NCBI GenBank assembly: GCA_002793915.1
Contig: PFEF01000003.1
Span: 18,854-82,853, forward strand
Origin: Candidatus Ryanbacteria bacterium CG10_big_fil_rev_8_21_14_0_10_43_42
GTDB taxonomy: Bacteria; Patescibacteriota; Minisyncoccia; Ryanbacterales; 2-02-FULL-48-12
Reading direction: 5' to 3'
Length of the DNA: 64,000 nt
Numbering within the stretch: the stretch's first letter is position 1; each line of letters starts with the position of its first letter. The position numbers were made by a program, and so were the translations under genes. Of this stretch, positions 1 to 64,000 are shown piece after piece. Under the pieces are notes generated by a model. It was not told the origin of the DNA. It worked only from the letters and a program-made list of their open reading frames with translations, and did no database searches.

Positions 1-84
1 TGTGAACGGTGCTCATCTAAAGCGAGCCTCCTCTGGAAGCGATGGCAAGACCCCGATTTTTCACACACAGTCAGCTCGAAGATT

Positions 85-885
85 TCAAGCAATATGTGTC
101 CCTGTTTCTTTGAGAAAAAAGGAGTGAGGAGGCATTTTCAGGGAGGAGTGAATTCTTCTGGTATTGTAGTAGTGGATGTATCGACCAATGGCTTCAATCA
201 GAAGTTCGATGGTGGGGTGACGAGAAGGTTTCCCAAACTCCAATTTGAATTTATCATAGAATGACTCCTGATGGCCGTTTTTCCATGGTTTGGCCTTGGG
301 AGAGTGGGAAGGGAGAATCTTGTGATCGATGATCCATTGAATACAGGTATGGGAAGTGTATTCACTGCCTTGGTCGGAGTGAAAGAGGTAGGGAGTGCCT
401 CGTTTGCGCACCGCTTCTTCTAACACATCAAGCACCAATCGGGTGGTATGATGGAGACCAATCTGCCAGGCAATCACTTCTCGAGTAAATCGATCAATGA
501 TGGTAGCCAGATAGATTTTTGATCCATGAAAATGAAGCTCAGTAAAATCACCAACCCAGATGACATTCGGGGCAATGGGTGAAATGCCCTGAGTTCGATT
601 GGGTATGCCACTCATTGACTTGGTACGGCCATACCGAGCCTTTTTATGACGAATACGGGGTTGAATGCCAAACTTTTTCATCACGCGGTGAGCCCGATTT
701 TTCCCAATATGTAAGGCAATGGCGATACGGCGATAGCCATATGCTAGATGCTCGATCAATGTTTCCAAAATACGATCCCGCAGAGTACGGTCTTTAATCT
801 CTTGTTTTGGTTTGTAGTAGAGACTGGAACGGGAAACGCCGAGAGAGCGAGCGAGAGCCGCTTTGGAGATTTCTTTTTCCCGCAA
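85..885 (-). CDS. IS3-family transposase OrfB (DDE integrase catalytic core)
   Basis: The 266-aa translation has an rve-type core (WVGDFTE...HSDQGSEYTS...YYNTRRIHSSL). The listed first codon is TTG, so it is probably expressed as an OrfAB fusion by frameshifting. Confidence 0.9.
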   Translation of the reverse strand: MREKEISKAALARSLGVSRSSLYYKPKQEIKDRTLRDRILETLIEHLAYGYRRIAIALHIGKNRAHRVMKKFGIQPRIRHKKARYGRTKSMSGIPNRTQGISPIAPNVIWVGDFTELHFHGSKIYLATIIDRFTREVIAWQIGLHHTTRLVLDVLEEAVRKRGTPYLFHSDQGSEYTSHTCIQWIIDHKILPSHSPKAKPWKNGHQESFYDKFKLEFGKPSRHPTIELLIEAIGRYIHYYNTRRIHSSLKMPPHSFFLKETGTHIA

Positions 886-889
886 AATA

Positions 890-1156
890 TCACGCGCTAA
901 GAAAGGAGCTTTTCTTTTTCATCTTCTGGTGCAGAATCATTTCGCCAATGATAGCTTTCAATTCCTGATTCTCCTGTTTCAACCTTTGTACTTCTGTACT
1001 GGAGGTATGGCTATTTCTGGTTTGTTTCCGTAGCCACTTCTTAATCGTATCTTCTGTTATTACAAATGTCTTCGCGGCATCAGGGATGGACATACCTTCA
1101 TCCTTGATGGCGGAAATAATCTTAGCCCGTTGTTCCGGGCTGACGCGTGTTGCCAT
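890..1156 (-). CDS. IS3-family transposase OrfA (HTH DNA-binding + leucine zipper)
   Basis: 88 aa. N-terminal HTH ([19 protein letters not shown]) followed by a heptad Leu/Ile zipper ([19 protein letters not shown]). Ends 4 nt upstream of the orfB start. Confidence 0.85.
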
Positions 1157-1253
1157 ATATGTATATATTACGTCCGTCTAAAGGTGCGGACACATGTACA
1201 GTATATCAGGGCCATGCCAACAAGAGCCTGCGCGCGGTCTTCGTCCTACACTG

Positions 1254-1338
1254 CGGAGAGGGAGGGATTCGAACCCTCGAAGCCTTTCGACTTGCCGGTT
1301 TTCAAGACCGGTGCATTCAACCGCTCTGCCACCTCTCC
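1254..1338 (-). tRNA. tRNA-Ser (anticodon TGA)
   Basis: Reverse complement GGAGAGGTGGCAGAGCGG...CCGGTCTTGAAAACCGG...GGGTTCGAATCCCTCCCTCTCCG has a 7-bp acceptor stem, anticodon loop CTTGAAA, a long variable arm and a TTCGAAT T-loop. Confidence 0.8.
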
Positions 1339-1457
1339 CGATTTTTATCTTCACTTGCTGTCCGCATTAAAAATTATTTGGAATATACCACACCTATAAA
1401 CTAACTCCTGCACCCGAAAGTTTTGCCGCCAAACCACAGATTTGGGCAAAATTCGGG

Positions 1458-1546
1458 CGGAGAGGGAGGGATTCGAACCCTCGAACCGGTTTTACCCAGT
1501 TAACTCCTTAGCAGGGAGCCCCTTTCAACCACTCAGGCACCTCTCC
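1458..1546 (-). tRNA. tRNA-Ser (anticodon GCT)
   Basis: Reverse complement GGAGAGGTGCCTGAGTGGTTGAAAGGGGCTCCCTGCTAAGGAG...GGTTCGAATCCCTCCCTCTCCG. Anticodon loop CTGCTAA, long variable arm, canonical T-arm. Confidence 0.8.
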
Positions 1547-1704
1547 AATATATTTAATTATTTGTACAAACCTCCGGTTTTACCCAGGCGCAAAGTAATG
1601 CCTATTACTTTGCGCTCCCGCGCAGGGAGCCCCTTTCAACCACTCAGGCACCTCTCCAATATATTTAATTATTTGTACAAACCTCCGGTTTTACCCAGGC
1701 GCAA
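1511..1704. repeat. Perfect 83-bp direct repeat, two copies (1511-1593 and 1622-1704), separated by a 28-nt spacer that forms a 12-bp-stem hairpin (GCGCAAAGTAAT gcct ATTACTTTGCGC)
   Basis: Each copy is the 5' ~36 nt of tRNA-Ser(GCT), ending inside the anticodon loop, plus 47 nt of upstream flank. Copy 1 is part of the intact tRNA and copy 2 is an orphan 5' half. Confidence 0.75.
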
Positions 1705-1794
1705 TTGAGGGTTGCCGGGTAGCGCTCAATCCCCTTTCTTTAGGAATATAATCCTCGGCAAAGCCTCGAGCAAAAAACTGTTTATTCCTAAAGC

Positions 1795-1860
1795 CGGGGA
1801 AACGTTTGTTTCCCGTTGGAAGCTCACTTACTCGCTTCCAACCCACTTAGGCACCTCTCC
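1795..1860 (-). pseudogene. tRNA-like remnant (pseudo-tRNA)
   Basis: Minus-strand sequence starts GGAGAGGTGCCTAAGTGGG, nearly identical to the 5' ends of the two Ser tRNAs. Two non-canonical stem-loops follow and there is no TTCGAAT T-loop. A TAATATAAT -10-like box lies upstream, as at the real tRNAs. Confidence 0.4.
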
Positions 1861-1951
1861 AGATATTATATTATCGGCAAAGCCTTAAACAAAAACGTTA
1901 CCCTTAAAGAATATCATTCCCCATTATGGCTTCAACCGTAGCATAATCTTA

Positions 1952-2557
1952 TTGGATTTTAAACACTTGCCTTGCTACAATACTACTGCTACTATGACAT
2001 CCGTAATAAACTTAAAAAAACATGACCGTCCGCTTTCTTCCGAAAAAGCGACTCCCCCTCTAGCGCCGGATCAGAAAAAATCGGAACGGGAAAATTTTTA
2101 CCGCCCTATTTTATGGGAAGCGGAGGAATATCCCTATTACCGAAAATCATCCGATTGGTACTGGGCTGTTGGTATTATTACCGCAGGATTTTTTGCTGTA
2201 GCTATTATTGTGGGAAACTTGCTGTTCGGCGCATTTATCCTTCTTGGAGGATTTACCCTTGCTCTCTATGGCGCACGCCGCCCCCAAACCGTATCTTTTT
2301 CCATCTCACCGAAAGGTGTTCATGTGGGCGACACGATATATCCTTATGAATCCATAAAGTCATTTTGGATATTCTACGACCCGCCCCATGTAAAGGAATT
2401 AAGCATTGAATCGCATAAATTTATAATGCCTCATATTAGAATTCCTTTGGGAAACGTAAATCCCGCGAATATGCGTTCGTACCTTCAGCAATTTCTCCCC
2501 GAGGAACAGCAGGAAGAAGCCCTTACCGATTCTCTGGCGCGTTATTTTCGGTTTTAA
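1952..2557 (+). CDS. hypothetical membrane protein
   Basis: 201-aa ORF with a clear hydrophobic segment (WYWAVGIITAGFFAVAIIVGNLLFGAFILLGGFTLALYG). No recognisable motif. The true start may be the internal Met at MTSVINL. Confidence 0.55.
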   Translation: MDFKHLPCYNTTATMTSVINLKKHDRPLSSEKATPPLAPDQKKSERENFYRPILWEAEEYPYYRKSSDWYWAVGIITAGFFAVAIIVGNLLFGAFILLGGFTLALYGARRPQTVSFSISPKGVHVGDTIYPYESIKSFWIFYDPPHVKELSIESHKFIMPHIRIPLGNVNPANMRSYLQQFLPEEQQEEALTDSLARYFRF

Positions 2558-2618
2558 AACACACACATATACCAAGTGATTCGTGTTTTATAAAATCATA
2601 ACAGCACTACACATTCCT

Positions 2619-2690
2619 GTTCCCGTCGTTCAATGGATAGGACGCCAGCTTGCGGAGTTGGTAATAGAGGTTCGAATCCTCTCGGGAACA
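2619..2690 (+). tRNA. tRNA-Arg (anticodon GCG)
   Basis: Manual fold: acceptor GTTCCCG/CGGGAAC, D-arm GTTC-AATGGATA-GGAC, anticodon stem CCAGC/GTTGG with loop TTGCGGA (34-36 = GCG), T-arm AGAGG-TTCGAAT-CCTCT, discriminator A. Confidence 0.7.
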
Positions 2691-2733
2691 CAATAACATT
2701 TCCCTTGCTCAGTATTCTTCGTATACTACATAT

Positions 2734-3024
2734 ATGGATATTAACAATAATTCCGGCATACGGTTTGATGAAGGAACCTTCTCTCCTGATCCATTCTCCC
2801 GGCCGTCCGGTCTTGCCGGGTGGATTATTAACCACTCCAACGGACGAATAACAACAGAAGCTGAAGCGAATAATATATTAATCGGTCTTTTTGTCATTAT
2901 TATTATAGTCATTATTACCATATTTTTTATATTGAACCGTTCCCCCTCTGTAGAACTTCCTCTCGGTACAGAAATAATATATCCTCCCAAAGAACCGCCA
3001 CGATTAAATATTCCTTTATTGTAA
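2734..3024 (+). CDS. possible small membrane protein upstream of the pilin gene
   Basis: 96-aa ORF with one strongly hydrophobic segment (ILIGLFVIIIIVIITIFFIL). It ends 13 nt before the pilin start. AT-rich, no SD; could be spurious. Confidence 0.25.
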   Translation: MDINNNSGIRFDEGTFSPDPFSRPSGLAGWIINHSNGRITTEAEANNILIGLFVIIIIVIITIFFILNRSPSVELPLGTEIIYPPKEPPRLNIPLL

Positions 3025-3037
3025 GTATGGTAAAATT

Positions 3038-3526
3038 ATGAAAAAAGGATTTACTCTTATAGAACTTCTCGTTGTCATCTCTATTATTGGGCTTTTGGCG
3101 AGTGTTGTGTTGGCAAGCTTAAACACAGCACGTTCCCGTGCGCGAGACGCACGGCGCATGACGGACATGCGCCAAATACAAACCGCCCTCGAACTGTATT
3201 TTAATGATAATGGCGTGTACCCCAGTACCAGCAACGTATGGTTCGGTGTTTCAGTTAATGGAGGAAGCCGCGGCGTTACCGGTGCCGGCGGCTATATACC
3301 CAACCTTGCCCCTACGTACATACCAACCTTACCCGTAGACCCTCTTGATAATAGAAGTGGTTGGTCCGGGTATCTATATCTATCAATTAATGGATCACAA
3401 TACGCCCTCCTCTCTACCGTGATTGGCCCCGAAAGTTTCCCGTCTGCCGGAGAACCATTTTATGACCCCAATCGCCCCACATGGGCATGGAAAGTCTGTA
3501 GCGGTCCGCCGGAATGTAATCGCTAA
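3038..3526 (+). CDS. type IV pilin / pseudopilin (prepilin-type N-terminal methylation domain)
   Basis: N-terminus MKKGFTLIELLVVISIIGLLASVVLASL is the canonical class III signal (G|FTLIELLVV). Confidence 0.85.
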   Translation: MKKGFTLIELLVVISIIGLLASVVLASLNTARSRARDARRMTDMRQIQTALELYFNDNGVYPSTSNVWFGVSVNGGSRGVTGAGGYIPNLAPTYIPTLPVDPLDNRSGWSGYLYLSINGSQYALLSTVIGPESFPSAGEPFYDPNRPTWAWKVCSGPPECNR

Positions 3527-3572
3527 ATACAATCCTTGCAAATCCTTCACAAAGAAGACATCCTTGGGATAT

Positions 3573-5729
3573 ATGAATTCGTACGATGCCCCACTTGATG
3601 CCGTTCTTCATGTGTCCTCTGCGCATAAAACGGCCTTTAAAAAAGCGGGTATTGAAACCGTGCGCGATTTGTTGTTTTTCTTCCCCGCACGATATGAGGA
3701 TTTTTCGGTACGTACATCCATTAAAAATCTTTCTGCCGGAGTACATACCAGTATTGAAGGAATAATTGCCTCTATAACGTCAAAGAAAGCATATCCGCGG
3801 CGTATTCCGTTAGTGGAAATTGTCGTGGAAGACAGCTCCGGTAAAACACGGGCGCTTTGGATGAACCAACCCTACATTGCAAAAGCACTTGTGAAAGGAT
3901 CGATCATTCATCTTTCGGGAACAGTAAAGCAAAATAAAAAAGGTGAGCTATATATGGTAAATCCGGTACGCAACACATCACGCGCACATACCGACGAACA
4001 TACCGAGCGCATTATATCGTACGACGACGATACCGCTGAACCTCTTATTCCTGTTTACCCCCCAGTGCGTGGCGTACCGGCACGCATACTTCCCTCTTAT
4101 ATACAGGATATTCTTCATCTTGCCTCCGAACTGCCGGACAGCATTCCCGCTTCCGTCCGAAAAACCTATAATCTGCCGGAAATTAAAAATGCCCTTTTTC
4201 ATATTCATAAACCGAGCACAATGGCGTGGGCGGATGCCGCGCGAAAACGATTTGCGTTTGACGAAATGTTTGCCATACAACTGCATCGCGTACGCATGCG
4301 CACTAATCTCTCAACACAAAAGTCATTTACGATTCCCTTTTCTGAAACTCCCATAACAGATATAGAAACCCGTATCGCATTTCCCCTCACTGGTGCGCAA
4401 AAACGAGCCGGTAAGCATATTTTAAAGGACTTTTCATTATCACACCCCATGGCGCGTTTGTTGGAAGGCGATGTCGGCTCCGGAAAAACTCTGGTGGCCA
4501 TTATTGCCGCCCGCGCTGTTACCGCCGCAGGCGGACAAACAGCCTATCTGGCACCCACAGAAATTTTAGCGCGCCAACATCTTCGGGAATTTTGCAAACA
4601 TCCCTTTTCCGGACGTATCGGGCTTATTACATCGAGTGAATGTCGGGTATTTCCTTCCAAAGCGCGTCCAACAGAATCCGTACGCATATCACGCGCACAA
4701 CTGCTTGTATGGGTTGCCGATGGTACGGTGTCTGTTCTCATCGGAACACATGCCCTTATACAAAAAGATGTTCTATTTAAATGCCTTGCTCTCCTTATCG
4801 TGGATGAACAACATAGATTCGGCATAGAACAAAGAAACCGTCTCGTACGCATGCAGGAAAAACAACCACACCTGCTTTCCATGACCGCAACACCCATACC
4901 CCGCACACTGGCACTCACGCTTTATGGCGATCTTGATATTTCTCTTTTGGACGAAATGCCTCCGGGACGGAAGCCGCCAGAAACACATATCATACCTCCC
5001 GAAAAACGCGAAAGCGCCTATGAGTTTATACGGAACACCATTAAAGACGGCGGACAGGCATTTGTTATATATCCTAAAATAGGATTACAAAGCGAGGAAC
5101 ACACAAAACCGGATAAGCCAATTTCCGAAATATCCGCATCCATGAAAGCGGTTGTAGAAGAACATAAGCGTCTTAAGGAAGATATTTTTCCTGAATTTAC
5201 CGTCGGCATGCTTCATGGAAAATTAAAGCCACGGGAAAAAGAAGATGTTATTGCGCAATTTCGTGCCGGAGACATTCATATTCTCGTATCCACGTCTGTT
5301 ATCGAAGTGGGTATCGATATTCCTAATGCGTCTATTATGATGATTGAAGGCGCCGAACGATTCGGCCTTGCCACACTGCATCAATTCCGCGGACGCGTGG
5401 GGAGAGGCGGGCAAAAATCATATTGTTTTATTTTTACCGATTCCAAAACACCAAAAACGCTTGAACGCCTACAAGCCCTTACAAAAGCAAAAAATGGCTT
5501 TGAGCTTGCCGAGTATGATCTTTCCTTTCGTGGTCCGGGAGAACTTTCCGGGTCTTCGCAATGGGGCATTAGCGATATTGGCATGGAAGCGCTTCGCAAT
5601 ATAAAAATGGTGGAGGCGGCACGAACAGAGGCTGAAAAACTTCTTTTGTCTGATCCAAAGCTTGCCGCGCACCCCATCCTAAAAGAGCGCGTAGAAAAAC
5701 TTGAAAAACAATCTCTGCATTTCGAATAA
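3573..5729 (+). CDS. recG: ATP-dependent DNA helicase RecG
   Basis: Wedge-like N-terminus (VRDLLFFFPARYEDF), Walker A GDVGSGKT, DEQH box (LIVDEQHRFG), helicase C motifs (QFRGRVGRG). The start was moved to the Met at 3573, after the pilin stop; the ORF-track start 3423 overlaps the pilin gene. Confidence 0.9.
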   Translation: MNSYDAPLDAVLHVSSAHKTAFKKAGIETVRDLLFFFPARYEDFSVRTSIKNLSAGVHTSIEGIIASITSKKAYPRRIPLVEIVVEDSSGKTRALWMNQPYIAKALVKGSIIHLSGTVKQNKKGELYMVNPVRNTSRAHTDEHTERIISYDDDTAEPLIPVYPPVRGVPARILPSYIQDILHLASELPDSIPASVRKTYNLPEIKNALFHIHKPSTMAWADAARKRFAFDEMFAIQLHRVRMRTNLSTQKSFTIPFSETPITDIETRIAFPLTGAQKRAGKHILKDFSLSHPMARLLEGDVGSGKTLVAIIAARAVTAAGGQTAYLAPTEILARQHLREFCKHPFSGRIGLITSSECRVFPSKARPTESVRISRAQLLVWVADGTVSVLIGTHALIQKDVLFKCLALLIVDEQHRFGIEQRNRLVRMQEKQPHLLSMTATPIPRTLALTLYGDLDISLLDEMPPGRKPPETHIIPPEKRESAYEFIRNTIKDGGQAFVIYPKIGLQSEEHTKPDKPISEISASMKAVVEEHKRLKEDIFPEFTVGMLHGKLKPREKEDVIAQFRAGDIHILVSTSVIEVGIDIPNASIMMIEGAERFGLATLHQFRGRVGRGGQKSYCFIFTDSKTPKTLERLQALTKAKNGFELAEYDLSFRGPGELSGSSQWGISDIGMEALRNIKMVEAARTEAEKLLLSDPKLAAHPILKERVEKLEKQSLHFE

Positions 5730-5765
5730 AATTGTTCTGTATTAAAAAATGAAACTCTATGTCAT

Positions 5766-7307
5766 TTAGCGGCGATGCTTAGGCGTAACCCAAAAACCAA
5801 GCCGCCATCGTCCCCCCAGCATGAGGCGCGTTTGGGCCTCGAGCCCCGGAATGGCGCCAAAAACAATGATGGTAAACGGCATAAGCACCCATTGAAAAAC
5901 CATACTAAAACTCCTCCACTTGCCATAGTGTTTCGGACGCGGCGGCAGAAGAGATGTTGAAATAACGGCAGATGTGATAAGCCCCACCATAGCAAATCGC
6001 ATAAGCGTCTGTGTAATAACCGGCAAATTATAAGAAAGAAGCGTTGTATTAAACTCTTTCCCTCCCAGATAAATGGGAAGCCATCCCAAGGCAAAAATAA
6101 TAAGTGCATTGGTCGCCCATGACCAAAACCCCTCCAGCAAGACACCGGTAAAATATATTTTTTGTCTAATGGGAATATTTTTGTTCCGTACAAAATTAAA
6201 AAATACATATGGCATATTTTCGACTCCCCATCCCCACCTGCGTTGTTGCTTGTATACATTTTTTACCGTTTCCCAAAATGTAGGGGCAACATTTGCATCC
6301 AATGATATTGGATATGAAAGCGGTATTGTACGGTAGTCTCCGTTATACGGAAAAAAATGATTCCAAAAAATACGCGAATCTTCCGATACAATGTTTTTCT
6401 GCCAATAGCCGACATCCACAAGTCCGCTTAAACTCATAGAATGAGAAGAAAATGTTGTAAGCCGTTCCGGACGCTCCTGTTGCATCATTTGCCAAAACGT
6501 ACCCGATGACGCAACCACGCGGGAAAGCATGGGGGCATCCCATATATTATTGTTATATACCGGCACCGGCTGAAATGATGAGCGATACGGTTTTTCTACT
6601 GTAAGAAAGTGATATGCTACACAAGAAAAATAATGCGGATACACGCGGGAATCGATATCAAATGCAGAAACAATTACATTTTTATGCGGAATATTTTTCG
6701 GATCAATATAGTTCTCTACAATTTCTTTGGCGGCATATGTTCCGTTTGATCCCTTTCCCGCAAGCTCACCCTCTGTGTCCATAGGATGCAATGTTGTAAA
6801 AAACATACCGAACTTATCACCATACTCTTCGACAATAACACGCTCTGTTTCAGCGGCCTCCTCTCCGGCGCGCTCCTCCCGAGCGAGAACAATAATCATA
6901 CGATCTTTCGGCCAGGGCGTTGCTAAAATGGCATCTAAAGATCCTCGCACAACGGAAGCATCTTCTTTATAAAACGGCAGTATAACCAGTTGTTGTAAAT
7001 GCTCCCACCGCATATTAGCAAGTTTTGAATGCCAATCGATTTCCATATGTTTTTTAAGACGCTTGGCGCTAATACGCATATGCACCGATAAAAATACGGT
7101 CTTTATAAGCCAGTACAAATCGAATGTAATGATAAACACAGCCGCCCACACGGGCGCCCGCCACGAAAGAAGGAAAAGTCCTATAAGCGTAGTCCACGCA
7201 AGCGCTCCCGGAACAATCTCAAAAAAACGATAAAGACGACGATCGCTTCCCGTTAAGTCATTTGCTTTTGAAATATTGTAATATGTATTCACGCAGGAAT
7301 TGTACAT
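5766..7307 (-). CDS. processive family-2 glycosyltransferase (polysaccharide synthase-like, QxxRW motif), integral membrane
   Basis: 513 aa. N- and C-terminal transmembrane helices, D-x-D (SAFDIDS) and KQQRRWGWG (QxxRW) as in cellulose/chitin/hyaluronan-synthase-type GT2 enzymes. Confidence 0.7.
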   Translation of the reverse strand: MYNSCVNTYYNISKANDLTGSDRRLYRFFEIVPGALAWTTLIGLFLLSWRAPVWAAVFIITFDLYWLIKTVFLSVHMRISAKRLKKHMEIDWHSKLANMRWEHLQQLVILPFYKEDASVVRGSLDAILATPWPKDRMIIVLAREERAGEEAAETERVIVEEYGDKFGMFFTTLHPMDTEGELAGKGSNGTYAAKEIVENYIDPKNIPHKNVIVSAFDIDSRVYPHYFSCVAYHFLTVEKPYRSSFQPVPVYNNNIWDAPMLSRVVASSGTFWQMMQQERPERLTTFSSHSMSLSGLVDVGYWQKNIVSEDSRIFWNHFFPYNGDYRTIPLSYPISLDANVAPTFWETVKNVYKQQRRWGWGVENMPYVFFNFVRNKNIPIRQKIYFTGVLLEGFWSWATNALIIFALGWLPIYLGGKEFNTTLLSYNLPVITQTLMRFAMVGLITSAVISTSLLPPRPKHYGKWRSFSMVFQWVLMPFTIIVFGAIPGLEAQTRLMLGGRWRLGFWVTPKHRR

Positions 7308-7364
7308 AAGATAAAGAGAAATGCAAATAAAAACCGGCTTATCTTTTGGATAAGCCGGGATACC

Positions 7365-9305
7365 TTAATCTTTCCATAAATTATTTGCCGCATACTTCAG
7401 CACCACATCCACGCAATACTCACAGTAACCACCGTCAAGCATGCTACGCACCATGGTCCCGTACTTATCTGTTTGCTCTTCATCCCGGGTGCGAGCTTTG
7501 GTGATGATGCGGCTAATGTCCCGCACCGAAGCCATGAGCTTTTTTTCTATGGCTTCTTTGAGGGGCTCATAACTCTGGTATGAGATACTCTCACCCCGCC
7601 TGCCACACGCCCACAAATAGGCAATCACTTCTTGGCGGAAGCCGTCGGCGGCGGATCCGATAATCGCAATCTGTTCTTCCACCGATTTAAGAAATGCCTC
7701 ATCCGGCTGAAGCTCTTCACGAGTGTTGGCATCTCTGACTTTAGTTTTATTCACATGCGCCTCGGCGTGGTCCAGATAATTCTGAAACAACGTCTCTGCC
7801 TGTTCTTGATATGAATAAACAAACGCTTTGGTAATCTCTTTCTCCACGAGCTCCAGATACTCCTTATGCAAGGTATCCTGGAGAAACTCGAGATACATCT
7901 TACGTATGTCGTCAGCCATGTCTTGATCCTTGACCATACTAATCATGGCTTCCCGCACGTTAATCGGGTTAATGCATTTACCGGATTCGGCAAGCGCATT
8001 ATCAAGCGCTTTCATGATAAAGCGGGTTGAGATACCGAAAAGACCCTCGCGTTTGGCCTCATCGTGCAACTCTTGGATATTGATCTTCTTTGTCCGTCCT
8101 TTCTCGACCACTTCTTCGCCGTTATACAGCGCCAGTTTTGTCATTAGATCACACTTTGGAGTCGGTTCGAGTCGGGATAAGACGGCAAACATCGACGCCA
8201 TCTCTAGTGTGTGAGGCGCTACGTGAGCATCAAAAGACGATTTCTGCAAGATCTTCTGATAAATCTTGACCTCTTCAGACATCCGCAGATTATACGGAAC
8301 TTTGACGACCACAATACGGTCAAGAATCGCTTCGTTGGTGTGATCGGCTTTGAACTTTTGCCACTCGGCCTCGTTTGAGTGGGCAACAATAACCGAGTCT
8401 ATATACACCGTGCCGTGCCGTCCGGGCGCAGGGACGAACTTCTCTTGAGTTGCCGTAATCATGGCATGCAGGTATTCTGTTTCATTCTTAAATACCTCAA
8501 TAAATTCAACCATGCCACGGTTGCCCACATTAAACGCCCCGTTCAGTTCTAGCACGCGAGGATCACCTTCGGAGTACATATCGAGCTTAGAGATATCCTC
8601 TGATCCGATCAATACGGACGTATCTTGGTTGTTCGGATCAACCGGCGGAACAACACCAATGCCACGCCGGTTACGTTTAGAAAATTCCACCTGGACGATG
8701 GGAAACTCTTCATAGCGTGCGCCAAATTCGTCCTTAAGCCGATGCCGGCAAATGGGACACAAATCTCCTTCGATATGGACATCAAGCATCTTCTCGAATT
8801 CCTTGCGCAGATGACGCGGAACAAGATGCAATGGCTCTTCGAACATTGGACAGCCTTCAATGGCATAGACCGACTCGGCTTCTTCCAGACCCCTCTGCAA
8901 TTTTTCAACCAGCGAGCTTTTGCCCGATCCAACCGGTCCCATCAGGTACAACACCTGGCGACTTTCCTCTCCCTTTAATGAAGCTGAATGAAAATAACGA
9001 ACAATCCGTGCCGCCGTTCGTTCAATACCAAAAAATTCATCTTTGAAAAAGTTGTAAACCTTGAGGGGTTCATCTTTGTACAAGCGCCCCACTCGTGGAT
9101 CATCGGATTCGGTGATCTCCGACATACCCTGGGCAATCATCATATTGTACAGACGACTGTGCGCAAGTCGGGTTATGCCCGGATTCTTTCGGACTTCTTC
9201 AAGGTAATCGATCAACGTTCCCTGCCATTCTACCCTTTGATGACTCGCCCTGTCCTTGGTAATCATAGTCTCGAACTGTTCCCGTGATGCCTGTTGCTGT
9301 GCCAT
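7365..9305 (-). CDS. prkA: PrkA-family serine protein kinase (AAA+ N-domain)
   Basis: 646 aa. P-loop LMGPVGSGKSSLVEKL and a typical PrkA N-terminus (GTLIDYLEEVRKNPGITRLAHSRLYNMM). GGAGGA SD 4 nt upstream of the ATG. Confidence 0.85.
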   Translation of the reverse strand: MAQQQASREQFETMITKDRASHQRVEWQGTLIDYLEEVRKNPGITRLAHSRLYNMMIAQGMSEITESDDPRVGRLYKDEPLKVYNFFKDEFFGIERTAARIVRYFHSASLKGEESRQVLYLMGPVGSGKSSLVEKLQRGLEEAESVYAIEGCPMFEEPLHLVPRHLRKEFEKMLDVHIEGDLCPICRHRLKDEFGARYEEFPIVQVEFSKRNRRGIGVVPPVDPNNQDTSVLIGSEDISKLDMYSEGDPRVLELNGAFNVGNRGMVEFIEVFKNETEYLHAMITATQEKFVPAPGRHGTVYIDSVIVAHSNEAEWQKFKADHTNEAILDRIVVVKVPYNLRMSEEVKIYQKILQKSSFDAHVAPHTLEMASMFAVLSRLEPTPKCDLMTKLALYNGEEVVEKGRTKKINIQELHDEAKREGLFGISTRFIMKALDNALAESGKCINPINVREAMISMVKDQDMADDIRKMYLEFLQDTLHKEYLELVEKEITKAFVYSYQEQAETLFQNYLDHAEAHVNKTKVRDANTREELQPDEAFLKSVEEQIAIIGSAADGFRQEVIAYLWACGRRGESISYQSYEPLKEAIEKKLMASVRDISRIITKARTRDEEQTDKYGTMVRSMLDGGYCEYCVDVVLKYAANNLWKD

Positions 9306-9407
9306 GCTATCCTCCGTATGTTATAGGGTTATATTTCAATTTTAATGAACACATCATCAACTACACCTTACAAAAGCACATAAATATATCTTAGTCTATA
9401 TATAACG

Positions 9408-9436
9408 TTATCAAATATTATCGTTTATGATATAGT
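9408..9436 (+). promoter_or_regulatory. putative sigma70-type promoter for tRNA-Ile (TTATCA-17-TATAGT)
   Basis: Hexamers with a 17-nt spacer about 25 nt upstream of the tRNA 5' end. By eye only. Confidence 0.3.
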
Positions 9437-9460
9437 GTATAGGCACTATTTACAGCTATT

Positions 9461-9532
9461 CGGTCTGTAGCTCAATGGTAGAGCGCTGAGCTTATACCTC
9501 AGTGGTTGTAGGTTCGATCCCTACCAGACCGA
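9461..9532 (+). tRNA. tRNA-Ile (anticodon TAT)
   Basis: Manual fold: acceptor CGGTCTG/CAGACCG, D-arm GCTC-AATGGTA-GAGC, anticodon stem CTGAG/CTCAG with loop CTTATAC (34-36 = TAT), T-arm GTAGG-TTCGATC-CCTAC, discriminator A. Confidence 0.7.
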
Positions 9533-9539
9533 CAAAAAA

Positions 9540-9559
9540 CTCCCTTTCGGGAGCTTTTT
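9540..9559. terminator. rho-independent terminator (CTCCC-tttc-GGGAG + TTTTT), bidirectional: tRNA-Ile (+) and ftsH (-)
   Basis: Hairpin followed by a T-run on the plus strand and preceded by AAAAAA, which gives a T-run on the minus strand. Confidence 0.6.
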
Positions 9560-9565
9560 ACTTTC

Positions 9566-11440
9566 TTATACCGCCTGCGCCGGCGAAATACCCATAATTT
9601 TATTAAACATATCGCGTTCGATAGTTTCGTGTTCCAGCAAATATTCAGCAATTTCGGCAAGTTTTCCTTTCTTTTCTTTGAGTATTGTTTGCGCCTTTAC
9701 AAGAGCTTCTTTCATAAAACGCGATACTTCCGTATCCACCTGTGAAGCAACTTCCTCCGAATATTTTTTCTCATGCCCAATGTCGCGTCCGAGAAATACC
9801 ATGTCGCTTTGATCATCCCAGGCAACCGGACCTATTTTTTCAGACATACCGTACCGTGTTACCAAACTGCGCGCTATAGAAGTTGCCTTGCGGATATCGT
9901 CGGATGATCCGGTAGTAAGCTCGCCAAATATAAACTCTTCAGCCGCATACCCTCCAAGAGAAACCGCCAATTCGTCCAAGAAGTGATCTTTTGAGTAGTA
10001 ATGTTTGTCTTCCGTTGGTAATTTCATAGTATATCCGCCGGCACGCCCACGAGATATAATGGAAATTTTATGCACGGGATCCGTATTGGGAAGCGACGCC
10101 GCCACCAGCGCGTGCCCCGCTTCGTGATATGCCGTAATTTTTTTCTCTTTGTCTGAAAATACCTTACTTTTACGCTCCGGTCCGAGAAGTACTTTTTCTA
10201 TAGATGTAAGAACGTCCATTTGATTCACCTCCTTTCTGTTTTCACGCGCCGCCGCTATAGCCGCTTCATTTACAAGATTTGCCAAATCGGCTCCGGAAAA
10301 TCCGGGCGTACGCTCCGCAATACGACGCAAATCAATATCGCCCGCCATATGCTTTTTTATCACGTGCACCGCTAAAATAGCTTCTCTGTCTTTAATATCG
10401 GGCAAATCAAGAACAACCCTTCTATCAAACCGTCCCGGGCGAAGAAGCGCCGGATCAAGCACGTCCGGACGGTTCGTTGCCGCCATTACAATTACTTGGT
10501 CTGATGTTTCAAATCCATCCATTTCGGTAAGGATCTGGTTAAGCGTTTGTTCACGCTCATCATGTCCGCCACCGAGACCTGCACCACGATGACGCCCCAC
10601 CGCATCAATTTCGTCTACGAATATAATAGAGGGAGCGGTCTTCTTCGCGGTACGAAACAAATCCCGTACACGACTTGCGCCCACACCCACAAACATTTCA
10701 ACAAATTCGGAAGCCGACATATGAAAAAACGGCACGCCAGCCTCTCCCGCAACCGCTTTTGCAAGCAGTGTTTTTCCCGTACCGGGACTTCCCATAAGAA
10801 GTACTCCGCGCGGAATGCGAGCACCGATATCCAAAAATTTCTTCGGATTTTTAAGAAAATCCACAATTTCTTCAAGTTCCTCCTTTGCTTCTGCGGATCC
10901 GGCAACATCCTTGAATGTAACACGATCTCCTTTTTTATCCTGCGGATTAATAACGCGTGCCCGCGACTGGCCAAACATCATAGCCTGTCCATTCGAACGC
11001 TGAACCTGCCGCATGGTAAGCCAGATAAATAAACCGATAAGCAAAATAGGAAGGAGAAACGGCAGAACGGTCGCCGCCCAAAACGCAAGTCCCGACGGCT
11101 CCTTTACTTCGATTGTTATGCTTTCCAAAAGCGCCGGACTGACGCCATAATTTACGAGCGTTTCCGTAAGAGCCGCGTCTGATTCTTTCTTTGTCGTCTG
11201 CACAACCTCATTAACAAGAGTTATTTCAAGCTTATCTTGCTGTACGGTTATACGCTCCACGTCACCAGCCTTGATTTCCGTTACCAGACGGGACAGCGTA
11301 ATTTCCTCCGGCTCCTCGTTGGTTACAAATGAAGCATAGACCGCCGTTAGAATGAAAAAAATTAAAACGGCGTAAAGGATATTCTTTCCGAATAACGTAA
11401 CCGGATTTTTCATTATGGGCTTTTTAATGGGATTTTTCAT
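9566..11440 (-). CDS. ftsH: ATP-dependent zinc metalloprotease FtsH
   Basis: N-terminal transmembrane helices, AAA Walker A GPPGTGKT, second region of homology, HEAGHA zinc motif. 624 aa. Confidence 0.95.
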
Positions 11441-11534
11441 GAATTATGTTATGTGAATTAATCAATAGAAACATACAGATAAAACGTCTCTGTTATACTC
11501 CAGGGTACAATTATTGTACCACAATGGCAAGGAT

Positions 11535-13040
11535 TTATCGTAATTCTTTTTCTATATCGATCTCCGCCATTTCCGCCAAATCTGATTTTTGAGGCTGATT
11601 TTTTCGAAGCGCCGAAGATAATTTGGCAAGTATAATTCCTACCTCCGGGACAACTCCCATTGACGATGTGGCGATTCCCTTTCGAAATACAAGTTTAAAG
11701 ATACGCGGTACCCCTTGAGCAATGCTACTGCCGAAACGCGGCACGGAATCTACAATAAGAAACTCGCCATCATTTTTTATATCTTCCATGAATATACCCG
11801 CCCGGATATATGTAAGTTCGCTTGTTTCATGATTATATCTGTAAATTCCCGTTTGCAGAGGAAGCGTCATTTTCTGTATACCATGCGGCACAAGAGCGAT
11901 ATGCGATAGTGGCAAACGTTGCTTTATCGCCGCATTTACTTTTTCAAAATCGAATTGAACATCAATGCCAAGGTGCGCCGCTATATGGAAAAACTCCATG
12001 GGCGGTACTCCCTGCATCATCAACATTTGCGAGTGCATAGGAAATGCTCCGGTAAAGCGCGGATTACATTCTATAGGATACAGGTCATGTGTTTCTTTGT
12101 TGTAAATAAAATCAATACCAAAAACTCCCTTGTATCCCTTACGTGATAGGTATAATCCTATTTCCTCTACAATATGCTGTGCCGTTTTTACCGTTTCATC
12201 CGGCCATGAATGAAAAATCCAATCATTACCAAGAAATGTTCCCGTTGCCGCACTCCCGTGTAATGATTCCGGTACATCTATTAACTGCAACTGCAAGGTA
12301 GACGTAAGAACGCCGCGCGCCGTAACGCATCCAAGCATGGAAGGCGCAAAACCTTCTATAAAAGGAGAGATGAGAATCTCATTGAAACGATTATCACCGG
12401 AAAGAATATCTCGGCACATATGCCAATCATCCTTCGTATGCAAAAAGAATGTTCCCAAATTACCACTCACTTCAAGATCCGCTCGCTGAACCACCACCGA
12501 TGTTTGCCACTTACCATGCAAATCATCATATGATAACTTCAAAAACTCTTCGCGGGACATGCGCCATTCCGGCATAGTAGGAAGTTTTAGCTGTTTTATA
12601 AGATCACGAAACTCCCCTTTAAGCTGTGTTCCCTCATAGTTTTTTGGCGTATTACCTATCCAATCAATACCAAGCTTATCAAGCGTTTCCGCAGTTCGCC
12701 TAGTTGCTAAATTAATCATGAGCCGGTAGGGTTTTTTCCACGATTTGAGAAATCCTTGAAATATATAATTATTCACCAGATAACCAAGGGCATGTACTTT
12801 AGCGGCAATCCGCGGATGATGTTCTTCCAGACAAAAAATCTTTGCATGTTTCCGCAACATGTCCAAATCGACACTGTCTTTGACGCAATAAATAGCGTAG
12901 TTATCGAGAAAAAGCGCCGGTATAATACGATTATACGGCTCTATCCCTACAGCTATAATTGTTTTTTCCTGCATGTTCTTCAGTACATCTCCCAGATTAT
13001 GAATATACTTTTGCCATGCCAAGAAGCGTGTCTTGTCCAT
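11535..13040 (-). CDS. ATP-grasp domain protein (carboxylate-amine/thiol ligase superfamily), substrate unknown
   Basis: C-terminal half contains FGIDFIYNKETHDLYPIECNPRFTG, the E-x-N-x-R catalytic loop typical of ATP-grasp enzymes, preceded by a Rossmann-like pre-ATP-grasp N-domain. No SD. Confidence 0.65.
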   Translation of the reverse strand: MDKTRFLAWQKYIHNLGDVLKNMQEKTIIAVGIEPYNRIIPALFLDNYAIYCVKDSVDLDMLRKHAKIFCLEEHHPRIAAKVHALGYLVNNYIFQGFLKSWKKPYRLMINLATRRTAETLDKLGIDWIGNTPKNYEGTQLKGEFRDLIKQLKLPTMPEWRMSREEFLKLSYDDLHGKWQTSVVVQRADLEVSGNLGTFFLHTKDDWHMCRDILSGDNRFNEILISPFIEGFAPSMLGCVTARGVLTSTLQLQLIDVPESLHGSAATGTFLGNDWIFHSWPDETVKTAQHIVEEIGLYLSRKGYKGVFGIDFIYNKETHDLYPIECNPRFTGAFPMHSQMLMMQGVPPMEFFHIAAHLGIDVQFDFEKVNAAIKQRLPLSHIALVPHGIQKMTLPLQTGIYRYNHETSELTYIRAGIFMEDIKNDGEFLIVDSVPRFGSSIAQGVPRIFKLVFRKGIATSSMGVVPEVGIILAKLSSALRKNQPQKSDLAEMAEIDIEKELR

Positions 13041-13159
13041 AAAAATATACTACTCACATTATGTCATGCTTATATATAAACTTAAACATCACATCATGTG
13101 ATTATACACTGATCCAAATATGATAGTGGGGCAGAATGCGATTGCATCTGCCCCAGAGT

Positions 13160-14056
13160 TTATGCAGCAACTATTTCCACCACGGAAGCGACTGAATGAA
13201 TTTTTTCAATTGGCGGGAGTTGCCCCTTCACCGGGGCGTCAGAAACAAGAAAATGAACTGCCGTCATTGACTCAAGGACCGGGAGGTCGCCATGTTCCTC
13301 CTCCACCGCCTTCCGGTGAACAAAGTAGGATTGTTGATCCTCAATATCCCACACGCGGCCGGTGCCGGTAACACCGTTAAAATACATAACCACCCCGCGG
13401 TGCCATTGATCGCTTTTCGGATTTGGCACCTCCGGCGGATTCCAAGCTACAGCGGGCACCTTATGTTTTTGCATAACTTTCTCGATGCTTTCCGCGGCAT
13501 ATCTGGTAACCAGATCGCCAACTTGGTCCCATATGCCGGAGAACGAAGCTCCCGGATAGGCGTTAGACGCTTCTAACGCCACCACGTCATACCCGCCGCG
13601 CTTTTTAACGGCTTGACCAAGGAAAATCTTCTCAACGTATTGAAAAAACTTTCCCCTCCAAGTGACAATTGACCATTCTTCCTGGACAAACGATCCATCC
13701 TTGTAGATCGTTAGAAGATCTACATTATCTTTCCCTGTTTCCCGAGTATGTGGAATGTCTACACCGCGATATCCTTGACTCCATCGGACCGGCACTGCCA
13801 TGGTAAAGGACGTCTGTCCCGTTACCTTTTTTGGTTCTCCTTCCTTTCGAGCATTAAACCAAAAGCGTTCTACTACGGGTTCATCCTCTTCACGCCCGCT
13901 GGTATCCACCGTAAAGATGATTTTATCTGGCGTTCTCCCGGTGAGCATAATCTTTCGCCACATCGCTTCACCGCTTGATGTGGAATAAGCATTCCGGGTT
14001 CCGGCAAAATCGCTAACCGTCATGGTCACTCCATGGAAATTAATCGAAGAATTCAT
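13160..14056 (-). CDS. hypothetical protein with C-terminal cold-shock (CSD/OB-fold) domain
   Basis: The C-terminal ~70 aa (GVVMYFNGVTGTGRVWDIEDQQSYFVHRKAV) match the CspA pattern G.V.WFN..KGFGFI....VFVH with RNP1/RNP2-like motifs. The N-terminal ~220 aa are unassigned. The start is set at MNSSI (14056) because AAGGAGAG lies 4 nt upstream; the ORF-track start 14074 falls within that SD. Confidence 0.6.
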   Translation of the reverse strand: MNSSINFHGVTMTVSDFAGTRNAYSTSSGEAMWRKIMLTGRTPDKIIFTVDTSGREEDEPVVERFWFNARKEGEPKKVTGQTSFTMAVPVRWSQGYRGVDIPHTRETGKDNVDLLTIYKDGSFVQEEWSIVTWRGKFFQYVEKIFLGQAVKKRGGYDVVALEASNAYPGASFSGIWDQVGDLVTRYAAESIEKVMQKHKVPAVAWNPPEVPNPKSDQWHRGVVMYFNGVTGTGRVWDIEDQQSYFVHRKAVEEEHGDLPVLESMTAVHFLVSDAPVKGQLPPIEKIHSVASVVEIVAA

Positions 14057-14236
14057 ATTCTCTCCTTTTGTCAAAGTTTTTTATTCTGGTAAGAATTTAT
14101 CATACTTTATTACTTTTGTCAATAGAATTCGTCTGTTTCATTCATAAAAACTCTTATTTTTTGGGCATTTTTCAAACTTTATAATGATATTCTCGATAGT
14201 TATGTATATGAACAAAAAAAGCCCGATTAAGGGACT

Positions 14237-14806
14237 TTAGGCGGCAATTTGATACCGATTTTTTATATAATATTTTTTTAATTCGGAAAAAAGGCGCATT
14301 GCCTCCTTCTCCTGCGGCTCCTTTTTTTGGGGCGCGAAAAGCAAAATGCCTCTGTCTCCATATTTTTCAAGAGCTATTGAAATTCCCTCCCGTGAACTCT
14401 TAACATCCACATTAAACCGAAACCCTCCTTCCGCATCGGACGCAAGACCAAAAAAATCAATACCGCGTCTGTCCGGCGCACTTTGTTTTAATGTTTCTTC
14501 AACCCATGCGATAAATCCGTGAGCTTGCAGATATCGAAATAATTCTGCCACATAATCCTGGGACGCCTTTCCTCTTTTCTCTCCCTGAACCTCTTTACAA
14601 AGCGCGACCACCCGCTCCCATTCCCGTTTCCCTTTACACCTCCTGTATATCTTAGGGCCATTGTAATCCTTAACATCATTCGCCTTTATACCCGGGGAAC
14701 TCATGGGCTGTATGGTCATACAAATACTACCTGCGCGTGATGGCGGTACATACACGCATACAGTAGTGCAGATAGTACTCCGCATACTTTCTTCCTGATA
14801 GCACAT
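14237..14806 (-). CDS. hypothetical protein (no recognisable domain)
   Basis: 189-aa ORF. The first ATG is preceded by a perfect AAAGGAGGA SD (4-nt spacing). Basic central region. Confidence 0.55.
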   Translation of the reverse strand: MCYQEESMRSTICTTVCVYVPPSRAGSICMTIQPMSSPGIKANDVKDYNGPKIYRRCKGKREWERVVALCKEVQGEKRGKASQDYVAELFRYLQAHGFIAWVEETLKQSAPDRRGIDFFGLASDAEGGFRFNVDVKSSREGISIALEKYGDRGILLFAPQKKEPQEKEAMRLFSELKKYYIKNRYQIAA

Positions 14807-14933
14807 GATCCACGTCCTCCTTTGGAGTATTTGAAGCGATTAATTTGTTTTATGATAACAATTTCATTCCATGACACACTACTGTGGATATCTTTACATG
14901 TCAATATGATCGCAAAATTCCTATACTGTATGT

Positions 14934-17900
14934 ATGGAGAAAAAGAGAAAATCGTTCATAGATGGACGGGACGCCCTTAATATACTTAGGGAAGCGTTTA
15001 CGTCCCGTGATAAAAAAACACCACCCTTTTCGGGACATATTGCGGAACTTCAAAAATCACTGCACGGCCCCGAAGCGCATACCGTAGCTATTGATACCGA
15101 GAAAAGCAGTGATACCCTTAACGAAACTCCGCCTTTAACAACCAATCTGGGAGATGTATTTAAAAGGGCAAAACAAAAAGCCGAAAGCAATGCCTCATCT
15201 TCCACGGAAACAAATCCTTCGTTGAAAAACGGAGAATTACCGCCCGAAAAAACACCGGGAGAAAACGCCACCCTGCATAATGCCGCGGCCAGAATATTAC
15301 GCGGGGAAACGCCGCTTCCCCATGAACAAGAGGTTCTTGAAAATGAGCTCGAGAAAGCCGGTATTAATGAGGAAGTCAAGACGGAAAAAGAACTCTCTCC
15401 TGAAAAAAATAGCCCCGGTATCTCTGATAAGGAACGTAATGAATATGTGGACAGATTATTGACTCGCATGAGAAATGGCACCGGAAAGGGGTACGGACAA
15501 GGTCAGGGCGCAGGGCCGGGATATGAAGAAACGTGGTTGCGAGGATGGATGGCGGAACAAATGGCGGAACATGCTAATAGTCCTTCCATACAGGAAGAAA
15601 TACGCGCTATTGGTGAGCGCGCTCTTGCGTTGGAGAAAGAGAAAAAAAACGCTGACGATGCCCCCAAAATGCCCCCCGCTCCCATCCCGGAAACGGATTC
15701 CAAAGAGGTGGTAACATTAGCGGATCATTCTCCAGATACCGAAGAAGACAAAAAAGAAACGGGGAACAATCTTCCCGAAACCATCCTTATAACACCGGAA
15801 AACATTCCCGTACCCGAAGAAAATGCTCTTGCGATCGTACAGGATACTCATCCTAAGTCTGATGCGGTGTCCGAGCAAGTTGATACGCCAATGGAAGAAC
15901 ACCCTCCGGTAAAGGAAGGTCTTAAAAAAACGGAACAAGTTGCATTATTTATCCAAAAATATGATGCATTATTGGAAGCACTGGAGACAAAACGCCCTAC
16001 CGCCGAGGAACAACTTGAACGTCTTGCTCGTGGCATTGCCCAAAGGACGCAATTTAATGTTAGGGAAATTGAACAACGTTTGGCTGATGCGGAAGATGAC
16101 GGAGACAAGGTAATGTACGAAAAAGCAATTGAACTCATTAAGGAAGAAATCACCCCAGACGAAGAATCCTTCGCCCAAGAACATGTAAACGCATCAGAAA
16201 AAAAGGAAGAAGATATACCGGAAAACATTCCCGTACCCGAAGAAAATGCTCTTGCGAGCATAGCGAAAAAAACGGAACATCCTCCGGAACAGCAAGAAGA
16301 ATACTCTCCGATAAAGAAAGAAGACCTACCGGAAAAACCATTACGTGAAGAGAAAGAGGAGGAAGAGAAGGAGAAGGAGGAAGAGAAAATAGCCCGACTT
16401 GGTGTGGCATGGAAAGCCCTTAATGAACAAGTAGAGGAAGAGCGGAAAAAGCAGGAAGACGCGGAAAAGAAACGGAGAACAGATACCACAAAACGGGAGC
16501 AACCACTGGATCCAAATGATCTCCCCTCTGAAAAAAAAGAGCAAACGGATACTCCTAATACCGAAAACATCACGGCACACCGTGAGCAACCGATGTCTCA
16601 CATAACTCCGCGCGTTGAACAAGTGTTTAAAACATCGGGTATTCCGCTTGAACATATTAGGGAGATTCCCGGATATGAAAAGCTCTCCGAGGGACAACTT
16701 ATTCTTCTCTGCCGCAACATACAAGAGATGACTGTTGGTTTTGTGCATCGAGAAGCACATACGCAATTCGAACAGGACGCAAATACATCAGATGCCACGA
16801 AGTGGCTATCGGAAAAAATGGAAAGTTTTATTGACACAAAAGCAAAAAAATATCCGTGGATGGAACAACTTTACAAAGGCCTTGCCATTGGAAGCACGTT
16901 TACACATTTCCTTGGCAACGCATGGCACCGTGCTACGGAAGATGTTCAGCTTGAAAAGCGCCGTGAACATGCCCTTATGAACAAAGAGCTTTTCTTTAAT
17001 GATCCAACTACGAAAAATCATATACGCATACTTGCGGACCGCCTACAGGAAGGACCTGACGTTATTATTCACGGAAAAAATATCGAACTTCATTATTTAT
17101 CAGAAAATATAATGGATCCCTATTGGGAAAAACTTCCCGCTCATGACCGCATTAAGGCAAAAGCCATTCTCACTTCATTTAATAAATCCGTATGGAAATT
17201 CCAAGAAACTCCTTTCGCCAAAGATAAAGAACATAAAAAAGAAAAAGCATTTGTAAAAAACCGCGATAAACTTCTTGCCGTTATCAATAACCCCGATTTT
17301 TCAGCCTACATGACACGCATTGAAGGAGTGGCACGTGAACAAAAATTTCTGCGTAGTAACGAAGACGCCGCTAAGTACCTTGCTTGCGTGGAAGATAAAT
17401 CGGCATTGTGGGCGGCCTACGGAAAGATGGCATTGGAAAGAGGTACGAGCGTCGTACTGGGGCGGACCGTACGGGCCGGCATTAACGGTTTAACCGGTTT
17501 TATTGCATATCCGCTAGCAGGCGCCGCCGGAGCTGCTGTTGCGGGAGTCGGCGTTCATGGTCTTTTGCGCAGGGGACGCGTTCGTCGGGAGGAAACCATT
17601 AAACGCGAACAGGGCGTAACAAATGCACTTCGCCCATATATGAACGCTAGTAATCTTAGTCGTCGTTTCGAAACGCTCCTTTCCCGAACGGAAACAACGA
17701 CGGATAAAAAGAGTCGTGAAAGAAATCTTCTCTTCCTTGAACGACTCGTACACGCCACGGAAGGACGCGCCGAAGAAGGTCTTATTACCTATGGAGAAAA
17801 AGAGAAAGCCGGATCAGTGGAAGTAAACCGTTATGAACTTGGTATGCATATTGCAAAAGCACGCGTTTTACTTGCCCAAGAACATCTTGATAAAGAAAAA

Positions 17901-19169
17901 TCATCCCTGTATCAAAAACGTATTAATGCCCTTTCTAAGGGCTGGGAAAAGAAATTAAAGAAAAAGGAACATGATGCTATTGTAGACCGCGTTAAATATG
18001 CGGCCATGTACAATGCTGTGTTTTCCGTGGCAGGCGCCGCACTAAGCGATACATACGAAACATTTGTTAAGTTAAACGGAAATATAGTGGACACACCCGA
18101 ACTTGCCGCGCCTCGCGCGCCTGCTTCACCACGTTTTTCTTCAACGAACAGTGATATGTCGCCCGAAGAACTCATAACAAAACCCCCTCCTCTGCCTGCG
18201 AATACTTCCCCCGATGATAGTTATCGATATAATCCGGAAGGAAAACGTGATCCATTTTCTGTTCCGGAGACGGTACATAAAGCAATGACCGAAATTCCGG
18301 CAACGGAAGAAGATGCGCGCGAAATAGTCCAAAAAACGCATATGTCGGTCGTTCGTGAGGGGGAAAATGTCTGGCGCGCCACCCGCCGCTTTATTGAAAG
18401 CGATACCCTTACAAATAAGGAATGGGCGGAAGCATGGGGTAATTCTCCCGATATTCATGATAAAGATCTTGTTTATGCCGGAACTGCTGTTGAATATGAT
18501 GCGGGAGAAAAGAAATTTATTGTTTCTCGACATTTGGCGGAAAAAGAACCGACCTCATATGCCGCCCTGGGAGAAAAACCCCCTACCCCATCAGAAACAT
18601 CATCTCATGAAGCGGTGATTGCCGCCCAAAAAGAAGGAGCCGCTATTCTGAAAAGCCCCATCGAAGAAAGCAGTGTGTCATTCAAAGATGCCATTACGCA
18701 TCCGAAAAAATTTGCTGATACATTTAGGGGAGAAAATTTATACGTTCAGGACGCTGTTATTGGTAATATTCAACGCCGTGTAAGCGACTTACGCAGTCTT
18801 GGTGAAAGTCTTTACCAAGAGGAGATCTCCCAGGGAGATGATTTAATGAGCAAACTCCTTTCGAATGCGTCCTACCAAGAAAACCAGAAGCAATGGCTTC
18901 GCCTTCAGTCAATATGGGAGAAAGATCTTACTCTTAAAAAAGAGGCCTTCCACGCATTAATGGAATGGCGGGTTGAGGATTTTCGCTCCATGAAACATGC
19001 TCTCACGGAAGGGCGCACGGAAGGCGGCGCAATCGGCAAAATACTTTATAATCAAATAATGAAAACGGGAGACGGCATACTTAAACTACTGGAAGGCATT
19101 GATAAGCGTATTCCGCGCAACATCCCCGAAGGCACTACCCTTAGTGATGCACTTCGGCGCACCGTTTAG
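14934..19169 (+). CDS. giant acidic hypothetical protein (1411 aa) with one central hydrophobic segment
   Basis: Single uninterrupted ORF. N-terminal third is E/K/P-rich low complexity (EKEEEEKEKEEEK) with an internal repeat PENIPVPEENALA x2. Putative transmembrane segment GFIAYPLAGAAGAAVAGVGVHGLL. No catalytic motif recognised. Confidence 0.7.
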   Translation: MEKKRKSFIDGRDALNILREAFTSRDKKTPPFSGHIAELQKSLHGPEAHTVAIDTEKSSDTLNETPPLTTNLGDVFKRAKQKAESNASSSTETNPSLKNGELPPEKTPGENATLHNAAARILRGETPLPHEQEVLENELEKAGINEEVKTEKELSPEKNSPGISDKERNEYVDRLLTRMRNGTGKGYGQGQGAGPGYEETWLRGWMAEQMAEHANSPSIQEEIRAIGERALALEKEKKNADDAPKMPPAPIPETDSKEVVTLADHSPDTEEDKKETGNNLPETILITPENIPVPEENALAIVQDTHPKSDAVSEQVDTPMEEHPPVKEGLKKTEQVALFIQKYDALLEALETKRPTAEEQLERLARGIAQRTQFNVREIEQRLADAEDDGDKVMYEKAIELIKEEITPDEESFAQEHVNASEKKEEDIPENIPVPEENALASIAKKTEHPPEQQEEYSPIKKEDLPEKPLREEKEEEEKEKEEEKIARLGVAWKALNEQVEEERKKQEDAEKKRRTDTTKREQPLDPNDLPSEKKEQTDTPNTENITAHREQPMSHITPRVEQVFKTSGIPLEHIREIPGYEKLSEGQLILLCRNIQEMTVGFVHREAHTQFEQDANTSDATKWLSEKMESFIDTKAKKYPWMEQLYKGLAIGSTFTHFLGNAWHRATEDVQLEKRREHALMNKELFFNDPTTKNHIRILADRLQEGPDVIIHGKNIELHYLSENIMDPYWEKLPAHDRIKAKAILTSFNKSVWKFQETPFAKDKEHKKEKAFVKNRDKLLAVINNPDFSAYMTRIEGVAREQKFLRSNEDAAKYLACVEDKSALWAAYGKMALERGTSVVLGRTVRAGINGLTGFIAYPLAGAAGAAVAGVGVHGLLRRGRVRREETIKREQGVTNALRPYMNASNLSRRFETLLSRTETTTDKKSRERNLLFLERLVHATEGRAEEGLITYGEKEKAGSVEVNRYELGMHIAKARVLLAQEHLDKEKSSLYQKRINALSKGWEKKLKKKEHDAIVDRVKYAAMYNAVFSVAGAALSDTYETFVKLNGNIVDTPELAAPRAPASPRFSSTNSDMSPEELITKPPPLPANTSPDDSYRYNPEGKRDPFSVPETVHKAMTEIPATEEDAREIVQKTHMSVVREGENVWRATRRFIESDTLTNKEWAEAWGNSPDIHDKDLVYAGTAVEYDAGEKKFIVSRHLAEKEPTSYAALGEKPPTPSETSSHEAVIAAQKEGAAILKSPIEESSVSFKDAITHPKKFADTFRGENLYVQDAVIGNIQRRVSDLRSLGESLYQEEISQGDDLMSKLLSNASYQENQKQWLRLQSIWEKDLTLKKEAFHALMEWRVEDFRSMKHALTEGRTEGGAIGKILYNQIMKTGDGILKLLEGIDKRIPRNIPEGTTLSDALRRTV
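15795..16257 (+). repeat. 40-bp perfect direct repeat inside the giant gene (15795-15834 and 16218-16257)
   Basis: CCGGAAAACATTCCCGTACCCGAAGAAAATGCTCTTGCGA occurs twice, 423 bp apart (in frame), encoding the duplicated peptide PENIPVPEENALA. Confidence 0.8.
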
Positions 19170-19221
19170 TTAATTTCGTTTATTTTTGACTTCTCTTTGG
19201 TTTTTTTTCTATAGTGCCTCT

Positions 19222-20307
19222 ATGGATACGGAGACATTATTTGCCCATGCACTAAATACCATTCCCGAATTAGGTCCTCTGCGCATGCGTTCTCTTAAGA
19301 ATTATTGCGGTTCTTTTACGGAAGCATGGCACTCCCCCCGTATACGCATAGAAGAAGCTCTGGAGAATAAAAAAATTGCCCATAGCGTTTGTCAAAAACG
19401 AAAAAATATTTCTCCCGAACATTTATGGAAAGATATTACCTCCTCCGACATAACGGTCCTTCTTCCCGACTCTTCCCTATATCCAAGACGTCTCCATACC
19501 ATACCGGCTCCTCCTCAAATTTTATACCTAAAAGGAATTCTTCCGGCCGAAGACACTCCCGCCATAGCCGTTGTCGGCACGCGTCATCCGACGCAATACG
19601 GAAAAGATATGTGTGATAATATTGTACGCGATCTCTCTCACGCCGGTATTTGCATCGTATCCGGTCTCGCTATCGGTATAGACGCTCGAACACACATGGC
19701 GTCCTTAGATGCAAGCGGTCATACGATCGCCGTTGTAGGATCAGGACTGCATCAAAACGTTCTGTATCCCGCATCCAACAGAAAACTCGCAGATGCCATC
19801 CTGTCTTCCGGAGGAGCTATTATATCCGAATATCCACCATCCCTTCGCGCCGCCACCTGGACATTTCCCCAAAGAAATCGTATTATCGCCGGGATTAGCG
19901 ATGCCACCCTTGTAATAGAGGCGAGAAAACAGAGCGGTACGCGCATTACAGCCAATTACGCATTGGAGTACGGCAGAGACATATTTGCCGTTCCCGGACC
20001 TGTCTATTCTCTCTATTCCGAAACACCTCACATGCTTATCAAAGAAGGAGCAGGACTTGTTACATCAGCTGATGATATTCTCTCCACCTTACCCGGATAT
20101 ACACCGCCCATTAGTACGACATCTTCCGTTGATACTCTTTCATCCGAAGAACATCTTATGCTTTCTTTATTATCCGAACCTCGAACAATAAACGATCTCG
20201 TGCATGCCACAAAAAAATCTTCCGCTGATATAACACGCATTATAAGCATGCTTGAAATAGGCGGGAAAATAAAAAACAATGGCGCCGGCACATACCACAA
20301 CGTATAA
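19222..20307 (+). CDS. dprA: DNA processing protein DprA (Smf)
   Basis: Rossmann core AVVGTRHPTQYG...IVSGLAIGIDARTHMASL...AVVGSGLH...TLVIEARKQSGTRITANYALEYGRDIFAVPGP. The start was moved to the internal Met at 19222. Confidence 0.85.
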   Translation: MDTETLFAHALNTIPELGPLRMRSLKNYCGSFTEAWHSPRIRIEEALENKKIAHSVCQKRKNISPEHLWKDITSSDITVLLPDSSLYPRRLHTIPAPPQILYLKGILPAEDTPAIAVVGTRHPTQYGKDMCDNIVRDLSHAGICIVSGLAIGIDARTHMASLDASGHTIAVVGSGLHQNVLYPASNRKLADAILSSGGAIISEYPPSLRAATWTFPQRNRIIAGISDATLVIEARKQSGTRITANYALEYGRDIFAVPGPVYSLYSETPHMLIKEGAGLVTSADDILSTLPGYTPPISTTSSVDTLSSEEHLMLSLLSEPRTINDLVHATKKSSADITRIISMLEIGGKIKNNGAGTYHNV

Positions 20308-20315
20308 TTACACAC

Positions 20316-22382
20316 ATGAGTAAAAAGTTAATCATCGTAGAATCACCCACAAAAGCCCGCACCATCTCCCGCTTTCTCGGAAAAAAATATTCCGTAGAAT
20401 CCAGTATGGGGCATATTCGTGATCTACCGGCATCACAGCTCGGTATTGATGTTGATAATGATTTTGAACCACACTATGTTATCTCGCGAAAAGTACAGCC
20501 TCAAGTAAAAAAACTGCGGGAACTCGCAAAAAAAGCGGATACCATTATACTTGCAACTGATGAAGATCGTGAAGGAGAAGCTATAGCGTGGCATCTTACT
20601 TATGCTCTTAAACTGCATGAGGAAAAAAATGCCGAAAAACATGTCGAGCGTATTGTATTCCATGAGATAACCAAACATGCCATCGAAGAAGCTCTTGAAC
20701 ATCCGCGCTCAATCAATACCCATCTGGTAAATGCCCAACAGGCCCGGCGCATTCTCGACAGAATCGTCGGTTATAAACTTTCTCCCTTTTTGTGGAAAAA
20801 AATTGCCAAGGGACTTTCCGCCGGACGTGTGCAGTCCGTTGCTGTTCGTCTTATAGTTGAGCGTGAAAAAGAAATTTCCGAATTTAAGCCGGAAGAATAT
20901 TGGACAATCACCGCGCACTTCGCCGGAAAACAACCCTTTACCGCGCGCCTCTACAAAGCGAATGGGGTTATTGTCCCCCAACGCGGTATTACGACAAAAA
21001 AGGAATCGGACGTTATTTTGAAAAATCTCGAGCAAGCGGCATACACCATTACATCCATCGAAAAAAAGGCGAGTATGCGAAATCCCCGTCCGCCCTTTAC
21101 CACAAGTACCCTCCAACAGGCCGCCTCAAGCCGTTTTGGGTTTTCAGCAAAACAAACCATGCGCCTTGCTCAACAATTATACGAAGGTATTGTTATAGAC
21201 GCTAAAGGTGCCGTAGGTCTTATAACCTATATGCGTACGGACTCGCTCAATCTTTCAGAAGAGGCCCTTTCACACGCTAAAACATTTCTTACCGAATCAT
21301 TCGGTGAGAAATATGCTCTTCCGGAACCCCGCCGCTTTAAAACAAAATCAAAGGGAGCGCAGGAAGCTCATGAAGCAATTCATCCCACCGACATCACACG
21401 TACACCGGAATCGATAAAAGACAAACTTGAACCGCGTCAATATAAATTATACGAACTCATCTGGCAAAGATTTTTAGCAACTCAAATGCCGCCGGCACTA
21501 TTTGATGCCACAACCATTGATATAAATGCCGACGACTATACATTCCGCGCCACCGGATCCGTTCTTATATTTGATGGATTTCTTGCCGTATATCCCATGA
21601 AAACGGAAGATACGCTTCTGCCGGTTCTGAAAGAACATGACGTTCTTTCTCTTGAGAAACTTGCCTCCGAACAGCATTTCACCGAACCTCCTCCGCGATA
21701 TTCGGAAGCATCACTCATTAAGGCTCTGGAACAAAACGGCATCGGACGGCCATCCACCTACGCACCCACCATAAGCACTATCCAGGATCGCGGCTATGTG
21801 GAACGTAATGAAGCAAAACGCCTCCAGCCTACGGAAATGGGTGGTATGGTAAATAATGTTCTTGTAGAACATTTTCCAAATATTGTTGATATTGCATTTA
21901 CAGCGGATATGGAAAACAAGCTAGACGATGTCGCAGAAGGAAATACTGAATGGGTAGCCCTTATCCGTGACTTCTATCTCCCCTTTGCGAAACGTCTTGA
22001 GGAAAAATATGAATCAGTCGAGAAAAAAACAATGGATGAAGAGACGGATGAACTATGCGAAAAATGCGCCAAGCCTATGATTATAAAACATGGACGGTTT
22101 GGGCGGTTTATGGCATGTTCCGGCTTTCCTGACTGCCGTAATACAAAACAACTTCCCCAACATACGCTCGGCATTACTTGTCCCGTATGTAAAAAAGGTG
22201 ATATTATTCCTCGCCGCACAAAGAGCAAACGCATGTTCTACGGATGCTCCGAATATCCGGCATGTGATTTTGCTTCCTGGGATAAACCAACCCCCCAAAA
22301 CTGCTCCGTTTGCGGGTCACTCATGGTAGAGAAAGGCAAAAAAATTATATGTTCGGACAAAGAATGTCGTACTCGAGACTAA
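20316..22382 (+). CDS. topA: DNA topoisomerase I
   Basis: TOPRIM N-terminus (LIIVESPTKARTI), active-site Tyr region (GLITYMRTDS), C-terminal Cys4 zinc ribbons (CEKCAKPM...CSGFPDC, CPVCKKG...CSEYPACDF). 688 aa. Confidence 0.95.
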   Translation: MSKKLIIVESPTKARTISRFLGKKYSVESSMGHIRDLPASQLGIDVDNDFEPHYVISRKVQPQVKKLRELAKKADTIILATDEDREGEAIAWHLTYALKLHEEKNAEKHVERIVFHEITKHAIEEALEHPRSINTHLVNAQQARRILDRIVGYKLSPFLWKKIAKGLSAGRVQSVAVRLIVEREKEISEFKPEEYWTITAHFAGKQPFTARLYKANGVIVPQRGITTKKESDVILKNLEQAAYTITSIEKKASMRNPRPPFTTSTLQQAASSRFGFSAKQTMRLAQQLYEGIVIDAKGAVGLITYMRTDSLNLSEEALSHAKTFLTESFGEKYALPEPRRFKTKSKGAQEAHEAIHPTDITRTPESIKDKLEPRQYKLYELIWQRFLATQMPPALFDATTIDINADDYTFRATGSVLIFDGFLAVYPMKTEDTLLPVLKEHDVLSLEKLASEQHFTEPPPRYSEASLIKALEQNGIGRPSTYAPTISTIQDRGYVERNEAKRLQPTEMGGMVNNVLVEHFPNIVDIAFTADMENKLDDVAEGNTEWVALIRDFYLPFAKRLEEKYESVEKKTMDEETDELCEKCAKPMIIKHGRFGRFMACSGFPDCRNTKQLPQHTLGITCPVCKKGDIIPRRTKSKRMFYGCSEYPACDFASWDKPTPQNCSVCGSLMVEKGKKIICSDKECRTRD

Positions 22383-22433
22383 GTTATAATTTTTAATTTT
22401 CGTATCCTACATTTGATAACTATTATGTAAACC

Positions 22434-24164
22434 ATGTCGTGGTCTCATTTCACATCCCTTCTTGTAAAAGAAGGCTATTCTTCCGCTGACTCTTTTTTTA
22501 TTGAAAGGGCTTTTATCTTTGCTGAAAAAGCCCATGCAAAACAAAAACGATCTTCAGGGGACCCTTATATGACACATTGTATTGCAACGGCAGAGCACAC
22601 CGTTCGTCTTCATATGGATGCAAAAACAATAGCGGCCGCCCTACTGCATGATACTATCGAAGATTGTTCCGTTTCCGTAAAAACACTCGAAGAACAATTT
22701 GGTGCCGATGTTGCCTTTCTTGTTGAAGGTGTCACGAAAGTATCTCACGTACGCCACAAGGGTACGCAACGTCATCTGGAATCTTTGCGAAAAATGTTTC
22801 TTGCCGTTGCGGAAGATGTGCGCGTGGTTATTATAAAATTAGCCGATCGTCTTCATAATATGGAAACGATCCAATTCGTACGTCCCGAAAAACAAGGACG
22901 TATTGCCCTCGAGACGCTGGAAATCTACGCACCCATAGCGTACCGGCTCGGCATATGGGATATAAAAAGCCGTCTTGAAGATCTTGCTTTCCCTATCGTT
23001 TACCCCGACGAATATAATATGACACGTAATTTTGTCGAGGAGCGCGTTTCCGAAGGGCGCGCATATCTTGAAAACCACGTAAAGCCGTTTTTAGAAAAAG
23101 AACTTGCGGAAGAGCGTATTCATTTTTCCTCTATAGGAACTCGCGAAAAAAATTTATACAGTACATGGAAAAAAGCTGTCTCGTATGATATGGATTTTGA
23201 TCGCATTACCGATCTTCTTGCCGTTCGCATTATCGTTTCCACCATAGAGGATTGTTATCGTGTCCTTGGCATTATTCATGTGTATTGGAAACCGCTCCCC
23301 GGACGTATAAAAGATTATATTGCTCTACCTAAACCAAACGGATATCGCAGTCTCCATACCACCGTATTTTGCATTAATAATGCCATAACAGAATTTCAAA
23401 TTCGCACGCGTGCCATGCATGAAGAAGCAGAGCACGGCATTGCCGCGCACTGGGCATATACGGAATCGGGAAAACCGAAGGGAGGAGGATCGGTAACACA
23501 CGCCACAACATGGATTCAGGATCTTCGTGAATGGCAAAATACCATAGACCCGACTGACGATGGTGAAACTCTTCTTGAGCTTCTTAAAATAGACTTTTTC
23601 CGTGATCGCATTTTCATTCTTACACCAAAGGGAGAAGCTATTGATCTTCCCGCTGGCGCTACTCCCATCGATTTTGCCTACCGAATACATACTGACATAG
23701 GAAACCATATGATAGGCGCCAAAATAAACGGAAAAATGGCACCATTTTCGGCAGAACTCGTATCAGGAGATACGGTGGAAATCCTTACCCAGAAAAAAAG
23801 AAAGCCTAGCTCCGAATGGCTTTCTTTGGTAAAAACATCTTTAGCACGCACGCAAATTCGTACCGCCCTTCGCAGGGAACCCGACACAACTCCTTCCCCT
23901 ATCCGTATTCTTCCGGATGAACACCCTCTCCGTCATCTTCATATTACGGCACGTAACCATGTAGGCCTTTTAAACGATATTTCCCGCGTATTTACCCACT
24001 TTCGTATTCATATTCAAAATATTTCCATGAACACTAATAATAAATCATTTCCGATTTTTGTGGTTTCCTTTCGTCCGCGCGATAAAAAACAATTACAACA
24101 TGTTATTACACGCCTCAAAACGATTACTGAAATTCAAACCGTTTCCGTACGTGATAAAGAATAA
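22434..24164 (+). CDS. rel: bifunctional (p)ppGpp synthetase/hydrolase (RelA/SpoT homolog)
   Basis: HD hydrolase domain (HCIATAEHT...LLHDTIED), synthetase domain (RIIVSTIEDCYRVLGIIH...YRSLHTTV), TGS region and C-terminal ACT-like tail. 576 aa. Confidence 0.9.
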   Translation: MSWSHFTSLLVKEGYSSADSFFIERAFIFAEKAHAKQKRSSGDPYMTHCIATAEHTVRLHMDAKTIAAALLHDTIEDCSVSVKTLEEQFGADVAFLVEGVTKVSHVRHKGTQRHLESLRKMFLAVAEDVRVVIIKLADRLHNMETIQFVRPEKQGRIALETLEIYAPIAYRLGIWDIKSRLEDLAFPIVYPDEYNMTRNFVEERVSEGRAYLENHVKPFLEKELAEERIHFSSIGTREKNLYSTWKKAVSYDMDFDRITDLLAVRIIVSTIEDCYRVLGIIHVYWKPLPGRIKDYIALPKPNGYRSLHTTVFCINNAITEFQIRTRAMHEEAEHGIAAHWAYTESGKPKGGGSVTHATTWIQDLREWQNTIDPTDDGETLLELLKIDFFRDRIFILTPKGEAIDLPAGATPIDFAYRIHTDIGNHMIGAKINGKMAPFSAELVSGDTVEILTQKKRKPSSEWLSLVKTSLARTQIRTALRREPDTTPSPIRILPDEHPLRHLHITARNHVGLLNDISRVFTHFRIHIQNISMNTNNKSFPIFVVSFRPRDKKQLQHVITRLKTITEIQTVSVRDKE

Positions 24165-24190
24165 CAGATGGAATGCACTATAGCCGGATA

Positions 24191-25381
24191 TTATACCGTG
24201 AACGAATCCGTATCATCTGATGAGTGTTCCGCCGATTCTACCGGCAATTGAACGGCAACAGGATCTGACTGATGAGAAGATGCGTAACGCGCTTCTTCCG
24301 CGGATATGCCGGATACGGGAGCATCCACCGTACGCACTTCTCCGCCAACCATCAATGATTCTTTCCTTTCTTCATGAAGACGCGCCATCAATCCCGTTAA
24401 ATGTTCGAATTCTTCGTCCGAAAAAAAATCTATTGAAATACGTCCTTTTCCTTCGCGCGATCTTCGCACTGTGACACGGGTTCCTAACGCACCGGCAAGT
24501 TCTGTCTCTACCTGTTTTGTTGTTGTGTCGTAAGCACGCCTTTCTATCTGTACTTTTCGCTCAGGAGAAACACCCACACGCGAAACAATATCATGAAAAG
24601 CGCTCTCCACATCGCGCGCAGAAAGACCACTGGCGAGAATCGCATGAAAGAGATTTTTTTGCTCTTCCGGCGCATGTGCCAAAGAAATAAGAGGACGTGC
24701 TTGCCCTTCCGTAAGACGTCCTTGTATAAGCGCATCCTGAACATATTCGGGAAGCGCCATCAAACGTACTGTATTTGCAACCGACTCACGACTCTTTCCC
24801 ACCCGAGCGCCCACTTCCCGCGGTGTTAACTTGAATTCATCCATTAAACGCTTATATGCGCGCGCCTTTTCCATCGGATTCAAATCTTCCCGCTGTAAAT
24901 TTTCTATAAGCGCAAGTTCCAGTTTTATTTTATTAGACTCCTCCCGCCGGACAATGGCAGGCATTTGTTGTAATCCTAGATAGGAAGCGGCGCGATATCG
25001 CCGCTCTCCCGCAATAATTTGATATTCGACACGTGTTCCGGTAGGAACATCTATTTCCTCTTTAGAAACAACAATTGGTTGCAGTACGCCATACTGTCGA
25101 ATGGAGTCGGCCAACGATTTTATTTTTTCCTCGTCAAAATGCGTCCGCGGCTGATGCGGATTTGGTTTTATTTTTGCTACCTCCACCCAAAAAACACTCT
25201 CTTTGGGCTGTTCTTGTGCGATAGGGTTTAGTTGTTCGACCACCGAAGACTCCGAACGATACACTGAAGGAGAAGAAGTCCCGGAAACACCGACTTCTTC
25301 TCCTGAAGTATGTTCCTTTTTTCTCTCATTATCATCCCCTCCCAAAAGAGCATCGAGTCCTCGTCCTAAAACATTAGACAT
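24191..25381 (-). CDS. parB: ParB/Spo0J-like chromosome partitioning protein (with acidic C-terminal extension)
   Basis: ParB box GERRYRAA, HTH region (TPREVGARVGKSRESVANTVRLMALP). Immediately downstream of parA on the same strand. Confidence 0.85.
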   Translation of the reverse strand: MSNVLGRGLDALLGGDDNERKKEHTSGEEVGVSGTSSPSVYRSESSVVEQLNPIAQEQPKESVFWVEVAKIKPNPHQPRTHFDEEKIKSLADSIRQYGVLQPIVVSKEEIDVPTGTRVEYQIIAGERRYRAASYLGLQQMPAIVRREESNKIKLELALIENLQREDLNPMEKARAYKRLMDEFKLTPREVGARVGKSRESVANTVRLMALPEYVQDALIQGRLTEGQARPLISLAHAPEEQKNLFHAILASGLSARDVESAFHDIVSRVGVSPERKVQIERRAYDTTTKQVETELAGALGTRVTVRRSREGKGRISIDFFSDEEFEHLTGLMARLHEERKESLMVGGEVRTVDAPVSGISAEEARYASSHQSDPVAVQLPVESAEHSSDDTDSFTV

Positions 25382-25407
25382 AATATAAACAGTTAAATTT
25401 TATATAG

Positions 25408-26172
25408 TTATCCTACTAGTCCGATTATTTCTTCTGTTAATTGGCAATATGCCTTGGCGCCATGAGAATAAGGGTCATATTCAAGGATTGTTTTTCCAAA
25501 ACTAGGCGCTTCCGCCAATTTAGTATTGCGTGGAATGACCGTTTTAAACACGTAATCCACCGCATTACCCCTCACCTCCTCCAGTATAGCACGAGAAAGC
25601 TTTGATGTTCTATCAAACATGGTAAGAACCACCCCCATGACGCCAATTTTTTTACGCGTCCGCATATTCAATTTTTGTATAGTACGCACGAGCTCGGTCA
25701 TCCCCTCTAGGGCATAATAATCGCACTGCACCGGAATAATAACATGATGAGCGGCAAGAAAGCCGTTAATAGTGAGAATACCCAATCCCGGCGGAGCATC
25801 AATAAAAATAAAATCATATTCGCGCGTAATAGGCAAAAGCGCACGATCAAGGTATGTCTCACGATACCGCGTATTCGCAAGTTCCACAGCGGCGGCGGCA
25901 AGATTGGGAGACGACGGCATAAGAAACAGATTGGAAATATTTGTTTTCTTTATCGCATCGCGCGCCGGAATAGCACCGATTATAACTTCATATGTTGTGG
26001 GTGTATCATCCATTCTTTGTATGCGTCCGGAAAGAGCGGATGTGGCATTCGCCTGCGGATCAAGGTCCACTAAAAGTACTTTTTTCCCGAGTGCCGCCAT
26101 ATATGCCGATATATTCAGTGTCGTTGTTGTTTTCCCCACACCCCCCTTCTGATTTGCAAAAATAATAGTCAT
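25408..26172 (-). CDS. parA: ParA/Soj partitioning ATPase
   Basis: Deviant Walker A KGGVGKTTT, LVDLDPQANAT. 254 aa. Confidence 0.9.
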   Translation of the reverse strand: MTIIFANQKGGVGKTTTTLNISAYMAALGKKVLLVDLDPQANATSALSGRIQRMDDTPTTYEVIIGAIPARDAIKKTNISNLFLMPSSPNLAAAAVELANTRYRETYLDRALLPITREYDFIFIDAPPGLGILTINGFLAAHHVIIPVQCDYYALEGMTELVRTIQKLNMRTRKKIGVMGVVLTMFDRTSKLSRAILEEVRGNAVDYVFKTVIPRNTKLAEAPSFGKTILEYDPYSHGAKAYCQLTEEIIGLVG

Positions 26173-26210
26173 TCAATCAGTATAAAGAAGAACGCCCAAA
26201 GAAGAAAGAA

Positions 26211-26239
26211 TTGAAAACTGTGTAAAAACAGGGTATATT
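26211..26239 (+). promoter_or_regulatory. putative sigma70-type promoter for tRNA-Leu (TTGAAA-17-TATATT)
   Basis: -35/-10 hexamers with a 17-nt spacer about 20 nt upstream of the tRNA 5' end. Confidence 0.4.
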
Positions 26240-26258
26240 GCATACACATATATTGCTT

Positions 26259-26342
26259 GGGCAAGTGTCGGAATTGGTAGACGATCACGACTCAAAATCG
26301 TGTGGCCGTATGGCCGTGTGGGTTCGAGTCCCACCTTGCCCA
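26259..26342 (+). tRNA. tRNA-Leu (anticodon CAA)
   Basis: Acceptor GGGCAAG/CTTGCCC, anticodon stem CACGA/TCGTG with loop CTCAAAA, long variable arm GGCCGTATGGCC, T-arm GTGGG-TTCGAGT-CCCAC. Confidence 0.85.
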
Positions 26343-26429
26343 CTCTTTACCAGTAAGATTTGGTTGTGGTTGTTTCGCACGAGTGCGCCAACCGCGACGA
26401 TGTGTTGAGGGTAATTCATATACGTTAAA

Positions 26430-27296
26430 CTAGAGAGTAGATATCCTACTGTCTTGTAAAAATGGTGTAATATCTTCTGCTGGGATTTCGCGACCAATTG
26501 AAACTTCGGGTGTATATATTACGCCATGCCAGTCGCTTCCACCGGTGATATAGAGCCCCAATTTCCTGCCGAGATTTCTTAATGTGATGACTTCGTCTTC
26601 GGAATGTTTTGGGTAATAGACCTCTAATCCTAAAAGTCCCTCCTTTGCGAGGTTGGCTAATATTTCCTCATATGCTACATGTCCAAGCTTTCGTAACTCT
26701 CTCCCAGAATGAGCCAAGACAGGGATGCCACCTGCGCTGGCGATAAGCTGAAAACTTTCTTTTGGCGTCATCATCCACGTATCATCTTCCTGTTCTATAA
26801 AAACATACTTCCTCAAAACATCTTTAACGGTGATATTTCCTTTAAGATGTTGCGCTACTATTCTCGCGATAGTGTTTCTGCTCACATAGGCTTCATGTCC
26901 GGCGAGTCTGAGCGATTGAAAATCCATTCTCAGGTCTGGAAGTAATTTGTTAATTTTATCAATTATTGCGATTGCCCGACGATTATAGCCATCAATCGTT
27001 CGCTGCAGATTCTTATTCAATATTTCTCGATTGAGTTGTCTGCCATACCCAAGGATATGCAAAGAGAAGTTACTTCCAGACATACGATACAATGTAGAAA
27101 TTTCTACACCATCGATATACTGAATTTGGTTCTTTTCCGCATACGTTTTTATACTTGCGGTGTCTGGAAGGAAATTGTGATCAGTAATTGAAAAGATGGA
27201 GGTTTTCTTGTTTCTTGCCTTATCTATGATTTCTTCCGGCGATAACTCACCGTCGGAAAAATATGAATGTGTGTGCAAATCTAAATACATATACAA
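26430..27296 (-). CDS. PHP-domain phosphoesterase (TrpH/YciV-like)
   Basis: N-terminal LDLHTHSYFSDGELSPEEIIDKA matches the PHP metal-binding motif of TrpH/YciV. Further His/Asp ligands (ITDHN, HILGYG, LAHSG, GGSDWHG). 288 aa. Confidence 0.75.
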   Translation of the reverse strand: MYMYLDLHTHSYFSDGELSPEEIIDKARNKKTSIFSITDHNFLPDTASIKTYAEKNQIQYIDGVEISTLYRMSGSNFSLHILGYGRQLNREILNKNLQRTIDGYNRRAIAIIDKINKLLPDLRMDFQSLRLAGHEAYVSRNTIARIVAQHLKGNITVKDVLRKYVFIEQEDDTWMMTPKESFQLIASAGGIPVLAHSGRELRKLGHVAYEEILANLAKEGLLGLEVYYPKHSEDEVITLRNLGRKLGLYITGGSDWHGVIYTPEVSIGREIPAEDITPFLQDSRISTL

Positions 27297-27359
27297 ATGA
27301 TATTTTATATTATAACAAAAAGCTCCCGTCGGGTTAAATTTTCCGGCGGGAGCGTGGGT

Positions 27360-28133
27360 TCAACGCGAGCGAAGTGTATGACACAAGGACTGGTAATCTG
27401 CCTTAAACTGATCGCCGTGAATAACGAGATTGAAAAGACTCTCATACCAGTTCATGAGCAGCACGCCACGCTCAAAGTCTATTGACTTTTTGCAAGCGGA
27501 CAAAAAATCGATGGCAGTCGTTGAATCCACTCCATAGAATCGATCAAATGCCTCGAAGCATCCCTCAAGATTCGATGGAGGGATGACATAATCTGTTCTT
27601 AGCCTGCATGCTTGATATGTAAGCGCATTTCCTGGACCGTGTAGCAACTTGCTGACGAATATTCTTCCTTCTTCTCCGTTAAATGACCGTACGAGTTGGC
27701 GTCTACATATCGTTCTGTTGTCATGAAGTACATAGGCTGTAAGGTCAGCGAAGGAAAATCTGTGGACAGCGGTACTAATTGGTGTCACGCGGAAAACACC
27801 TTTGATGTCGCGACCGAAGACCAGTGATGGATTATATCGCGGATACCACAATGGAGAATTCCGATCAACAAACTCATCGACCGTGTGAGGCACCAGGTCT
27901 GTATCCTGGCCGGTCTTTTCCGTCAACGAGCGCCGTATGTCTCGCAATGTGCGATAATGCTCCGCATCCACGATACCGAAATTGCTCTCTACAATGACAG
28001 CAACATCCATATCTACGGATAGTTCGTTGTAGAGCCATGATCCATATATCCTAGCACTCGAGATGCAAGGTGCATTTTGCAGGACTTCTTGAACATTCTG
28101 AAGAATTAGTTCGCGTTCTTCATTCATTTTCAT
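27360..28133 (-). CDS. Pol-beta-superfamily nucleotidyltransferase with C-terminal helical domain (ANT/AadA-like minimal NTase architecture)
   Basis: hG[GS]x8-DhD motif (IYGSWLYNELSVDMDVAV). A candidate third acidic residue lies about 40 aa later (QDTDLV). About 150 aa of helical C-terminal domain. Strong GGAGGT SD 3-4 nt before the ATG. 63 nt upstream of, and co-directional with, the PHP gene. Confidence 0.55.
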   Translation of the reverse strand: MKMNEERELILQNVQEVLQNAPCISSARIYGSWLYNELSVDMDVAVIVESNFGIVDAEHYRTLRDIRRSLTEKTGQDTDLVPHTVDEFVDRNSPLWYPRYNPSLVFGRDIKGVFRVTPISTAVHRFSFADLTAYVLHDNRTICRRQLVRSFNGEEGRIFVSKLLHGPGNALTYQACRLRTDYVIPPSNLEGCFEAFDRFYGVDSTTAIDFLSACKKSIDFERGVLLMNWYESLFNLVIHGDQFKADYQSLCHTLRSR

Positions 28134-28271
28134 TACCTCCGTTTTGTGGTTGTAAATGTACTGCTTTGAGAAACCCGCTATGAATTTCTCACGGCGCTAC
28201 CGTAACACAATTTCTCACTTGATACAAAAGACCCTGCGTTAAAAATCCGCCGTGCATTCCTCATTGAATCC

Positions 28272-28288
28272 TGCCGCCCGCGCGTCAG
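28272..28288. repeat. GC-rich 17-18 bp motif TGCCGCCCGCGCGTCAG (left copy), embedded in an imperfect GC hairpin (CTGCCGCCC...GGCGGGCAG)
   Basis: Near-identical to 31113-31130. The two copies bracket the MTase-REase-Vsr cassette as imperfect direct repeats. Local GC is far above the surrounding sequence. Confidence 0.5.
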
Positions 28289-28518
28289 CGGAGGCGGGCA
28301 GCGGGGCGGGAGAGCGTACGATTTTGGTCAGAGCCACCACACGTTCCGCGCGGCACATTGTCAGCGATAGTATTGGTATAAAGCCAAAAAATTGCTAAAA
28401 TGTAGTTAGCGGAACATCCACAGGTCAAAACTAGCTGCTTTTTTCTGAAAAACCATATAGAATTAAGTTATGGGCGTTGGCCGTCCGGCGCGCCAAGCCC
28501 AAAATTAAGCTAATTTTT

Positions 28519-29535
28519 ATGAGCAATAAAACTTACAAAACTTTAGACCTGTTCGCCGGTATCGGAGGAATCCGAATGGGCTTTGAACGCGCCGGATTTG
28601 AAACAGTTTTTTCCAACGACTTTGACCCTTACTGCAAGCCAACCTACGATCTGAATTACAAAACGGCGCAGCTCGCTGTTGGCGACATTCAAAAGATAAA
28701 AAGTTCGTCTCTGCCTGCTTTTGATATTTTACTCGGCGGATTTCCTTGTCAGCCGTTTTCTGTTGCGGGTTACCGGCGCGGATTTCTTGATACAGGCAGA
28801 GGCGATTTATTTTTTGAAATTGTAAGGATTCTGCGGGACAAAAAGCCGTCCGCGTTTTTGCTTGAAAATGTAAAAAATCTAAAATCACACGACAAGGGCA
28901 AAACATTCAAAATTATTTCGGACGCGCTTGCCGACCTCGGCTATCATGTCAAAGTGAAAGTTCTAAACAGCATGGAATACGGGAATGTCCCGCAGAATCG
29001 CGAGCGTGTTTATATCGCCGGTTTCAAATCAAAAAAAGCGCATGATGTTTTTGAATTTCCGGAGCAAACACCGCTTACAAAAAGTATTTCCGATATTTTG
29101 GAGGAGTCGGTGGACAGTAAATATTACTACAACGACAGCACGCTTTATAAGCAACTCAAAGAAGCGATAAAATCACCGAATACAGTTTATCAATGGAGGC
29201 GAGCTTATGTGCGCGAGAATAAAAGCGGTGTTTGTCCGACACTTACCGCAAATATGGGAATGGGCGGACACAATGTTCCGCTTGTCAAAGATAAAAAAGG
29301 AATTCGGAAACTTACACCTCGGGAATGCGCGCGTTTGCAGGGCTTTCCCGAAAGTTATAAACTTCCGAAAGATTTGCCGGACACCAAGCTGTACAAACAG
29401 TTTGGTAATTCTGTCACGGTTTCCGTGGTAGAGAGGGTCGCAAGGCAGATGATGAAAGCCCTGCAAACAAACAATAATTATGTTTATAGAGAGCCAGTCA
29501 AAAGAACAACGAGAGTATTACGAACGGCTGCTTAA
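28519..29535 (+). CDS. DNA (cytosine-5)-methyltransferase (Dcm-type)
   Basis: Motif I LDLFAGIGGIRMGF, motif IV GGFPCQPFSVAG, motif VI ENVKNL, motif VIII/X region. Start set at the Met at 28519. The 3' end overlaps the next ORF by 56 nt. Confidence 0.9.
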   Translation: MSNKTYKTLDLFAGIGGIRMGFERAGFETVFSNDFDPYCKPTYDLNYKTAQLAVGDIQKIKSSSLPAFDILLGGFPCQPFSVAGYRRGFLDTGRGDLFFEIVRILRDKKPSAFLLENVKNLKSHDKGKTFKIISDALADLGYHVKVKVLNSMEYGNVPQNRERVYIAGFKSKKAHDVFEFPEQTPLTKSISDILEESVDSKYYYNDSTLYKQLKEAIKSPNTVYQWRRAYVRENKSGVCPTLTANMGMGGHNVPLVKDKKGIRKLTPRECARLQGFPESYKLPKDLPDTKLYKQFGNSVTVSVVERVARQMMKALQTNNNYVYREPVKRTTRVLRTAA

Positions 29536-30646
29536 AGCGGTCGGTTCACTCTCAAAATTATTTTCCGAAGCGCCGGAGCCGTATATTGCATACCGCGCAG
29601 CGGAAAATTTGTTTTGCAAGGCGTTTGAAGCCGAAAACCTTTCGCGTTCGGATGCTTCCGCTGATGCCTCAAAGAATAAAGTCGGTTTCGGAATAAAAAC
29701 ATTTTTGCACAAGAACGGAAAGTCGTTTGAAAAAATTGCCGAATTCAACAGCGACCACTCGCTTTTTCGCGCACTCGGCACCGAAGAAAAAATCAGAAAA
29801 ATTGCAGAGCTTAGAAATGAGCGCATAGAAACGACAAAGCGCATTTTCGGGCTTGAACAAATTATTTACCACTGTATAACGCGGCAGGTCGGAAAAATTC
29901 TTGTCTACGAAACTCCGGCTCCGCTAATTAAAATTGACGAAATAAAAGACCTGAAAGCGAACGGAAACACAATCCAGTTTTCCGACCCGTCCGCAGAGTA
30001 TTCTTTCAATGTTGCAAAAAGCACCCTGTATAAGCGGTTTATTACGCCCGAAAATGTGCTTCTTGAAGTTCCGGTTAGAATTCTTGAGGACCCGTTTGAC
30101 GAGATTGAAAAACTTATAACAGAAGCGGGACTAATTTTTGCTCCGATAAAAGTCCAGCCACATGTATTTCTTCCGCTGTATTCTACGCGGGGAGGAGATA
30201 AAAAGGTTCCTGAAAAAAGCGGACTTAATCAGTGGAACGCGAGTGGCCGTCCCCGCGATCCGAACGAGATTTATATTCCGATACCGGCATGGCTACACAG
30301 AAAATTTCCGAACTTCTTTCCTCCCCGCGACCAAGCATTTGAACTCACTTTGCCCGACAGGGCGACAATGAGCGCAAAAGTTTGCCAAGACAACAGCAAG
30401 GCGTTAATGAGCAATCCAAACTCTGCTCTGGGCAAATGGCTTTTGCGCGATGTTCTCAATCTTTCGGAGCGGGAACTGCTGACTTATGACAAACTTCAGG
30501 CAATCGGGCTTGATACTGTCGTTATCTACAAGACTGATAATCATACTTATGACATTGATTTTACGCGCATTGGGTCATACGAAAAGTTTTTGAATGAAAA
30601 CGGTGAATCCGGCGAGGAGGAAATCTCTGACGATGAGGAGGAATAA
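29480..30646 (+). CDS. putative type II restriction endonuclease (assigned by position between the C5-MTase and Vsr; catalytic motif not verified)
   Basis: 388-aa ORF with no recognisable enzymatic motif by eye. Acidic C-terminal tail (GESGEEEISDDEEE). Confidence 0.45.
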   Translation: MFIESQSKEQREYYERLLKAVGSLSKLFSEAPEPYIAYRAAENLFCKAFEAENLSRSDASADASKNKVGFGIKTFLHKNGKSFEKIAEFNSDHSLFRALGTEEKIRKIAELRNERIETTKRIFGLEQIIYHCITRQVGKILVYETPAPLIKIDEIKDLKANGNTIQFSDPSAEYSFNVAKSTLYKRFITPENVLLEVPVRILEDPFDEIEKLITEAGLIFAPIKVQPHVFLPLYSTRGGDKKVPEKSGLNQWNASGRPRDPNEIYIPIPAWLHRKFPNFFPPRDQAFELTLPDRATMSAKVCQDNSKALMSNPNSALGKWLLRDVLNLSERELLTYDKLQAIGLDTVVIYKTDNHTYDIDFTRIGSYEKFLNENGESGEEEISDDEEE

Positions 30647-30651
30647 TCGCT

Positions 30652-31050
30652 ATGGACAAAATAACGAGGGAACAACGGAGCCGAAATATGGCGGCTATTC
30701 GGAGCAGAGGAAATCAGACTACGGAAATTGCTTTTTCAAAACTGCTCCGAGCAAACAAAATTACAGGCTGGCGCAGACATAGCCGCCAAGTTTTCGGCGT
30801 TCCCGATTTTATTTTTCAGAAGGAAAAGGTGGCGATTTTTATAGACGGCTGCTTTTGGCACGGGTGTCCGCGGTGTAAAACACAACCAAAAACAAATACA
30901 AAGTATTGGAAACAAAAAATCGCCAACAATCAAAAAAGAGACAAGCAGGTCAAAAAACAACTTATTCGGGACGGGTGGAAAGTTTTTCGGTTTTGGGAGC
31001 ACGAGGTAAAAAAGAATCCGAATCGTGTTATGGACAAGATTGTTTTTTGA
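30652..31050 (+). CDS. vsr: very short patch repair endonuclease Vsr
   Basis: 132 aa. FIDGCFWHGC motif, conserved N-terminal TREQRSRNM and KLL...GWR regions of Vsr. Confidence 0.9.
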   Translation: MDKITREQRSRNMAAIRSRGNQTTEIAFSKLLRANKITGWRRHSRQVFGVPDFIFQKEKVAIFIDGCFWHGCPRCKTQPKTNTKYWKQKIANNQKRDKQVKKQLIRDGWKVFRFWEHEVKKNPNRVMDKIVF

Positions 31051-31112
31051 CCTTTCCGCCGCAAATTTAGGCGAACAGGCAAAAAGGAAGGGGATTGGGG
31101 GGAAGGAATTTT

Positions 31113-31130
31113 TGCCCGCCCGAGCGTCAG
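31113..31130. repeat. GC-rich motif TGCCCGCCCGAGCGTCAG (right copy of the direct repeat flanking the R-M/Vsr cassette)
   Basis: 17/18 identity with 28272-28288 after a 1-nt gap. Sits in a GC-rich patch (GGGGATTGGGGGGAAGG) just after the vsr stop. Confidence 0.5.
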
Positions 31131-31322
31131 ATTTCGTTTCTGCCACGCGAAGCGCGGCAATCGGTCAGATGTTTCGTTCAAAAAATGTTCGAGCAGAGTC
31201 GTATAATTCCACCAGATAGCCCCTCAAAAATCAAAAAGTTTTGTGTTGGTGTATTTATACAACCACGCTCGAACGCATTTTACCAAGAATTAAAAATACC
31301 CGTAAAAAATCCTTTACAAACC

Positions 31323-32723
31323 CTATGCGTTTTCCTGAGCATCAAGAAACACTCCCATCCTGTTCCATTTTTGCCACCTAAGCTCCGACTTGGTGACGAT
31401 TTTTTTTATGCTTTTTAAAAGGGCTTGGTACTCTACCAAATCCATAAAATAGAATAACAGCCACGCAGTTGGTGCCAACAACACCAGATTTCGATGAAAT
31501 TTTACCTTCGGATCAGAAATTATTTGAAGTACTATTACTCCCGTTAGCAGTGTAATGACAAATGCGAGTGGTACAAAGTCATTTGTATAAAACGTATATG
31601 TATAAAAGATTATGAGCAGAATACCCTCGCATAACAGTAAGAGTTCCGCAAAAAGAGCTATCGGAAGAATAAGAAAGCTTAAGTAAGATTTATGCGTCTT
31701 TCTTAAACTAAAAAAAAGACTTCGGTGTTTCCAAAATGTGAGCAACCGACCAAGCTTCCAACGAAGGCGTTGCTTACACAAACTCATAAAATCTGATGGT
31801 CCCTCAGTAAACACATACGCATCGGATGCGTAACGAACATGATACCCGAAAGCTTGTAATCGTGTAGAAATTTCAATATCTTCAGTAATCATATTTACAT
31901 CAAAATTACCGATTTCGGCGAACACGCTTTTTCTGTATGCGGCCGCGGCACCTCCAACTATATACACAGCGTTAAACAGTGAGTCTGCTCGTTTAAAATA
32001 AAAGCCGTAAAGATACTCGAGTTGTTGTATTAAACAAATTGGATTTGATCGATTACCAATGACAACGTTTCCAGCAACAGATGCAACGCGCATATCGGCA
32101 AAGTGTTTTACAATATTCTTAATGGCATTTTTATCCATAATGCTATCTGCATCAACGGTCATAACGATCTCATTAACTGCAACTTCGAGCGCTTTATTTA
32201 ATGCTCGTGCCTTGCCCCCATTTTTAATTTTCAGATAACGAATTTGTACCCCCGAATAAAGATTCTCTTTTTGACACTTGTTCAAAAAATCTGTCACTGT
32301 TTTGTGTGTATTGTCTGTTGATCCGTCATTTACCACCACAAGTTCCATCTTTGGATATTTTGTGTTTAATACGGACTTTATCGTCTTCATAATCCCAACC
32401 TCTTCATTCCATGCAGGAATTATAACCGAAACGCTTGGGAAAAAGTTTTCTTGCCTTCGTATCGATCTGGCGTGTTCAACTACAGAATAAAAAGGTGCTA
32501 TAAGTAACTGTATAAAATATTTTAGGATAATTGGGGCAAATAAAAGCAATACTAAAAATCGAATCGACTCAAACCCTTCAAGGGGTACAAAATCTTTTGA
32601 CCACGCAAAATAAAACACCAGTATTGTTGGTATATAAAGAAATAAAACAAACGACACAACAACTAAGGATTGTTTAAAATTACGGAAACTCATCATATAG
32701 CTTAAGTTACAAATATGACCCAT
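31323..32723 (-). CDS. processive family-2 glycosyltransferase (PgaC/IcaA/NodC-like polysaccharide synthase), membrane protein
   Basis: GT-A fold signature SVIIPAWNEE...VVNDGSTDNT, DAD (TVDADSIM), KQRLRWKLG (QxxRW). Transmembrane helices at both ends. 466 aa. Confidence 0.8.
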   Translation of the reverse strand: MGHICNLSYMMSFRNFKQSLVVVSFVLFLYIPTILVFYFAWSKDFVPLEGFESIRFLVLLLFAPIILKYFIQLLIAPFYSVVEHARSIRRQENFFPSVSVIIPAWNEEVGIMKTIKSVLNTKYPKMELVVVNDGSTDNTHKTVTDFLNKCQKENLYSGVQIRYLKIKNGGKARALNKALEVAVNEIVMTVDADSIMDKNAIKNIVKHFADMRVASVAGNVVIGNRSNPICLIQQLEYLYGFYFKRADSLFNAVYIVGGAAAAYRKSVFAEIGNFDVNMITEDIEISTRLQAFGYHVRYASDAYVFTEGPSDFMSLCKQRLRWKLGRLLTFWKHRSLFFSLRKTHKSYLSFLILPIALFAELLLLCEGILLIIFYTYTFYTNDFVPLAFVITLLTGVIVLQIISDPKVKFHRNLVLLAPTAWLLFYFMDLVEYQALLKSIKKIVTKSELRWQKWNRMGVFLDAQENA

Positions 32724-32936
32724 TTAATTACTTTTGTCAATAAATATTTATAAATCGCCGAATCAGATCTGGATTAAATAAGTGCAGGTTCCGGCTTCTT
32801 CTCTGCATCTTACCCGGACAATTTGTCGTTCAAATGTTTTTACGCATTCCATTAAACCAATTATATTCGTGTTTTTCAAGCATAAAATCCAACGATCTTA
32901 ACGATTGTATGAGTTTGACTCCCATCCGTAGCACAC

Positions 32937-32965
32937 TTTACAATACTATCTTCATATAGTATCAT
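32937..32965 (+). promoter_or_regulatory. putative promoter (TTTACA-17-TATCAT) with an embedded 7-bp-arm palindrome ATACTAT-n6-ATAGTAT (operator-like)
   Basis: The hexamers have ideal spacing 17-23 nt upstream of the small ORF at 32982. The palindrome occupies the spacer. Confidence 0.35.
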
Positions 32966-32981
32966 ACAAAAAATTGCCCCC

Positions 32982-33179
32982 ATGGAGGATGCGATGCAAC
33001 CAAAATCAGGGAACCGGAAAAGCGCATGTACTGCGCCTAAACATCCACGGCGTTTAATACGCCATTGGCCGGATAGGGCTCATAAGGTTAGGGTTCACGT
33101 CAGTAATCTACCCCCTGACCTTCGAGATGGCCAGCGTACGTTATGGAAGGAGAGATGCGGCGATGTTGTGTTTGTCTAA
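32982..33179 (+). CDS. small basic hypothetical protein (65 aa)
   Basis: ORF between the promoter/palindrome and the next small gene. An alternative start ATGCAACC is preceded by GGAGGA. Arg/Lys/His-rich. Coding status uncertain. Confidence 0.3.
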   Translation: MEDAMQPKSGNRKSACTAPKHPRRLIRHWPDRAHKVRVHVSNLPPDLRDGQRTLWKERCGDVVFV

Positions 33180-33203
33180 ATCATTTTAAGAAGGAGGAAA
33201 ATT

Positions 33204-33422
33204 GTGGCCGATAAAATGACGCGACGTCAAGTCATTCAGATGGCTTATGTTGCACCTCTCGTGCTGACTTTACCAGTAACCCCGTCATTTGCCATGACGG
33301 GGTCGGGGGCTCCCCATTCCCGGAGACGTCCCCACATAAACAGACCACGTATAACTGGGAGAAGGAATGTGACAAAAATAGTCACTCAATCACATCCCGG
33401 TAGCCGAGTAGACAGAGAGTAG
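33204..33422 (+). CDS. small protein (~70 aa) with twin-arginine-like N-terminal hydrophobic region
   Basis: Perfect AAGGAGG SD upstream. A rho-independent terminator abuts the stop. The peptide is MTRRQVIQMAYVAPLVLTLPVTPSFA|MTG... followed by a strongly basic 40-aa tail. Confidence 0.45.
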   Translation: MADKMTRRQVIQMAYVAPLVLTLPVTPSFAMTGSGAPHSRRRPHINRPRITGRRNVTKIVTQSHPGSRVDRE

Positions 33423-33448
33423 GACGTTCCCAGGAACGTCCTTTTTTA
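33421..33448 (+). terminator. rho-independent terminator (AGGACGTTCC-cag-GAACGTCCT + TTTTTT)
   Basis: 9-10 bp GC-containing stem plus T6 immediately after the small-gene stop. Abuts the folD stop codon (33446-33448), which lies inside its T-run. Confidence 0.6.
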
Positions 33449-34285
33449 TACGTTTATACCACACAATATAAGTAAATTTTTAAATACATTTGCAACCACA
33501 ATAGGTCCTACGCCGCCGGGCACGGGCGTTATGAGAGCGGCTTTCTTTTTTACCGAATCAAAATCCATATCCCCCCGTAACACTCCCTGCACCGGTGTTG
33601 TGCCTACATCAATGGCGCACACTCCTTCTTGTACCATATCTCCCGTAATAATCCCCGGAGATCCCGCACCTGTAACAATAATATCTGCATTTTTTGTGTA
33701 ATATATGCTGTCTTTCGTATACTTATTTATGGTTGTGATGGTGGCGCCTTCACGCAAAAACCATTCGCTAACCAATTTCCCCACCAGCATACCAGACCCT
33801 ACAACAACAACACGCTTGTCCCGCAATACATACGACGCATCATGGCGCAATAAAATTTCTTTTACCGCTCCCACTACGGGCGGCAGAATAATTGATGACC
33901 CCACATTAAAATCTCCAATGCTCCGGGCAGATAACATATCGACGTCTTTCTCCGGCGTAACAGCATTGAGTACTTTCTGTACGTTTCCTACACTATCCGC
34001 AAGAGGCAACTGTACAATAACGCCATTATTTTCCGGTACATGCACAAGTTCTGAAACGCGATCGCGCAAAGAACGTGCCGACATTGCATTCAGTACCTCA
34101 TCATACACCCGCACATCTACGCCTATTTTTTTGCCAAATTCCTCTTTTTTGCGCACAAATGTCTTTGTTGCCGGATCATGCGTCGTAAGAACAATAGCTA
34201 GTCGTAATTTTTTACGGGACATCTGAATCTTTTCCCGCAGAGTGTCCGCAATATCTGCCGATATTTTTTTGCCGTCAATTATCAT
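33446..34285 (-). CDS. folD: bifunctional methylenetetrahydrofolate dehydrogenase/cyclohydrolase FolD
   Basis: 279 aa. Conserved VVGSGMLVGK NADP-binding region and PVPGGVGP motif. Confidence 0.9.
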   Translation of the reverse strand: MIIDGKKISADIADTLREKIQMSRKKLRLAIVLTTHDPATKTFVRKKEEFGKKIGVDVRVYDEVLNAMSARSLRDRVSELVHVPENNGVIVQLPLADSVGNVQKVLNAVTPEKDVDMLSARSIGDFNVGSSIILPPVVGAVKEILLRHDASYVLRDKRVVVVGSGMLVGKLVSEWFLREGATITTINKYTKDSIYYTKNADIIVTGAGSPGIITGDMVQEGVCAIDVGTTPVQGVLRGDMDFDSVKKKAALITPVPGGVGPIVVANVFKNLLILCGINV

Positions 34286-34344
34286 AGCGTATTACCACCT
34301 TAACCTGTAGATGATTAATTTATATTTTCCCATACCTTTTTCCG

Positions 34345-35523
34345 TTATTGGGCACATTTCCGCACTTCAGCCAAAAGAATGTCGTCAATATTTTTTGCTA
34401 TTCGAATCATATCCTTTTCCCGCATTCCCTGGGTTGTGACGGCGGCCGTACCTAGCCGAATGCCGGAGGGATCAAACGGACTACGAACATCAAACGGTAT
34501 AGTATTTTTATTCACAATAATACCATTCTCCTCTAAGCAATTACTTGCCACTGCTCCCGGCACACCCCGAGACATTGTATCTACCAGCAATAAATGATTA
34601 TCCGTTCCTCCTGAAACAATACGCCATCCTCGCTTCTTTAATTCCCCCGCTAATACCTTTGCATTGGCAACTATATGACGAGCGTATGTTTGAAACGACA
34701 AACGCATAACCTCATGAAGCGCCACTGCAACGGCGGCAATTTGATTTTCATGCGGTCCTCCCTGAAGACCCGGAAATACAGCTTTGTCGATTTTTTTTGC
34801 GTATTCCCGACGTGAAAAAATAAGAGCACTGCGCGGTCCGCGGAGCGTCTTATGCGTTGTCGTTGTTACAACATCCGCGTAAGGAAAAGGCGTTGTATGA
34901 GCGCCCCCCGCAACAAGACCCGCAATATGCGACATATCTACCATCAAAAGCGCCCCGCATGCATCTGCCATAGCGCGGAATTTTTTCCAATCGATTTTGC
35001 GCGGATATGCCGTAAAGCCGGCTATAATAAGTTTTGGTTTTTCCTGTATTGCAATCTTTTGCAATGCATCATAATCCAAGCGTTCCGTTTTTTTATCCAC
35101 TCCATACGGCACCTGCTTCCATATTTTCCCCGTAATACTGACTGCCTGCCCATGCGTTAAATGTCCTCCCATGGGAAGCTCCATGCCCATAATCTTTTCT
35201 CCCGGAGGAACCAATGCCAGATATACCGCAAGATTTGCCGGAGACCCTGAATAAGGCTGTACATTTACCGTCCATTTTTCCGGATTCACCTTAAATGCCG
35301 CGAGTGCTCGCCTTTGGCACAGAACCTCAATATCATCAATAACAGCATTTCCCCCATAGTATCGCTTATGCGGATATCCTTCCGCATATTTATTATTCAG
35401 AACTGATCCAAGAGCTTCAAGCACGTCAGCAGACACATAATTTTCAGATGGAATAAGGTTGATAACGCCTTTTTGACGTTTTTCTTCCGCGTGTATTAAT
35501 TTTTGAATTTCTTTGTCTTTCAT
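34345..35523 (-). CDS. glyA: serine hydroxymethyltransferase
   Basis: 392 aa. PLP-lysine region TTTTHKTLRGPRSALI, the YSGSPANLAVYLA segment and the PMGGHLTHG stretch. Confidence 0.95.
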   Translation of the reverse strand: MKDKEIQKLIHAEEKRQKGVINLIPSENYVSADVLEALGSVLNNKYAEGYPHKRYYGGNAVIDDIEVLCQRRALAAFKVNPEKWTVNVQPYSGSPANLAVYLALVPPGEKIMGMELPMGGHLTHGQAVSITGKIWKQVPYGVDKKTERLDYDALQKIAIQEKPKLIIAGFTAYPRKIDWKKFRAMADACGALLMVDMSHIAGLVAGGAHTTPFPYADVVTTTTHKTLRGPRSALIFSRREYAKKIDKAVFPGLQGGPHENQIAAVAVALHEVMRLSFQTYARHIVANAKVLAGELKKRGWRIVSGGTDNHLLLVDTMSRGVPGAVASNCLEENGIIVNKNTIPFDVRSPFDPSGIRLGTAAVTTQGMREKDMIRIAKNIDDILLAEVRKCAQ

Positions 35524-35535
35524 AATGCATGATTA

Positions 35536-36171
35536 TTATTCCGCCTGGTTATTCAATAATTCAATCAATTTATGTTTTGGAAGCGCTCCCGTGCGCAGTA
35601 TCCGAGGCGGCGATACCATAAAATCAATTACCGCCGATGGGCTATTGGGTGGCAGATCACCGGCATCTACAATAAGATCAGGCTCCATTCCTCCTTCAAA
35701 TTCATCAATAACATCTCCAATCTTCGTGTATGGTCCACGTCCCGATGTATTCGCACTTGTACCAGTAATGGGAGACCCGAATGTTTCCAGAATTTTTTTA
35801 ACAAACGGATGAAATGGAATACGAACGCCCACCGTCAAACTTCCGCCTCTCAAGGAAAGCGGTACCCATCCCCGTGCAGGCAATATTGCCGTTACCGAAC
35901 CAAACGATTCTATGCGTTCTTTTAGTGACTCATTAGCAACAGCAACTTTATCCATCATAGTAAAGTCTGATACAAAAATGGGCAGTGCCTTTTCAGCCGT
36001 ACGCATTTTAATTTTGAATATACGGTCTATCGCTTTCTCGTTCCATGCATCGGCGATGATGCCGTATACGGTATCCGTAGGAACGATGACAACACCTCCG
36101 TTTTTAATAATCCGTATTGTCTCCAAAACTGCAGAGACTTCGTGAGTCGCATCAAGAGGAATAATACGCAT
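35536..36171 (-). CDS. tsaC: L-threonylcarbamoyladenylate synthase (YrdC/TsaC family)
   Basis: VIVPTDTVYGIIADA and TGTSANTSGR motifs. Start set at MRIIPL (36171), after the stop of the upstream gene. Confidence 0.85.
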   Translation of the reverse strand: MRIIPLDATHEVSAVLETIRIIKNGGVVIVPTDTVYGIIADAWNEKAIDRIFKIKMRTAEKALPIFVSDFTMMDKVAVANESLKERIESFGSVTAILPARGWVPLSLRGGSLTVGVRIPFHPFVKKILETFGSPITGTSANTSGRGPYTKIGDVIDEFEGGMEPDLIVDAGDLPPNSPSAVIDFMVSPPRILRTGALPKHKLIELLNNQAE

Positions 36172-36181
36172 AGCTCTTCTA

Positions 36182-36871
36182 TTATACCATATTCCGCAAC
36201 ATGTCTTCTGCACGCACCACATCTTCGGGGTATCCTATTACAATCCACTGCGAAGACCGCACCGTATGAAACGTATGTCCATCCTCAAGCATTGCCATAA
36301 TTCTGTCCGGAATATATTCTTCTCCATCACGAGGTTGAGCAACATAAGAAAAAATGGCATTACTCAATAAAAGAACTCCCGAAGATACAAGGTTTGATTT
36401 TGGCTTTTCAGGCTTCTCATCAATACGAACTATCCTTCCTTCACTGTCTGTTTCTATAACACCAAATTTTCTCGGATCATCAACTTCATCAATCAGCAAG
36501 CACGGTGACCCTTTTTCTACACATGCACGAACACCTTCCTTTCCATGAATATCATCCGCATACATTACCATAAACAATGGTTCATTTTTTAAAAACTGCT
36601 CGCACAAAGCCAGTGCCGCCGCCGTACCTCCCGGCTTTTTCTGTTCAATATATGTAATGGGCCGTCCCCGCCATGAATCTCCCAAAAAATCTTCTATCTG
36701 ATTTCTCTTATAACCCACAACCAAAATAAGTTCCGTGATGACATCGGGAAGCACATCAAGCTGATACTCCAGGAGTGTGCGCCCTAAAACACGTACCATC
36801 TGTTTTGGCATTGTTTCTGTAAGCGGACGCATGCGACGCCCCTCTCCGGCTGCTAATATCACTGCCTTCAT
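36182..36871 (-). CDS. sugar-phosphate nucleotidyltransferase (NTP_transferase family)
   Basis: N-terminal LAAGEGRRMRPLT (G-x-G-x-R-x-x-P motif) and GGTAAAL. 229 aa. Confidence 0.75.
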   Translation of the reverse strand: MKAVILAAGEGRRMRPLTETMPKQMVRVLGRTLLEYQLDVLPDVITELILVVGYKRNQIEDFLGDSWRGRPITYIEQKKPGGTAAALALCEQFLKNEPLFMVMYADDIHGKEGVRACVEKGSPCLLIDEVDDPRKFGVIETDSEGRIVRIDEKPEKPKSNLVSSGVLLLSNAIFSYVAQPRDGEEYIPDRIMAMLEDGHTFHTVRSSQWIVIGYPEDVVRAEDMLRNMV

Positions 36872-36953
36872 AAAAATACCTTACTGATATAACACAATTT
36901 GTATCATAAACCCTCCAAGAAAAAAAGCCCTCGCATGAGTATTCATCTCCGCC

Positions 36954-39491
36954 CTATAAAACAAAATTAATCAGCTTGTCCGGCACAAAAATTACTTTCC
37001 GTATCGTACCGGCATCCAAGAAACCCATTACGCGCTTTTCCTGGCGGACAAGTATTTCTGCCTCTTCTCGCGTACTCCCACGGGGCATTTCTATTGTGGC
37101 ACGTACACGCCCGTTTACCTGCACAACCAGGTTATAGGTTTCTTCCATAAGATATTTCTCATCATAAGCGGGCCACGTGGCTACATGAATACTTTTTTTC
37201 TCTCCGAGCATATGCCATAGTTCTTCCGTCATGTGAGGCGCGAACGGCGCTGTAAGCTTAAGCAGTATTTTTACATCAGATGCCGTTACATTATTCTTAC
37301 CCGCCTCAAACGCATTAAGTAAAATCATACATGCGCTAATTGCCGTGTTATATCTTAAATTGGCAATATCATCCGTAACTTTTTTTATAGCGGCGTGGGT
37401 ATCTTTTTCAAAAACACTCTTTTTTCCGGAATGCACATTATGCGAAAGTCGCCATATTCTTTCCAAAAAACGTGTAATCCCCAAAATACCCGTATCTTGA
37501 AAATCTCCCCCTTCCGCAAAAGGACCTAAAAACATAAGATACATGCGAAGAGCGTCCGCTCCGCATTTTTTTATATAATCATCCGGATTAACAACATTAC
37601 CCTTCGATTTAGACATCTTAGATCCTCCCTTAATAAGAAGTCCGTGAGCACGAAATTTCTGAAATGGCTCTTCAAACGTGATCATACCTCCGTCATAGAG
37701 AGCCATGGCAAAAAACCGCACATACAACAAATGTAGTACCGCGTGCTCCGCACCTCCTATATACATATCAACGGGAAACCATTTCTTTGTTATACCCTCA
37801 TGCCACGGCCTTTTTTTCTCCGTTTGTGAAGGATAACGCATATAATACCAGGCGGAATCGAGAAACGTATCCGATACATCCGTTTCCCGCCGCGCCATTT
37901 TTTTGCATTTTGGACATACAACCTCGTAAAATGATTTTACTGATGCAAGAGGAGATGTGTCATTTCCGGTGGGACGGAAATTTTTTATATTGGGAAGCAT
38001 AACCGGCAAGTCATTATTAGGCACCGTATACCATCCCGGCATATCCTTTCTTTCTCCCGCACCCTTTTCTTTGCATGACACGCAAAAAATCATAGGAATG
38101 GGCGGTCCCCAATATCTCTGTCGGGAAATGAGCCAATCACGTAAACGATATGTTATTTTTTTCTTTCCCTCTACGGCCTTGATAATTTTTGTTCTTGCCT
38201 CTAATGAATCCATCCCATCGTATGGACCGGAATTAACAAGCCGTCCATGGCCTACATATGCCTCATCATCATCCACAATACTTTTTCGAAGACGAACCGC
38301 CATGTCATCCGCAGTATCGGCATGTGCATCCGGTTCCACCACCGGAACAATATTAAGCCAATATTTTTTTGCAAAGGCAAAATCGCGCGTATCATGCGCC
38401 GGCACCGCCATAATGGCACCTGTTCCCACATGCCCCAACACATAATCGGCAACCCATACGGGAATAGGTTCCTTGGTTGCCGGATTAATCGCCCGAACGC
38501 CCTCCAATTCCACGCCCGTCTTTTCTACTTTATCCCGCATGCGATCCTCTTCCGATTTTTTCTTAGCAACCTTGATATACTCTTTTACTTCTTCTTCATT
38601 GTTAATATCCAGTTCATTATTCATGAGCAAAGGATGCTCCGGACCTATCACTAAAAACGTAGCGCCGAAAATCGTATCCGCCCGCGTTGTATAAACCTCA
38701 ATTGAAAGTTGAGAATGGGAAATGGGAAACTGAATCAGCGCACCTTCTGATTTTCCAATCCAATTTTTTTGTGCAATCTTAACTTTTTCAGACCAATCAA
38801 TTGTATCAATACCGGAAAGAAGGCGCTCCGCATATTTCGTTATCTTAAAAAACCACTGCTCCAATTCCTTTTTAATGACAATGGTATCACACCGCTCACA
38901 CTCACCGGCAATAACCTGTTCATCAGCAAGCACTGTTTTGCACGACGGGCACCAATTTACCACAGCTTTTTTTCTATACGCGAGTCCTTTTTTGAACATA
39001 ACGGTAAAAAGCCACTGCGTCCATCGATAATAATCCGGATCATATGTTTCCAACCGTTCTTTCCAGGCAAAGCCGTTTCCAATCATTTCAAGCTGTTTAT
39101 AAAAACGCTTTTCCGAAATTTTCGCCTGTGTTATGGGATGTGTTCCCACCTTAAGCGCGTAATTTTCCGAATGAATACCAAAACCATCCAAACCAATTGG
39201 CTCAAACACATCATATCCCTGCATACGCTTAAACCGTCCGTATACATCCGCTCCGGTAAATGCATACATATTCCCGACATGTAATCCTTCTGCCGAAGGA
39301 TACGGGAACATCATCAAATTATAAAAAGGATTTTTTGCCGTTTTTAGATTTGGTTCATATATGCCGGATGATGCCCATTTCTTCTGCCATTTCTTTTCTG
39401 TACGCGCATGATTATATGCCACTACTCGCTTTACCGAAGACCGTTTTTTAAGAGTTTTTTTTGGCAAGGATTTTACGCTCTTTTTTGACAT
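36954..39491 (-). CDS. leuS: leucyl-tRNA synthetase
   Basis: Class I aaRS: HIGH-like region (PYPSAEGLHVGNMYAF), KMSKS (GSKMSKSKGN), CP1 editing domain, Leu-specific C-terminal domain. 845 aa. Confidence 0.95.
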   Translation of the reverse strand: MSKKSVKSLPKKTLKKRSSVKRVVAYNHARTEKKWQKKWASSGIYEPNLKTAKNPFYNLMMFPYPSAEGLHVGNMYAFTGADVYGRFKRMQGYDVFEPIGLDGFGIHSENYALKVGTHPITQAKISEKRFYKQLEMIGNGFAWKERLETYDPDYYRWTQWLFTVMFKKGLAYRKKAVVNWCPSCKTVLADEQVIAGECERCDTIVIKKELEQWFFKITKYAERLLSGIDTIDWSEKVKIAQKNWIGKSEGALIQFPISHSQLSIEVYTTRADTIFGATFLVIGPEHPLLMNNELDINNEEEVKEYIKVAKKKSEEDRMRDKVEKTGVELEGVRAINPATKEPIPVWVADYVLGHVGTGAIMAVPAHDTRDFAFAKKYWLNIVPVVEPDAHADTADDMAVRLRKSIVDDDEAYVGHGRLVNSGPYDGMDSLEARTKIIKAVEGKKKITYRLRDWLISRQRYWGPPIPMIFCVSCKEKGAGERKDMPGWYTVPNNDLPVMLPNIKNFRPTGNDTSPLASVKSFYEVVCPKCKKMARRETDVSDTFLDSAWYYMRYPSQTEKKRPWHEGITKKWFPVDMYIGGAEHAVLHLLYVRFFAMALYDGGMITFEEPFQKFRAHGLLIKGGSKMSKSKGNVVNPDDYIKKCGADALRMYLMFLGPFAEGGDFQDTGILGITRFLERIWRLSHNVHSGKKSVFEKDTHAAIKKVTDDIANLRYNTAISACMILLNAFEAGKNNVTASDVKILLKLTAPFAPHMTEELWHMLGEKKSIHVATWPAYDEKYLMEETYNLVVQVNGRVRATIEMPRGSTREEAEILVRQEKRVMGFLDAGTIRKVIFVPDKLINFVL

Positions 39492-39589
39492 ATATCAACG
39501 GTACCCAAAAATAAGAGTTTTGGGTACTTGACTTTATATAATAAATATGGTTTTAATACATATCATATTAATTATTCAGGAGGTGTGTT

Positions 39590-39934
39590 ATGAAAATAAA
39601 ACTACTGGCGGTAGTTTTATCGTTGACAACGTGTTTCCTTTTTTCGCACGCTTATGCCGAAGGGAAAAACAGGGCTGAAGAAATTTCTCGGGTTATAATA
39701 CAGGTAAATGACCTTCAAAAAAAGAAGGATACGTTCATGAAAACAAGTCCTTCTTCTTCAGCTAAGGAGCTTGTTGCTGACATACACGAAAGAATGCTGA
39801 AGGCGAAAGATCTTACCCTAACGGCTTGTGCCAATGAAAAAACATATCATGAATGCACAAGTCGCCTAAGTACACTCGAAAGGCTCATAGCGCTGGAGAA
39901 GCGAATACTAGACGATCAGTCTCCGGCAATATAA
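39590..39934 (+). CDS. small secreted hypothetical protein (signal peptide)
   Basis: MKIKLLAVVLSLTTCFLFSHAYA|EG signal peptide. 114 aa. Followed by a terminator. Confidence 0.5.
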   Translation: MKIKLLAVVLSLTTCFLFSHAYAEGKNRAEEISRVIIQVNDLQKKKDTFMKTSPSSSAKELVADIHERMLKAKDLTLTACANEKTYHECTSRLSTLERLIALEKRILDDQSPAI

Positions 39935-39945
39935 GCCGTTAACCT

Positions 39946-39965
39946 AAGTCCTTCGGGACTTTTTT
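39946..39965 (+). terminator. rho-independent terminator (AAGTCC-ttcg-GGACTT + TTTTT)
   Basis: Hairpin plus T-run between convergent genes. Confidence 0.6.
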
Positions 39966-39982
39966 AGTTGTAATATTTCGGA

Positions 39983-40840
39983 TTACATGCCAAACACCGT
40001 ACGGGTATTTCTTACAAGTTGTATAAACACATCTTCTTCGGGAAGCTCTTTTATCTCCGCAATACGGCGCGCGGTGTGCTCCACATATAACGGTTCATTG
40101 CGTTTTCCACGGTACGGCACGGGAGATACATATGGCGCATCGGTCTCTACCATGATCCGTTCAAGCGGCGTTTTTTTCACTACTTCATCGTAATCATGCG
40201 TAAAGGTAAGTACGCCCGTAAAAGAAAGGTGAAAATTTAAATCCAAAAATTGCCTTGCAACATTCCACGATCCCGCAAAAAAATGGACATCCCCGCCGAT
40301 TTCTTCTCCCCTTTCTTCCTTAAGTATGGCAATTAAATCTTCGTATGCATCTCGGCAATGGATCATAAGCGGTTTACCTACATCACGCGCAAGCCCCACC
40401 TGCGCCCGAAATACTTCCTTCTGCTTTTGTTTTAAATCTTCATCCATACTGTTCGATTCCTGATTTTTGCCTCTAAAATAATCAAGTCCGCATTCCCCGA
40501 TGGCTACCGTTTTTGGGTTCATGGCAATTTTTTTATAAGCATTATAGTCAAATTCTTCTACGCGCGATGTAAAGCCGGGCACGGCATCTCCCGCATCGAT
40601 CTCATTCTTATCAACATATGTTTCCGATAAATGAATGGGATGAAGCCCTACGGATGCATAAATTCCCTCTTCGTATTTAACCGCATATTCCACCGCGCGT
40701 TGCGAAGTGTCAATTTGTGAGCCCACTAAAATAGTCCAAACGCCTCCGTCCAACGTGCGCTTAATAACCTCATTGCCGTCGTTTTTATAGGCGTTAAAGT
40801 TTATATGAGAATGGATATCGATAAATCTTGGATTCGACAT
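39983..40840 (-). CDS. tatD: TatD-family metal-dependent DNase/hydrolase
   Basis: N-terminal IDIHSHINF, HCRDA and VETDAPY motifs of TatD. 285 aa. Confidence 0.9.
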   Translation of the reverse strand: MSNPRFIDIHSHINFNAYKNDGNEVIKRTLDGGVWTILVGSQIDTSQRAVEYAVKYEEGIYASVGLHPIHLSETYVDKNEIDAGDAVPGFTSRVEEFDYNAYKKIAMNPKTVAIGECGLDYFRGKNQESNSMDEDLKQKQKEVFRAQVGLARDVGKPLMIHCRDAYEDLIAILKEERGEEIGGDVHFFAGSWNVARQFLDLNFHLSFTGVLTFTHDYDEVVKKTPLERIMVETDAPYVSPVPYRGKRNEPLYVEHTARRIAEIKELPEEDVFIQLVRNTRTVFGM

Positions 40841-40849
40841 GCTGTGTTT

Positions 40850-42181
40850 TTACTGTTTCCCTTGTGCCACCCCCGTCCAGCGTGCCACGAGCGGCGTGAG
40901 TGGCGGCTCAATAATAAGCGTAAGTAAGATAACCCACATGCCGATAGCTATCACGAAATCAGACTGAATAGCACCGGCAGTGGATGCAATAATTAACAAC
41001 ACGGCGGCTATAATACCCGTTTCCCGAACGAAGCTAAGAAACAACAGATCTCCCACATAAAACACATTACTCCGAAACCATGGAATGAGAGATATAAAAA
41101 CAACTAAAGGACGTACTATGAACATAAAGAGAAGTGCTGAAATAATACCCAGGGGAGCCAAGTCGATAAGAATAGCAAACGGCACCAGGGCACCTAAAAT
41201 AATAAAGACAAAAGGTTTTACCAGATGATCAAGAAAATTCTCATAAAAATGGGATGCTTTTTCAGCTTCTCCGGATACGTCAGTAAGAAGTCCGCTTACA
41301 AATGCCGCAAGAAATCCCGCACCGCCCAAGCTATTTCCCACCACAAACGTAATTACGGGAACCGCCAACAAAAGAGCCGGGTCCCCTTCCCCCGTATCAC
41401 GGTAGAACTTTTTAAGAATACGGAACCCCGCATACCCTATAAAAATACCGGATATAATTTGAAGTGAAAGAGCATCATACGCCGCCTTATTAAGAAGAGG
41501 TGAAAATAAGGAAAACACGGTAGTACCCGCCGTAAGGGGTACAGATACAAATGCAATTAAAAGAAATCGCGTTAAAATACTCCCGCTAATGTCGGTAAGC
41601 GCGCTTTCCGCAATAGCGATTTGCTTTATGAATGCCCGCTTAAACCGAAGGACTTTTAACGTAGGGATAATGGCTGTCGGATCGGTGGATGAAAGCGCCG
41701 CTCCTAAAATAACAATGGAAGGAAGAAGAGCATGTTCGACATATCCAAAGGATGATACGAGAAAAAACAGAAGAAAAGAAAACCCAACGGCAGAAACTGC
41801 CACTCCGACAAGAGACAGTGATGCAATCGGAAAGAACCATTTACGAAAATTTTTAAATGGAATTTCCAATCCTCCCGCAAAAAGAACAATAGCGGCAAAT
41901 AACTCAACGGCAATCTGTAAGCTTGATGTCCCATTCGTAAACGGACTCAATAGCTGTTGCATGGCCATACCCGCACAAATTGCCCAAACAAACGACGGTA
42001 TTGCCGTTTCTGGAGCAATACGATTTACGATATAACTTACAAAAAGCGCAATACCGAGAACAAGCGCTTGAAACTCCGTACCATCCGTAATATGAGAATC
42101 TCCACCAAGTAAAATACCTGCTCCCCAAGAAAGAAGGGTAAGAAAGACGATGAGAGTAAGGTACGGAACAAAACGCTTCAT
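40850..42181 (-). CDS. monovalent cation:proton antiporter (Na+/H+ exchanger, CPA family)
   Basis: 443-aa polytopic membrane protein, about 12 predicted transmembrane helices with Gly-rich helices typical of CPA antiporters. Confidence 0.65.
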   Translation of the reverse strand: MKRFVPYLTLIVFLTLLSWGAGILLGGDSHITDGTEFQALVLGIALFVSYIVNRIAPETAIPSFVWAICAGMAMQQLLSPFTNGTSSLQIAVELFAAIVLFAGGLEIPFKNFRKWFFPIASLSLVGVAVSAVGFSFLLFFLVSSFGYVEHALLPSIVILGAALSSTDPTAIIPTLKVLRFKRAFIKQIAIAESALTDISGSILTRFLLIAFVSVPLTAGTTVFSLFSPLLNKAAYDALSLQIISGIFIGYAGFRILKKFYRDTGEGDPALLLAVPVITFVVGNSLGGAGFLAAFVSGLLTDVSGEAEKASHFYENFLDHLVKPFVFIILGALVPFAILIDLAPLGIISALLFMFIVRPLVVFISLIPWFRSNVFYVGDLLFLSFVRETGIIAAVLLIIASTAGAIQSDFVIAIGMWVILLTLIIEPPLTPLVARWTGVAQGKQ

Positions 42182-42214
42182 AAATTAACGTAAATGCCTG
42201 TTATGAGACATATA

Positions 42215-43783
42215 TTATCCGATACGAGGGAACATCTGTTCCCGTTCCTTGATTGTATACTCATTTTGATCTGAAGGAATGCCTTCCTTATCCACACCAA
42301 GCATGGCACGGATAGACGCGCTCGTTTGCGGCATAAATGGAAGTAATGCATATGCCACCGTATCAATACCTCTAAGAAGCTGCCATAATACCACCTGTGT
42401 TTTTTCCTTGTCCGTCTTAATAAGCTTAAACGGTTCGTATGTTTGAATATATTTATCCATCATATGAATGATCCCCCAAACGATGTTCATCGCCTCGTTA
42501 AGACGATATGTTTGCATGTGTTCATGATACAATGGCAGTATACTGCGCTCCACCTCGTACAATAAACTTGTTCCTTCCACCGAAAGATGCTCTCCCTTTG
42601 CATGAATAAACGCAATATCAGAAACAAGAGGTGCTGTAGTAAGAAGATCATCTGCCGGCTTTGCGAGATATCCTTCAAAATACGCTTCAACCATCTTTGT
42701 AACACGACTCACCACATTCCCCAGCCCGTTTGCCAAATGAGCATTATATGCTTCCGTAAAACGATCTTCCGTAAAATCACCATCTTCAAATGTGGGAATT
42801 TCCCGCAACAAAAAATACCGGAGCGAATCAACGCCATACTTATCGATGAACGAAAAGGGATCTATGACGTTCCCCAAAGACTTGGACATTTTTTTTCCTC
42901 CCGAATTAATAAACCCATGCGCCATTACACGCTTCGGAAGCGCAATGCCCGCGGACAAAAGCATACCCGGCCATATAAGTGCGTGAAAGCGCAGAATATC
43001 TTTTCCGATTACATGCATGTCGCACGGCCAATACGTTTCGAGTTGTTTCGTATTGTTTTCGCCAAATCCCAGAGCGGTTATGTAATTTGAAAGCGCATCA
43101 CACCACACATACATTGTTTGCGTATTATCTCCCGGCACCGGCACTCCCCATGATATGTCTTTGGCAGGACGCGAAAAACTTACATCTTCAAGTCCTTCAT
43201 TTAAAAAGGTGAGCATTTCATTTTTACGAAAACTCGGTATAATTTCAAGCTCCCCCGATTTGATACGTTTTTTTATTTCTCCGGTATACCGAGAAAGCCG
43301 AAAAAAATAATTTTCTTCCTCCACATCTTCGGGCTCCTTTCCATGATCCTGACACACACCATCCACTAGATCTTTTTCCGTAATAAATGCCTCGTGTCCC
43401 ACACAATACAATCCCCGATAAGACGCCTTATATATATCTCCCGCCTTTTCAAGACGGCGCCATAATTCCTGTGCTCCTGGCCAATGACGCTCCTGATCGG
43501 ACGTACGGATATATGCCGTATGCGACGCATGCACCTTATCCGCCAATGCGGTAAATAAAGAAGCGTGCTCATCAACAAATTCTTTTGGAGACTTGCCAGC
43601 TGATTCCGCGGCACGGGCGATTTTTGCTCCATGTTCATCCGTTCCTGTAAGAAAAAAAACATCGTCCCCCTGAAGACGCCGGTAACGCGCGATTGTATCC
43701 GCCTGTAAAAGCTCCATTGCATATCCCACGTGCGGAGGTGCATTTACATATGCAATGGATGTTGTTATGTAAAATTTACTCAT
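42215..43783 (-). CDS. metG: methionyl-tRNA synthetase
   Basis: Class I aaRS: HVGYAMELLQADTIARY (HIGH region), KMSKSLGN. 522 aa (no C-terminal tRNA-binding extension). Confidence 0.95.
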   Translation of the reverse strand: MSKFYITTSIAYVNAPPHVGYAMELLQADTIARYRRLQGDDVFFLTGTDEHGAKIARAAESAGKSPKEFVDEHASLFTALADKVHASHTAYIRTSDQERHWPGAQELWRRLEKAGDIYKASYRGLYCVGHEAFITEKDLVDGVCQDHGKEPEDVEEENYFFRLSRYTGEIKKRIKSGELEIIPSFRKNEMLTFLNEGLEDVSFSRPAKDISWGVPVPGDNTQTMYVWCDALSNYITALGFGENNTKQLETYWPCDMHVIGKDILRFHALIWPGMLLSAGIALPKRVMAHGFINSGGKKMSKSLGNVIDPFSFIDKYGVDSLRYFLLREIPTFEDGDFTEDRFTEAYNAHLANGLGNVVSRVTKMVEAYFEGYLAKPADDLLTTAPLVSDIAFIHAKGEHLSVEGTSLLYEVERSILPLYHEHMQTYRLNEAMNIVWGIIHMMDKYIQTYEPFKLIKTDKEKTQVVLWQLLRGIDTVAYALLPFMPQTSASIRAMLGVDKEGIPSDQNEYTIKEREQMFPRIG

Positions 43784-43833
43784 TATATTTTTAACGCTTT
43801 GTCGAAAAATATTTTTTATCGAGCGTATTTCCT

Positions 43834-44892
43834 CTAATTCTCAAATATATGCTTATCGCGAGCAACATCGTTAACGTACTCAACTATGGCGGCCGCTATA
43901 GGAACAGCAAGCACAAAACCCACCACTCCTCCCAATTTTCCTCCTATAAGAAGAGCAATAATAACCAAAAGCGGTGGTACTCCCACGGCTCTTCGCACTA
44001 CGAGAGGATAAATCAAATGATTTTCCATTTGCTGAACGATAACGTAAAGAACAATAACCCACAACCCCAAAATAGGTGCTTGTATGACGGCTAGCAAAAC
44101 GCTCGGGATAGCGGCCATAATAGGTCCGAAAATAGGAATAAGCTCAAATATTGCGGCAATGACCGCAAGCACAAGGGCATATTTTACTCCCAAAAGCGCG
44201 AGTCCGATATATACCAACACCCCCACCATCACGCCCAGTAAGAGTTGTCCCTGAAGCCACTTCCCTATTTTATGCTGTGATCTGCGCCATAAATCAATAA
44301 CGTACGCCTCATGTTCCTTTGGTGCAATAATTTTAAGCACATTAGCAATACCATTTTCCTGTACCGCAAAATAAAAAGATAACACAATAACAAGCACAAA
44401 AGAAAGAGCGCCTCCGAACAAAGAAGATCCTAATGAAGATGTCAGCGAGAAAAATGATCCGATATTCTCATTAACGAATGTATTTAAGTTATCAGTTACG
44501 CTTTCCGCCGGCACCGATATATATTCGGGCGCATACGAAAAAATAAAACTTGCCCGCCCACGCAATTCTTCCAGAGTATCTTCAAGGGATACCGGAAAAG
44601 CCAAAGAAAAATTCTGTACCTCGTTTACTAAAGGCGGCACAATAAGATAAAAGGCAAATGCGAGCAAGGATGCCGTAAGAAAATAAACAGCAAGAACCGC
44701 AAGTACCCGCGGAAAACGAAATCTGCTTATAAAGGAATGGATGCCCGGCTCAATAGCGGATGCAATAACAATAGATAAAAGCAAAATAACAACAATATCG
44801 CGCACAACATACAAAAGCGCCAATCCCAATAAAATAAGAACTGTCTTAAAAATAGTCCATGTGGACACTTCTATTAATTTTCGCTCAATCAT
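43834..44892 (-). CDS. AI-2E family transporter (PerM/UPF0118 permease)
   Basis: Multiple transmembrane helices and the family C-terminal signature LVVRRAVGVPPLLVIIALLIGGKLGGVVGFVLAVP. Start set at MIERK (44892), after the stop of the upstream gene; the ORF-track start is 45006. Confidence 0.7.
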   Translation of the reverse strand: MIERKLIEVSTWTIFKTVLILLGLALLYVVRDIVVILLLSIVIASAIEPGIHSFISRFRFPRVLAVLAVYFLTASLLAFAFYLIVPPLVNEVQNFSLAFPVSLEDTLEELRGRASFIFSYAPEYISVPAESVTDNLNTFVNENIGSFFSLTSSLGSSLFGGALSFVLVIVLSFYFAVQENGIANVLKIIAPKEHEAYVIDLWRRSQHKIGKWLQGQLLLGVMVGVLVYIGLALLGVKYALVLAVIAAIFELIPIFGPIMAAIPSVLLAVIQAPILGLWVIVLYVIVQQMENHLIYPLVVRRAVGVPPLLVIIALLIGGKLGGVVGFVLAVPIAAAIVEYVNDVARDKHIFEN

Positions 44893-44947
44893 ATCGTAAG
44901 TATAGTAGAGAAAAGGAAAAGAAGAAAGTATTGCGGATATACGTAAA

Positions 44948-46213
44948 TTATGCCAGTAATTTCTCCATTCCTCGTACATCTGCATGCGGACCAATAAGTA
45001 CTGCATTCAAATTACGCGGGTGAAATATATGAGTGGCAACAGCATTAATATCCCGCTCCGTTACACGCTCGATGCGTGCCATAACCTCTTCCGGGGTTTG
45101 CACCCGCCCATAGAACAACTCTTGCTCGGCAAAGAACGATGCCACTTCATCGGATGACTCCAGGCTAATGGCAAAATGTCCGCGATAAAAATCTTTTGCA
45201 CGCCTAACCTCATCCGGCGTAACGCCTTCTTTTTCAGCCACACGAAAGGCATCCCTAATACGACGCACCACCTCTTTTGCTTTTTCATGGGGTACGCCCG
45301 CATACACGGAAACATATCCCGAATCGGTATAGGTTTGCGTGCCAGCACCAATAGTATAAGCAAGTCCCAATCGTTCACGGATGTCCATATATAGGCGCGA
45401 ACTTGCTTTTCCTCCTAAAATAGATGCCAGAAGAGATGTCGCATAACGTTCTTCATCATACATGCCATATGCCCGTGCGCCCACAATCATATGTGTTTGA
45501 TCCGTTTTTTTTCGCATAATTTGTACGGCCGGTGTTTTTTGTCCCTCACGTACGGGCTTTTTCTTTTTTGGCATTCCAGCGGGAAGAGACGAAAACGCTT
45601 TTTTTATCTGCTGTACAGCCGTATGCTCATCGATGTTTCCCGCCACAACCACAATAGCATTGGATCCCACATAGTAATTTTTTCTGTAATTCACAATATC
45701 TTTACGCACGAGAGAATTAAGTGACTCCTTCGTGCCGATAATATCCCATCCTGCCGGCTGATCACCATACAAAAGTCCCTCAAACAAATCATGAATATGT
45801 TGCCGCGGCGTATCGAGGTACATATTCATCTCCTGAAATATAACGCCCCGCTCCTTTTCTATTTCATCCGTATTAAACAAAGGTTCCAACAAAATATCGG
45901 AAACAATATCAAGTGCCAGCGGAAATTGCTTGGATGCGGTTTTTACCCAATACCCCGTCACTTCTTTTGACGTAAAAGCATTATGCTCCGCACCAACATC
46001 ATCCAGTACACGACTTATATCGCCCGGCTCGGGACGGGACACGGTGCCTTTAAAAAACAAATGCTCTAAAAAGTGAGAAACGCCATTAATGCGTTTTGCT
46101 TCATATTTCGATCCTGTGCCAAAAAGTACCAACAGAGTAAGACTTTTTGTATCCTTCATGGGAACCGTAATTACCCGAAGGCCATTTTTAAGAGTTGTTT
46201 TTGTATATTTCAT
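44948..46213 (-). CDS. M16-family zinc peptidase (insulinase/pitrilysin-like)
   Basis: Inverted zinc motif HFLEHLFFKGT (HxxEH) near the N-terminus. 421 aa. Confidence 0.85.
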   Translation of the reverse strand: MKYTKTTLKNGLRVITVPMKDTKSLTLLVLFGTGSKYEAKRINGVSHFLEHLFFKGTVSRPEPGDISRVLDDVGAEHNAFTSKEVTGYWVKTASKQFPLALDIVSDILLEPLFNTDEIEKERGVIFQEMNMYLDTPRQHIHDLFEGLLYGDQPAGWDIIGTKESLNSLVRKDIVNYRKNYYVGSNAIVVVAGNIDEHTAVQQIKKAFSSLPAGMPKKKKPVREGQKTPAVQIMRKKTDQTHMIVGARAYGMYDEERYATSLLASILGGKASSRLYMDIRERLGLAYTIGAGTQTYTDSGYVSVYAGVPHEKAKEVVRRIRDAFRVAEKEGVTPDEVRRAKDFYRGHFAISLESSDEVASFFAEQELFYGRVQTPEEVMARIERVTERDINAVATHIFHPRNLNAVLIGPHADVRGMEKLLA

Positions 46214-46240
46214 TTCGTCATGCTACCATACATTGCCAAT

Positions 46241-46260
46241 AAAAAAAGCGGCCGGGCCGC
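46241..46260 (-). terminator. rho-independent terminator on the minus strand (GCGGCC-cg-GGCCGC + TTTTTTT)
   Basis: Plus strand reads AAAAAAAGCGGCCGGGCCGC. On the minus strand this is a GC hairpin followed by T7, immediately after the small ORF stop. Confidence 0.55.
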
Positions 46261-46265
46261 AGAGA

Positions 46266-46382
46266 TCACCCCCGTTTATACAACTTTCCGATAGTGACGT
46301 CATAACCGCAGTATCCGGAGATTCCAAATATTGCCGCAAGAAAAAGTAAGGGAATTACCGCCAGCCATTCGTATCCAGGCAT
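46266..46382 (-). CDS. small hydrophobic membrane peptide (39 aa), not in the ORF track
   Basis: Minus-strand ATG preceded by GAGG (6-nt spacing). Translation MPGYEWLAVIPLLFLAAIFGISGYCGYDVTIGKLYKRG. TGA stop is followed directly by the terminator at 46241-46260. Confidence 0.4.
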   Translation of the reverse strand: MPGYEWLAVIPLLFLAAIFGISGYCGYDVTIGKLYKRG

Positions 46383-46484
46383 GGTAGACCTCTTGGCAAT
46401 TGGAAAACAAAGTTGTTATTTAAAAAAACAATCTCTCTTTTATCAGGTTACATAATACGGTTCAAAACTGCAACGAATACAAAA

Positions 46485-47795
46485 CTATCTTTCTCCCTGT
46501 ATTCCCTCCCTTATATATGCCGACAGTTCATCGATAGACACACGATCTTGTTCTCCCGTGTCACGATCCCGTACAGTAACGGTATCATTTTCAAGCGTAT
46601 CGAAATCCACTGTAATACACCAAGGAGTGCCAATTTCATCCTGCGCATAATAACGCTTCCCGATATTTCCTCGGTCATCCCATGCCACCGCATAATTCTC
46701 GCGAAGTAAATCGTATATATCCCGCGCCCTCCCCACAAGCTCCGCTCTATTCGCCATAAGAGGAAATACCGCCACCGTGTACGGTGCTATGATGGGTGGC
46801 AATTTCAAATACACGCGCTTTTTGCCATCAGCAGATTCGTCTTCCTGATATGCTTCCAGAAGAGCTACTAGCACTGAACGGTCAACTCCCCACGTCGGTT
46901 CAATAACATGCGGAAGAAATTCCTCCTGCGTTTCCGGATCACGATATTGCAGATTCTCGCCGGAATGCTTCTGATGAGTGGATAAATCAAAATCGCCACG
47001 ATACGCAAGTCCGTAAAGTTCTTTTTGTCCAAACGGAAATGCATATTCAAAATCTACTGTACGTTTTGAATAGTGCGCTCGTTCCCCGTCCGGAATTTCT
47101 ACTTCCGTTATATGATTAGGATTAACGCCTAATGCCGCAAGCCACGCACGCATCTCTTTAAGCCAATGCTCAAAATGCTGTTCCCATTCCTCCTCACGGA
47201 CAAAATATTCGATTTCCATTTGCTCAAACTCCCGTGTACGAAAAATAAAATTACCGGGCGTTATTTCATTTCGAAATGCCTTCCCAATCTGTGCAATACC
47301 AAACGGCACCCGCATACGCGTTGTATCCAAAACATTTTTAAAATTTACAAACATTGCCTGCGCCGTTTCGGGACGGAAAAACACCTCATTAGCTTTTTCT
47401 TCCGCCGGACCAAGAAACGTTTTAAGCATAAGATTAAATTGTTTTGCTTCCGTAAGTTCTCCTTTGCAATCCGGACACGTACCCGTATTCTCCAATTGAT
47501 CCGCCCGAAATCGATGATGGCATTTTTTGCATTCAACTAATGGATCAGTAAACTCTTCCAAGTGCCCGGATGCTTCCCATACTTTCGGGTTCATAATAAG
47601 CGCGGCATCCAATCCCACCATGTCGCTTCGCTTGTGTACAAACCTATTCCACCACAGTTGTTTAATATTATTTTTAAGCTCTACACCCAACGGACCGTAA
47701 TCCCATGAATTCGCAAGACCACCGTAAATATCCGATCCGGGAAAAATAAACCCGCGCCGTTTTGCCAAGCTAATAATAGTATCCATCTTATCCAT
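46485..47795 (-). CDS. glyQS: glycyl-tRNA synthetase (alpha2 dimeric class II type)
   Basis: N-terminal IISLAKRRGFIFPGSDIYGGLANSWDYGPLG, class II motifs and anticodon-binding C-domain. 436 aa. Confidence 0.9.
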   Translation of the reverse strand: MDKMDTIISLAKRRGFIFPGSDIYGGLANSWDYGPLGVELKNNIKQLWWNRFVHKRSDMVGLDAALIMNPKVWEASGHLEEFTDPLVECKKCHHRFRADQLENTGTCPDCKGELTEAKQFNLMLKTFLGPAEEKANEVFFRPETAQAMFVNFKNVLDTTRMRVPFGIAQIGKAFRNEITPGNFIFRTREFEQMEIEYFVREEEWEQHFEHWLKEMRAWLAALGVNPNHITEVEIPDGERAHYSKRTVDFEYAFPFGQKELYGLAYRGDFDLSTHQKHSGENLQYRDPETQEEFLPHVIEPTWGVDRSVLVALLEAYQEDESADGKKRVYLKLPPIIAPYTVAVFPLMANRAELVGRARDIYDLLRENYAVAWDDRGNIGKRYYAQDEIGTPWCITVDFDTLENDTVTVRDRDTGEQDRVSIDELSAYIREGIQGER

Positions 47796-47840
47796 ACTTC
47801 AAATAGTTAACCTCTGCATCTAACATATGAGTTCCCTCAA

Positions 47841-49748
47841 TTACTGCACAACTTTATATTCGGTACCGTCGACTAAGGGATCATCCCGAAGAGTTGTACT
47901 TACTTCGCCGCGGTTTTCCGCAATAGGCGTATCCGTAAATATATCATGTCCTTCAAAGCGTGCTTCCGTTATAAGCGCCGGTTGAGATCCGACATGATTT
48001 TGATTAGGAACAAGTCCTACCTGAAAGGAAACTTCGCGTGCCGGCCTTGTGAACCCGGTTCCGGCAACGAGAAATCCGACATCCCACATAATGCGTCCCG
48101 TATTGGAATTATATGTTATTTTTTCATTTGCCGGATTGACAACATTCTTCCATCGCACGTAAGCCGGCAAGCTCGATTCTACAACCCCGTTTTCGACATC
48201 GTTTGATACATTGGTAAGCGACCAGGTGATGGTATATGTCGTTTCCTCTCCTACGCGTGGGGGCATAGGTCCTCCGTTCGGAATAACACCGCTACGATGC
48301 AGTCCTTTACTGACAAAATCCACACGCGTTATAAATGAAGCGGAAAGACTATCGGTACCGGTAATATCAACTCCTTCGTATCCCTCGGGAACAAAGTTGG
48401 AATAAATACGTGCACGGGCAGAAACGGTAAAGTTTTTGTCTCGAATAGATTGAACACTTGGATTTTCAACCGTACCCACCGAAAACGTAAATGACCCTGA
48501 CTCTCCGGGATCCAAAAACTCAAGCCGCGGATCGGTGGATGCATTAACTAAAACACGCTTATTCACGCCATCATATGAACCTCCCTCCACACTTACATTT
48601 CCGTAGTTAAACTGCTCCCCCTCCAGAATAACTTCAATCAAAGCATTTTGGACACTCACCGGCAAGTTATTCCGCCACGGTACACTAAAAACAATAATAC
48701 CACCCGGCGTTATCTTCACGTTATTCTCGCCCCCCACCAACAAATCGACTGAAAGAAGTGCTTCGCGTATGTGCACATTATGTGATGCGCGGGCGTAAGT
48801 GTTCCATGCTTTTGTTTCTTCGTCAAAAATACCTATTTGTGCTTCAAAAAAATGAGAATCAAGCGGATTTCCTGTAAGAATCCCGCGCACCGTTATAGTA
48901 CCCTCCGCATCAGGTTCTAGCGCTCCTATATGCCAAATGGAGTTATCGATACCGGGCGCAGGCACAGCAGAAATCATTGAAAAATTATCGGGATAACGTA
49001 TTTCAAGCGATACATCCTCAAACGCGCTTTCCCCCGTGGAAACATAATCGATCGTAAGCTCAACTTCCTGCCCGTTATTTATCTCTTCTGGTACGGAAAT
49101 CGTGATGCCGATCGGAGACTTATTAACCATAACGAGAGCACTCGTATCTTTTCCGAAACGAGCACTTGTGTTTTCCGGACGATACTCAAGCGTAGCATCC
49201 GCCTTTACGGAAACACCTTCGTCACCAAACACAAATGCTTCAAAACGCTCCTCTCCCTCCCCACCAGGCAAGAGCCGCCCAATGGGTATGCGTTCGCGAA
49301 AGCGACCGCGGCGCGGCGCTTCTCCAAACACCGGACGTGCGCCATCCGGATATTCAAAAATAAGCTCCACGCTTTCAAGTGCCACTTCGTTGCGGTTAGC
49401 ATACCGTACTTCAAACGTAACGTGCTCACCCGCGGCAATTGTCTCGGGCGAGAGTATGGTAAGTTCAATATTGTCTGCTGATATATTCCCTTCATTATTA
49501 AGAAAAATAAACGTCGCCACACCACCAGCAAGCACAAACACAAGAAGAGTCATCATGCTCCAAAAGATTGTGCGCGTGTGACGACGCTTCTTTTGTTCTC
49601 TTCGCTCCTCTATGACGCGCGGATCACTGTCCCCTCCCCACGTACGTACTCCTCCCGAATATGCCGGACTTAAGTCCGGTTCTCCTCTTCGTTCGGGAAA
49701 TGTTTCATTTGGCTTAAATAATCGTTTTTTTAAATCATCAAGTGCCAT
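47841..49748 (-). CDS. large hypothetical membrane-anchored extracytoplasmic protein
   Basis: 635 aa. Basic cytoplasmic N-terminus, a single transmembrane helix (IFWSMMTLLVFVLAGGVATFIFL), then about 560 aa of beta-rich repetitive domain. No catalytic motif. Confidence 0.6.
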   Translation of the reverse strand: MALDDLKKRLFKPNETFPERRGEPDLSPAYSGGVRTWGGDSDPRVIEERREQKKRRHTRTIFWSMMTLLVFVLAGGVATFIFLNNEGNISADNIELTILSPETIAAGEHVTFEVRYANRNEVALESVELIFEYPDGARPVFGEAPRRGRFRERIPIGRLLPGGEGEERFEAFVFGDEGVSVKADATLEYRPENTSARFGKDTSALVMVNKSPIGITISVPEEINNGQEVELTIDYVSTGESAFEDVSLEIRYPDNFSMISAVPAPGIDNSIWHIGALEPDAEGTITVRGILTGNPLDSHFFEAQIGIFDEETKAWNTYARASHNVHIREALLSVDLLVGGENNVKITPGGIIVFSVPWRNNLPVSVQNALIEVILEGEQFNYGNVSVEGGSYDGVNKRVLVNASTDPRLEFLDPGESGSFTFSVGTVENPSVQSIRDKNFTVSARARIYSNFVPEGYEGVDITGTDSLSASFITRVDFVSKGLHRSGVIPNGGPMPPRVGEETTYTITWSLTNVSNDVENGVVESSLPAYVRWKNVVNPANEKITYNSNTGRIMWDVGFLVAGTGFTRPAREVSFQVGLVPNQNHVGSQPALITEARFEGHDIFTDTPIAENRGEVSTTLRDDPLVDGTEYKVVQ

Positions 49749-49823
49749 GCGAAAAATTACGTTATGTTTATGTTACTACTCAATCACTATGTATAGTATA
49801 CCTTCCTTTCTTTCTTCTTTCTA

Positions 49824-50438
49824 CTACGCGTAATCTTCCGGACGCCATACTCCCGCATATGCATATATGTCGCGCAAAAATAAACGCGTAGTTATTTCTT
49901 CCTGCCTGGTAAGAACATCTGAAGAAATGAGCGTGGGAGCATTATATAATCTGTCGACTGCTTCAGTACGGTCATCAGGCATATACCCCAAAAGTGCCAC
50001 CATCTTTACCTGGAACGCATATAACAACAATGATCCCTCGCGTGTTTCGTATTTATCGCTATTTATAACCCGAAACGCTTCTTTTATAAGTTGCCATATA
50101 CGCGCGTCTTGTTCCTCATCCACCATAAGATGCATCGCGATGCGAGCTACTGCCGTTGCCGCACGAAACCGGCTCATGGTATTTCGTATAGACCCGAAAG
50201 GTGTTCGCGTTTCCGCCGAAACTAACCGGTATTGTTCACGGCCCGCAATAAACGACAATGCCACATGCGTAAATAATTCCACATGACCCCGAAGTTTTGA
50301 TTTTTCAAGTCGAATACCTTTAGCATATATGGAGAGCATTCCATATTTTTCCGTATATACACGCATACGGATATCAGCTTCGCCACGTGGATATACGGCA
50401 AGTACAAGAGCGTCCGTTTGATGTATATCATAAGACAT
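49824..50438 (-). CDS. recO: DNA repair protein RecO
   Basis: N-terminal OB-fold region DALVLAVYPRGEADIRMRVYTEKYGMLSIYAKGIRLEKSKLRG typical of RecO. 204 aa. Confidence 0.85.
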   Translation of the reverse strand: MSYDIHQTDALVLAVYPRGEADIRMRVYTEKYGMLSIYAKGIRLEKSKLRGHVELFTHVALSFIAGREQYRLVSAETRTPFGSIRNTMSRFRAATAVARIAMHLMVDEEQDARIWQLIKEAFRVINSDKYETREGSLLLYAFQVKMVALLGYMPDDRTEAVDRLYNAPTLISSDVLTRQEEITTRLFLRDIYAYAGVWRPEDYA

Positions 50439-50458
50439 TTTATGAATGAGAAATTATC

Positions 50459-53400
50459 TTATTCCTTCTCAATACGCACATATACACCTTTCGTCCGCAA
50501 CTCTTGCATACCATCGGCATGCTCTGCAAATGAAACCGTATGCGCTCCCACAGCTTTCGCAATATCATCCACCCCTCTCGTTAAAGCCTCCATTTCTGCA
50601 TCCGCATACAATACGATATGTATTGCGTCATTCGGTTGCATGCCCTCCCTTTTTCGTAAATCTTGTATGTCGCGCATAACCTCACGCCAAAGTCCTTTCA
50701 TGCGAAGATTATCCGTTAACTCCGTATCCAAAACACAATCTTCCGTCATTTCGATATGTTCCGCGAGTGATTCTATATTCGTCCGCTCACGAATAATGGC
50801 TCGGAATGATTCTTCTTCCGGAAGCTCTCTTACTGTTGCCTTTGAGAGTGGCTGTCGCACTGAAATACCCGCCATGCTTCTGCTAGCAAGAATGTGCTCT
50901 ATGGCTGACCGCGTTATTTTCATTTCCTGATTTGTCTTTTCATATTTCTCTCCCGGAACAGCGGAGGGCCACTCTTCCAAGTGCACCGACTCTTTTCCGT
51001 TTTCATCTTTGATATCCTGATATATATATTCAGCCGCGAAGGGCGCGAAGGGCGCCAGTATTTTTGCAAATACAAGGAGTGCATAGTGAAAATACTCCAA
51101 AGCGCACACTCTTTCTTCCGCCCCCTCCCGAAACCTATCCCGTGAATACTGCAAATATATCGTTGAAAACATATCCACAAAATCGGCAAGGAGACGCACG
51201 GCGCGATCAAGGCGGTACTGCTCCATAGCATGCATCACGTTTTTCTCTGTTTGCATGAGATTATACACAAGATACTGATCCAGTACATGAGCATTCATAT
51301 CAAAAAGCGGCTCTTTTACGGTATGGGTCCGATACAGATTATAAAAGGAAACCATATTAACGAGACGTGCGATAACTTTTTTAGCCGTTTCGTCCACCCC
51401 TTTTTCCGAAAAATGAAGATCTTCGGCACTAACTGCCGGTGACATAAGAAAATATAAGCGAAGCGCATCGGCTCCGTACCGGGAAATCACCTCCATCGGA
51501 TCCGGATAGTTCTTGAGGCGCTTGGACATTTTCTGTCCATCCTCCGCTAAAATCGTTCCATTTACCAATACCTGTTTATATGCCGGTTTTTCGAAAAGCG
51601 CGGTTGCCAAAACGTGTAACGAATAAAACCATCCGCGTGTCTGGTCCAGTCCCTCGGCAATATAATGAGCCGGATATCCCTTATTATTCTTCGGATCGAA
51701 TATATCCGTATTTTCAAACGGATAATGTTGCTGTCCGTAAGGCATAGATCCCGATTCAAACCAACAATCAAATACTTCAGGAATACGCTTCATCACACCC
51801 CCGCACGAACACGCAAGCACAATATCATCCACGAACGGTCTATGCATATTAAGCCAACCACGCTCATCGTAGGGGAAATTCCGCACATGAAGCGGACGCA
51901 ATTCTCCCTGCTTAATATAATGCCGTCTCTCGCCAAGCCATTTATCAAGAGCGCGTTCCGGCAAAACATAATCCATAGACGCCTCAAGAACCCACAATGG
52001 ATCTCCGTGACTCACAATAAGAATACGCTTTCCCTCATGTTTTTTATCAATATCCCGTACTGCGTTTACCATACGCTCTTGCACATCATGTAAAGACTCC
52101 CCTCCCTTTGGCGCATTCGCAATACGGTTATGATGATCATTACCGAAATATGCCAGATATTCACGTACTTCCTTCCCCTCAAATTCCGTACCATGCCTTA
52201 GTTCCCTTAGACGTTCGTCATATACAATTTTTGCTCCCGTTATATGCGCTACAATTTCCGCCGTCTCGCGCGTGCGCACGAAGTCGGATGCGTAAATAAC
52301 ATCCACTCCTCCATCTTTCAGTAATTGCCGGGCTATGTTACTAATATCGTTTTTTCCTTTGTCCGTCATATGAATGGGAGCCTCGGGATCATGCGTAATT
52401 TTTACATACTTCACGTCCGAAATACCATTACCTGAGCCATCCAAATCATTACGCTCTCCGTGACGCAAAACAAAAAAAGTATTGGCTTTTGTAATACGCC
52501 TCTCTTCCAGTTCGACAAGCGAACCTACCACGTGTATGTCTTTACACTTCTCGCATCGCCATACCGGCAAGGGCGCTCCCCAATAACGACTCCGCGAAAT
52601 AGACCAGTCTGGCGCCGTTTCAAGACCTCTGCCAAACCTCCCCTCCTTTAAGTGTTCCGGTGACCATACAATATCTTTATTTGCCGCAATAAGATTTTCC
52701 CGAATGGACGGTACATTCACAAACCATGAGTTTGCGGCATAATTAAGAAGCGGTGTATCACATCTCCAGCAAAACGGATACGAGTGAGTAATTTTCTTTT
52801 TTGCAAACAATACTCCTGTATGTGCCAAGTGCTTTATAATTTCTATATCAGTTTTTTGATGATCATCTTTCGGTTTCACCGGTAAACCCGCAAAGTCCCG
52901 TATATCATCCACAAAGCTACCATCTCCCTTTACATGCTGAACGAACGGTAAATGATGTTTCTTGCCCAACTGCATATCTTCATCTCCAAATGCGGGTGCA
53001 ATGTGCACAACACCAGTACCTTCGTTGGTTGTTACAAAATCACCCGCATATATTTTCCAACCGTTTTCCCCATCCGGCAAATCTTTTTGTTTAATGTAAT
53101 AATCAAATACCGGCTTATATGCACGACCTACTAATTGTGCTCCCGGCACTTCGTCGATAATTTCATATTCCCCTTCAATAACATCTTTTATGAGATCCTT
53201 AGCAAGATAAAACACCGGATCATCATTAGCATGATCCGTCCCGTATTCCGATGTTGCCACATCGGCGCGCCTTTGTACCTTTGCGTAGATAATATCAGGA
53301 TGTACCGCAAGCGCCACATTTCCGGGCAATGTCCAGGGCGTCGTTGTCCATGCAAGCACAAAAGCGCCCTTTTCATCCGCGAGTTCAAATTGCACGGTGA

Positions 53401-54013
53401 CAGAAATATCCGTAATGTCTTTATATCCCTGACTTACTTCAAAATTTGCAAGTGTTGTTTCGCATCGCGGACAGAGATGCATCGACTTATATCCCTCATA
53501 AATAAGTTGTTTATCGTAGAGCGTTTTAAAAATCCACCATACCGATTCCGTATACGTTGGATCCATTGTCCGATAATCGTTTTCCATATCCACCCAGCGA
53601 CCAATACGAGGAATAATACGTCGCCAATCATCGGCATACCGAAGAACCGTTTCTTCGGCACGGCGGTTAAACTTAGCAATACCGTATTCTTCAATTTCCT
53701 TCTTATGCGTAAATCCTAATTCCTGTTCAATAATATTCTCGAGCGGAAGACCATGACAGTCCCATCCCCATCTTCGCGGCACATAACGTCCGCGCATGGT
53801 CTGATAACGCGGAATAACATCTTTAAGGACGCTCGCCAAAATATGCCCGTAATGCGGAAGGCCGGTAGCAAACGGCGGACCGTCATAAAATACAAATTCT
53901 TCTTTATTTTTCGTCTGTTCCAAGCTTTTCTCAAAAATCTTATGCTCACGCCAAAAAGCGAGAATTTCCTCTTCTCGCTCCGCTATCGTTTTTTTCGCCT
54001 GTTCGTCTGCCAT
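50459..54013 (-). CDS. ileS: isoleucyl-tRNA synthetase with an inserted histidine-phosphatase (PGAM-like) domain
   Basis: Class I aaRS: PHYGHILAS (HIGH), CP1 editing domain, KMSKRLKN (KMSKS), type-2-like segment RPFVDDIVLACSCGGVMKRIPEVFDCWFESGSMPYG. Between WRCEKCKD and LNMHRPF (about aa 498-722, nt ~51850-52500) sits a ~220-aa insert with VLRHGERNDL...DVIYASDFVRTRETAEIV...RLRELRHGTEFEG...GGESLHDVQERM...ILIVSHGDPL, i.e. the RHG and SHG motifs of the histidine phosphatase superfamily. Confidence 0.9.
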   Translation of the reverse strand: MADEQAKKTIAEREEEILAFWREHKIFEKSLEQTKNKEEFVFYDGPPFATGLPHYGHILASVLKDVIPRYQTMRGRYVPRRWGWDCHGLPLENIIEQELGFTHKKEIEEYGIAKFNRRAEETVLRYADDWRRIIPRIGRWVDMENDYRTMDPTYTESVWWIFKTLYDKQLIYEGYKSMHLCPRCETTLANFEVSQGYKDITDISVTVQFELADEKGAFVLAWTTTPWTLPGNVALAVHPDIIYAKVQRRADVATSEYGTDHANDDPVFYLAKDLIKDVIEGEYEIIDEVPGAQLVGRAYKPVFDYYIKQKDLPDGENGWKIYAGDFVTTNEGTGVVHIAPAFGDEDMQLGKKHHLPFVQHVKGDGSFVDDIRDFAGLPVKPKDDHQKTDIEIIKHLAHTGVLFAKKKITHSYPFCWRCDTPLLNYAANSWFVNVPSIRENLIAANKDIVWSPEHLKEGRFGRGLETAPDWSISRSRYWGAPLPVWRCEKCKDIHVVGSLVELEERRITKANTFFVLRHGERNDLDGSGNGISDVKYVKITHDPEAPIHMTDKGKNDISNIARQLLKDGGVDVIYASDFVRTRETAEIVAHITGAKIVYDERLRELRHGTEFEGKEVREYLAYFGNDHHNRIANAPKGGESLHDVQERMVNAVRDIDKKHEGKRILIVSHGDPLWVLEASMDYVLPERALDKWLGERRHYIKQGELRPLHVRNFPYDERGWLNMHRPFVDDIVLACSCGGVMKRIPEVFDCWFESGSMPYGQQHYPFENTDIFDPKNNKGYPAHYIAEGLDQTRGWFYSLHVLATALFEKPAYKQVLVNGTILAEDGQKMSKRLKNYPDPMEVISRYGADALRLYFLMSPAVSAEDLHFSEKGVDETAKKVIARLVNMVSFYNLYRTHTVKEPLFDMNAHVLDQYLVYNLMQTEKNVMHAMEQYRLDRAVRLLADFVDMFSTIYLQYSRDRFREGAEERVCALEYFHYALLVFAKILAPFAPFAAEYIYQDIKDENGKESVHLEEWPSAVPGEKYEKTNQEMKITRSAIEHILASRSMAGISVRQPLSKATVRELPEEESFRAIIRERTNIESLAEHIEMTEDCVLDTELTDNLRMKGLWREVMRDIQDLRKREGMQPNDAIHIVLYADAEMEALTRGVDDIAKAVGAHTVSFAEHADGMQELRTKGVYVRIEKE

Positions 54014-54125
54014 ATACGCCCTATACTACGGGAAATATCGTATTTATTAAACTTGACAATATAATAATATAATACCACGGTATATTCGGTAAAATATTCA
54101 GTAACCTCCCGAAATACCGTTACCG

Positions 54126-54171
54126 TAAAAAACACCAGGTAAAAAACCGTGTTTTTACCTGGTGTTTTTTA
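54126..54171. terminator. bidirectional rho-independent terminator (13-bp stem ACACCAGGTAAAAA / TTTTTACCTGGTGT flanked by A6 and T7)
   Basis: Lies between the argS stop and the ileS start. Serves argS on the minus strand. Confidence 0.6.
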
Positions 54172-54213
54172 TTTCTCACAATATACAAAGATCCTCAAAT
54201 TGAACAACTTTTA

Positions 54214-55938
54214 TTACATTTCTTCAGGGGCATCTATTCCTAAAAGATATAATCCTTTTTTAAGAGTAGTTGCCGCCGCATCCACCAATGCCAAACGAAA
54301 CTGCCTGATCTCTTCATGTTCTTCCGTCAGAACAGGACATGCATGATAAAAATCATTTGTAGTCTTAGCAAGCACAAATACATATCCGGCAATGATGTGT
54401 GGTGCGTAATCGGCGAGCGCATCCGTAATCGCCTCCGGGAAACGTAAAATCCGCACCACGAGCGCACGTTCTTTTTCTTCCATCTTTACCGTGTTCGGAA
54501 GTGAGATTTTCGAAGATTTTGCTTTGCGTAAGATGCTTTTTAACCGCGCATGCGTGTACTGAATATATGGTCCGGTATCTCCATCGAATGATAGAGCGTT
54601 ATCCCATGTAAATACGATATCGGATTTTCTGTTATGCGAAAGATCAAAATACTTTATTGCTCCTATACCCACCTGATGCGCAATCGTATCGGCCTGCGAA
54701 AGATCCGGATTTTTTTCATCAATAATGGCGCGCGCCCGATCATACGCCTCGTCAAACAGTGCATCCAGCGCAATAACCGTTCCCTTTCGCGTACTCATAG
54801 ATCCTTCCGGAAGGCGCATCTCGCCGTAAGAAACATGCTCTGAAACCCCCGCGTCATTATATCCCAACAAATCCGCCACCCGAAACACCTGCCGAAAATG
54901 ATATTCCTGACGCACATCCACTACATATATATTTTTCCAAAAACGCCATTGTTTCTTCCTATATGCAATAGTGGCAAGATCACGCAATAAATAAGTGGAT
55001 GCGCCATCCGACTTACGAAGTACCGCTTCTCCCAACCGTTCCCCTGTAAGATCAACCAAAACAGCCCCTTCCACATTTTTTGCAACACCTTTCGTAATTG
55101 CTTCATCAACAATCCGCGCCATATCATTTTCATATGCCGACTCTCCCTTATGCTCATCAAAGGGAAGAAGATCTAATCGATGCGCCCCCTCCTCCAGTTT
55201 TTTCATGGAAACGGCTACCATCCATTGCCAAATGTCCCTGTTTTCCTTATCCCCTCTTTCCAGCTTCGCAAATTCCGCTTTCGCGCGTTCCCGCCGTTCG
55301 GGCTCCTCTTCTATTTTTTTATTCTCTTTTTTGTATATATCCTCAAGAAATGCGAACGGATCTTCCGCAATGCGCGGCTTTATATCATCCGTTATATTCT
55401 CTTTATATGCAAGGAGCAATATACCAAATTGCGTTCCCCAATCTCCCACATGCGTATCCGACACCGCATGATATCCCCCTGCGGCAAACATGCGCTTCAA
55501 CGCATCGCCAATAATACCGGTACGCATGTGTCCTATATGTGGGCGCTTTGCGATATTAAGCTGAAAATATTCAACGACAACTGTTTTTCCAGCTCCCGCC
55601 GTACTGGTACCCCATGTTTCTTTTTTCTCCAAAACACCCTCCGCAAGCTCTCGCATTAAGAAAGCATCCGCAAGAAAGAAATTTACAAATCCCGGAGCCG
55701 CCGCCTCTGCACACCACATATCATTTGTCAGTTTGCTCGCAAGCTCATTTGCAATATCCATCGGACTTTTTCTCAAGGAATCCGCAAGAAGAAGTGCTAC
55801 ATTTGTGGCATAATTTCCGTGAGACACATCGTCCGGCTCCGACACAGAAAAAACCGGCATATCTCTTTCCGGCGCATCTACTATCATGGTGTGTACGGCC
55901 TCTTCAAGACATGCCCGAATTTGATCGCGTATCGTCAT
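54214..55938 (-). CDS. argS: arginyl-tRNA synthetase
   Basis: Class I: N-terminal add-1 domain, PHIGHMRTGIIGD (HIGH), catalytic core, C-terminal DALR anticodon-binding domain. 574 aa. Confidence 0.9.
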   Translation of the reverse strand: MTIRDQIRACLEEAVHTMIVDAPERDMPVFSVSEPDDVSHGNYATNVALLLADSLRKSPMDIANELASKLTNDMWCAEAAAPGFVNFFLADAFLMRELAEGVLEKKETWGTSTAGAGKTVVVEYFQLNIAKRPHIGHMRTGIIGDALKRMFAAGGYHAVSDTHVGDWGTQFGILLLAYKENITDDIKPRIAEDPFAFLEDIYKKENKKIEEEPERRERAKAEFAKLERGDKENRDIWQWMVAVSMKKLEEGAHRLDLLPFDEHKGESAYENDMARIVDEAITKGVAKNVEGAVLVDLTGERLGEAVLRKSDGASTYLLRDLATIAYRKKQWRFWKNIYVVDVRQEYHFRQVFRVADLLGYNDAGVSEHVSYGEMRLPEGSMSTRKGTVIALDALFDEAYDRARAIIDEKNPDLSQADTIAHQVGIGAIKYFDLSHNRKSDIVFTWDNALSFDGDTGPYIQYTHARLKSILRKAKSSKISLPNTVKMEEKERALVVRILRFPEAITDALADYAPHIIAGYVFVLAKTTNDFYHACPVLTEEHEEIRQFRLALVDAAATTLKKGLYLLGIDAPEEM

Positions 55939-55985
55939 ACCTCCACTTTAGCGAAGAACGGTAAAAAGTGAAAGCGCGAGAAACA

Positions 55986-57500
55986 TCACCGTTCCTCACC
56001 GCGCACTACGTCCATCGCCGTAAGACCACCTTCATCTTCGCAAACAACGACTGCATCTTTCTCTTTTGTGCCGGAAGATGAATCAGATATAACCACTTCC
56101 TCCACCCATGCATGCGTACCAAGATCCGCCCCTTCATTAAGAGAGCACCTATCAGCATTAAGTGCGGTGTATAATGTAAAAAATGTACAAAGACCGTTCT
56201 CACGGCATGCTATAGTTCCCGTTGTATCCGAAAATACCTGCGTTGTACGCACAAAAGACGTGCATCCCGCACAAGGAGCGGGTACGGACAGCACGGATCC
56301 ACCCGATACCGCCGTTTTAATATCCACCCGTGGCACCCCTGATCCGCCAAGGCGTTCAATAATATAATACCCGCGTCTTTGTAAATTTTCTCGATCCGGC
56401 TCAAGTACAACACCTGCCAAGTCCAGCGTTACCGCAATCTGCTCACTTACACCGGTAAGAGAAGCTGATTCATCCGCACATCGTATAGTGTAAACGGTGG
56501 GTACCGCATCAAGTGCTACCAATTCCCGTGCCGTATCCGAAGTTGTGTATACTTCTCTCATAGGAAGCAGTACATGTGCATGTCCGGAACCCGGCAAAGC
56601 GGAAAATACAAATGTCGTATCATTGAACGGTCGATAGGGAACGGGTATAAAATCGGGTGGAGGATTTTTTACTAAATTTGGTTCCGAAAGCCATGTATAT
56701 TCATCCTCAAAAGCCGAACGTGCGGTTAACAAGCACGAATCGGCAGACGATCGCCACTCGAGAGATGCAACCATTCCCGTAAACGAACTGCGACTCACTG
56801 TGCGCGTAAGGGTAAACGGCTCCCCCACATCATATGTGCGGATAATATGCTTTTGATCTGATGGTCCTCTATAAAGAAGCTTGGAAACAACGCGACCGGT
56901 TCGTATAGGCAAAGGTGCATCGCGCCCGTCCGGATCCATTCCGAACTCAAGCGGATGAGCGCGTTCATCCGTACGGTTATCCAATCCAAATGATTGGAGT
57001 ATGTAATTATTTCCCGTACATGATGTGTCCGTGCACCCGCATTTCCACTCTCCGCCAAACCAACTACATGCGTACACCGCCAGATAATTAACACCTTCCC
57101 TTATCATGTCTGCCGGAATGTCCCCCGCGGCGCGTCCTGTGATCCATTCCGAATCCTTATCGTCTTTTTCACCGGTAAGCGTAATTTCTTCCCATTCTTT
57201 CACATTCTCTTCATCTACTGATGCACGTTCCGTTAATATAAATGCCTTCTCCCACACGGCAACAGGCGTAGTGCTTTCACCCGCAATTATCACCTCTACC
57301 GTTTGGTCCGTATTACATAAAATGGTAATTAAAAGCTCCTGCACCTGTGAAAACATATGCACCACCGGCGCAAAATCTTCTTCCGTATCAAGGAAAGATG
57401 TTTTATGGTGGCAAGCCGCCGAAGATTGTGCGTTCGTAAAAGCGCCCCCCCATCCCATTACTACGCTCACCGCAAAAGCAAAAAAGAGCATATACTTCAT
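55986..57500 (-). CDS. secreted cysteine-rich hypothetical protein
   Basis: Signal peptide MKYMLFFAFAVSVVMGWGGAFTNA (start set at 57500). About 500 aa with many Cys (CSWFGGEWKCGCTDTSCTG). No known motif. Confidence 0.6.
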   Translation of the reverse strand: MKYMLFFAFAVSVVMGWGGAFTNAQSSAACHHKTSFLDTEEDFAPVVHMFSQVQELLITILCNTDQTVEVIIAGESTTPVAVWEKAFILTERASVDEENVKEWEEITLTGEKDDKDSEWITGRAAGDIPADMIREGVNYLAVYACSWFGGEWKCGCTDTSCTGNNYILQSFGLDNRTDERAHPLEFGMDPDGRDAPLPIRTGRVVSKLLYRGPSDQKHIIRTYDVGEPFTLTRTVSRSSFTGMVASLEWRSSADSCLLTARSAFEDEYTWLSEPNLVKNPPPDFIPVPYRPFNDTTFVFSALPGSGHAHVLLPMREVYTTSDTARELVALDAVPTVYTIRCADESASLTGVSEQIAVTLDLAGVVLEPDRENLQRRGYYIIERLGGSGVPRVDIKTAVSGGSVLSVPAPCAGCTSFVRTTQVFSDTTGTIACRENGLCTFFTLYTALNADRCSLNEGADLGTHAWVEEVVISDSSSGTKEKDAVVVCEDEGGLTAMDVVRGEER

Positions 57501-57592
57501 GTATATAGTATACGGTACGATCAAAAAATAATCACCTAATAAAATAACATACTCTATTTTATATTTGTCAATATTATGATATACTGTTTCGT

Positions 57593-58072
57593 ATGATTAC
57601 TCTTGCTGTAAATCGGAGAGCGCGATTCGACTTTGATATCCTGGAAACATTCGAAGCGGGATTGTCTTTGCATGGATATGAAGTAAAGTCTGTAAAAATG
57701 GGGCGTGCGAGTATTGGAGGAGCGCATGCCATTATTCGCGGCGAAGAAGCCTATATTATAGGCATGCAAATACCGCCCTACCAGCCGGATAATACCCCTG
57801 ATACATACGATCCGTCTCGTACGAAGAAGCTTATTCTAAAAAAAGCGGAAATTCGTTCTCTTATAGGAAAAATTATCCAAAAAGGCTTGACTTTAACCCC
57901 CATTCGAGTGTATACTAAGCGTGGTCTTGTAAAGATGGAGCTCGGTCTTGCACGCGGAAAAAAGAAAGAAGATAAACGCCAAAAAATCAAAGAACGAGAT
58001 GCGAAACGCAAAATTGAGCGGACTCTTAAAACAAGAATGCAGATAACAGGGGGACGTCGGGATTCGACGTAG
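57593..58072 (+). CDS. smpB: SsrA-binding protein SmpB
   Basis: 159 aa. Conserved RRARFDF..ETFEAG...GYEVKSVK...IPPY and a basic C-terminal tail. The stop (58070-58072) lies 23 nt inside the predicted tmRNA 5' end. Confidence 0.9.
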   Translation: MITLAVNRRARFDFDILETFEAGLSLHGYEVKSVKMGRASIGGAHAIIRGEEAYIIGMQIPPYQPDNTPDTYDPSRTKKLILKKAEIRSLIGKIIQKGLTLTPIRVYTKRGLVKMELGLARGKKKEDKRQKIKERDAKRKIERTLKTRMQITGGRRDST

Positions 58073-58415
58073 TATCCCGGTACATATACTAATCAGGCAG
58101 AGCGCAACCTCTTAAAACTACGAAATAGATAAGTGCAAACTTATTCAAAAAAGCGTTCGCACAGCCAGCAATGGCGTTGGCGTAACGCTTTCCGGGGTTC
58201 GATCTTGCTCTTTAGCAAGACATCCCGGACATCGATAAGATTCACGTCCGTACGATCTTATTTCGGTGTTATATCATCGGACTCGATGATTCCGACTGCT
58301 TGATACGAATCATGACATAAATCAGGCACCCCTTTTGTGCTTCGGCACAGAATAATACCTGTAACAGTTAGATATGTGCCCTCTACGGACGGGAGTTCAA
58401 CTCTCCCCGTCTCCA
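58050..58415 (+). ncRNA. ssrA: tmRNA (ssrA)
   Basis: 5' GGGGACGUCGGGAUUCGACG (tRNA-like acceptor/D). 3' GGACGGGAGUUCAACUCUCCCCGUCUCCA (T-arm plus acceptor pairing with the 5' end, discriminator A). Internal tag reading frame 58135-58185, GCAAAC...GCGTTGGCGTAA, encodes ANLFKKAFAQPAMALA followed by a stop. Confidence 0.85.
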
Positions 58416-58504
58416 CAAGTTTTGCCACCTTTTGCCAAGAGCAAAATAGTTGCAAAACTTAATACACTACACCCGCAAAGTTTAGTGTATACATTGTTTA
58501 AGTT

Positions 58505-59077
58505 TTGTTTCGTATTTCAGCGAAACGCCGTAATGTTTACAATAGTTATAGATTCAAACCTATCCAAAATCCTCGCATCAACAATCAAATACGCGTACCG
58601 GAAGTTCGTGTTGTGGGAAAAGATGGCGATAACCTTGGCGTTATGGAAACGGCAAAGGCGCTTATGCAAGCCCAGAGCGACGGACTCGATCTTATCGAGG
58701 TAGCCGCCAAGGCAAAACCGCCTGTTGTTCGTATTATGGATTATGGAAAGTACCAGTATCAGAAAGAAAAGGAGGCGCGCGATTCAGCGAAAAAACAAAA
58801 AAGCACCGAGGTAAAAGGCATACGCATCGGATTTAACGCATCCCGTCACGATATGGAGCTGAAAGCGAAAAAAGTAGAGGAATTTCTTGCCGAAGGAGAT
58901 AAGGTAAAAGTGGACTTCATCCTTAAGGGACGCGCAAAATACTTGGACAGAAACTTTATTCGAGAGCGATTTAACACCTTTTTAAGCTTTATAGCAACAC
59001 CTTACAAAACCGAAGGCGAACCGAAACGGGCGCCGCGAGGACTATCTCTTATCGTTGAGCCCGATAAAAAAGCATAA
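58505..59077 (+). CDS. infC: translation initiation factor IF-3
   Basis: Conserved RINNQIRVPEVRVV...DLIEVAAKAKPPVVRIMDYGKYQY...KGIRIGFN. The ORF-track start is TTG; the true start is probably a downstream non-AUG codon (in-frame ATT at 58514 or ATC at 58561). Confidence 0.85.
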   Translation: MFRISAKRRNVYNSYRFKPIQNPRINNQIRVPEVRVVGKDGDNLGVMETAKALMQAQSDGLDLIEVAAKAKPPVVRIMDYGKYQYQKEKEARDSAKKQKSTEVKGIRIGFNASRHDMELKAKKVEEFLAEGDKVKVDFILKGRAKYLDRNFIRERFNTFLSFIATPYKTEGEPKRAPRGLSLIVEPDKKA

Positions 59078-59105
59078 CGTACCGATACCAAAAAATAAAA
59101 CCATT

Positions 59106-59291
59106 ATGGCGAAAACAAATAAATCCATCACGAAACGACTAAAAGTTACCCGTACCGGCAAAGTTATGAGCCGTACGCCGGGACATAATCATTTTAATGC
59201 AAAGGCACGCCGCTCCAAACAATTGGATAAAAAAGGTCTTACCGAAATAAGTTTTGGGAAAGCAATTATTAAAAAGGGTATTAAAAATTAA
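59106..59291 (+). CDS. rpmI: 50S ribosomal protein L35
   Basis: MAKTNKSITKRLKVTRTGKVMSRTPGHNHFNAKARRSKQLDKKG. Start trimmed to the internal Met of the listed ORF. Confidence 0.85.
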   Translation: MAKTNKSITKRLKVTRTGKVMSRTPGHNHFNAKARRSKQLDKKGLTEISFGKAIIKKGIKN

Positions 59292-59296
59292 CCCGT

Positions 59297-59647
59297 ATGA
59301 CACGCGTAAAACGAGGAACAATAGCAAATAAACGCCGTCGCAACATCCTTAAGCAAACTAAGGGATTTCGTTGGGGTCGAAAATCAAAAGAACGCGCCGC
59401 GCGAGAGGCACTCCTGCATGCGGGACTACATGCTTTTCAAGATCGCCGCAAGAAGAAGCGGGTATTCCGCAAACTTTGGAACGTACAGGTTAATGCGGCC
59501 TCCCGTCTTGCCGGTACTACTTATTCAAAACTCATCGGCGGAATGAAAAAAGCAAATATCGCCCTTGATCGTAAAGTGCTTTCCCTTCTTGCTCAACATC
59601 ATGTATCGGCGTTTGAAGCCGTAGTAAAAAAAGCAGAAGGTAAATAA
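59297..59647 (+). CDS. rplT: 50S ribosomal protein L20
   Basis: MTRVKRGTIANKRRRNILKQTKGFRWGRK...RKKKRVFRKLW. 116 aa. Confidence 0.95.
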   Translation: MTRVKRGTIANKRRRNILKQTKGFRWGRKSKERAAREALLHAGLHAFQDRRKKKRVFRKLWNVQVNAASRLAGTTYSKLIGGMKKANIALDRKVLSLLAQHHVSAFEAVVKKAEGK

Positions 59648-59651
59648 AAAA

Positions 59652-59680
59652 AGCCGATAAGGATCCTTATCGGCTTTTTT
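59652..59680 (+). terminator. rho-independent terminator (AGCCGATAAGGA/TCCTTATCGGCT perfect palindrome + TTTTTT)
   Basis: 12-bp stem with T-run directly after the rplT stop. Confidence 0.65.
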
Positions 59681-59923
59681 GTTGCCATTCAAAGGATATA
59701 CTTACATGTTTGCTCTTGATTTTTTCCAATTACGTGGTATAGTACCGCCACGGTTTTCTAAGCATAAAACCCTTTATTTTTTCTGTACCGTGTCTTGCGA
59801 GCACTGCAATTTATTTGTAGTGCTCTCGTGGGGATGGTACCCAAATCAAAAATTCCGAAGGATGAGGCGATATTGCTGTAACGATAGCCCTTTGAAAACA
59901 TTTGTAATCCAAGGAGATTTTGA

Positions 59924-61288
59924 ATGGCAGAAGATCCCGTCACGTACATATATCTGATCGTTGTGTTGATTATCGGTCTCCGCTCACTGTACACGTTCGC
60001 AACATTCAGCAGTACTTTTTGGTGGCTCAAACGCCAACGCGTCAAAACTGTGGAAAATACAGATAAACATTTTGTTGTCGTGATCCCGGTGTTGCGCGAA
60101 CAACGGGTGCTTCGGGAAACTGTCGAGTGGTTTTTAAGTCTCGACTATCCACGCGATAAGCTCACCATTGCCATAGTTACAACAGAACAAGAGTACACGA
60201 CCAGAGCAGACGGACAGACAACCGTTGAGCTAGCGGCATTGCTTCATGATGAATACGGACATGCTGTCTGGCACATACACTATCCTGAAACGAGAGGAGA
60301 GAAAGTCCATCAACTAAATTATGCGATCAGCGTGATCTTGGAAGAAGACGCGCTGGCAGACAGTGAGATGTTCATTGCACTGTATGACGCAGATTCCAGA
60401 CCGCATCCGCAAACGTTAAAATGGGTGTCTACGTTATCAGTTGCCAATCGTCGTCAGCAGATTTTGCAGCAATCGGCCATTTTTCTGCAAAACTTCAGCG
60501 ACATGAAGTCAAGAAATGGTTTTATTGTTGCGAAGCTGTTGCAGGCGAACGCCATTCTGCAAACGCGATGGACGTTAGCGCATGAAATTCCCCGTATCCT
60601 TCGACAAGGTTACGCATTACGCAGGTGGAATCGACGATTGTTTCTGTCTCACTGTGTAGGACATGGTCTTTTTCTTCGGAAAGATGTCATGCGAGAGTTG
60701 CGGCGACTACCAACAGAAACATTGACCGAAGACCTCTTTATGGGATTCGTCTTGTCGCTCTTAAGAGAGCCGATTCAGCTTGTGCCTGTGTTTGAATCTG
60801 CCGACATGCCGTATTCTTTGAAATCTGCATTGTTGCAGAAATACGTATGGTTCTATGGCCCGATGGAGCACAGAACCTATGCGAGCGTTTTTCTGCAAAC
60901 CAATCCGGAAAGAGCGCCGAAGTGGCTAGTAAATTTGTTTGCCGTGAGGGGGTTAATACCCGCGGCAGCTTGGCTCACTTCAGGGTGGATGGTGCTCTTT
61001 GTGATTGGATTTACGGCATTTTCCGGAACAACAGGGACGATAATACTTTCAGCGAGTACGCTCATCGCGTATCTAAGCACCTTTGGGCTTACGATACAGC
61101 GGTATGCACTACTCAATGAGATCACTGGAAGACGTGAGGTAGTACGGACAGGAGAAGGGATATTGGTTTTTCTTTTCCTTATCCCGATTTTTGTTCTGCA
61201 TAGTTTGCCTCCGCTTCTATCGGTGACAACCAAGATCCGGTCACTCGTGACCAGCATCAGACCATTTAAACCCAAAACTGAGAGGTGA
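59924..61288 (+). CDS. processive family-2 glycosyltransferase (PgaC/IcaA-like synthase), membrane protein
   Basis: GT-A signature FVVVIPVLREQ, DAD (LYDADSRPHP), QTRW (QxxRW) in AILQTRWTLAHEI. N-terminal transmembrane helix and about 4 C-terminal transmembrane helices. AAGGAG SD 7 nt upstream. Confidence 0.75.
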   Translation: MAEDPVTYIYLIVVLIIGLRSLYTFATFSSTFWWLKRQRVKTVENTDKHFVVVIPVLREQRVLRETVEWFLSLDYPRDKLTIAIVTTEQEYTTRADGQTTVELAALLHDEYGHAVWHIHYPETRGEKVHQLNYAISVILEEDALADSEMFIALYDADSRPHPQTLKWVSTLSVANRRQQILQQSAIFLQNFSDMKSRNGFIVAKLLQANAILQTRWTLAHEIPRILRQGYALRRWNRRLFLSHCVGHGLFLRKDVMRELRRLPTETLTEDLFMGFVLSLLREPIQLVPVFESADMPYSLKSALLQKYVWFYGPMEHRTYASVFLQTNPERAPKWLVNLFAVRGLIPAAAWLTSGWMVLFVIGFTAFSGTTGTIILSASTLIAYLSTFGLTIQRYALLNEITGRREVVRTGEGILVFLFLIPIFVLHSLPPLLSVTTKIRSLVTSIRPFKPKTER

Positions 61289-61291
61289 CGG

Positions 61292-62284
61292 ATGGAAGAA
61301 CGACTGCATCGAACATTGAGAGAGGTGATGCTAAATCACAATAATGACTACGGGTTCGACGTACACGCGACGCTTCTTCAAAGCCCTGATGTTCCAAACC
61401 TTAGCATCGTCATTCCGTATTATGAGAGCAAGCACATCACCCTTGTAATACGCTACCTCTACACGGGGATAGTAAAGGTTCAGCAAGAACACCCCGAGTG
61501 GCAGTTTGAGGTTATCGTGATCGACGACGGATCGATGAATCGCGCGGATAGAATTTTTAACCCTCAAGAGTACCACAATCTTGCTGTGACAACGCTCCAA
61601 AGTAATCGCGGCAGAACCGAGGCTCGCAACGTAGGTTTGCGACAAGCTCGGTTTCCTGTGGTGCTGTTCATGGATGCTGATATTATCGTGAGCGATGACG
61701 TAATCCTTAACCATTTGAAGGTGCAGGTAGCCGAAGGGATTGCGGGGCGATGCATTACAGTGGGTTTTTTTGCCACTGTTGCGCCGGCCGACCCATTCCT
61801 TACTCAACCACTTACGAATAATGCGATACGGAGCAAGCTCAACGATTTCAGACTCTCCTGCGTATACCAGTCATCATGGATTGGTTGTGAGGAAGATAAA
61901 CAATTCATAGGAAGGATGTTTGAGATAGTTCGGGAGACTAACGGCTTTAGAAACTGGCCAATTGGCTCATTTTTTGGCCCGTGGATACTGTCGAATATGG
62001 TTCTCGGCGGATTCTTTATGGTAGACAGAGAAGCCGCGTTCGAGGTGAACGGCTTCGACCGTTCTTTTGTGGGCTACGGCTTCACGGAAACGAGTTTGCC
62101 GACCAAGCTCATTGCGCGATACAGTCATTACGTCGTGCCAGTTATCGAAGGTGTATGTCTGCACATCGACGACGAAAGTGAGTGGCCGTCCCGAAGTGAG
62201 AAAAATGCGCTGTTTCGGGAGAAGCACGCGCAATACTTCAACCGCTATCTTGAACTAACCTGTGAGGAGGCCATTCATGGATAG
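61292..62284 (+). CDS. family-2 glycosyltransferase (soluble GT-A type)
   Basis: LSIVIPYYES...VIVIDDGSMN...TEARNVGLRQA...LFMDADIIV. GAGAGGTGA SD upstream. Confidence 0.8.
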   Translation: MEERLHRTLREVMLNHNNDYGFDVHATLLQSPDVPNLSIVIPYYESKHITLVIRYLYTGIVKVQQEHPEWQFEVIVIDDGSMNRADRIFNPQEYHNLAVTTLQSNRGRTEARNVGLRQARFPVVLFMDADIIVSDDVILNHLKVQVAEGIAGRCITVGFFATVAPADPFLTQPLTNNAIRSKLNDFRLSCVYQSSWIGCEEDKQFIGRMFEIVRETNGFRNWPIGSFFGPWILSNMVLGGFFMVDREAAFEVNGFDRSFVGYGFTETSLPTKLIARYSHYVVPVIEGVCLHIDDESEWPSRSEKNALFREKHAQYFNRYLELTCEEAIHG

Positions 62285-62975
62285 ATTAAATCTTGTGTTC
62301 CACCAAATATTGGACATTGAAGAGAAGCGCAGATCAGTGTACGACATGGTCGAAGAATCGGCGATTAAGATCCTCGAAACCGTCTTAGTTTTGTTGCACG
62401 GTCGCGGAATCGCGCTACGCGTATTCCTCGATGATGGCTATAGCAGACAATTCGGTTTTGCGCGCGTGCTTCAAGAACGGCTCGGCTTGCTCGCCGTCAT
62501 AGGGATCGCCACGGATGATGTCGGCGTAAAAGGATACCTCACGCGGAATCAAGTTCACGTATTATCCTCAAGCGGACAACGTATTGCTTCGCATGGGGTA
62601 TCTCACGCGGCGCTTGGCAAGTATGACAATGATACGGTAATGGAAACACCATCGGGAGGAATATATCGCAATATGCCAAAAGGAAGGATTGAGCTTTTGT
62701 CCGAAGCGGAAGTGCGCTATCAGGTTGTTGAGTCGCACCGTGAATTACAACGGTACGGCGTGTCAGTATCGGATTTCATTTATCCGTATGGCGTATATAA
62801 TCGAACTATACGGAATATCGTTGAGAACTCGAATCTGTACACTACCGCACATACGTGCGACATAGTACTTGAAACGGAACATTCTGACCTATTTCTCATT
62901 CCTCGGCTAGTGATAGACAATTCCTTGCCGGCGGATCAGTGGATCGAAAAGATACGCACATTACTAGGGGGATAG
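62277..62975 (+). CDS. polysaccharide deacetylase (NodB homology / carbohydrate esterase family 4)
   Basis: FLDDGY (TFDDG motif 1), IASHGVSHAAL (H-S-x-x-H motif 2), YPYG region. Start set at MDRLN (62277) with GAGGAGG SD; the ORF-track start is 62262. Overlaps the previous gene by 8 nt. Confidence 0.75.
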   Translation: MDRLNLVFHQILDIEEKRRSVYDMVEESAIKILETVLVLLHGRGIALRVFLDDGYSRQFGFARVLQERLGLLAVIGIATDDVGVKGYLTRNQVHVLSSSGQRIASHGVSHAALGKYDNDTVMETPSGGIYRNMPKGRIELLSEAEVRYQVVESHRELQRYGVSVSDFIYPYGVYNRTIRNIVENSNLYTTAHTCDIVLETEHSDLFLIPRLVIDNSLPADQWIEKIRTLLGG

Positions 62976-63575
62976 ATGCATCAGGAAATCTTTACTATCG
63001 AAGGCATTGTACATGCAGGGAAAACGACTGTACTCGATAACGTGCGTAGGGCAGGTCTGGCCATTATATGCATTGACGAGTATACGAGATACCGAGGCAC
63101 AGAGCCGTTTCCAGAACATCCGACAACACTGGAAGAAGCGTTGCATGCAAACCAATTCTTTGTCGATTTGGACACTCGACGCTTTACTGACATTCATGAC
63201 ATGGCGAAAGCCGTGCTCTTGGATAGAAGTTGCCTTTCCGTTCTTGCGTATCACTATGCGACGGAGGGGATCACACACGGAGAGATTGCCTGCTTCGAAC
63301 CAAGCGTTCGTCTCTATCGAGAGCACTTTCCGCAGTATATTCCGCATGCAATGCTATACCTCGAAATTACCCTTAGTGAGCTAACCAGACGCCATGAAGG
63401 AGATACTACTGTATATAAATCTGTTCTTTTGGAGGAGGAATTCAACCGACATCTCACATATTTCTATGAAAATGCACAGCTCTTTTTCCCAGAGCTGGAA
63501 GTGCATAGGATAGATGGTACATTGCCAGCGGGAGAGATACTACAAGCAGTAATTAGGATTTTAGGTTTCGCCTAA
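62976..63575 (+). CDS. P-loop nucleoside/nucleotide kinase-like protein (dNK/dTMP-kinase fold)
   Basis: Walker A IEGIVHAGKTTVL, LID-like DRSCLSVLAYHYA resembling deoxynucleoside/thymidylate kinases. 199 aa. Confidence 0.5.
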   Translation: MHQEIFTIEGIVHAGKTTVLDNVRRAGLAIICIDEYTRYRGTEPFPEHPTTLEEALHANQFFVDLDTRRFTDIHDMAKAVLLDRSCLSVLAYHYATEGITHGEIACFEPSVRLYREHFPQYIPHAMLYLEITLSELTRRHEGDTTVYKSVLLEEEFNRHLTYFYENAQLFFPELEVHRIDGTLPAGEILQAVIRILGFA

Positions 63576-63581
63576 AAATGG

Positions 63582-63616
63582 GGGCAGCATTCCAACAATG
63601 GAACGCTGCCCTTTTT
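63582..63616 (+). terminator. rho-independent terminator (GGCAGCATTCCA-acaa-TGGAACGCTGCC, 1 mismatch, + CTTTTTC)
   Basis: 12-bp stem followed by a T-run after the kinase gene stop. Confidence 0.5.
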
Positions 63617-63617
63617 C

Positions 63618-64000
63618 ATGTTTGCGTGCAGTTCTGTTATGATGAGTGCAATGCTACATAGTCATAAAACCATATTTTTTGATTGGAATAAGACCCTGTC
63701 CCATTCACAATTCTGGGAACATCTTGAAGATCCCGACCATCCCAACAGCCGTGAAGGTGCGGTGATTTCCAATTTTCTTTTCAATGAGAACCGCGAACTC
63801 TTAAACCCGTGGATGCGGGGAGAAATGAGTACTGATGATGTCCTCATCAAGATCTCTGAAAAAACGGGTATCTCTTTTCAATTCATACGCCAAGAATTAG
63901 AGCACAGTTGTCGCAACATGCGCCTTGTGGCGGACGAAATAGTCGATCTTATACAAAAAGTACGAAGCGCGGGTATTCAATGCGTCATTGCAACCGACAA
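63618..64000 (+). CDS. HAD-like hydrolase (partial, runs off the window end)
   Basis: Open frame from ATG 63618 to the window end, not in the ORF track because unterminated. IFFDWNKTLS resembles HAD motif I (hhhFDxDGTL), with N replacing the second Asp. Confidence 0.35.
   Translation, partial: MFACSSVMMSAMLHSHKTIFFDWNKTLSHSQFWEHLEDPDHPNSREGAVISNFLFNENRELLNPWMRGEMSTDDVLIKISEKTGISFQFIRQELEHSCRNMRLVADEIVDLIQKVRSAGIQCVIATD

What the first reader, a model, noticed from the sequence alone, without database searches (positions are those of the whole stretch)
28272..31130. R-M/Vsr cassette bracketed by GC-rich imperfect direct repeats (TGCC(C)GCCCG(C/A)GCGTCAG)
The same 17-18 bp GC-rich word occurs 200 bp upstream of the methyltransferase and 60 bp downstream of vsr, in direct orientation (12/13 identical in the core). 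The left copy sits in an imperfect GC hairpin (CTGCCGCCC...GGCGGGCAG). Both copies lie in patches whose GC content is conspicuously higher than the AT-rich intergenic sequence elsewhere in the window. This looks like the scar of insertion of a mobile R-M unit (target duplication or recombination sites) rather than native intergenic DNA.
Basis: seen in the sequence. Interest (0 to 1): 0.55.

Follow-up and report, generated by a model that had tools for sequence, protein, structure and literature searches.

The report
Mobile restriction cassette with repeat arms

Summary
The repeat is real: CCGCCCG[C/A]GCGTCAG at 28274-28288 and 31116-31130, same strand, 14/15 identical. On its own it is only nominally significant (shuffle p 0.004-0.03; 18 of 210 intergenic pairs in the window score as high).

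Comparison with other copies of the cassette explains it. The M-R-Vsr cassette is highly mobile. Its R protein is 85-98% identical in many unrelated contigs, including a prophage, sites beside large serine recombinase genes, and a site next to a tRNA-Ile. It travels with a structured non-coding arm of about 350 bp.

In the closest independent copy (L076, 91% DNA identity), one arm contains both window flanks. Arm positions 31-99 match window 31053-31119. Arm positions 233-328 match window 28272-28366. Homology starts at the left copy and ends inside the right copy.

The repeats therefore mark the edges of element-derived DNA. They are most likely recombination joints or relics of two direct arms. 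They are not a host target duplication and not a REP-like family.

The cassette also lies inside a larger 6.6-6.9 kb block (PHP, NTase, M, R, Vsr, GT2) next to tRNA-Leu(CAA). That block is absent from the same FolD-ParA slot in three relatives.

This is a new member of a known kind, of modest interest.

The parts
26259..26343 (+). tRNA-Leu(CAA); proximal edge of the variable block
   Evidence: Found by ARAGORN and Rfam tRNA at 55 bits. It is conserved upstream of ParA in relatives L060, L063 and L065.
26345..26356 (+). Exact 12-mer CTTTACCAGTAA, starting 2 nt after the tRNA 3' end; first copy
   Evidence: Only 4 of 5000 shuffles give a 12-nt exact match between the 30 nt after the tRNA and the GT2-FolD gap.
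26430..27290 (-). PHP-domain phosphoesterase gene, part of the block absent from relatives
   Evidence: Pfam PHP. NCBIfam matches to RNase RNM and nucleoside bisphosphate phosphatase are below their cut-offs. No homolog in the FolD-ParA slot of L060, L063 or L065.
27360..28133 (-). Predicted nucleotidyltransferase gene (weak Polbeta NTase match), divergent from M
   Evidence: Pfam Polbeta E = 2e-4, below the cut-off. No homolog in any fetched locus.
28246..28259 (+). Possible fragment of the arm's tail (TCCGCCGTGCATTC)
   Evidence: 13/14 to arm76 positions 33-46, E = 0.16. This is weak.
28272..28288 (+).
   Evidence: It aligns to arm76 positions 233-249.
28272..28366 (+). Left arm-derived segment (GC-rich hairpin module plus distal arm)
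   Evidence: 82.5% over 97 nt to L076:151-56, which is in inverted orientation there; E = 1e-21 and 3e-22. Also matches the L068 arm with block-shuffle p <= 0.004. Contains the most GC-rich 40 nt of the window.
28380..28466 (+). Conserved cassette promoter/upstream region
   Evidence: 75-80% identical to L029-31, L033, L067-69 and L072. L076 matches from 28387 at 91%.
28470..28505 (+). GC-rich hairpin insert in the M 5' leader
   Evidence: Present in the window and L076; L032 may carry a different insert at the same place. Absent in L029, L033 and L067.
28519..29535 (+). C5 cytosine DNA methyltransferase (M)
   Evidence: Pfam DNA_methylase E = 5e-95. TIGR00675 dcm at 348 bits.
29480..30646 (+). 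Restriction endonuclease (R) with a C-terminal NgoFVII-type B3-like DNA-binding domain; overlaps M by 56 nt
   Evidence: Pfam RE_NgoFVII_C E = 2e-14. Homologs are named 'NgoFVII family restriction endonuclease' by NCBI. The N-terminal 240 aa match no family. No PDB sequence match.
30652..31050 (+). Vsr very-short-patch repair endonuclease
   Evidence: Pfam Vsr E = 3e-20. TIGR00632 at 124 bits, above the cut-off.
31040..31125 (+). Arm 'tail': hairpin with a G-rich loop after vsr, conserved with other cassette copies
   Evidence: 84-89% identical to L067-74, L050-54 and L076. The local alignment to arm76 ends at 31125.
31113..31130 (+).
   Evidence: Its 5' part aligns to arm76 positions 91-103. 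Homology to all three arm versions stops after CGAGC.
31171..31200 (+). Arm-distal-like segment
   Evidence: 25/30 to the L054 right flank, E = 5e-5, collinear with the tail match.
31243..31291 (-). Inverted arm-distal-like segment; with 31180-31214 it forms a local palindrome
   Evidence: 69% over 49 nt to L068 arm positions 273-321, E = 1e-4. Block-shuffle p <= 0.006. Inverted repeat I1.
31323..32723 (-). Family-2 glycosyltransferase, part of the block absent from relatives
   Evidence: Pfam Glycos_transf_2. Its closest relatives (41-70% identity) sit in non-syntenic contexts, including gammaproteobacteria.
32884..32934 (+). Degenerate copy of the 3' half of a tRNA-Leu (anticodon loop to 3' end); candidate distal edge of the block
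   Evidence: 38/51 to L063 tRNA-Leu positions 36-85, with 0 of 1000 shuffles as good. Alignment A1.
33268..33279 (+). Second copy of the exact 12-mer CTTTACCAGTAA; alternative distal edge

Best explanation
The M-R-Vsr genes form a horizontally mobile type II restriction-modification cassette. It travels with a structured non-coding arm of about 350 bp. The arm consists of a tail hairpin after vsr, a GC-rich word, a palindromic centre of about 125 nt, a second similar GC-rich word inside a GC hairpin, and a distal part.

In this window both flanks of the cassette are pieces of that arm, in the same orientation. The right flank (31040-31125) is the tail up to the first word. The left flank (28272-28366) runs from the second word through the distal part and abuts the cassette promoter.

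My inferred mechanism is that a circular 'cassette + arm' intermediate recombined within the arm with an arm remnant already present at the site. Two direct arm copies that each lost complementary parts would give the same structure. In either case the unstable palindromic centre was lost and the words remained at the two joints.

The repeats are therefore element-borne recombination joints, not duplicated host target. The window has no recombinase, so this copy is probably immobile now.

The cassette is nested in a 6.6-6.9 kb block (PHP, NTase, M, R, Vsr, GT2) that occupies a hotspot beside tRNA-Leu(CAA), between ParA and FolD.

What is shown: the homologies, their boundaries, the mobility of the cassette, and the absence of the block from relatives. 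What is inferred: the circular intermediate, the crossover at the word, and the order of events.

The confidence of 0.55 applies to the whole statement. That the flanks are cassette-associated arm DNA I put at about 0.85. That the word is the actual recombination joint I put at about 0.45.
For: 1. Mobility. More than 5000 R homologs were found, many 85-98% identical, in contigs assigned to Patescibacteria, Methylomirabilota and others. DNA-level homology of 72-91% covers the cassette in loci whose flanking genes do not match the window's. These include a site 85 nt downstream of a tRNA-Ile, a prophage-like region with tail genes and a tyrosine integrase, and sites beside large serine recombinase genes or remnants in L067, L053/54, L041, L035 and L036.

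2. The arm. In L067, L068 and L069, from three independent assemblies, the sequence after vsr is repeated in inverted orientation just upstream of the promoter. The match is 307/311 within L067 and 352/355 between L068 and L067. The L076 and L068 arms are homologous over 262 nt at 75%. In 773 kb of fetched DNA, arm matches occur only beside cassettes.

3. The window flanks are parts of one arm. Arm76 positions 31-99 match window 31053-31119 (84%, E = 7e-15). Arm76 positions 233-328 match window 28272-28366 (82.5% over 97 nt, E = 3e-22). Both are in + orientation. The match to the L068 arm survives 10-nt block shuffles (p <= 0.004).

4. Boundaries coincide with the repeat. Left homology begins at 28272, the first base of the left copy. 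Right homology ends at 31119-31125, inside the right copy. Beyond that point three other arm versions agree with each other and not with the window.

5. Arm-like DNA outside the right word (31171-31200 on +, 31243-31291 on -) and a possible tail fragment left of the left word (28246-28259) fit integration into a resident arm remnant.

6. A sister cassette (L033) is bracketed by its own 44-bp direct repeat (39/44) with similar spacing, 2864 nt against 2842 nt here.

7. Larger block. Relatives L060/61 and L065/66 have SHMT-FolD-tRNA-Leu-ParA-ParB-RelA-TopA-DprA with nothing in between. L063/64 carry a different island in the same slot. A pseudo-tRNA-Leu 3' half lies at 32884-32934, and an exact 12-mer follows the tRNA end.
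Against: - The word itself is short, and the window-versus-window match is only nominally significant.
- Extending the left-right alignment beyond the 15-mer is not significant on its own (p about 0.3).
- In the L076 and L068 arms the two words are only loosely similar to each other. Their 14/15 identity in the window could therefore be a coincidence of two GC-rich modules.
- No arm without the palindromic centre was found, and no circular junction.
- No recombinase gene is present in the window.
- In the closest copies (L076, L067-69) the arms are inverted, not direct, which the model does not explain.
- No relative with NTase next to GT2 was found, so insertion of the cassette alone is not demonstrated.
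- The relatives with empty slots are distant (ParA 60-68% identity). Loss in those lineages, rather than gain here, is less parsimonious but not excluded.
Confidence: 0.55

Rival explanations
1. Coincidence within real arm DNA. Both flanks are cassette-associated arm remnants, but the 14/15 match is a chance resemblance between two different GC-rich hairpin modules built from GCCGCC/GGCGGC-type stems. It would have no role as a joint.
For: The two copies map to different arm positions, about 91-107 and 233-249. CCCGCC/GGCGGG stems recur in GC hairpins of related genomes, for example L027 after FolD, L065 near the tRNA, and L054. 18 of 210 intergenic pairs reach the same raw score. The flank-to-flank extension is not significant.
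Against: Shuffles that preserve local GC give p = 0.004-0.016. Both ends of arm homology fall on the word within a few nucleotides, which a random resemblance would not predict. In arm76 the two words share TGCC..GC..CGGAGC and bracket the palindromic centre.
Confidence: 0.3
2. Target-site duplication or host att duplication. The cassette inserted into native intergenic DNA between NTase and GT2 and duplicated a host sequence of 15-18 bp.
For: The repeats are in direct orientation and bracket the whole cassette. Sister locus L033 has a 44-bp direct repeat in the same geometry. Such structures are known for R-M units (PMC2853133).
Against: Sequence homologous to both copies and their inner neighbours is carried with the cassette in unrelated contexts (L076, L067-70, L050-54), so it is element DNA and not host target. 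The copies differ by a substitution and an indel. No empty site with a single copy was found.
Confidence: 0.07
3. REP-like or terminator-like host repeat. The word would belong to a family of GC-rich palindromic intergenic elements of this genome, unrelated to the cassette.
For: The left copy is in a GC hairpin. GC-rich stem-loops occur in other intergenic regions, for example 27330-27360 and 33289-33338.
Against: There are only two copies at up to 2 mismatches in the 64 kb, and none in the roughly 0.6 Mb of other loci held at that point. Arm matches occur only next to cassettes in 773 kb. No T-run follows the hairpins, and the terminator scan finds nothing there. Rfam finds nothing there. Only 64 kb of the source genome could be searched.
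Confidence: 0.05

Closest known systems
Putative mobile forms of restriction-modification systems flanked by direct or inverted repeats (Furuta, Abe and Kobayashi 2010, NAR; PMC2853133)
   Same: The R-M genes are bracketed by repeats and linked to integrase or recombinase genes in some copies. Some family members have long inverted repeats (L067-69, L076) or a 44-bp direct repeat (L033). The unit lies in a tRNA-linked block. The cassette is found at many unrelated sites.
   Different: Here the repeats are pieces of a structured arm of about 350 bp that moves with the cassette. They are not a duplicated host target or short transposon-like terminal inverted repeats of 26-65 bp. In the window the arm appears circularly permuted around the cassette. 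No short target duplication outside the arms could be seen.
tRNA-linked genomic islands (integrative elements with a partial tRNA duplicate at the far end)
   Same: The block starts at the 3' end of tRNA-Leu(CAA). It ends near a same-strand degenerate copy of a tRNA-Leu 3' half. It is absent from the same slot in three relatives. The same slot holds a different island in L063/64.
   Different: No integrase or recombinase gene is in the block. The tRNA-half copy is diverged (38/51 to a relative's tRNA). There are two candidate distal ends (32934 and 33279).
m5C methyltransferase + restriction endonuclease + Vsr modules (for example dcm-vsr of E. coli; NgoFVII-family type II systems)
   Same: A C5 methyltransferase, an endonuclease with the NgoFVII-type C-terminal B3-like domain, and a Vsr mismatch nuclease, all on one strand with overlapping or adjacent reading frames.
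   Different: The N-terminal 240 aa of R match no Pfam family and no PDB sequence. The recognition sequence is unknown. Vsr is modular in this family: it is placed before M, after R, or absent, and its identity ranges from 41% to 95% while R stays at or above 78%.
Elements mobilised by large serine recombinases
   Same: Large serine recombinase genes or remnants lie within about 2 kb of the cassette in at least five other contexts. The left word sits in an imperfect dyad (CTGCCGCC, 14 nt, GGCGGGCAG), which superficially resembles a recombinase site.
   Different: There is no recombinase in the window. No att sites are defined. The association is by proximity only.

Membership tests
Transposon-type target-site duplication | The repeat is host sequence: it is not carried with the element and differs between insertions | tested here: not met
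   Both copies lie in DNA homologous to the arm that accompanies the cassette in L076, L067-70 and L050-54.
Transposon-type target-site duplication | A single copy of the repeat at an empty site in a relative | not testable with these tools
   No relative with NTase adjacent to GT2 was found. All close contigs are 100% identical and carry the cassette.
REP-like genome-wide repeat | Many dispersed intergenic copies | tested here: not met
   Two copies in the 64 kb at up to 1-2 mismatches. None elsewhere in the roughly 0.6 Mb of loci held at that point. The rest of the source genome could not be searched.
R-M unit flanked by long repeats (classes of PMC2853133) | Direct or inverted repeats flanking both the R and M genes | tested here: met
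   Window: a 14/15 word, plus arm-derived flanks in the same orientation. Family members: inverted repeats of 311-355 bp and a 44-bp direct repeat in L033.
R-M unit flanked by long repeats (classes of PMC2853133) | Genome comparison shows insertion of the unit relative to an empty site | tested here: inconclusive
   Empty slots exist only for the larger PHP-to-GT2 block, not for the cassette alone.
tRNA-linked genomic island | Abuts the 3' end of a tRNA gene and is absent from the orthologous slot in relatives | tested here: met
   tRNA-Leu(CAA) at 26259-26343. FolD-tRNA-Leu-ParA are adjacent in L060/61 and L065/66.
tRNA-linked genomic island | Direct repeat of the tRNA 3' part at the distal end | tested here: met
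   32884-32934 matches tRNA-Leu positions 36-85 at 38/51, with 0 of 1000 shuffles as good. It is degenerate. There is also an exact 12-mer next to the tRNA end.
tRNA-linked genomic island | Integrase or recombinase gene inside the island | tested here: not met
   The six genes of the block are PHP, NTase, M, R, Vsr and GT2. tblastn with the serine recombinases from related loci finds nothing in the window.
Type II R-M system with Vsr | C5 methyltransferase domain and Vsr domain above curated cut-offs | tested here: met
   PF00145 at 319 bits and TIGR00675 at 348 bits; PF03852 at 72 bits and TIGR00632 at 124 bits.
NgoFVII-family restriction endonuclease | N-terminal catalytic domain and GCSGC specificity (the specificity is from my own recollection of the characterised enzyme) | not tested
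   Only the C-terminal B3-like domain matches (PF20731). The N-terminal 240 aa have no family or PDB match. Specificity cannot be read from sequence here.
Element mobilised by a large serine recombinase | Recombinase gene linked to the unit | tested here: not met
   None in the window. Present beside the cassette in L067, L053/54, L041, L035 and L036.

The most novel reading that the evidence does not exclude
The cassette plus its structured arm of about 350 bp would be a minimal, non-autonomous mobile R-M element of candidate-phyla-radiation (CPR) and other groundwater bacteria. It would circularise and re-integrate at a GC-rich dyad word inside the arm, using large serine recombinases supplied in trans. 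It could sit with its arms either direct (this window) or inverted (L067-69, L076, where the whole cassette might then be invertible).
Probability: 0.2. Interest if true: 0.6.

Novelty: new member of a known kind. Interest (0 to 1): 0.38.

Why it matters
R-M systems are known to behave as selfish mobile units, but the DNA that actually moves with them is rarely defined. Here one cassette family can be followed across CPR (Patescibacteria) and other phyla at 72-91% DNA identity, together with a conserved non-coding arm. That gives concrete candidate ends and joints for such a unit in organisms that cannot be cultured. It also identifies the FolD / tRNA-Leu / ParA slot as a recurrent landing site for defence genes in this clade. 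For this window itself the result is mostly clarifying: the short repeat is a relic of a known type of event.

Tried and rejected
- Exact-protein look-ups of NTase, and of PHP with the TTG start, found nothing. With the ATG start, PHP gave only 100%-identical same-strain contigs, as did GT2. There is therefore no strain-level empty site.
- The shared contig ends at 27480-27483 are assembly gaps with both sides present, not alternative junctions.
- The genome-contig scan with GT2 returned 15 relatives (41-70% identity) with no synteny. GT2 is itself a wandering gene and was a poor anchor.
- FolD relatives L027 and L028 keep synteny only up to FolD, and their contigs are too short to see the rest.
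- Rfam found nothing in either flank. The terminator/promoter scan found nothing at the repeats. RNA folds of both flanks are no better than shuffles.
- Searching for short motifs (TGCC(C)GCC) is uninformative because they are common in coding DNA.
- A long-gap alignment of left against right flank beyond the 15-mer is not significant (p about 0.3). My hand alignment of 31126-31190 to arm76 positions 270-365 was not recovered by BLAST, so I dropped it.
- The R protein has no PDB sequence relative, and its N-terminal domain matches no Pfam family.
- NTase has no viral relatives.
- An integron attC reading of the tail hairpin was considered and rejected. The core sites do not fit the GTTRRRY consensus, and I recognised no integron integrase among the genes examined in the window or related loci. 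This rests on inspection only.
Full report
**What is in the window**

The window is 44.4% GC. It comes from an uncultured CPR bacterium: its FolD is 100% identical to a protein that NCBI names from "Candidatus Ryanbacteria bacterium CG10_big_fil_rev_8_21_...".

Genes around the finding:

| Coordinates | Strand | Feature |
|---|---|---|
| 24191-25381 | - | ParB |
| 25408-26172 | - | ParA |
| 26259-26343 | + | tRNA-Leu(CAA) |
| 26430-27290 | - | PHP-domain protein |
| 27360-28133 | - | weak Polbeta-type nucleotidyltransferase (NTase) |
| 28519-29535 | + | C5 cytosine methyltransferase (M) |
| 29480-30646 | + | endonuclease (R) with NgoFVII-type C-terminal B3-like domain |
| 30652-31050 | + | Vsr |
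| 31323-32723 | - | family-2 glycosyltransferase (GT2) |
| 32724-33445 | . | 722-bp non-coding gap |
| 33446-34285 | - | FolD |
| 34345-35523 | - | SHMT |

**The observation**

The best ungapped match is CCGCCCG[C/A]GCGTCAG, 14/15, at 28274-28288 and 31116-31130. The left copy lies in an imperfect GC hairpin. That hairpin folds no better than shuffles of the same composition.

The left patch is the most GC-rich 40 nt of the whole window, at 0.88. The right patch is only 0.59-0.65 GC.

Shuffles that preserve local GC give p = 0.004-0.016 for a direct match this good between the two flanks. However, 18 of 210 intergenic pairs in the window reach the same raw score. The word has no further copy in the window or in the other DNA fetched, apart from same-strain contigs. 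Alone, the repeat is suggestive but not compelling.

**The cassette is mobile**

R has more than 5000 homologs. Many are 85-98% identical, in contigs that NCBI assigns to Patescibacteria, Methylomirabilota and others. At the DNA level the window cassette matches the following loci:

| Locus | DNA identity to window cassette |
|---|---|
| L076 | 91% |
| L029-31 | 83% |
| L067-74 | 83% |
| L033 | 78% |
| L032, L034-37 | 71-74% |
| L050-54 (truncated R 3' end plus vsr) | 92.7% |

None of these loci shares a flanking gene with the window. Their contexts differ widely:

- a tRNA-Ile gene 85 nt upstream of the cassette promoter (L029/30);
- a prophage-like region with tail genes and a tyrosine integrase (L034, identical to IMG/VR contig L075);
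- large serine recombinase genes or remnants within about 2 kb (L067, L053/54, L041, L035, L036).

Vsr is a swappable module. It sits before M, after R, or is absent, and its identity to the window Vsr ranges from 41% to 95%.

**The cassette carries a structured non-coding arm**

In L067, L068 and L069, which come from three independent assemblies, the sequence that follows vsr is repeated in inverted orientation immediately upstream of the promoter. The match is 307/311 within L067, and 352/355 between the L068 right arm and the L067 left arm.

The arm has these parts, in order:

- a tail hairpin with a G-rich loop;
- a GC-rich word;
- a palindromic centre of about 125 nt;
- a second GC-rich word inside a GC hairpin;
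- a distal part.

The arm versions of L076 and L068 are 75% identical over 262 nt. In 773 kb of fetched DNA, arm matches occur only beside cassettes.

**The key result**

L076 is the closest independent copy (R 97% identical in protein, 91% DNA identity). It has such an arm, inverted, on its left side. I call this arm, read in + orientation, arm76. It contains both window flanks:

| arm76 positions | Window coordinates | Identity | E-value |
|---|---|---|---|
| 31-99 | 31053-31119 | 84% | 7e-15 |
| 233-328 | 28272-28366 | 82.5% over 97 nt | 3e-22 |

Both window segments are in + orientation. The left-flank match is also recovered with the more distant L068 arm, and it survives 10-nt block shuffles (p <= 0.004).

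It ends at 31119-31125, inside the right copy. Past that point the arms of L076, L068 and L054 agree with each other but not with the window.

The two copies of the word correspond to arm76 positions 233-249 (TGCCGCCGGAGCGATAG) and 91-107 (TGCCTGCGAGCCGGAGC). These two related words bracket the palindromic centre, which the window lacks. Relative to L076, the window therefore has the arm split at these words, with its two parts on opposite sides of the cassette.

Outside the words there is more arm-like DNA:

- 31171-31200 on the + strand matches the L054 flank at 25/30 (E = 5e-5);
- 31243-31291 on the - strand matches L068 arm positions 273-321 (E = 1e-4);
- 28246-28259 may be a tail fragment (13/14, E = 0.16, weak).

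**Interpretation**

It is shown that both flanks are element-associated DNA and that the repeated word sits at the limits of that DNA.

I infer that a circular "cassette + arm" form recombined within the arm with an arm remnant already present at the site. Two direct arm copies that have each lost complementary parts would be structurally equivalent. In either case the unstable palindromic centre was lost and the words were left at the joints.

It remains possible (I put it at about 0.3) that the 14/15 identity is a coincidence between two GC-rich arm modules. Three points favour that view. The two words are only loosely similar in other arms. The left-right alignment cannot be extended significantly. 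No centre-less arm or circular junction was seen.

Sister locus L033 shows that direct repeats do bracket this cassette elsewhere: a 44-bp repeat, 39/44 identical, with a spacing of 2864 nt against 2842 nt here.

**Larger context**

No empty site for the cassette alone was found. All close contigs are 100% identical to the window.

Three more distant relatives keep the synteny on both sides, from LeuRS through SHMT and FolD on one side to ParA, ParB, RelA, TopA and DprA on the other:

- L060/61 and L065/66 have FolD directly followed by tRNA-Leu(CAA) and ParA;
- L063/64 carry a different island in the same slot, with a LexA-fused N6/N4 methyltransferase, an HTH protein and a ParE toxin.

None of the three has PHP, NTase, M, R, Vsr or GT2 in the slot.

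In the window this block starts at the tRNA-Leu 3' end. Two features mark its far side:

- a same-strand degenerate copy of a tRNA-Leu 3' half at 32884-32934 (38/51 to the L063 tRNA, 0 of 1000 shuffles as good);
- an exact 12-mer, CTTTACCAGTAA, found 2 nt after the tRNA end and again at 33268-33279 (4 of 5000 shuffles).

L065 also keeps a displaced tRNA-Leu 3' half 54 nt from its intact tRNA. The slot is therefore a recurrent integration site, and the R-M cassette is nested in a mosaic block of 6.6-6.9 kb that has no recombinase of its own.

**Comparison with what is known**

R-M units flanked by direct or inverted repeats, linked to integrases, and integrated at tRNA genes were catalogued by Furuta, Abe and Kobayashi (PMC2853133). 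This case belongs to that kind.

Its specific features are:

- a conserved, structured arm that moves with the cassette;
- the arm occurring as long inverted repeats in some genomes, and as permuted direct pieces here;
- the frequent proximity of large serine recombinase genes.

**Limits**

- Only 64 kb of the source genome could be searched for further copies.
- The relatives with empty slots are distant (ParA 60-68% identity).
- What lies outside the inverted arms was not resolved.
- The enzyme's specificity is unknown.

Noticed in passing
window 26259-26343, 32884-32934, 26345-26356 and 33268-33279: tRNA-Leu(CAA) is followed by a block of six genes that is absent from the FolD-ParA slot of three relatives. 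The far side of the block carries a degenerate tRNA-Leu 3' half and an exact 12-mer that also follows the tRNA end. This looks like a tRNA-linked island without an integrase.
   Followed up: yes
L063:5282-9903 and L064:2441-7062: In a relative (ParA 65% identical) the same FolD / tRNA-Leu / ParA slot holds a different island: an alpha/beta hydrolase, a 500-aa LexA-fused N6/N4 methyltransferase, an HTH protein and a ParE toxin. The slot looks like a hotspot for defence genes.
   Followed up: partly
L067:45-355 versus 2991-3301; L068:1-106 versus 2742-2847; L069; L076:56-353: In several genomes the same cassette is flanked by near-perfect inverted repeats of 311-355 bp. In L067 a large serine recombinase gene starts about 280 bp beyond the right arm. 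The arm carried on the vsr side in L068 is the longer type found on the M side in L067, so the cassette may be invertible.
   Followed up: partly
L054:478-1095, 2747-3570 and 3858-4007 (also L050, L052, L053): A decayed copy of the cassette lies next to rpoB. Only the last ~135 aa of R survive, while vsr is intact (95% identical to the window Vsr). The region is bracketed by an 85-bp direct repeat (86% identical) that overlaps the 3' end of a serine recombinase remnant.
   Followed up: partly
window 28470-28505: A GC-rich hairpin (GGGCGTTGGCCGTCCGGCGCGCCAAGCCC) sits between the cassette promoter and the M start codon. It is present in L076 and absent in L029, L033 and L067; L032 may carry a different insert at the same place. 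It may be a regulatory leader element.
   Followed up: no
L065:9646-9702: This Ryanbacteria relative has a displaced tRNA-Leu 3' half 54 nt from its intact tRNA-Leu. The fragment resembles the window's tRNA more than L065's own tRNA, which suggests a scar of a past integration.
   Followed up: partly
window 31139 (start of L005), 30331-30390 (L003/L021 overlap), 27480-27483: Contigs from other assemblies of the same strain end at these points. The Logan contig L005 starts 9 nt after the right copy of the word, which might reflect a population variant at that joint. The 27480-27483 breaks are simple gaps.
   Followed up: partly
window 1511-1593 / 1622-1704; 15794-15834 / 16217-16257; 54126-54171; 59647-59680: There is an exact 83-bp direct repeat near the two tRNA-Ser genes and an exact 41-bp direct repeat inside the 1411-aa ORF. 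There are also two palindromes of 34-46 bp in intergenic DNA.
   Followed up: no
window 31323-32723: The closest relatives of the GT2 gene (52-70% identity) are scattered over Patescibacteria and marine gammaproteobacteria (Kangiella, Neptuniibacter), with no shared neighbours. This suggests the gene is itself horizontally transferred.
   Followed up: partly

Follow-up and report, generated by a model that had tools for sequence, protein, structure and literature searches.

Gene content of the locus

We analysed a 64,000-nucleotide stretch of Candidatus Ryanbacteria DNA (the window), in which an intergenic gap at positions 32724-33445 is bounded by the start of a GT2 glycosyltransferase gene (32723, minus strand) and by the stop codon of folD (33446-33448, minus strand). 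The plus strand of the gap contains two small open reading frames. The first, ORF1 (32982-33179), would give a basic product of 65 aa, or of 61 aa from an internal ATG at 32994 that has GGAGG 5 nt upstream. The second, ORF2 (33204-33422), starts with GTG at 33204, divergently from the membrane GT2 glycosyltransferase gene, and encodes a pre-peptide of 72 aa. The two frames are in the same phase and are parted by a single TAA (33177-33179).

ORF2 is preceded by a Shine-Dalgarno sequence, GAAGGAGG (33190-33197, plus strand), located 6 nt before the GTG. The motif AAGGAGG occurs 11 times on the two strands of the window, and besides the copy at ORF2 two of these occurrences precede long ORFs (189 and 217 aa). 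GGAGG is found upstream of ORFs of at least 100 aa at 16 sites, which indicates that the genome uses Shine-Dalgarno sites. Downstream lies an intrinsic terminator (33421-33447, plus strand) with a 9-pair stem (33421-33442; AGGACGTTC / GAACGTCCT), the loop CCAG and a run of six Ts. It begins inside the ORF2 stop codon and finishes inside the stop codon of folD; since the T-run is present on the plus strand only, the terminator is oriented to end the ORF2 transcript.

The encoded pre-peptide consists of a leader (residues 1-30, 33204-33293, plus strand) with the characteristic residues T6-R7-R8, Y15, P18, L21-T22-L23, P27 and F29-A30, and a basic tail of 42 residues (31-72) with nine Arg. The pair G33-S34, invariant among relatives, directly follows the leader region, with the Ser codon at 33303-33305. 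The G+C content is 46-59% across 32950-33400 versus 26-41% in the flanks; ORF2 itself has 52%, compared with a mean of 44.8% for the genes of the window. Its codon score is among the lowest 1%, and the tail scores better in another frame. ORF2 is apparently omitted from the NCBI annotation.

An earlier, sequence-only reading of this stretch had described a self-contained module in a 720-bp gap between two minus-strand genes. All of the sequence features that it listed are found where it placed them: the gap and its GC-rich centre, a basic first ORF of 65 aa, a perfect AAGGAGG followed by a second ORF of about 70 aa, the TRRQVIQ motif, hydrophobic helix, SFA|M end and Arg-rich tail of about 40 residues in the second product, and the terminator hairpin with its plus-strand T-run. 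The in-frame arrangement of the two ORFs was absent from that reading. The listed features differ in weight.

The locus was recovered in five independent assemblies containing ORF2, all 100% identical to the window across the junctions, over up to 12.2 kb. It is thus not chimeric. As all available copies are identical, dN/dS and selection on ORF2 are not computable.

ORF2 belongs to a family of small peptides

ORF2 has no significant match in Pfam, NCBIfam, PADLOC or PHROGs, and a word-indexed protein search returns only the sequence itself, a misleading result in this case. An exhaustive phmmer search of all library proteins recovered true relatives, all of them small (50-69 aa; P0125 and P0127-P0133). 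Three long matches in the same search proved to be repeat artefacts. The closest comparison is with P0125, to which ORF2 is 50% identical over 56 residues including the tail (BLASTP, E 1e-14); the ORF2 tail can be partly aligned to this protein only.

Using a 4-sequence alignment as a seed, we scanned metagenomes for further members. The motif Y[VT]AP[LV][IV]LTL was found at 39 metagenomic loci, whose ORFs share the leader and have unrelated tails. The family was defined from 40 sequences (about 50-150 aa, leader near the N-terminus, low-complexity tail). Its form is a conserved leader of about 35 residues, [ST]RRxFxKKAxYxAPxxLTL..PxFA..GS, followed by a hypervariable, disordered and charged tail, and positions R8, P18, T22, L23 and S34 are invariant. 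ORF2 fits this form in its length, the RR at residues 7-8 and the Arg-rich tail, and keeps all invariant and near-invariant residues (R7, R8, Y15, P18, L21, T22, L23, P27, F29, A30, G33 and S34). An HMM of the family from which ORF2 had been left out recognizes it with 56 bits (E 2.4e-15), and matches nothing else in the window or in 89 candidate-phylum loci. Judged from these sequence comparisons, ORF2 is a real gene.

The likeness among members is confined to the protein level: no match is obtained with blastn, and the G+C content of the loci varies between 41 and 67%. No member was found in the plasmid collection. Neither Pfam nor NCBIfam holds a model for the family, and the searchable literature contains no description of it, nor of the gene cassette described below outside lasso clusters. 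The peptide family is widespread, and appears to be undescribed so far.

Family members elsewhere usually adjoin a putative tailoring cassette

At least one of three cassette genes, encoding a PqqD-like, an HPr-kinase-related or an NTP_transf_5 protein, flanks the peptide gene in 18 of 30 distinct metagenomic family groups. In 11 of those 18 the peptide gene is preceded on its own strand by the PqqD gene, with 2-53 nt between the two; in most of these 11 a kinase-like gene starts 35-201 nt downstream of the peptide gene. Pfam identifies PqqD, NTP_transf_5 and a weak ScmC match among the adjoining genes. Genes for UDP-glucose dehydrogenase, GlmS-like and GMPPB-like proteins recur in the cassette loci, and some clusters contain second copies of the peptide. 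From the protein families involved, this setting looks like a RiPP-type tailoring cassette.

The best-scoring named families for the kinase-like and PqqD-like neighbours are those of the HPr-rel-A system (TIGR04352 HprK_rel_A and TIGR04353 PqqD_rel_X). The scores are nevertheless below the cut-offs: 63-81 bits against 200 for HprK_rel_A in the kinase-like proteins, and 34.1 against 35 for PqqD_rel_X, with the lasso PqqD model also just below its cut-off. NCBIfam has no peptide-substrate model that matches the family. For one of the kinase-like proteins (L095, 280 aa), a sequence search of the PDB gave no relative.

The closest parallel is the tailoring of lasso peptides, where a kinase phosphorylates a Ser of the precursor and, in pseudomycoidin, a nucleotidyltransferase adds hexose to the phosphate (PMC8498205). 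Like the lasso tailoring sets (paeninodin PadeK; pseudomycoidin PsmK/PsmN; PqqD-type B1), the family loci hold a PqqD-family RRE, an HprK-related P-loop protein and an NTP_transf_5 protein, with sugar-nucleotide genes nearby. Unlike lasso clusters, neither the window nor the inspected cassette flanks contain a lasso cyclase (Asn-synthetase-like) or a B2 protease. The kinase-like proteins also differ from those of lasso tailoring in falling well short of the TIGR04352 cut-off, and the peptides differ from lasso precursors in their Tat-signal-like leader and in tails that rarely end in Ser. A precedent for RiPP precursors bearing a signal peptide is provided by the DUF2282/DUF2063 pairs (PMC12710340). 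As in DUF2282 peptides with their DUF2063 RRE proteins, an N-terminal export signal is combined with an RRE-type partner in the cluster; the signal is however Sec there and Tat-like here, the enzymes are others, and there is no sequence relation.

By analogy with lasso tailoring, the PqqD-like chaperone would hold the peptide leader, and the kinase and then the nucleotidyltransferase would decorate a Ser, with the invariant Ser34 as the most obvious choice. Export of the product by the Tat/Sec-like signal would follow, and the signal would be cut off after FA. This chemistry is modelled on the lasso enzymes and on sub-threshold family matches; the modification of Ser34, the export of the peptide and its cleavage site are to be taken as predictions.

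The window copy has no cassette within about 74 kb

In the Ryanbacteria genome the peptide gene stands without this cassette within the ~74 kb examined: tblastn finds no homologue of the cassette proteins in the 64 kb of the window or the 10 kb that follow it, and the PqqD HMM detects nothing in any frame of 32651-33480. This sets the window copy apart from the lasso tailoring sets, and it is not the only one of its kind. A cassette is likewise absent from the long flanks of at least four other family groups, which suggests that solitary copies are normal for the family. No conserved partner genes were found for the stand-alone members.

The site of ORF2 coincides with a synteny break, where the conserved folD-glyA-sua5 block ends and a restriction-modification island adjoins. 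The nearest FolD relatives (78, 73 and 61% identity) are encoded by loci with unrelated genes downstream of folD, and the 219-aa and 164-aa genes found there have left no remnant inside the module. Neither tblastn nor nhmmer nor blastn detected the module in 80 FolD-anchored loci, drawn from candidate-phylum bacteria and from other genomes. The synteny break, the higher G+C content and the atypical codons suggest that the peptide gene was probably acquired horizontally, without its enzymes. The intact invariant residues, the strong Shine-Dalgarno sequence at ideal spacing and the gene's own terminator suggest in turn that ORF2 is probably still expressed. The reading that we favour, with a fair degree of confidence, is a single-gene transcription unit for a horizontally acquired pre-peptide of the family, with no cassette in the ~74 kb examined, probably still expressed, and exported or membrane-associated. 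Its product would be a small basic peptide, unmodified or modified in trans.

Several of the same observations would suit a recently transferred fragment of a foreign cassette that is non-functional and has not yet decayed, its expression signals carried over or fortuitous. The lack of partner enzymes within about 74 kb, the codon usage and elevated G+C of ORF2, the better score of the tail in another frame and the position at a synteny break beside the restriction-modification island all agree with such an origin, as do the 200 bp upstream of ORF2, which have a similar G+C content and no coding signal, as in eroded donor DNA. We nevertheless consider a dead relic unlikely. ORF2 is full length, with none of its invariant or near-invariant residues lost; the Shine-Dalgarno sequence is ideally spaced, and the terminator adjoins the stop codon and has its T-run on this strand only; and the other solitary groups show that a peptide gene without an adjoining cassette is not peculiar to this locus.

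Character of the leader

The family leader combines an n-region of the twin-arginine type ([ST]RRxF/VxKK), the segment AxYxAPxxLTL of moderate hydrophobicity, a signal-peptidase-like PxFA and the invariant Gly-Ser. It resembles twin-arginine signals (TIGR01409, PF10518) in its [ST]RRxF#KK n-region, its moderately hydrophobic h-region and its AxA-type end, and the peptides resemble the TIGR02811 'formate dehydrogenase region TAT target' proteins in being small and consisting mostly of a Tat signal. Among 32 members, weak matches were obtained to TIGR01409 (8), TIGR02811 (7) and PF10518 (5), all below threshold. In ORF2 the n-region reads T-R-R-Q-V-I-Q, with Q where K is usual, followed by a 13-residue h-region and an S-F-A end. 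The family differs from generic Tat signals in an h-region that is far more conserved (Y..P..LTL) and is followed by the invariant Gly-Ser, and from Tat redox targets in its context, which is a peptide-tailoring cassette rather than a redox enzyme. Approximate E. coli and B. subtilis query sequences detected neither TatA nor TatC in the 64 kb.

The strong conservation of the hydrophobic stretch AYVAPLVLTLPV, which exceeds that of generic signal peptides, would also be expected if ORF2 were never cleaved or exported and its leader served as a transmembrane anchor, with the N-terminus inside, or as an interaction helix. One relative, P0128, ends in another hydrophobic segment, and ORF2 itself matches none of the Tat-signal models (TIGR01409, PF10518, TIGR02811), even at E-values up to 10. 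The segment is however short, proline-rich and moderately hydrophobic, like Tat h-regions, and is followed in nearly all members by the AxA-type PxFA motif; a quarter of the members do weakly match Tat-signal models, and the adjoining PqqD chaperone speaks for the conserved part being a leader that it binds. An uncleaved membrane anchor is in our view quite improbable.

The region upstream of ORF2

A promoter-like site, TTTACA-17-TATCAT (32937-32965, plus strand), matches 10 of 12 positions and is a candidate promoter from which ORF2 would be transcribed. A second, overlapping site, TTGACT-18-TACAAT (32915-32944, plus strand), has an equal score, and no promoter-like site is found between 32966 and ORF2. 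The region contains seven such sites compared with 4.2 +/- 2.2 in shuffled sequences, a number not above chance; the tRNA genes of the Ryanbacteria genome carry similar -35/-10 pairs. The promoter is plausible, though within chance. The spacer and the -10 hexamer contain a palindrome with perfect 7-bp arms, ATACTAT-N6-ATAGTAT (32943-32962). On average the window has one palindrome with arms of this length for about every 820 bp, and the AT-rich stretch of 258 bp upstream would contain one or more with a probability of about 0.2. The sequence-only reading had seen here a promoter with a palindromic operator: both sequences are present, and the palindrome is most likely due to chance, leaving the operator role without support.

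ORF1 finds little support as a gene, its GGAGG-5-ATG start apart. Its only match among 5.8 billion proteins is to itself (a word-indexed search, for which distant relatives could exist), and no match was found in 48 family loci, PADLOC, PHROGs, the PDB, Pfam or NCBIfam. Its codon score is -0.09, with no frame preference, versus 0.28 +/- 0.12 for real genes, and AlphaFold2 predicts no confident fold (pLDDT 52). We rejected the possibility that ORF1 is a degenerate PqqD, as the PqqD HMM with all filters off is silent in six frames. The possibility that ORF1 and ORF2 are one gene split by the TAA was also rejected: family members are not extended in this way at the N-terminus, and no search gave a homologue of ORF1. 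ORF1 probably does not constitute a gene, and would represent an untranslated or incidentally translated stretch of a 5' leader of about 230 nt in the ORF2 mRNA.

These results bear on the possibility that the two ORFs form an autoregulated bicistronic pair, in which ORF1 would be a basic DNA-binding protein acting on the palindrome in its own promoter. The tandem arrangement of the ORFs 24 nt apart, with GGAGG before each, the perfect palindrome within the promoter spacer and the basic character of ORF1 are what such a pair would show. However, ORF1 is without coding signal or confident fold and has no homologue in the searches above, and the databases named there are silent; the upstream neighbour in relatives is PqqD, which ORF1 does not resemble in any frame; a palindrome of this kind is expected by chance often enough; and the ORF2 product is signal-peptide-like and of secreted type, not a known toxin or antitoxin fold. 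We regard an autoregulated pair as very improbable. The toxin-antitoxin arrangement put forward in the sequence-only reading is accordingly unsupported, ORF1 never occurring beside family members and PADLOC, Pfam and NCBIfam recognizing neither ORF. Homologues, which that reading had proposed to look for in metagenomes with both small proteins, were found for ORF2 and not for ORF1. Its other suggestion, a bacteriocin-like peptide or small secreted effector, gains support from the membership of ORF2 in a family with a Tat-like leader that usually occurs in a RiPP-like cassette.

RNA folding was also considered. The ORF2 region folds with a z-score of -3.4 and contains a hairpin with a perfect 10-bp stem (33279-33303, plus strand; ACCCCGTCAT / ATGACGGGGT, loop TTGCC) over codons T26-S34. 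The hairpin is not a family feature, the mean z-score over 33 members being -0.07. Rfam 15 gives no match in the region at gathering thresholds, and chance-level matches only at E-values up to 10. An RNase P-like reading of GAGGAAAA...ACAGACCAC was dropped, since the spacing is too short and no model matches. That the transcript (32966-33447, about 475 nt) acts mainly as a structured non-coding RNA, with the ORFs incidental, is hardly credible: the G+C content exceeds that of the flanks and the whole transcript reaches a z-score of -3.7, but the 5' half with ORF1 scores +0.8, the ORF2 hairpin is unconserved, no Rfam family is recognized, and the conservation of ORF2 is seen in the protein, not in the DNA.

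Implications

The favoured reading of ORF2, a solitary and probably expressed member of the peptide family, places a real gene in what had passed for anonymous intergenic DNA, and reveals a small-peptide family missed by gene callers and curated libraries. It also shows that a word-indexed homology search may label a peptide an orphan where an exhaustive search recovers a family.

A new way of tailoring peptides, coupled to their export, is suggested by the tight linkage of the family to genes for a PqqD chaperone, an HPr-kinase-like protein and a nucleotidyltransferase. A more specific scheme, which we put forward tentatively and think unlikely to hold in full, is that a Tat-type signal doubles as the PqqD-bound leader. 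The PqqD chaperone would hold the signal much like Tat proofreading chaperones do, the invariant Ser just past the cleavage site would be phospho-glycosylated or nucleotidylated by the HprK-related kinase and the NTP_transf_5 enzyme, and export would follow. The Ryanbacteria copy would be a captured member able to dispense with the cassette or to rely on enzymes whose genes lie elsewhere; it might, for example, be secreted as a basic peptide and act on the cell that hosts this episymbiont-type bacterium. For candidate-phylum bacteria, with their tiny genomes and dependence on hosts, an acquired gene for a secreted peptide would be a candidate interaction factor.

Results

The gap between the minus-strand genes for a membrane GT2 glycosyltransferase (31323-32723) and folD (33446-34285) spans 32724-33445. 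Its plus strand carries the elements described in an earlier, sequence-only reading: two small ORFs, ORF1 (65 aa, 32982-33179) and ORF2 (72 aa, 33204-33422), a strong Shine-Dalgarno sequence (GAAGGAGG, 33190-33197) 6 nt 5' of the GTG at 33204, and an intrinsic terminator consisting of a 9-pair hairpin (33421-33442) followed by T6. The higher G+C content reported for the central part was also found (46-59% in the module core against 26-41% in the flanks). On the minus strand, the highest-ranking promoter-like site, TTGACA-17-CATATT (32740-32712), runs across the position annotated as the glycosyltransferase start (32723); the gene may instead begin at an ATG nine codons downstream (32696).

The upstream features are of unequal weight. 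A plus-strand promoter-like site, TTTACA-17-TATCAT (32937-32965), and a perfect palindrome, ATACTAT-N6-ATAGTAT (32943-32962), do lie where a promoter with a palindrome had been proposed, but both are within chance: the region has seven promoter-like sites against 4.2 ± 2.2 in shuffles, which is no enrichment, and a palindrome with 7-bp arms is expected in about 20% of comparable 258-bp stretches. A second, equally good promoter-like site overlaps the first. The site is nevertheless plausible as the ORF2 promoter, since similar -35/-10 pairs precede tRNA genes of the same genome. Shine-Dalgarno sites are in use in this genome. The T-run of the terminator is on the plus strand only and the terminator abuts the ORF2 stop codon, which fits a plus-strand unit ending here.

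On the evidence of its sequence, ORF2 is a genuine gene and belongs to an as yet unnamed family of small peptides. A word-indexed search of 5.8 billion proteins returned only ORF2 itself, whereas exhaustive phmmer against 1.84 billion representatives recovered eight small relatives (50-69 aa) whose identity to residues 1-55 is 48-62% (E 1e-5 to 7e-4). Three long phmmer matches were repeat artefacts. Scanning metagenomes for the motif Y[VT]AP[LV][IV]LTL gave 39 loci, whose ORFs have in common an N-terminal region of about 35 residues, [ST]RRxF[VLI]KKAAY[VT]AP[VL]ILTL[KAP]AxP[SA]FAxxGS. When ORF2 was left out of the alignment, the resulting profile HMM gave it 56 bits (E 2.4e-15) and matched nothing else in the window or in 89 candidate-phylum bacterial loci. 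R8, P18, T22, L23 and S34 are invariant in 32 family sequences and R7, Y15, L21, A30 and G33 nearly so; ORF2 carries them all. Conservation, the lack of which in both ORFs had been named as grounds for rejection, is at the protein level for ORF2, because the family loci range from 41 to 67% G+C and have no DNA-level similarity to the window.

The tails are mutually unrelated and of low complexity, with KDPKD repeats, Gly/Asn/Pro-rich motifs or Arg/His-rich runs; two members have a helical-looking tail of about 100 residues. The alignment with the closest relative, the small protein P0125 (50% identity over 56 residues, E 1e-14), reaches part of the tail (PHINRPRITGRR versus PRVNRPRRNTGR). One subgroup (loci L106-L110, L119, L120, L126 and L134) has a second conserved motif, GNNGVGNGxDPQPPGNPxxNDGxGTGPGxPGN; no cassette gene, of the kind described below, was found beside these members, most of whose contigs are short. 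Neither Pfam nor NCBIfam holds a model of the family. Tat-signal models match some of the 32 members below threshold (TIGR01409 in 8, TIGR02811 in 7, PF10518 in 5), and none of the three matches ORF2 itself.

ORF1, proposed as the first gene of the pair, has no coding signal or confident fold. A word-indexed homology search found only ORF1 itself, and there was no match in 48 family loci or in PADLOC, PHROGs, PDB, Pfam and NCBIfam. Codon scoring gives it -0.09 and favours no frame (real genes 0.28 ± 0.12, spurious ORFs -0.03 ± 0.12), and its AlphaFold2 pLDDT is 52. ORF1 stands where a PqqD-family gene does elsewhere in the family, yet resembles PqqD in no frame. A GGAGG sits 5 nt 5' of its second ATG. 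The two ORFs are in one frame, separated by a single TAA and eight sense codons (33177-33203). One read-through or reversion at the TAA would join them into a protein of 146 residues, a fusion that finds no support among homologues. ORF1 probably encodes no functional protein, and we treat it as part of a leader of about 230 nt. RNA of the ORF1 stretch is not unusually structured (z-score +0.8).

Elsewhere, the peptide gene is commonly accompanied by a cassette. At least one cassette gene was found in the flanks of 18 of 30 distinct family groups; four have none, with 2 kb or more of sequence on each side, and the other eight lie on contigs whose short length precludes a judgement. Typically three genes follow one another on the same strand: a PqqD-family gene ends 2-53 nt upstream of the peptide gene, and a gene for a P-loop protein of about 280 aa starts 35-201 nt downstream of it. 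An NTP_transf_5 nucleotidyltransferase gene is often found beside the trio. The P-loop proteins are nearest HprK-related kinase A (TIGR04352; 63-81 bits, cut-off 200), with ScmC weaker, and the PqqD proteins are nearest lasso PqqD chaperones and PqqD_rel_X (34.1 bits, cut-off 35). With scores below the cut-offs, these neighbours are related to the named families but make up a separate set.

The cassette loci inspected showed neither a lasso cyclase nor a lasso protease, and no other partner common to stand-alone members was found. Sugar-nucleotide genes recur (UDP-glucose dehydrogenase in three groups, GlmS-like, GMPPB-like). In some clusters the peptide is present twice, the second leader being more divergent and lying inside the same cassette locus (L115 6333-6416, L111 7785-7865, L128 2099-2182, L135 4554-4622); several precursor genes per cluster are common among RiPPs. 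At one cassette and one stand-alone locus (L094 592-1239, L130 8583-9299), the neighbourhood of the peptide gene includes an adenylylsulfate (APS) kinase gene, which could hint at sulfation or be coincidence.

FolD from the window is identical to a protein recorded for Candidatus Ryanbacteria bacterium CG10_big_fil_rev, of the Parcubacteria in the candidate phyla radiation. In five independent assemblies the region of the window copy is 100% identical for as much as 12.2 kb, so it is no chimera, and they offer no variation to analyse. Directly upstream of the glycosyltransferase is a restriction-modification island (28477-31050) encoding a C5 methylase, a 388-aa NgoFVII-type endonuclease and the very-short-patch repair nuclease Vsr, which marks the stretch as a variable region, probably of horizontal origin. 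A G+C-rich stretch (52-55%, 31050-31250) with only short overlapping ORFs is located between the vsr stop and the glycosyltransferase 3' end. The leuS, sua5, glyA and folD block is kept in the closest relatives found via FolD (78, 73 and 61% identity). Beyond folD, the DNA differs in each of the three and none is similar to the module, which places the module at a synteny break; 80 more distant loci show no similarity to it either.

The window also holds five tRNA genes and, at 57593-58418, smpB with a tmRNA gene (Rfam RF00023, 91 bits) directly after it, the usual pairing. Polysaccharide-synthesis genes are abundant: besides the GT2 gene at the gap, there is a PgaC/PgaB-like set at 59924-62975, in which the genes for a polysaccharide deacetylase and two more GT2 glycosyltransferases stand side by side.

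Discussion

The sequence-only observation is confirmed and its interpretation partly supported. ORF2 adds a new member, standing alone, to a small-peptide family that appears undescribed. The copy is full length, none of the invariant residues is missing, and it has a strong Shine-Dalgarno site and a terminator of its own. Cassette genes are absent from the 64 kb window and from the next 10 kb. At 52%, the G+C content of ORF2 exceeds that of host genes (44.8%), its codon score falls within the bottom 1%, and it sits at a synteny break beside the restriction-modification island. We infer that it was acquired horizontally without its enzymes. Expression would start from the upstream promoter-like site, the twin-arginine-type leader would take the product across or into the membrane, and a cut after Ala30 would free a basic peptide of about 42 residues. 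That this copy is a dead relic, with ORF2 non-functional, is unlikely given its intact features. The autoregulated, two-gene or toxin-antitoxin layout once proposed is unsupported and very improbable. A purely non-coding RNA is also very improbable: the ORF2 region folds unusually well (z-score -3.4) and contains a perfect 10-bp hairpin (ACCCCGTCAT / ATGACGGGGT, 33279-33303) that covers the codon of the invariant Ser and the predicted site of cleavage, but none of 32 other family members has this hairpin.

The setting in which the family of ORF2 usually occurs is a variation on known RRE-dependent peptide-tailoring systems. We found no paper in the open-access literature on the family, or on the cassette outside lasso clusters. 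The nearest characterised biochemistry is lasso-peptide tailoring, in which an HPr-kinase homologue phosphorylates a precursor Ser and, in pseudomycoidin, a nucleotidyltransferase adds a hexose to the Ser phosphate (PMC8498205). In cassette-bearing relatives, the invariant Ser34 would be the best candidate for the modified residue. RiPP precursors with export signals have a precedent in DUF2282/DUF2063 pairs (PMC12710340). The window copy by itself is a modest curiosity; the family and its cassette are candidates, open to testing, for a new pathway that couples peptide modification to export.

What the first reader, a model, noticed from the sequence alone, without database searches (positions are those of the whole stretch)
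50459..54013. Isoleucyl-tRNA synthetase carrying an inserted histidine-phosphatase (PGAM-like) domain
About 220 aa (around nt 51850-52500) between the conserved WxCExC zinc knuckle and the type-2 LHRPF...CWFESGS segment have all hallmark motifs of branch-1 histidine phosphatases: RHGE(x)N, a second RHG, GGES, and SHG. Bacterial IleRS normally has only a short linker here, so the protein is 1184 aa instead of about 920-1050. An aaRS with an embedded phosphatase fold could add an editing or signalling activity, or be a catalytically dead structural insert.
Basis: seen in the sequence. Interest (0 to 1): 0.65.

Follow-up and report, generated by a model that had tools for sequence, protein, structure and literature searches.

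The report
Phosphatase domain built into isoleucyl-tRNA synthetase
The enzyme that loads isoleucine onto tRNA in this tiny groundwater bacterium carries a complete, apparently active phosphatase inside its catalytic core; relatives have the same phosphatase either inside the synthetase or as the gene directly in front of it, so the two proteins probably work together in a way nobody has yet described.

Summary
ORF 50459-54013 (-) encodes a 1184-aa type-2 IleRS. In it, 216 aa (505-720) replace a 6-10-aa loop of the CP3 zinc-knuckle subdomain. The insert is a branch-1 histidine phosphatase (Pfam PF00300, E 1e-28; AF2 pLDDT 92; closest solved structures PhoE and PspA). It is not a chimera: the protein is 100% identical to one from a Candidatus Ryanbacteria MAG, and all 120 best database homologues share the architecture. 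In 117 aligned homologues the catalytic residues are R517/H518/E604/H669 in 117/117 and R580 in 116/117, although the insert evolves faster than its host. New findings: the closest free-standing ~190-aa homologues lie at ileS in 7 of 7 look-ups, 6 directly upstream, often overlapping its start, including in cultured Minisyncoccus archaeiphilus. These free-standing forms are very basic (pI ~9.9), whereas the inserts are not. Peregrinibacteria IleRS carries two such domains. Other IleRS carry them at further sites, and ValRS of Gracilibacteria and relatives has 1-4 copies, mainly at the equivalent CP3 site. No paper describing this was found. Best reading: an active phosphomonoesterase dedicated to IleRS. 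Its substrate is unknown; a phosphorylated tRNA 3' end is my leading, weakly supported guess.

The parts
50459..54013 (-). ileS: 1184-aa type-2 isoleucyl-tRNA synthetase with the embedded phosphatase domain
   Evidence: ORF. TIGR00392 scores 860 bits, above its cut-off. Pfam finds tRNA-synt_1, His_Phos_1, Anticodon_1 and DUF5915. The protein is 100% identical to P0121, from a Candidatus Ryanbacteria MAG. The AF2 model has pLDDT 92 and pTM 0.87.
52502..54013 (-). IleRS aa 1-504: first half of the Rossmann fold (HYGH, aa 54-57), CP core, CP1 editing domain (TTTPWT, GTGVVH), CP2, the CP2-CP3 linker (APDWSISRSRYWG, aa 466-478) and the first CP3 zinc knuckle (C487, C490)
   Evidence: Aligns to 8C8U residues 6-476. 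Domain names follow C. albicans and S. cerevisiae IleRS (PMC7191050, PMC7955072).
51854..52501 (-). Inserted branch-1 histidine phosphatase domain, aa 505-720 (Pfam core 515-678 plus the C-terminal helix, strand and linker)
   Evidence: PF00300 E 1.1e-28. The AF2 model of the insert alone has pLDDT 92.3 and pTM 0.90. Foldseek finds PspA 4IJ5/4IJ6, PhoE 1H2E and Rv2419c. phmmer matches PhoE at E 3e-14.
52457..52465 (-). Codons for R517-H518-G519 (RHG motif; H518 is the predicted phospho-accepting nucleophile)
   Evidence: Invariant in 117 of 117 homologues.
52274..52276 (-). Codon for R580 (second phosphate-binding Arg; equivalent to PhoE R59)
   Evidence: Present in 116 of 117 homologues. Aligned to PhoE 'SGRALETAE'.
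52202..52204 (-). Codon for E604 (predicted general acid/base; equivalent to PhoE E83)
   Evidence: Present in 117 of 117 homologues. Aligned to PhoE 'DERLREI'.
52007..52009 (-). Codon for H669 (second catalytic His; equivalent to PhoE H151)
   Evidence: Present in 117 of 117 homologues. Aligned to PhoE 'LIVTHG'.
52403..52432 (-). Lineage-specific 10-aa loop (aa 528-537) inside the phosphatase domain
   Evidence: These columns are gaps in 83-85% of the 117 aligned homologues. This is the stretch of lowest pLDDT in the insert, with block means of 74 and 81.
50459..51853 (-). IleRS aa 721-1184: CP3 hairpin (LNMHRPFVDD), second zinc knuckle (C735, C737), second half of the Rossmann fold (CWFESGS; KMSKR, aa 828-832), anticodon-binding domain and the DUF5915 C-terminal domain
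   Evidence: Aligns to 8C8U residues 486-868. Pfam finds Anticodon_1 at 912-1058 and DUF5915 at 1073-1180.
54214..55938 (-). argS (arginyl-tRNA synthetase), the conserved upstream neighbour
   Evidence: Pfam finds Arg_tRNA_synt_N, tRNA-synt_1d and DALR_1. The same order argS-(phosphatase)-ileS-recO is seen in L001, L084, L085, L089, L090 and L091.
49824..50438 (-). recO, the conserved downstream neighbour
   Evidence: Pfam finds RecO_N and RecO_C. The synteny evidence is as for argS.

Best explanation
The gene encodes a functional type-2 IleRS. Its CP3 zinc-knuckle loop hosts a complete, catalytically competent PhoE-like histidine phosphatase of about 200 aa.

Shown: the domain folds as a branch-1 histidine phosphatase and has the full catalytic set. 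This set comprises H518 as the phospho-accepting nucleophile, R517, R580 and H669 as phosphate ligands, and E604 as the proton donor. The set is maintained across the whole family.

Shown: in related Patescibacteria the same phosphatase is either inserted at this site or encoded as a separate, very basic protein of about 190 aa directly upstream of ileS, often overlapping its start codon. Further His_Phos_1 domains have entered IleRS at other sites, and ValRS at the equivalent CP3 site.

Inferred: the phosphatase is a dedicated partner of IleRS. It is either covalently attached, or associates non-covalently with the acidic synthetase or with its tRNA. It hydrolyses a phosphomonoester through a phospho-histidine intermediate, and that substrate is linked to aminoacylation rather than to central metabolism.

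Leading guess, speculative: the substrate is a 2'/3'-phosphorylated or pyrophosphorylated tRNA acceptor end, which cannot be charged until the phosphate is removed. IleRS would supply the tRNA binding and the phosphatase the repair step. A nucleotide such as AMP is the next candidate.

Confidence by layer: that this is a real, conserved and catalytically competent domain, about 0.9; that it is functionally coupled to IleRS, about 0.6; that the substrate is a tRNA end, about 0.15-0.2. The overall figure of 0.45 applies to the statement up to and including the coupling to aminoacylation.
For: Fold and catalytic set:
- Pfam and NCBIfam assign the segment to the histidine phosphatase superfamily.
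- AF2 models are confident: full length pLDDT 92 and pTM 0.87, with both junction blocks at pLDDT 92 or higher; insert alone pLDDT 92.3.
- Foldseek and phmmer match PhoE and PspA, and R580, E604 and H669 align to PhoE R59, E83 and H151.

Purifying selection on catalysis:
- R517, H518, E604 and H669 are present in 117 of 117 homologues and R580 in 116 of 117.
- Mean pairwise identity is 42% in the insert and 63% in the host.

Not an artefact:
- All 120 best full-length homologues carry PF00133 plus PF00300.
- 35 of 80 sampled GTDB species loci carry the insert.

Genomic coupling:
- Seven free-standing homologues were chosen only by similarity to the insert. Six are directly upstream of an insert-less ileS and one is 1.6 kb upstream.
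- Four more such pairs were found in GTDB genomes, including Minisyncoccus archaeiphilus, where the two genes overlap by 4 nt.

Charge: free-standing forms have median pI 9.9 and net charge +18. Inserts have pI 6.1 and IleRS cores about 5.8. This fits an electrostatic association that becomes unnecessary once the domain is fused.

Recurrence:
- Peregrinibacteria and Peribacteria IleRS has two domains in CP3.
- Other IleRS carry domains at three further sites.
- 70 of 119 listed ValRS carry 1-3 copies, mostly at the homologous CP3 site.

Position: the CP2-CP3 linker lines the pocket for the tRNA CCA end in yeast IleRS (PMC7955072). In the window this linker ends 27 residues before the insert.

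Precedent: toxSAS toxins pyrophosphorylate tRNA CCA ends and block charging, for particular tRNAs (10.1101/2021.04.30.441581, PMC11559606).
Against: - No biochemical data exist, and I could not read model coordinates. The distance and orientation of H518 relative to the synthetic site, the editing site or the tRNA path are therefore unknown.
- The closest solved structures are small-molecule phosphatases (phosphoserine phosphatase, PhoE, glucosyl-3-phosphoglycerate phosphatase), not nucleic-acid or protein phosphatases.
- Adjacency of the split genes could be inherited from a fission or fusion event rather than selected.
- My NJ trees do not resolve the direction or number of transitions.
- Patescibacterial IleRS and ValRS also carry unrelated inserted domains (IS200-like Y1_Tnp, GNAT, DUF559, HU). 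These loops may simply tolerate insertions.
- Two insert-less valS loci have no phosphatase neighbour.
- Nothing explains why only tRNA-Ile or tRNA-Val would need repair.
Confidence: 0.45

Rival explanations
1. An independent housekeeping phosphatase. The domain is a broad-specificity or metabolic phosphomonoesterase whose chemistry has nothing to do with IleRS. It sits in or next to ileS only because of co-expression, genome compaction and the tolerance of the CP3 loop to insertions.
For: - The nearest solved structures are metabolic phosphatases: PspA, PhoE, Rv2419c, TIGAR and dPGM.
- Other unrelated domains (Y1_Tnp, GNAT, DUF559, HU) are also found inside patescibacterial IleRS and ValRS.
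- The insert evolves faster than the host.
- Cyanobacterial CAAD shows that class I aaRS can recurrently capture a neighbouring gene's product without any change in catalysis (PMC4893482).
Against: - Seven of seven free-standing homologues lie at ileS across deeply divergent genomes, often with overlapping stop and start codons.
- The gains are repeated and independent, and they are restricted to the sister enzymes IleRS and ValRS. In ValRS the main site is the topologically equivalent CP3 site.
- LeuRS and MetRS in the same window lack the insert.
- A net charge of +18 on the free form is unusual for a small-molecule enzyme.
Confidence: 0.25
2. A protein phosphatase acting on IleRS itself or on a partner. 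The domain would remove a regulatory or toxin-installed phosphate, for example on the KMSKS loop. This is by analogy with HipA phosphorylating GltX and HipT phosphorylating TrpS (my own knowledge, not checked here).
For: Branch-1 members include protein phosphatases (SixA, PGAM5, Sts-1; established knowledge). The tight physical coupling to one synthetase fits a substrate that is the synthetase itself.
Against: - No kinase partner was seen in the conserved neighbourhood.
- SixA is not among the NCBIfam matches listed for the window protein.
- The domain keeps a cap region, like the small-molecule enzymes.
- Multiple copies per synthetase are hard to explain by self-dephosphorylation.
Confidence: 0.1
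3. A ligand sensor or structural module. The domain binds a phosphorylated metabolite, or merely stabilises or enlarges CP3, and so tunes IleRS allosterically without turnover.
For: The AF2 junctions are confident (pLDDT 92 or higher), which suggests rigid packing on the synthetase. Removal of CAAD has little effect on catalysis in the cyanobacterial analogue.
Against: - The nucleophile His, the acid/base Glu and all phosphate ligands are fully conserved across 117 sequences at 42% identity.
- The same set is kept in the free-standing forms and in the second, third and fourth copies. This is the signature of a working active site.
Confidence: 0.1
4. It is the cell's glycolytic cofactor-dependent phosphoglycerate mutase, fused to IleRS.
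For: The domain belongs to the PGAM superfamily, and dPGM structures appear among the Foldseek hits.
Against: - NCBIfam dPGM and GpmB equivalog models score far below their cut-offs (57.8 against 225; 53.3 against 261).
- The domain is about 200 aa, like the phosphatases, not 230-250 aa like the mutases.
- The best matches are phosphatases, and alignments to dPGMs have higher rmsd.
Confidence: 0.04
5. An assembly chimera or sequencing artefact.
For: None, beyond the unusual length.
Against: - The reading frame is continuous and the composition is even.
- An identical protein is found in public databases.
- The same architecture is present in more than 100 independent assemblies and in 35 GTDB species genomes.
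- AF2 models the whole chain confidently.
Confidence: 0.01

Closest known systems
CAAD-containing class I aminoacyl-tRNA synthetases of cyanobacteria (ValRS, IleRS, LeuRS, GluRS, ArgRS, MetRS, CysRS; PMC4893482)
   Same: A stand-alone protein family is recruited recurrently and independently as an internal insertion into monomeric class I synthetases, mostly ValRS and IleRS. In relatives of one fused form, the stand-alone gene lies next to the synthetase gene (gltX-curt1). The phenomenon is clade-restricted.
   Different: [quoted passage not shown] Here the insert is a complete enzyme with an intact active site. It sits in CP3, inside the catalytic domain, in up to four copies, and occurs in Patescibacteria.
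Type-2 ('eukaryote-like') bacterial IleRS, e.g. P. megaterium IleRS2 (8C8U/8C8V) and T. thermophilus IleRS (1ILE)
   Same: The host protein is of this kind. The best sequence and structure matches are to these enzymes (E 5e-215; Foldseek E 8e-89). It has HIGH and KMSKS motifs, a CP1 editing domain, a CP3 zinc knuckle as in T. thermophilus, and a DUF5915 C-terminus.
   Different: Those enzymes have about 9 residues where the window has a 216-aa phosphatase domain.
PhoE/YhfR broad-specificity phosphatase of Geobacillus stearothermophilus (1H2E/1EBB) and the Hydrogenobacter PspA phosphoserine phosphatase (4IJ5)
   Same: These are the closest solved relatives of the insert (32% identity, E 3e-14; Foldseek E 4e-13 to 1.5e-11, TM 0.64-0.72). 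They have the same catalytic Arg/His/Arg/Glu/His set and a short cap, at about 200 aa.
   Different: They are free-standing, acidic and dimeric metabolic enzymes that are not linked to a synthetase. NCBIfam equivalog thresholds are not met (PspA 58 bits against a cut-off of 350). The cap sequence differs.
Bifunctional RNase H / acid phosphatase (Rv2228c type; NCBIfam NF005567)
   Same: This is another case of a branch-1 histidine phosphatase fused to a nucleic-acid enzyme. It is the best-scoring NCBIfam phosphatase model for the insert (80 bits).
   Different: It is an end-to-end fusion, not an insertion. The partner is RNase H. The score is far below the cut-off of 326. From my own knowledge, the physiological link between its two halves is also unclear.
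IleRS with an N-acetyltransferase domain (NCBIfam NF040702, ileS_w_GNAT)
   Same: It shows that IleRS fused to an accessory enzyme domain is a recognised class. One homologue found here (P0355) has both the CP3 phosphatase and a C-terminal GNAT.
   Different: The accessory domain and its position differ. The window protein scores 316 bits against a cut-off of 1999.
tRNA 3'-end repair activities: the HD-domain phosphatase of the E. coli CCA-adding enzyme (my own knowledge) and the small alarmone hydrolases that reverse toxSAS pyrophosphorylation of the CCA end
   Same: These are only a functional analogy for the leading guess. A phosphohydrolase attached to, or acting with, a tRNA-end enzyme restores a chargeable 3' end.
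   Different: The folds are unrelated (HD and SAH). No activity of any histidine phosphatase on tRNA ends is known to me. This is a resemblance, not a tested property.

Membership tests
Isoleucyl-tRNA synthetase (TIGR00392), type 2 | Whole-protein score above the curated equivalog cut-off | tested here: met
   860.4 bits against a cut-off of 621.4.
Isoleucyl-tRNA synthetase (TIGR00392), type 2 | Class I signature motifs HIGH and KMSKS | tested here: met
   HYGH at aa 54-57 and KMSKR at aa 828-832. H54, G56, K828 and K831 are invariant in the 117 homologues.
Isoleucyl-tRNA synthetase (TIGR00392), type 2 | CP1 editing domain with the Thr-rich and GTG-x-VH motifs | tested here: met
   WTTTPWTLPGN and GTGVVHIAPAFG are present and invariant or nearly invariant. 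The isolated editing-domain structures 1WK8 and 1UE0 match aa 196-413.
Isoleucyl-tRNA synthetase (TIGR00392), type 2 | Type-2 architecture: closest to IleRS2 and eukaryotic IleRS, with a C-terminal DUF5915 instead of the type-1 zinc-binding domain | tested here: met
   Type-2 8C8U scores 720 bits and type-1 1FFY scores 295 bits. DUF5915 lies at aa 1073-1180.
Isoleucyl-tRNA synthetase (TIGR00392), type 2 | Aminoacylation of tRNA-Ile | not testable with these tools
   No ileS paralogue is present in the 64-kb window. The rest of the genome was not examined.
Histidine phosphatase superfamily, branch 1 (PF00300) | Profile score above the Pfam gathering threshold | tested here: met
   100.7 bits against 21.7, E 1.1e-28, aa 515-678.
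Histidine phosphatase superfamily, branch 1 (PF00300) | Catalytic core: the RHG His nucleophile, two Arg, a second His and an acidic proton donor | tested here: met
   R517, H518, R580, E604 and H669. Of these, R580, E604 and H669 align to PhoE R59, E83 and H151. They are conserved in 116-117 of 117 homologues.
Histidine phosphatase superfamily, branch 1 (PF00300) | Alpha/beta fold of the family | tested here: met
   The AF2 model of the insert has pLDDT 92.3. Foldseek gives probability 1.00 to PspA, PhoE, Rv2419c, TIGAR and dPGMs.
Histidine phosphatase superfamily, branch 1 (PF00300) | Phosphatase or mutase activity through a phospho-histidine intermediate | not testable with these tools
   This needs an enzyme assay.
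Cofactor-dependent phosphoglycerate mutase (dPGM, GpmA, GpmB) | NCBIfam equivalog score at or above the cut-off | tested here: not met
   dPGM_arch 57.8 against 225; GpmB 53.3 against 261; PRK01295 24.7 against 316.
Alpha-ribazole phosphatase CobC | NCBIfam equivalog score at or above the cut-off | tested here: not met
   TIGR03162 61.4 against 162.9; PRK15004 36.6 against 250.
Phosphoserine phosphatase PspA (histidine-phosphatase type) | NCBIfam equivalog score at or above the cut-off | tested here: not met
   NF045917 58 against 350, although 4IJ5/4IJ6 are the best Foldseek matches.
Mupirocin-resistant IleRS (MupA, MupB) | NCBIfam exception-model score at or above the cut-off | tested here: not met
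   680-690 bits against 1900.
IleRS with GNAT domain (NF040702) | Score at or above the cut-off, and presence of an acetyltransferase domain | tested here: not met
   316 bits against 1999. Pfam finds no GNAT domain in the window protein.
CAAD-bearing cyanobacterial aaRS | Inserted CURT1/CAAD domain with two transmembrane helices | tested here: not met
   The insert is a soluble alpha/beta enzyme fold, and Pfam assigns PF00300 only. The resemblance is in evolutionary pattern only.

The most novel reading that the evidence does not exclude
Class Ia synthetases of Patescibacteria have acquired a third catalytic site besides synthesis and editing. This is a histidine phosphatase placed at CP3, or supplied as a basic subunit. 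It clears 2'/3'-phosphate or pyrophosphate from the tRNA acceptor end, or another charging-blocking phosphate, before aminoacylation. That would be a built-in tRNA-repair or anti-toxin step, evolved convergently in IleRS and ValRS.
Probability: 0.15. Interest if true: 0.9.

Novelty: new variant of a known kind. Interest (0 to 1): 0.68.

Why it matters
Bacterial aminoacyl-tRNA synthetases are among the best-studied enzymes. A whole accessory enzyme embedded in the catalytic core is rare. Here the association is clade-wide in a major uncultivated radiation, and its active site is kept under purifying selection. It was reinvented at several sites and in two sister synthetases, and it also exists as a translationally coupled two-gene version. 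That pattern argues for a real, undescribed functional link between a phosphatase and isoleucine/valine charging.

If the substrate turns out to be a tRNA or a nucleotide, this adds a new activity to the synthetase repertoire. It would also say something about how ultra-small, host-dependent bacteria protect translation. If the substrate is metabolic, this is a striking example of domain capture by essential genes in reduced genomes.

The question is directly testable. The proteins are soluble single chains, and a cultured relative (Minisyncoccus archaeiphilus) carries the split form.

Tried and rejected
1. An exact-sequence look-up of the window protein found nothing, although the homology search later found a 100% identical entry (P0121). 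The organism was therefore identified from the latter.
2. The first search with the insert plus flanks returned only fragments and free-standing proteins at about 40% identity, which wrongly suggested rarity. The full-length search corrected this.
3. The search for related loci with the insert-only alignment failed because no conserved stretch was available. I repeated it with the C-terminal IleRS flank added.
4. A Biopython bootstrap timed out and was replaced by a numpy NJ. Deep nodes are poorly supported, so I do not claim a direction (insertion or fission) or a number of events.
5. Model coordinates are not exposed to scripts, so no distances between H518 and the synthetic, editing or tRNA sites could be measured.
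6. L032 looked like a decayed remnant of the insert but is a masked run of N.
7. The 'second RHG' was considered as a hallmark motif and rejected, because it is not conserved.
8. Literature searches for IleRS with histidine phosphatase, phosphoglycerate mutase or His_Phos_1, and for CPR synthetase domains, found nothing relevant.
9. Rfam found no riboswitch or T-box upstream of ileS. The terminator scan did not flag the inverted repeat between argS and ileS.
10. I looked for a split valS-phosphatase pair in two insert-less ValRS loci and found none.

Full report
**1.

The minus-strand ORF 50459-54013 is intact and encodes 1184 aa. Pfam finds tRNA-synt_1 split in two, Anticodon_1 and DUF5915. 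Between the two synthetase halves lies His_Phos_1 (PF00300) at aa 515-678, with E 1.1e-28 and 100.7 bits against a gathering score of 21.7. NCBIfam names the host as ileS (TIGR00392, 860 bits against a cut-off of 621).

Against the solved type-2 IleRS of Priestia megaterium (8C8U), residues 6-504 align to chain residues 6-476 and residues 721-1106 to 486-868. So 216 residues (505-720; nt 51854-52501) stand where the reference has nine. IleRS genes without the insert have 6-10 residues between 'GS..EL' and 'DLHRP'. GC content is even across the borders.

**2. Where the insert sits**

The two flanking Cys pairs are C487/C490 and C735/C737. From memory they correspond to the second zinc site of T. 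thermophilus IleRS. They lie in the subdomain called CP3 in the C. albicans and yeast structures (Ca 473-534, Sc 459-526; PMC7191050, PMC7955072). Window residue 504 aligns to about Ca residue 497.

In yeast IleRS the CP2-CP3 linker (ARDWNVSRNRYWG) lines the pocket that binds reveromycin A, which occupies the tRNA-binding site. The window's equivalent (APDWSISRSRYWG, aa 466-478) ends 27 residues before the insert. This is proximity in sequence only. I could not read model coordinates.

**3. What the insert is**

An AF2 model of the whole protein, built on an alignment of 117 homologues, is confident: pLDDT 92 and pTM 0.87. Both junctions have block pLDDT of 92 or higher. The insert alone models at pLDDT 92.3.

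Foldseek places it among the ~200-aa phosphatases of branch 1:
- Hydrogenobacter phosphoserine phosphatase 4IJ5/4IJ6
- PhoE 1H2E (32% identity)
- glucosyl-3-phosphoglycerate phosphatase Rv2419c
- TIGAR
- the mutases, which come next

phmmer aligns R580, E604 and H669 to PhoE R59, E83 and H151. No NCBIfam functional equivalog (dPGM, GpmB, CobC, PspA) reaches its cut-off. The domain therefore belongs to the superfamily but to no named functional subfamily.

**4. It is not a chimera and not rare**

The protein is 100% identical to a 'hypothetical protein' of a Candidatus Ryanbacteria MAG (CG10 groundwater series). All 120 best full-length homologues (48-62% identity, mostly 1150-1235 aa) carry PF00133 plus PF00300. 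They are labelled Sung-, Vogel-, Pace- or Parcubacteria, or Paceibacterota.

It returned 80 IleRS loci:
- 35 with the insert
- 4 with a separate phosphatase gene directly upstream
- 41 with neither (Treponema, Firmicutes, Falkowbacteria, Absconditabacterales, Saccharimonadales and others)

A profile of the insert finds 418 cluster representatives at E of 1e-30 or better among 1.84 billion.

**5. The active site is under selection**

In the 117-sequence alignment R517, H518, G519, E604, E639, R647 and H669 are invariant, and R580 is present in 116 of 117. Mean pairwise identity is only 42% in the insert, against 63% in the host. So the domain drifts faster than IleRS but keeps its chemistry.

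The window also has a lineage-specific 10-aa loop (528-537), shared by about 15% of homologues.

**6. The key new evidence: a split form**

The closest free-standing relatives of the insert are proteins of about 190 aa (36-40% identity). I looked up seven of them, chosen only by similarity.
- Six lie directly upstream of an insert-less ileS. The spacing ranges from a 4-nt overlap to a 64-nt gap.
- These six usually sit in the same argS-X-ileS-recO-DUF11 order as the window.
- The seventh is 1.6 kb upstream of ileS.

The GTDB sample adds four more pairs. One is in the cultured Minisyncoccus archaeiphilus PMX.108, where the 195-aa gene overlaps the 986-aa ileS by 4 nt.

The free forms are strikingly basic: median pI 9.9 and net charge +18. 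The inserted domains have pI 6.1 and IleRS cores about 5.8. Background ORFs in these loci have pI 8.0-8.6. Fusion in some lineages and tight operonic pairing in others is the classical signature of functionally linked proteins. The charge difference fits a non-covalent association with the acidic synthetase or with tRNA.

My NJ trees show the 'RHGET.YQ' free-standing type as one clade (90% bootstrap). They do not resolve whether insertion or fission came first. One free form (P0094) keeps the C-terminal linker motif of the inserted type. This hints at fission in at least that case.

**7. The association is recurrent**

- Peregrinibacteria and Peribacteria IleRS (1465-1487 aa) have two His_Phos_1 domains. 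One is at the window's site and one replaces the second knuckle of CP3.
- Other IleRS carry the domain after CWFESGSMPY, before FPADFIAEG, or at the start of the anticodon-binding domain (P0269, P0321).
- One ValRS (P0241) has four copies. Of 119 ValRS returned by a search with it, 70 carry one to three copies.
- The usual ValRS site lies between 'WWGHRIPVWYDE' and 'LRQDEDTLDTWFSSALWP'. This is the homologue of the IleRS CP3 site.
- ValRS inserts are not clearly derived from IleRS inserts.
- LeuRS and MetRS in the same window have no insert.
- Two insert-less valS loci have no neighbouring phosphatase.

**8. Interpretation**

Shown: this is a real, widespread type-2 IleRS with an embedded, structurally complete histidine phosphatase whose catalytic residues are conserved. 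The same phosphatase alternates between insertion and an adjacent gene.

Inferred: it is an active phosphomonoesterase that works with IleRS. The substrate is unknown. My leading guess is a phosphorylated tRNA acceptor end. It rests on four points:
- the coupling to tRNA-binding enzymes
- the basic charge of the free form
- the position next to the CCA-pocket linker
- the precedent that toxSAS toxins block charging by pyrophosphorylating CCA ends of particular tRNAs

The guess is weak because the nearest structures are small-molecule phosphatases, and because nothing explains the restriction to Ile and Val. The main rival is an unrelated housekeeping phosphatase captured by a permissive loop. 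This rival is supported by the presence of other unrelated domains (IS200-like transposase, GNAT, DUF559, HU) in these synthetases. A dead structural insert, a glycolytic mutase and an assembly artefact are disfavoured or refuted.

**9. Comparison and novelty**

The closest described phenomenon is the CAAD membrane anchor. It is recurrently inserted into cyanobacterial class I synthetases, with gltX-curt1 adjacency in relatives (PMC4893482). The present case differs in four ways: the insert is an enzyme, it sits in the catalytic core, it is multi-copy, and it occurs in Patescibacteria.

NCBI already recognises an IleRS-GNAT fusion class (NF040702). Automated Pfam annotation in the public collections already flags PF00300 on these proteins. 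Full-text searches found no paper that describes or interprets the IleRS/ValRS-phosphatase association. I rate it a new variant of a known kind (synthetases with captured accessory domains), of substantial interest to specialists, and directly testable.

Noticed in passing
L002 4423-8016 (NCBI GCA_027024305.1, JALVSO010000054.1); also L003: An IleRS homologue with the same insert has 10 in-frame TGA codons. At least six align to conserved Trp residues of the window IleRS (WGWDCHG, PDWSISR, LPVW, QTRGWF and others). That organism therefore seems to read UGA as Trp (code 4-like), not as Gly (code 25). Database gene calls there are fragmented as a result.
   Followed up: partly
L047 (PFDV01000004.1, Peregrinibacteria), L037, L042, L035; proteins P0339, P0329, P0332, P0371: IleRS of 1465-1487 aa carries two His_Phos_1 domains within CP3. 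One is at the window's site and one replaces the second zinc knuckle (Pfam finds 2 stretches, 280 bits).
   Followed up: yes
P0241 and P0387-P0504 (ValRS of Gracilibacteria, Peregrinibacteria and relatives): ValRS carries 1-4 His_Phos_1 domains: 70 of the 119 other ValRS listed carry 1-3, and the query P0241 carries four. The main site is the CP3-equivalent loop after 'IPVWYDE'. A second site follows 'SPQWF'.
   Followed up: partly
P0269, P0321 (IleRS homologues): His_Phos_1 domains occur at other IleRS sites: after CWFESGSMPY and before FPADFIAEG, and at the start of the anticodon-binding domain.
   Followed up: partly
P0355 (IleRS homologue); P0410, P0445 and P0419 (ValRS): Other foreign domains lie in frame inside patescibacterial class Ia synthetases. 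P0355 has an IS200-like Y1_Tnp domain in the editing region plus a C-terminal GNAT. The ValRS proteins have DUF559 (PF04480) or HU (PF00216). These enzymes look like hot spots for domain capture.
   Followed up: no
L034 2983-6527 (Minisyncoccus archaeiphilus PMX.108, NZ_AP038758.1): A cultured patescibacterium has the split form. A 195-aa histidine phosphatase gene overlaps the start of a 986-aa ileS by 4 nt. This makes it a practical experimental system.
   Followed up: partly
L001 4337-7857 (ENA ERZ25039480 contig_65275, 733 kb): The closest syntenic relative found (62% identity in the N-terminal half) has its IleRS broken over frames 2, 3, 1, 3 and 1. These are either indel errors of a long-read assembly or a pseudogene.
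   Followed up: no
L084 5241-5904: A MazE/PIN toxin-antitoxin pair sits between argS and the free-standing phosphatase gene in one split-form locus.
   Followed up: no
window 36957-39494 (-), 42218-43840 (-), 54214-55938 (-), 58050-58418 (+): Translation genes cluster in the window: LeuRS (897 bits), MetRS, ArgRS and IleRS lie within 20 kb, with tmRNA just beyond. Only IleRS has the phosphatase.
   Followed up: yes
window 54132-54165: A near-perfect inverted repeat (ACACCAGGTAAAAA..TTTTTACCTGGTGT) flanked by T runs lies between argS and ileS. It looks like a bidirectional terminator, but the consensus scan did not flag it. Weak -35/-10 matches for ileS lie at 54093-54064.
   Followed up: partly
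window 47841-49748 (-) and 55986-57524 (-): Two large proteins flank the locus. One has 635 aa, a DUF11 domain and an N-terminal hydrophobic segment, and it is conserved downstream of recO in relatives. The other has 512 aa and no Pfam match.
   Followed up: no
(tool behaviour): The exact-sequence contig look-up reported the window IleRS as not on record. The homology search nevertheless returned a 100% identical, full-length entry (P0121) seen on 2 contigs.
   Followed up: no
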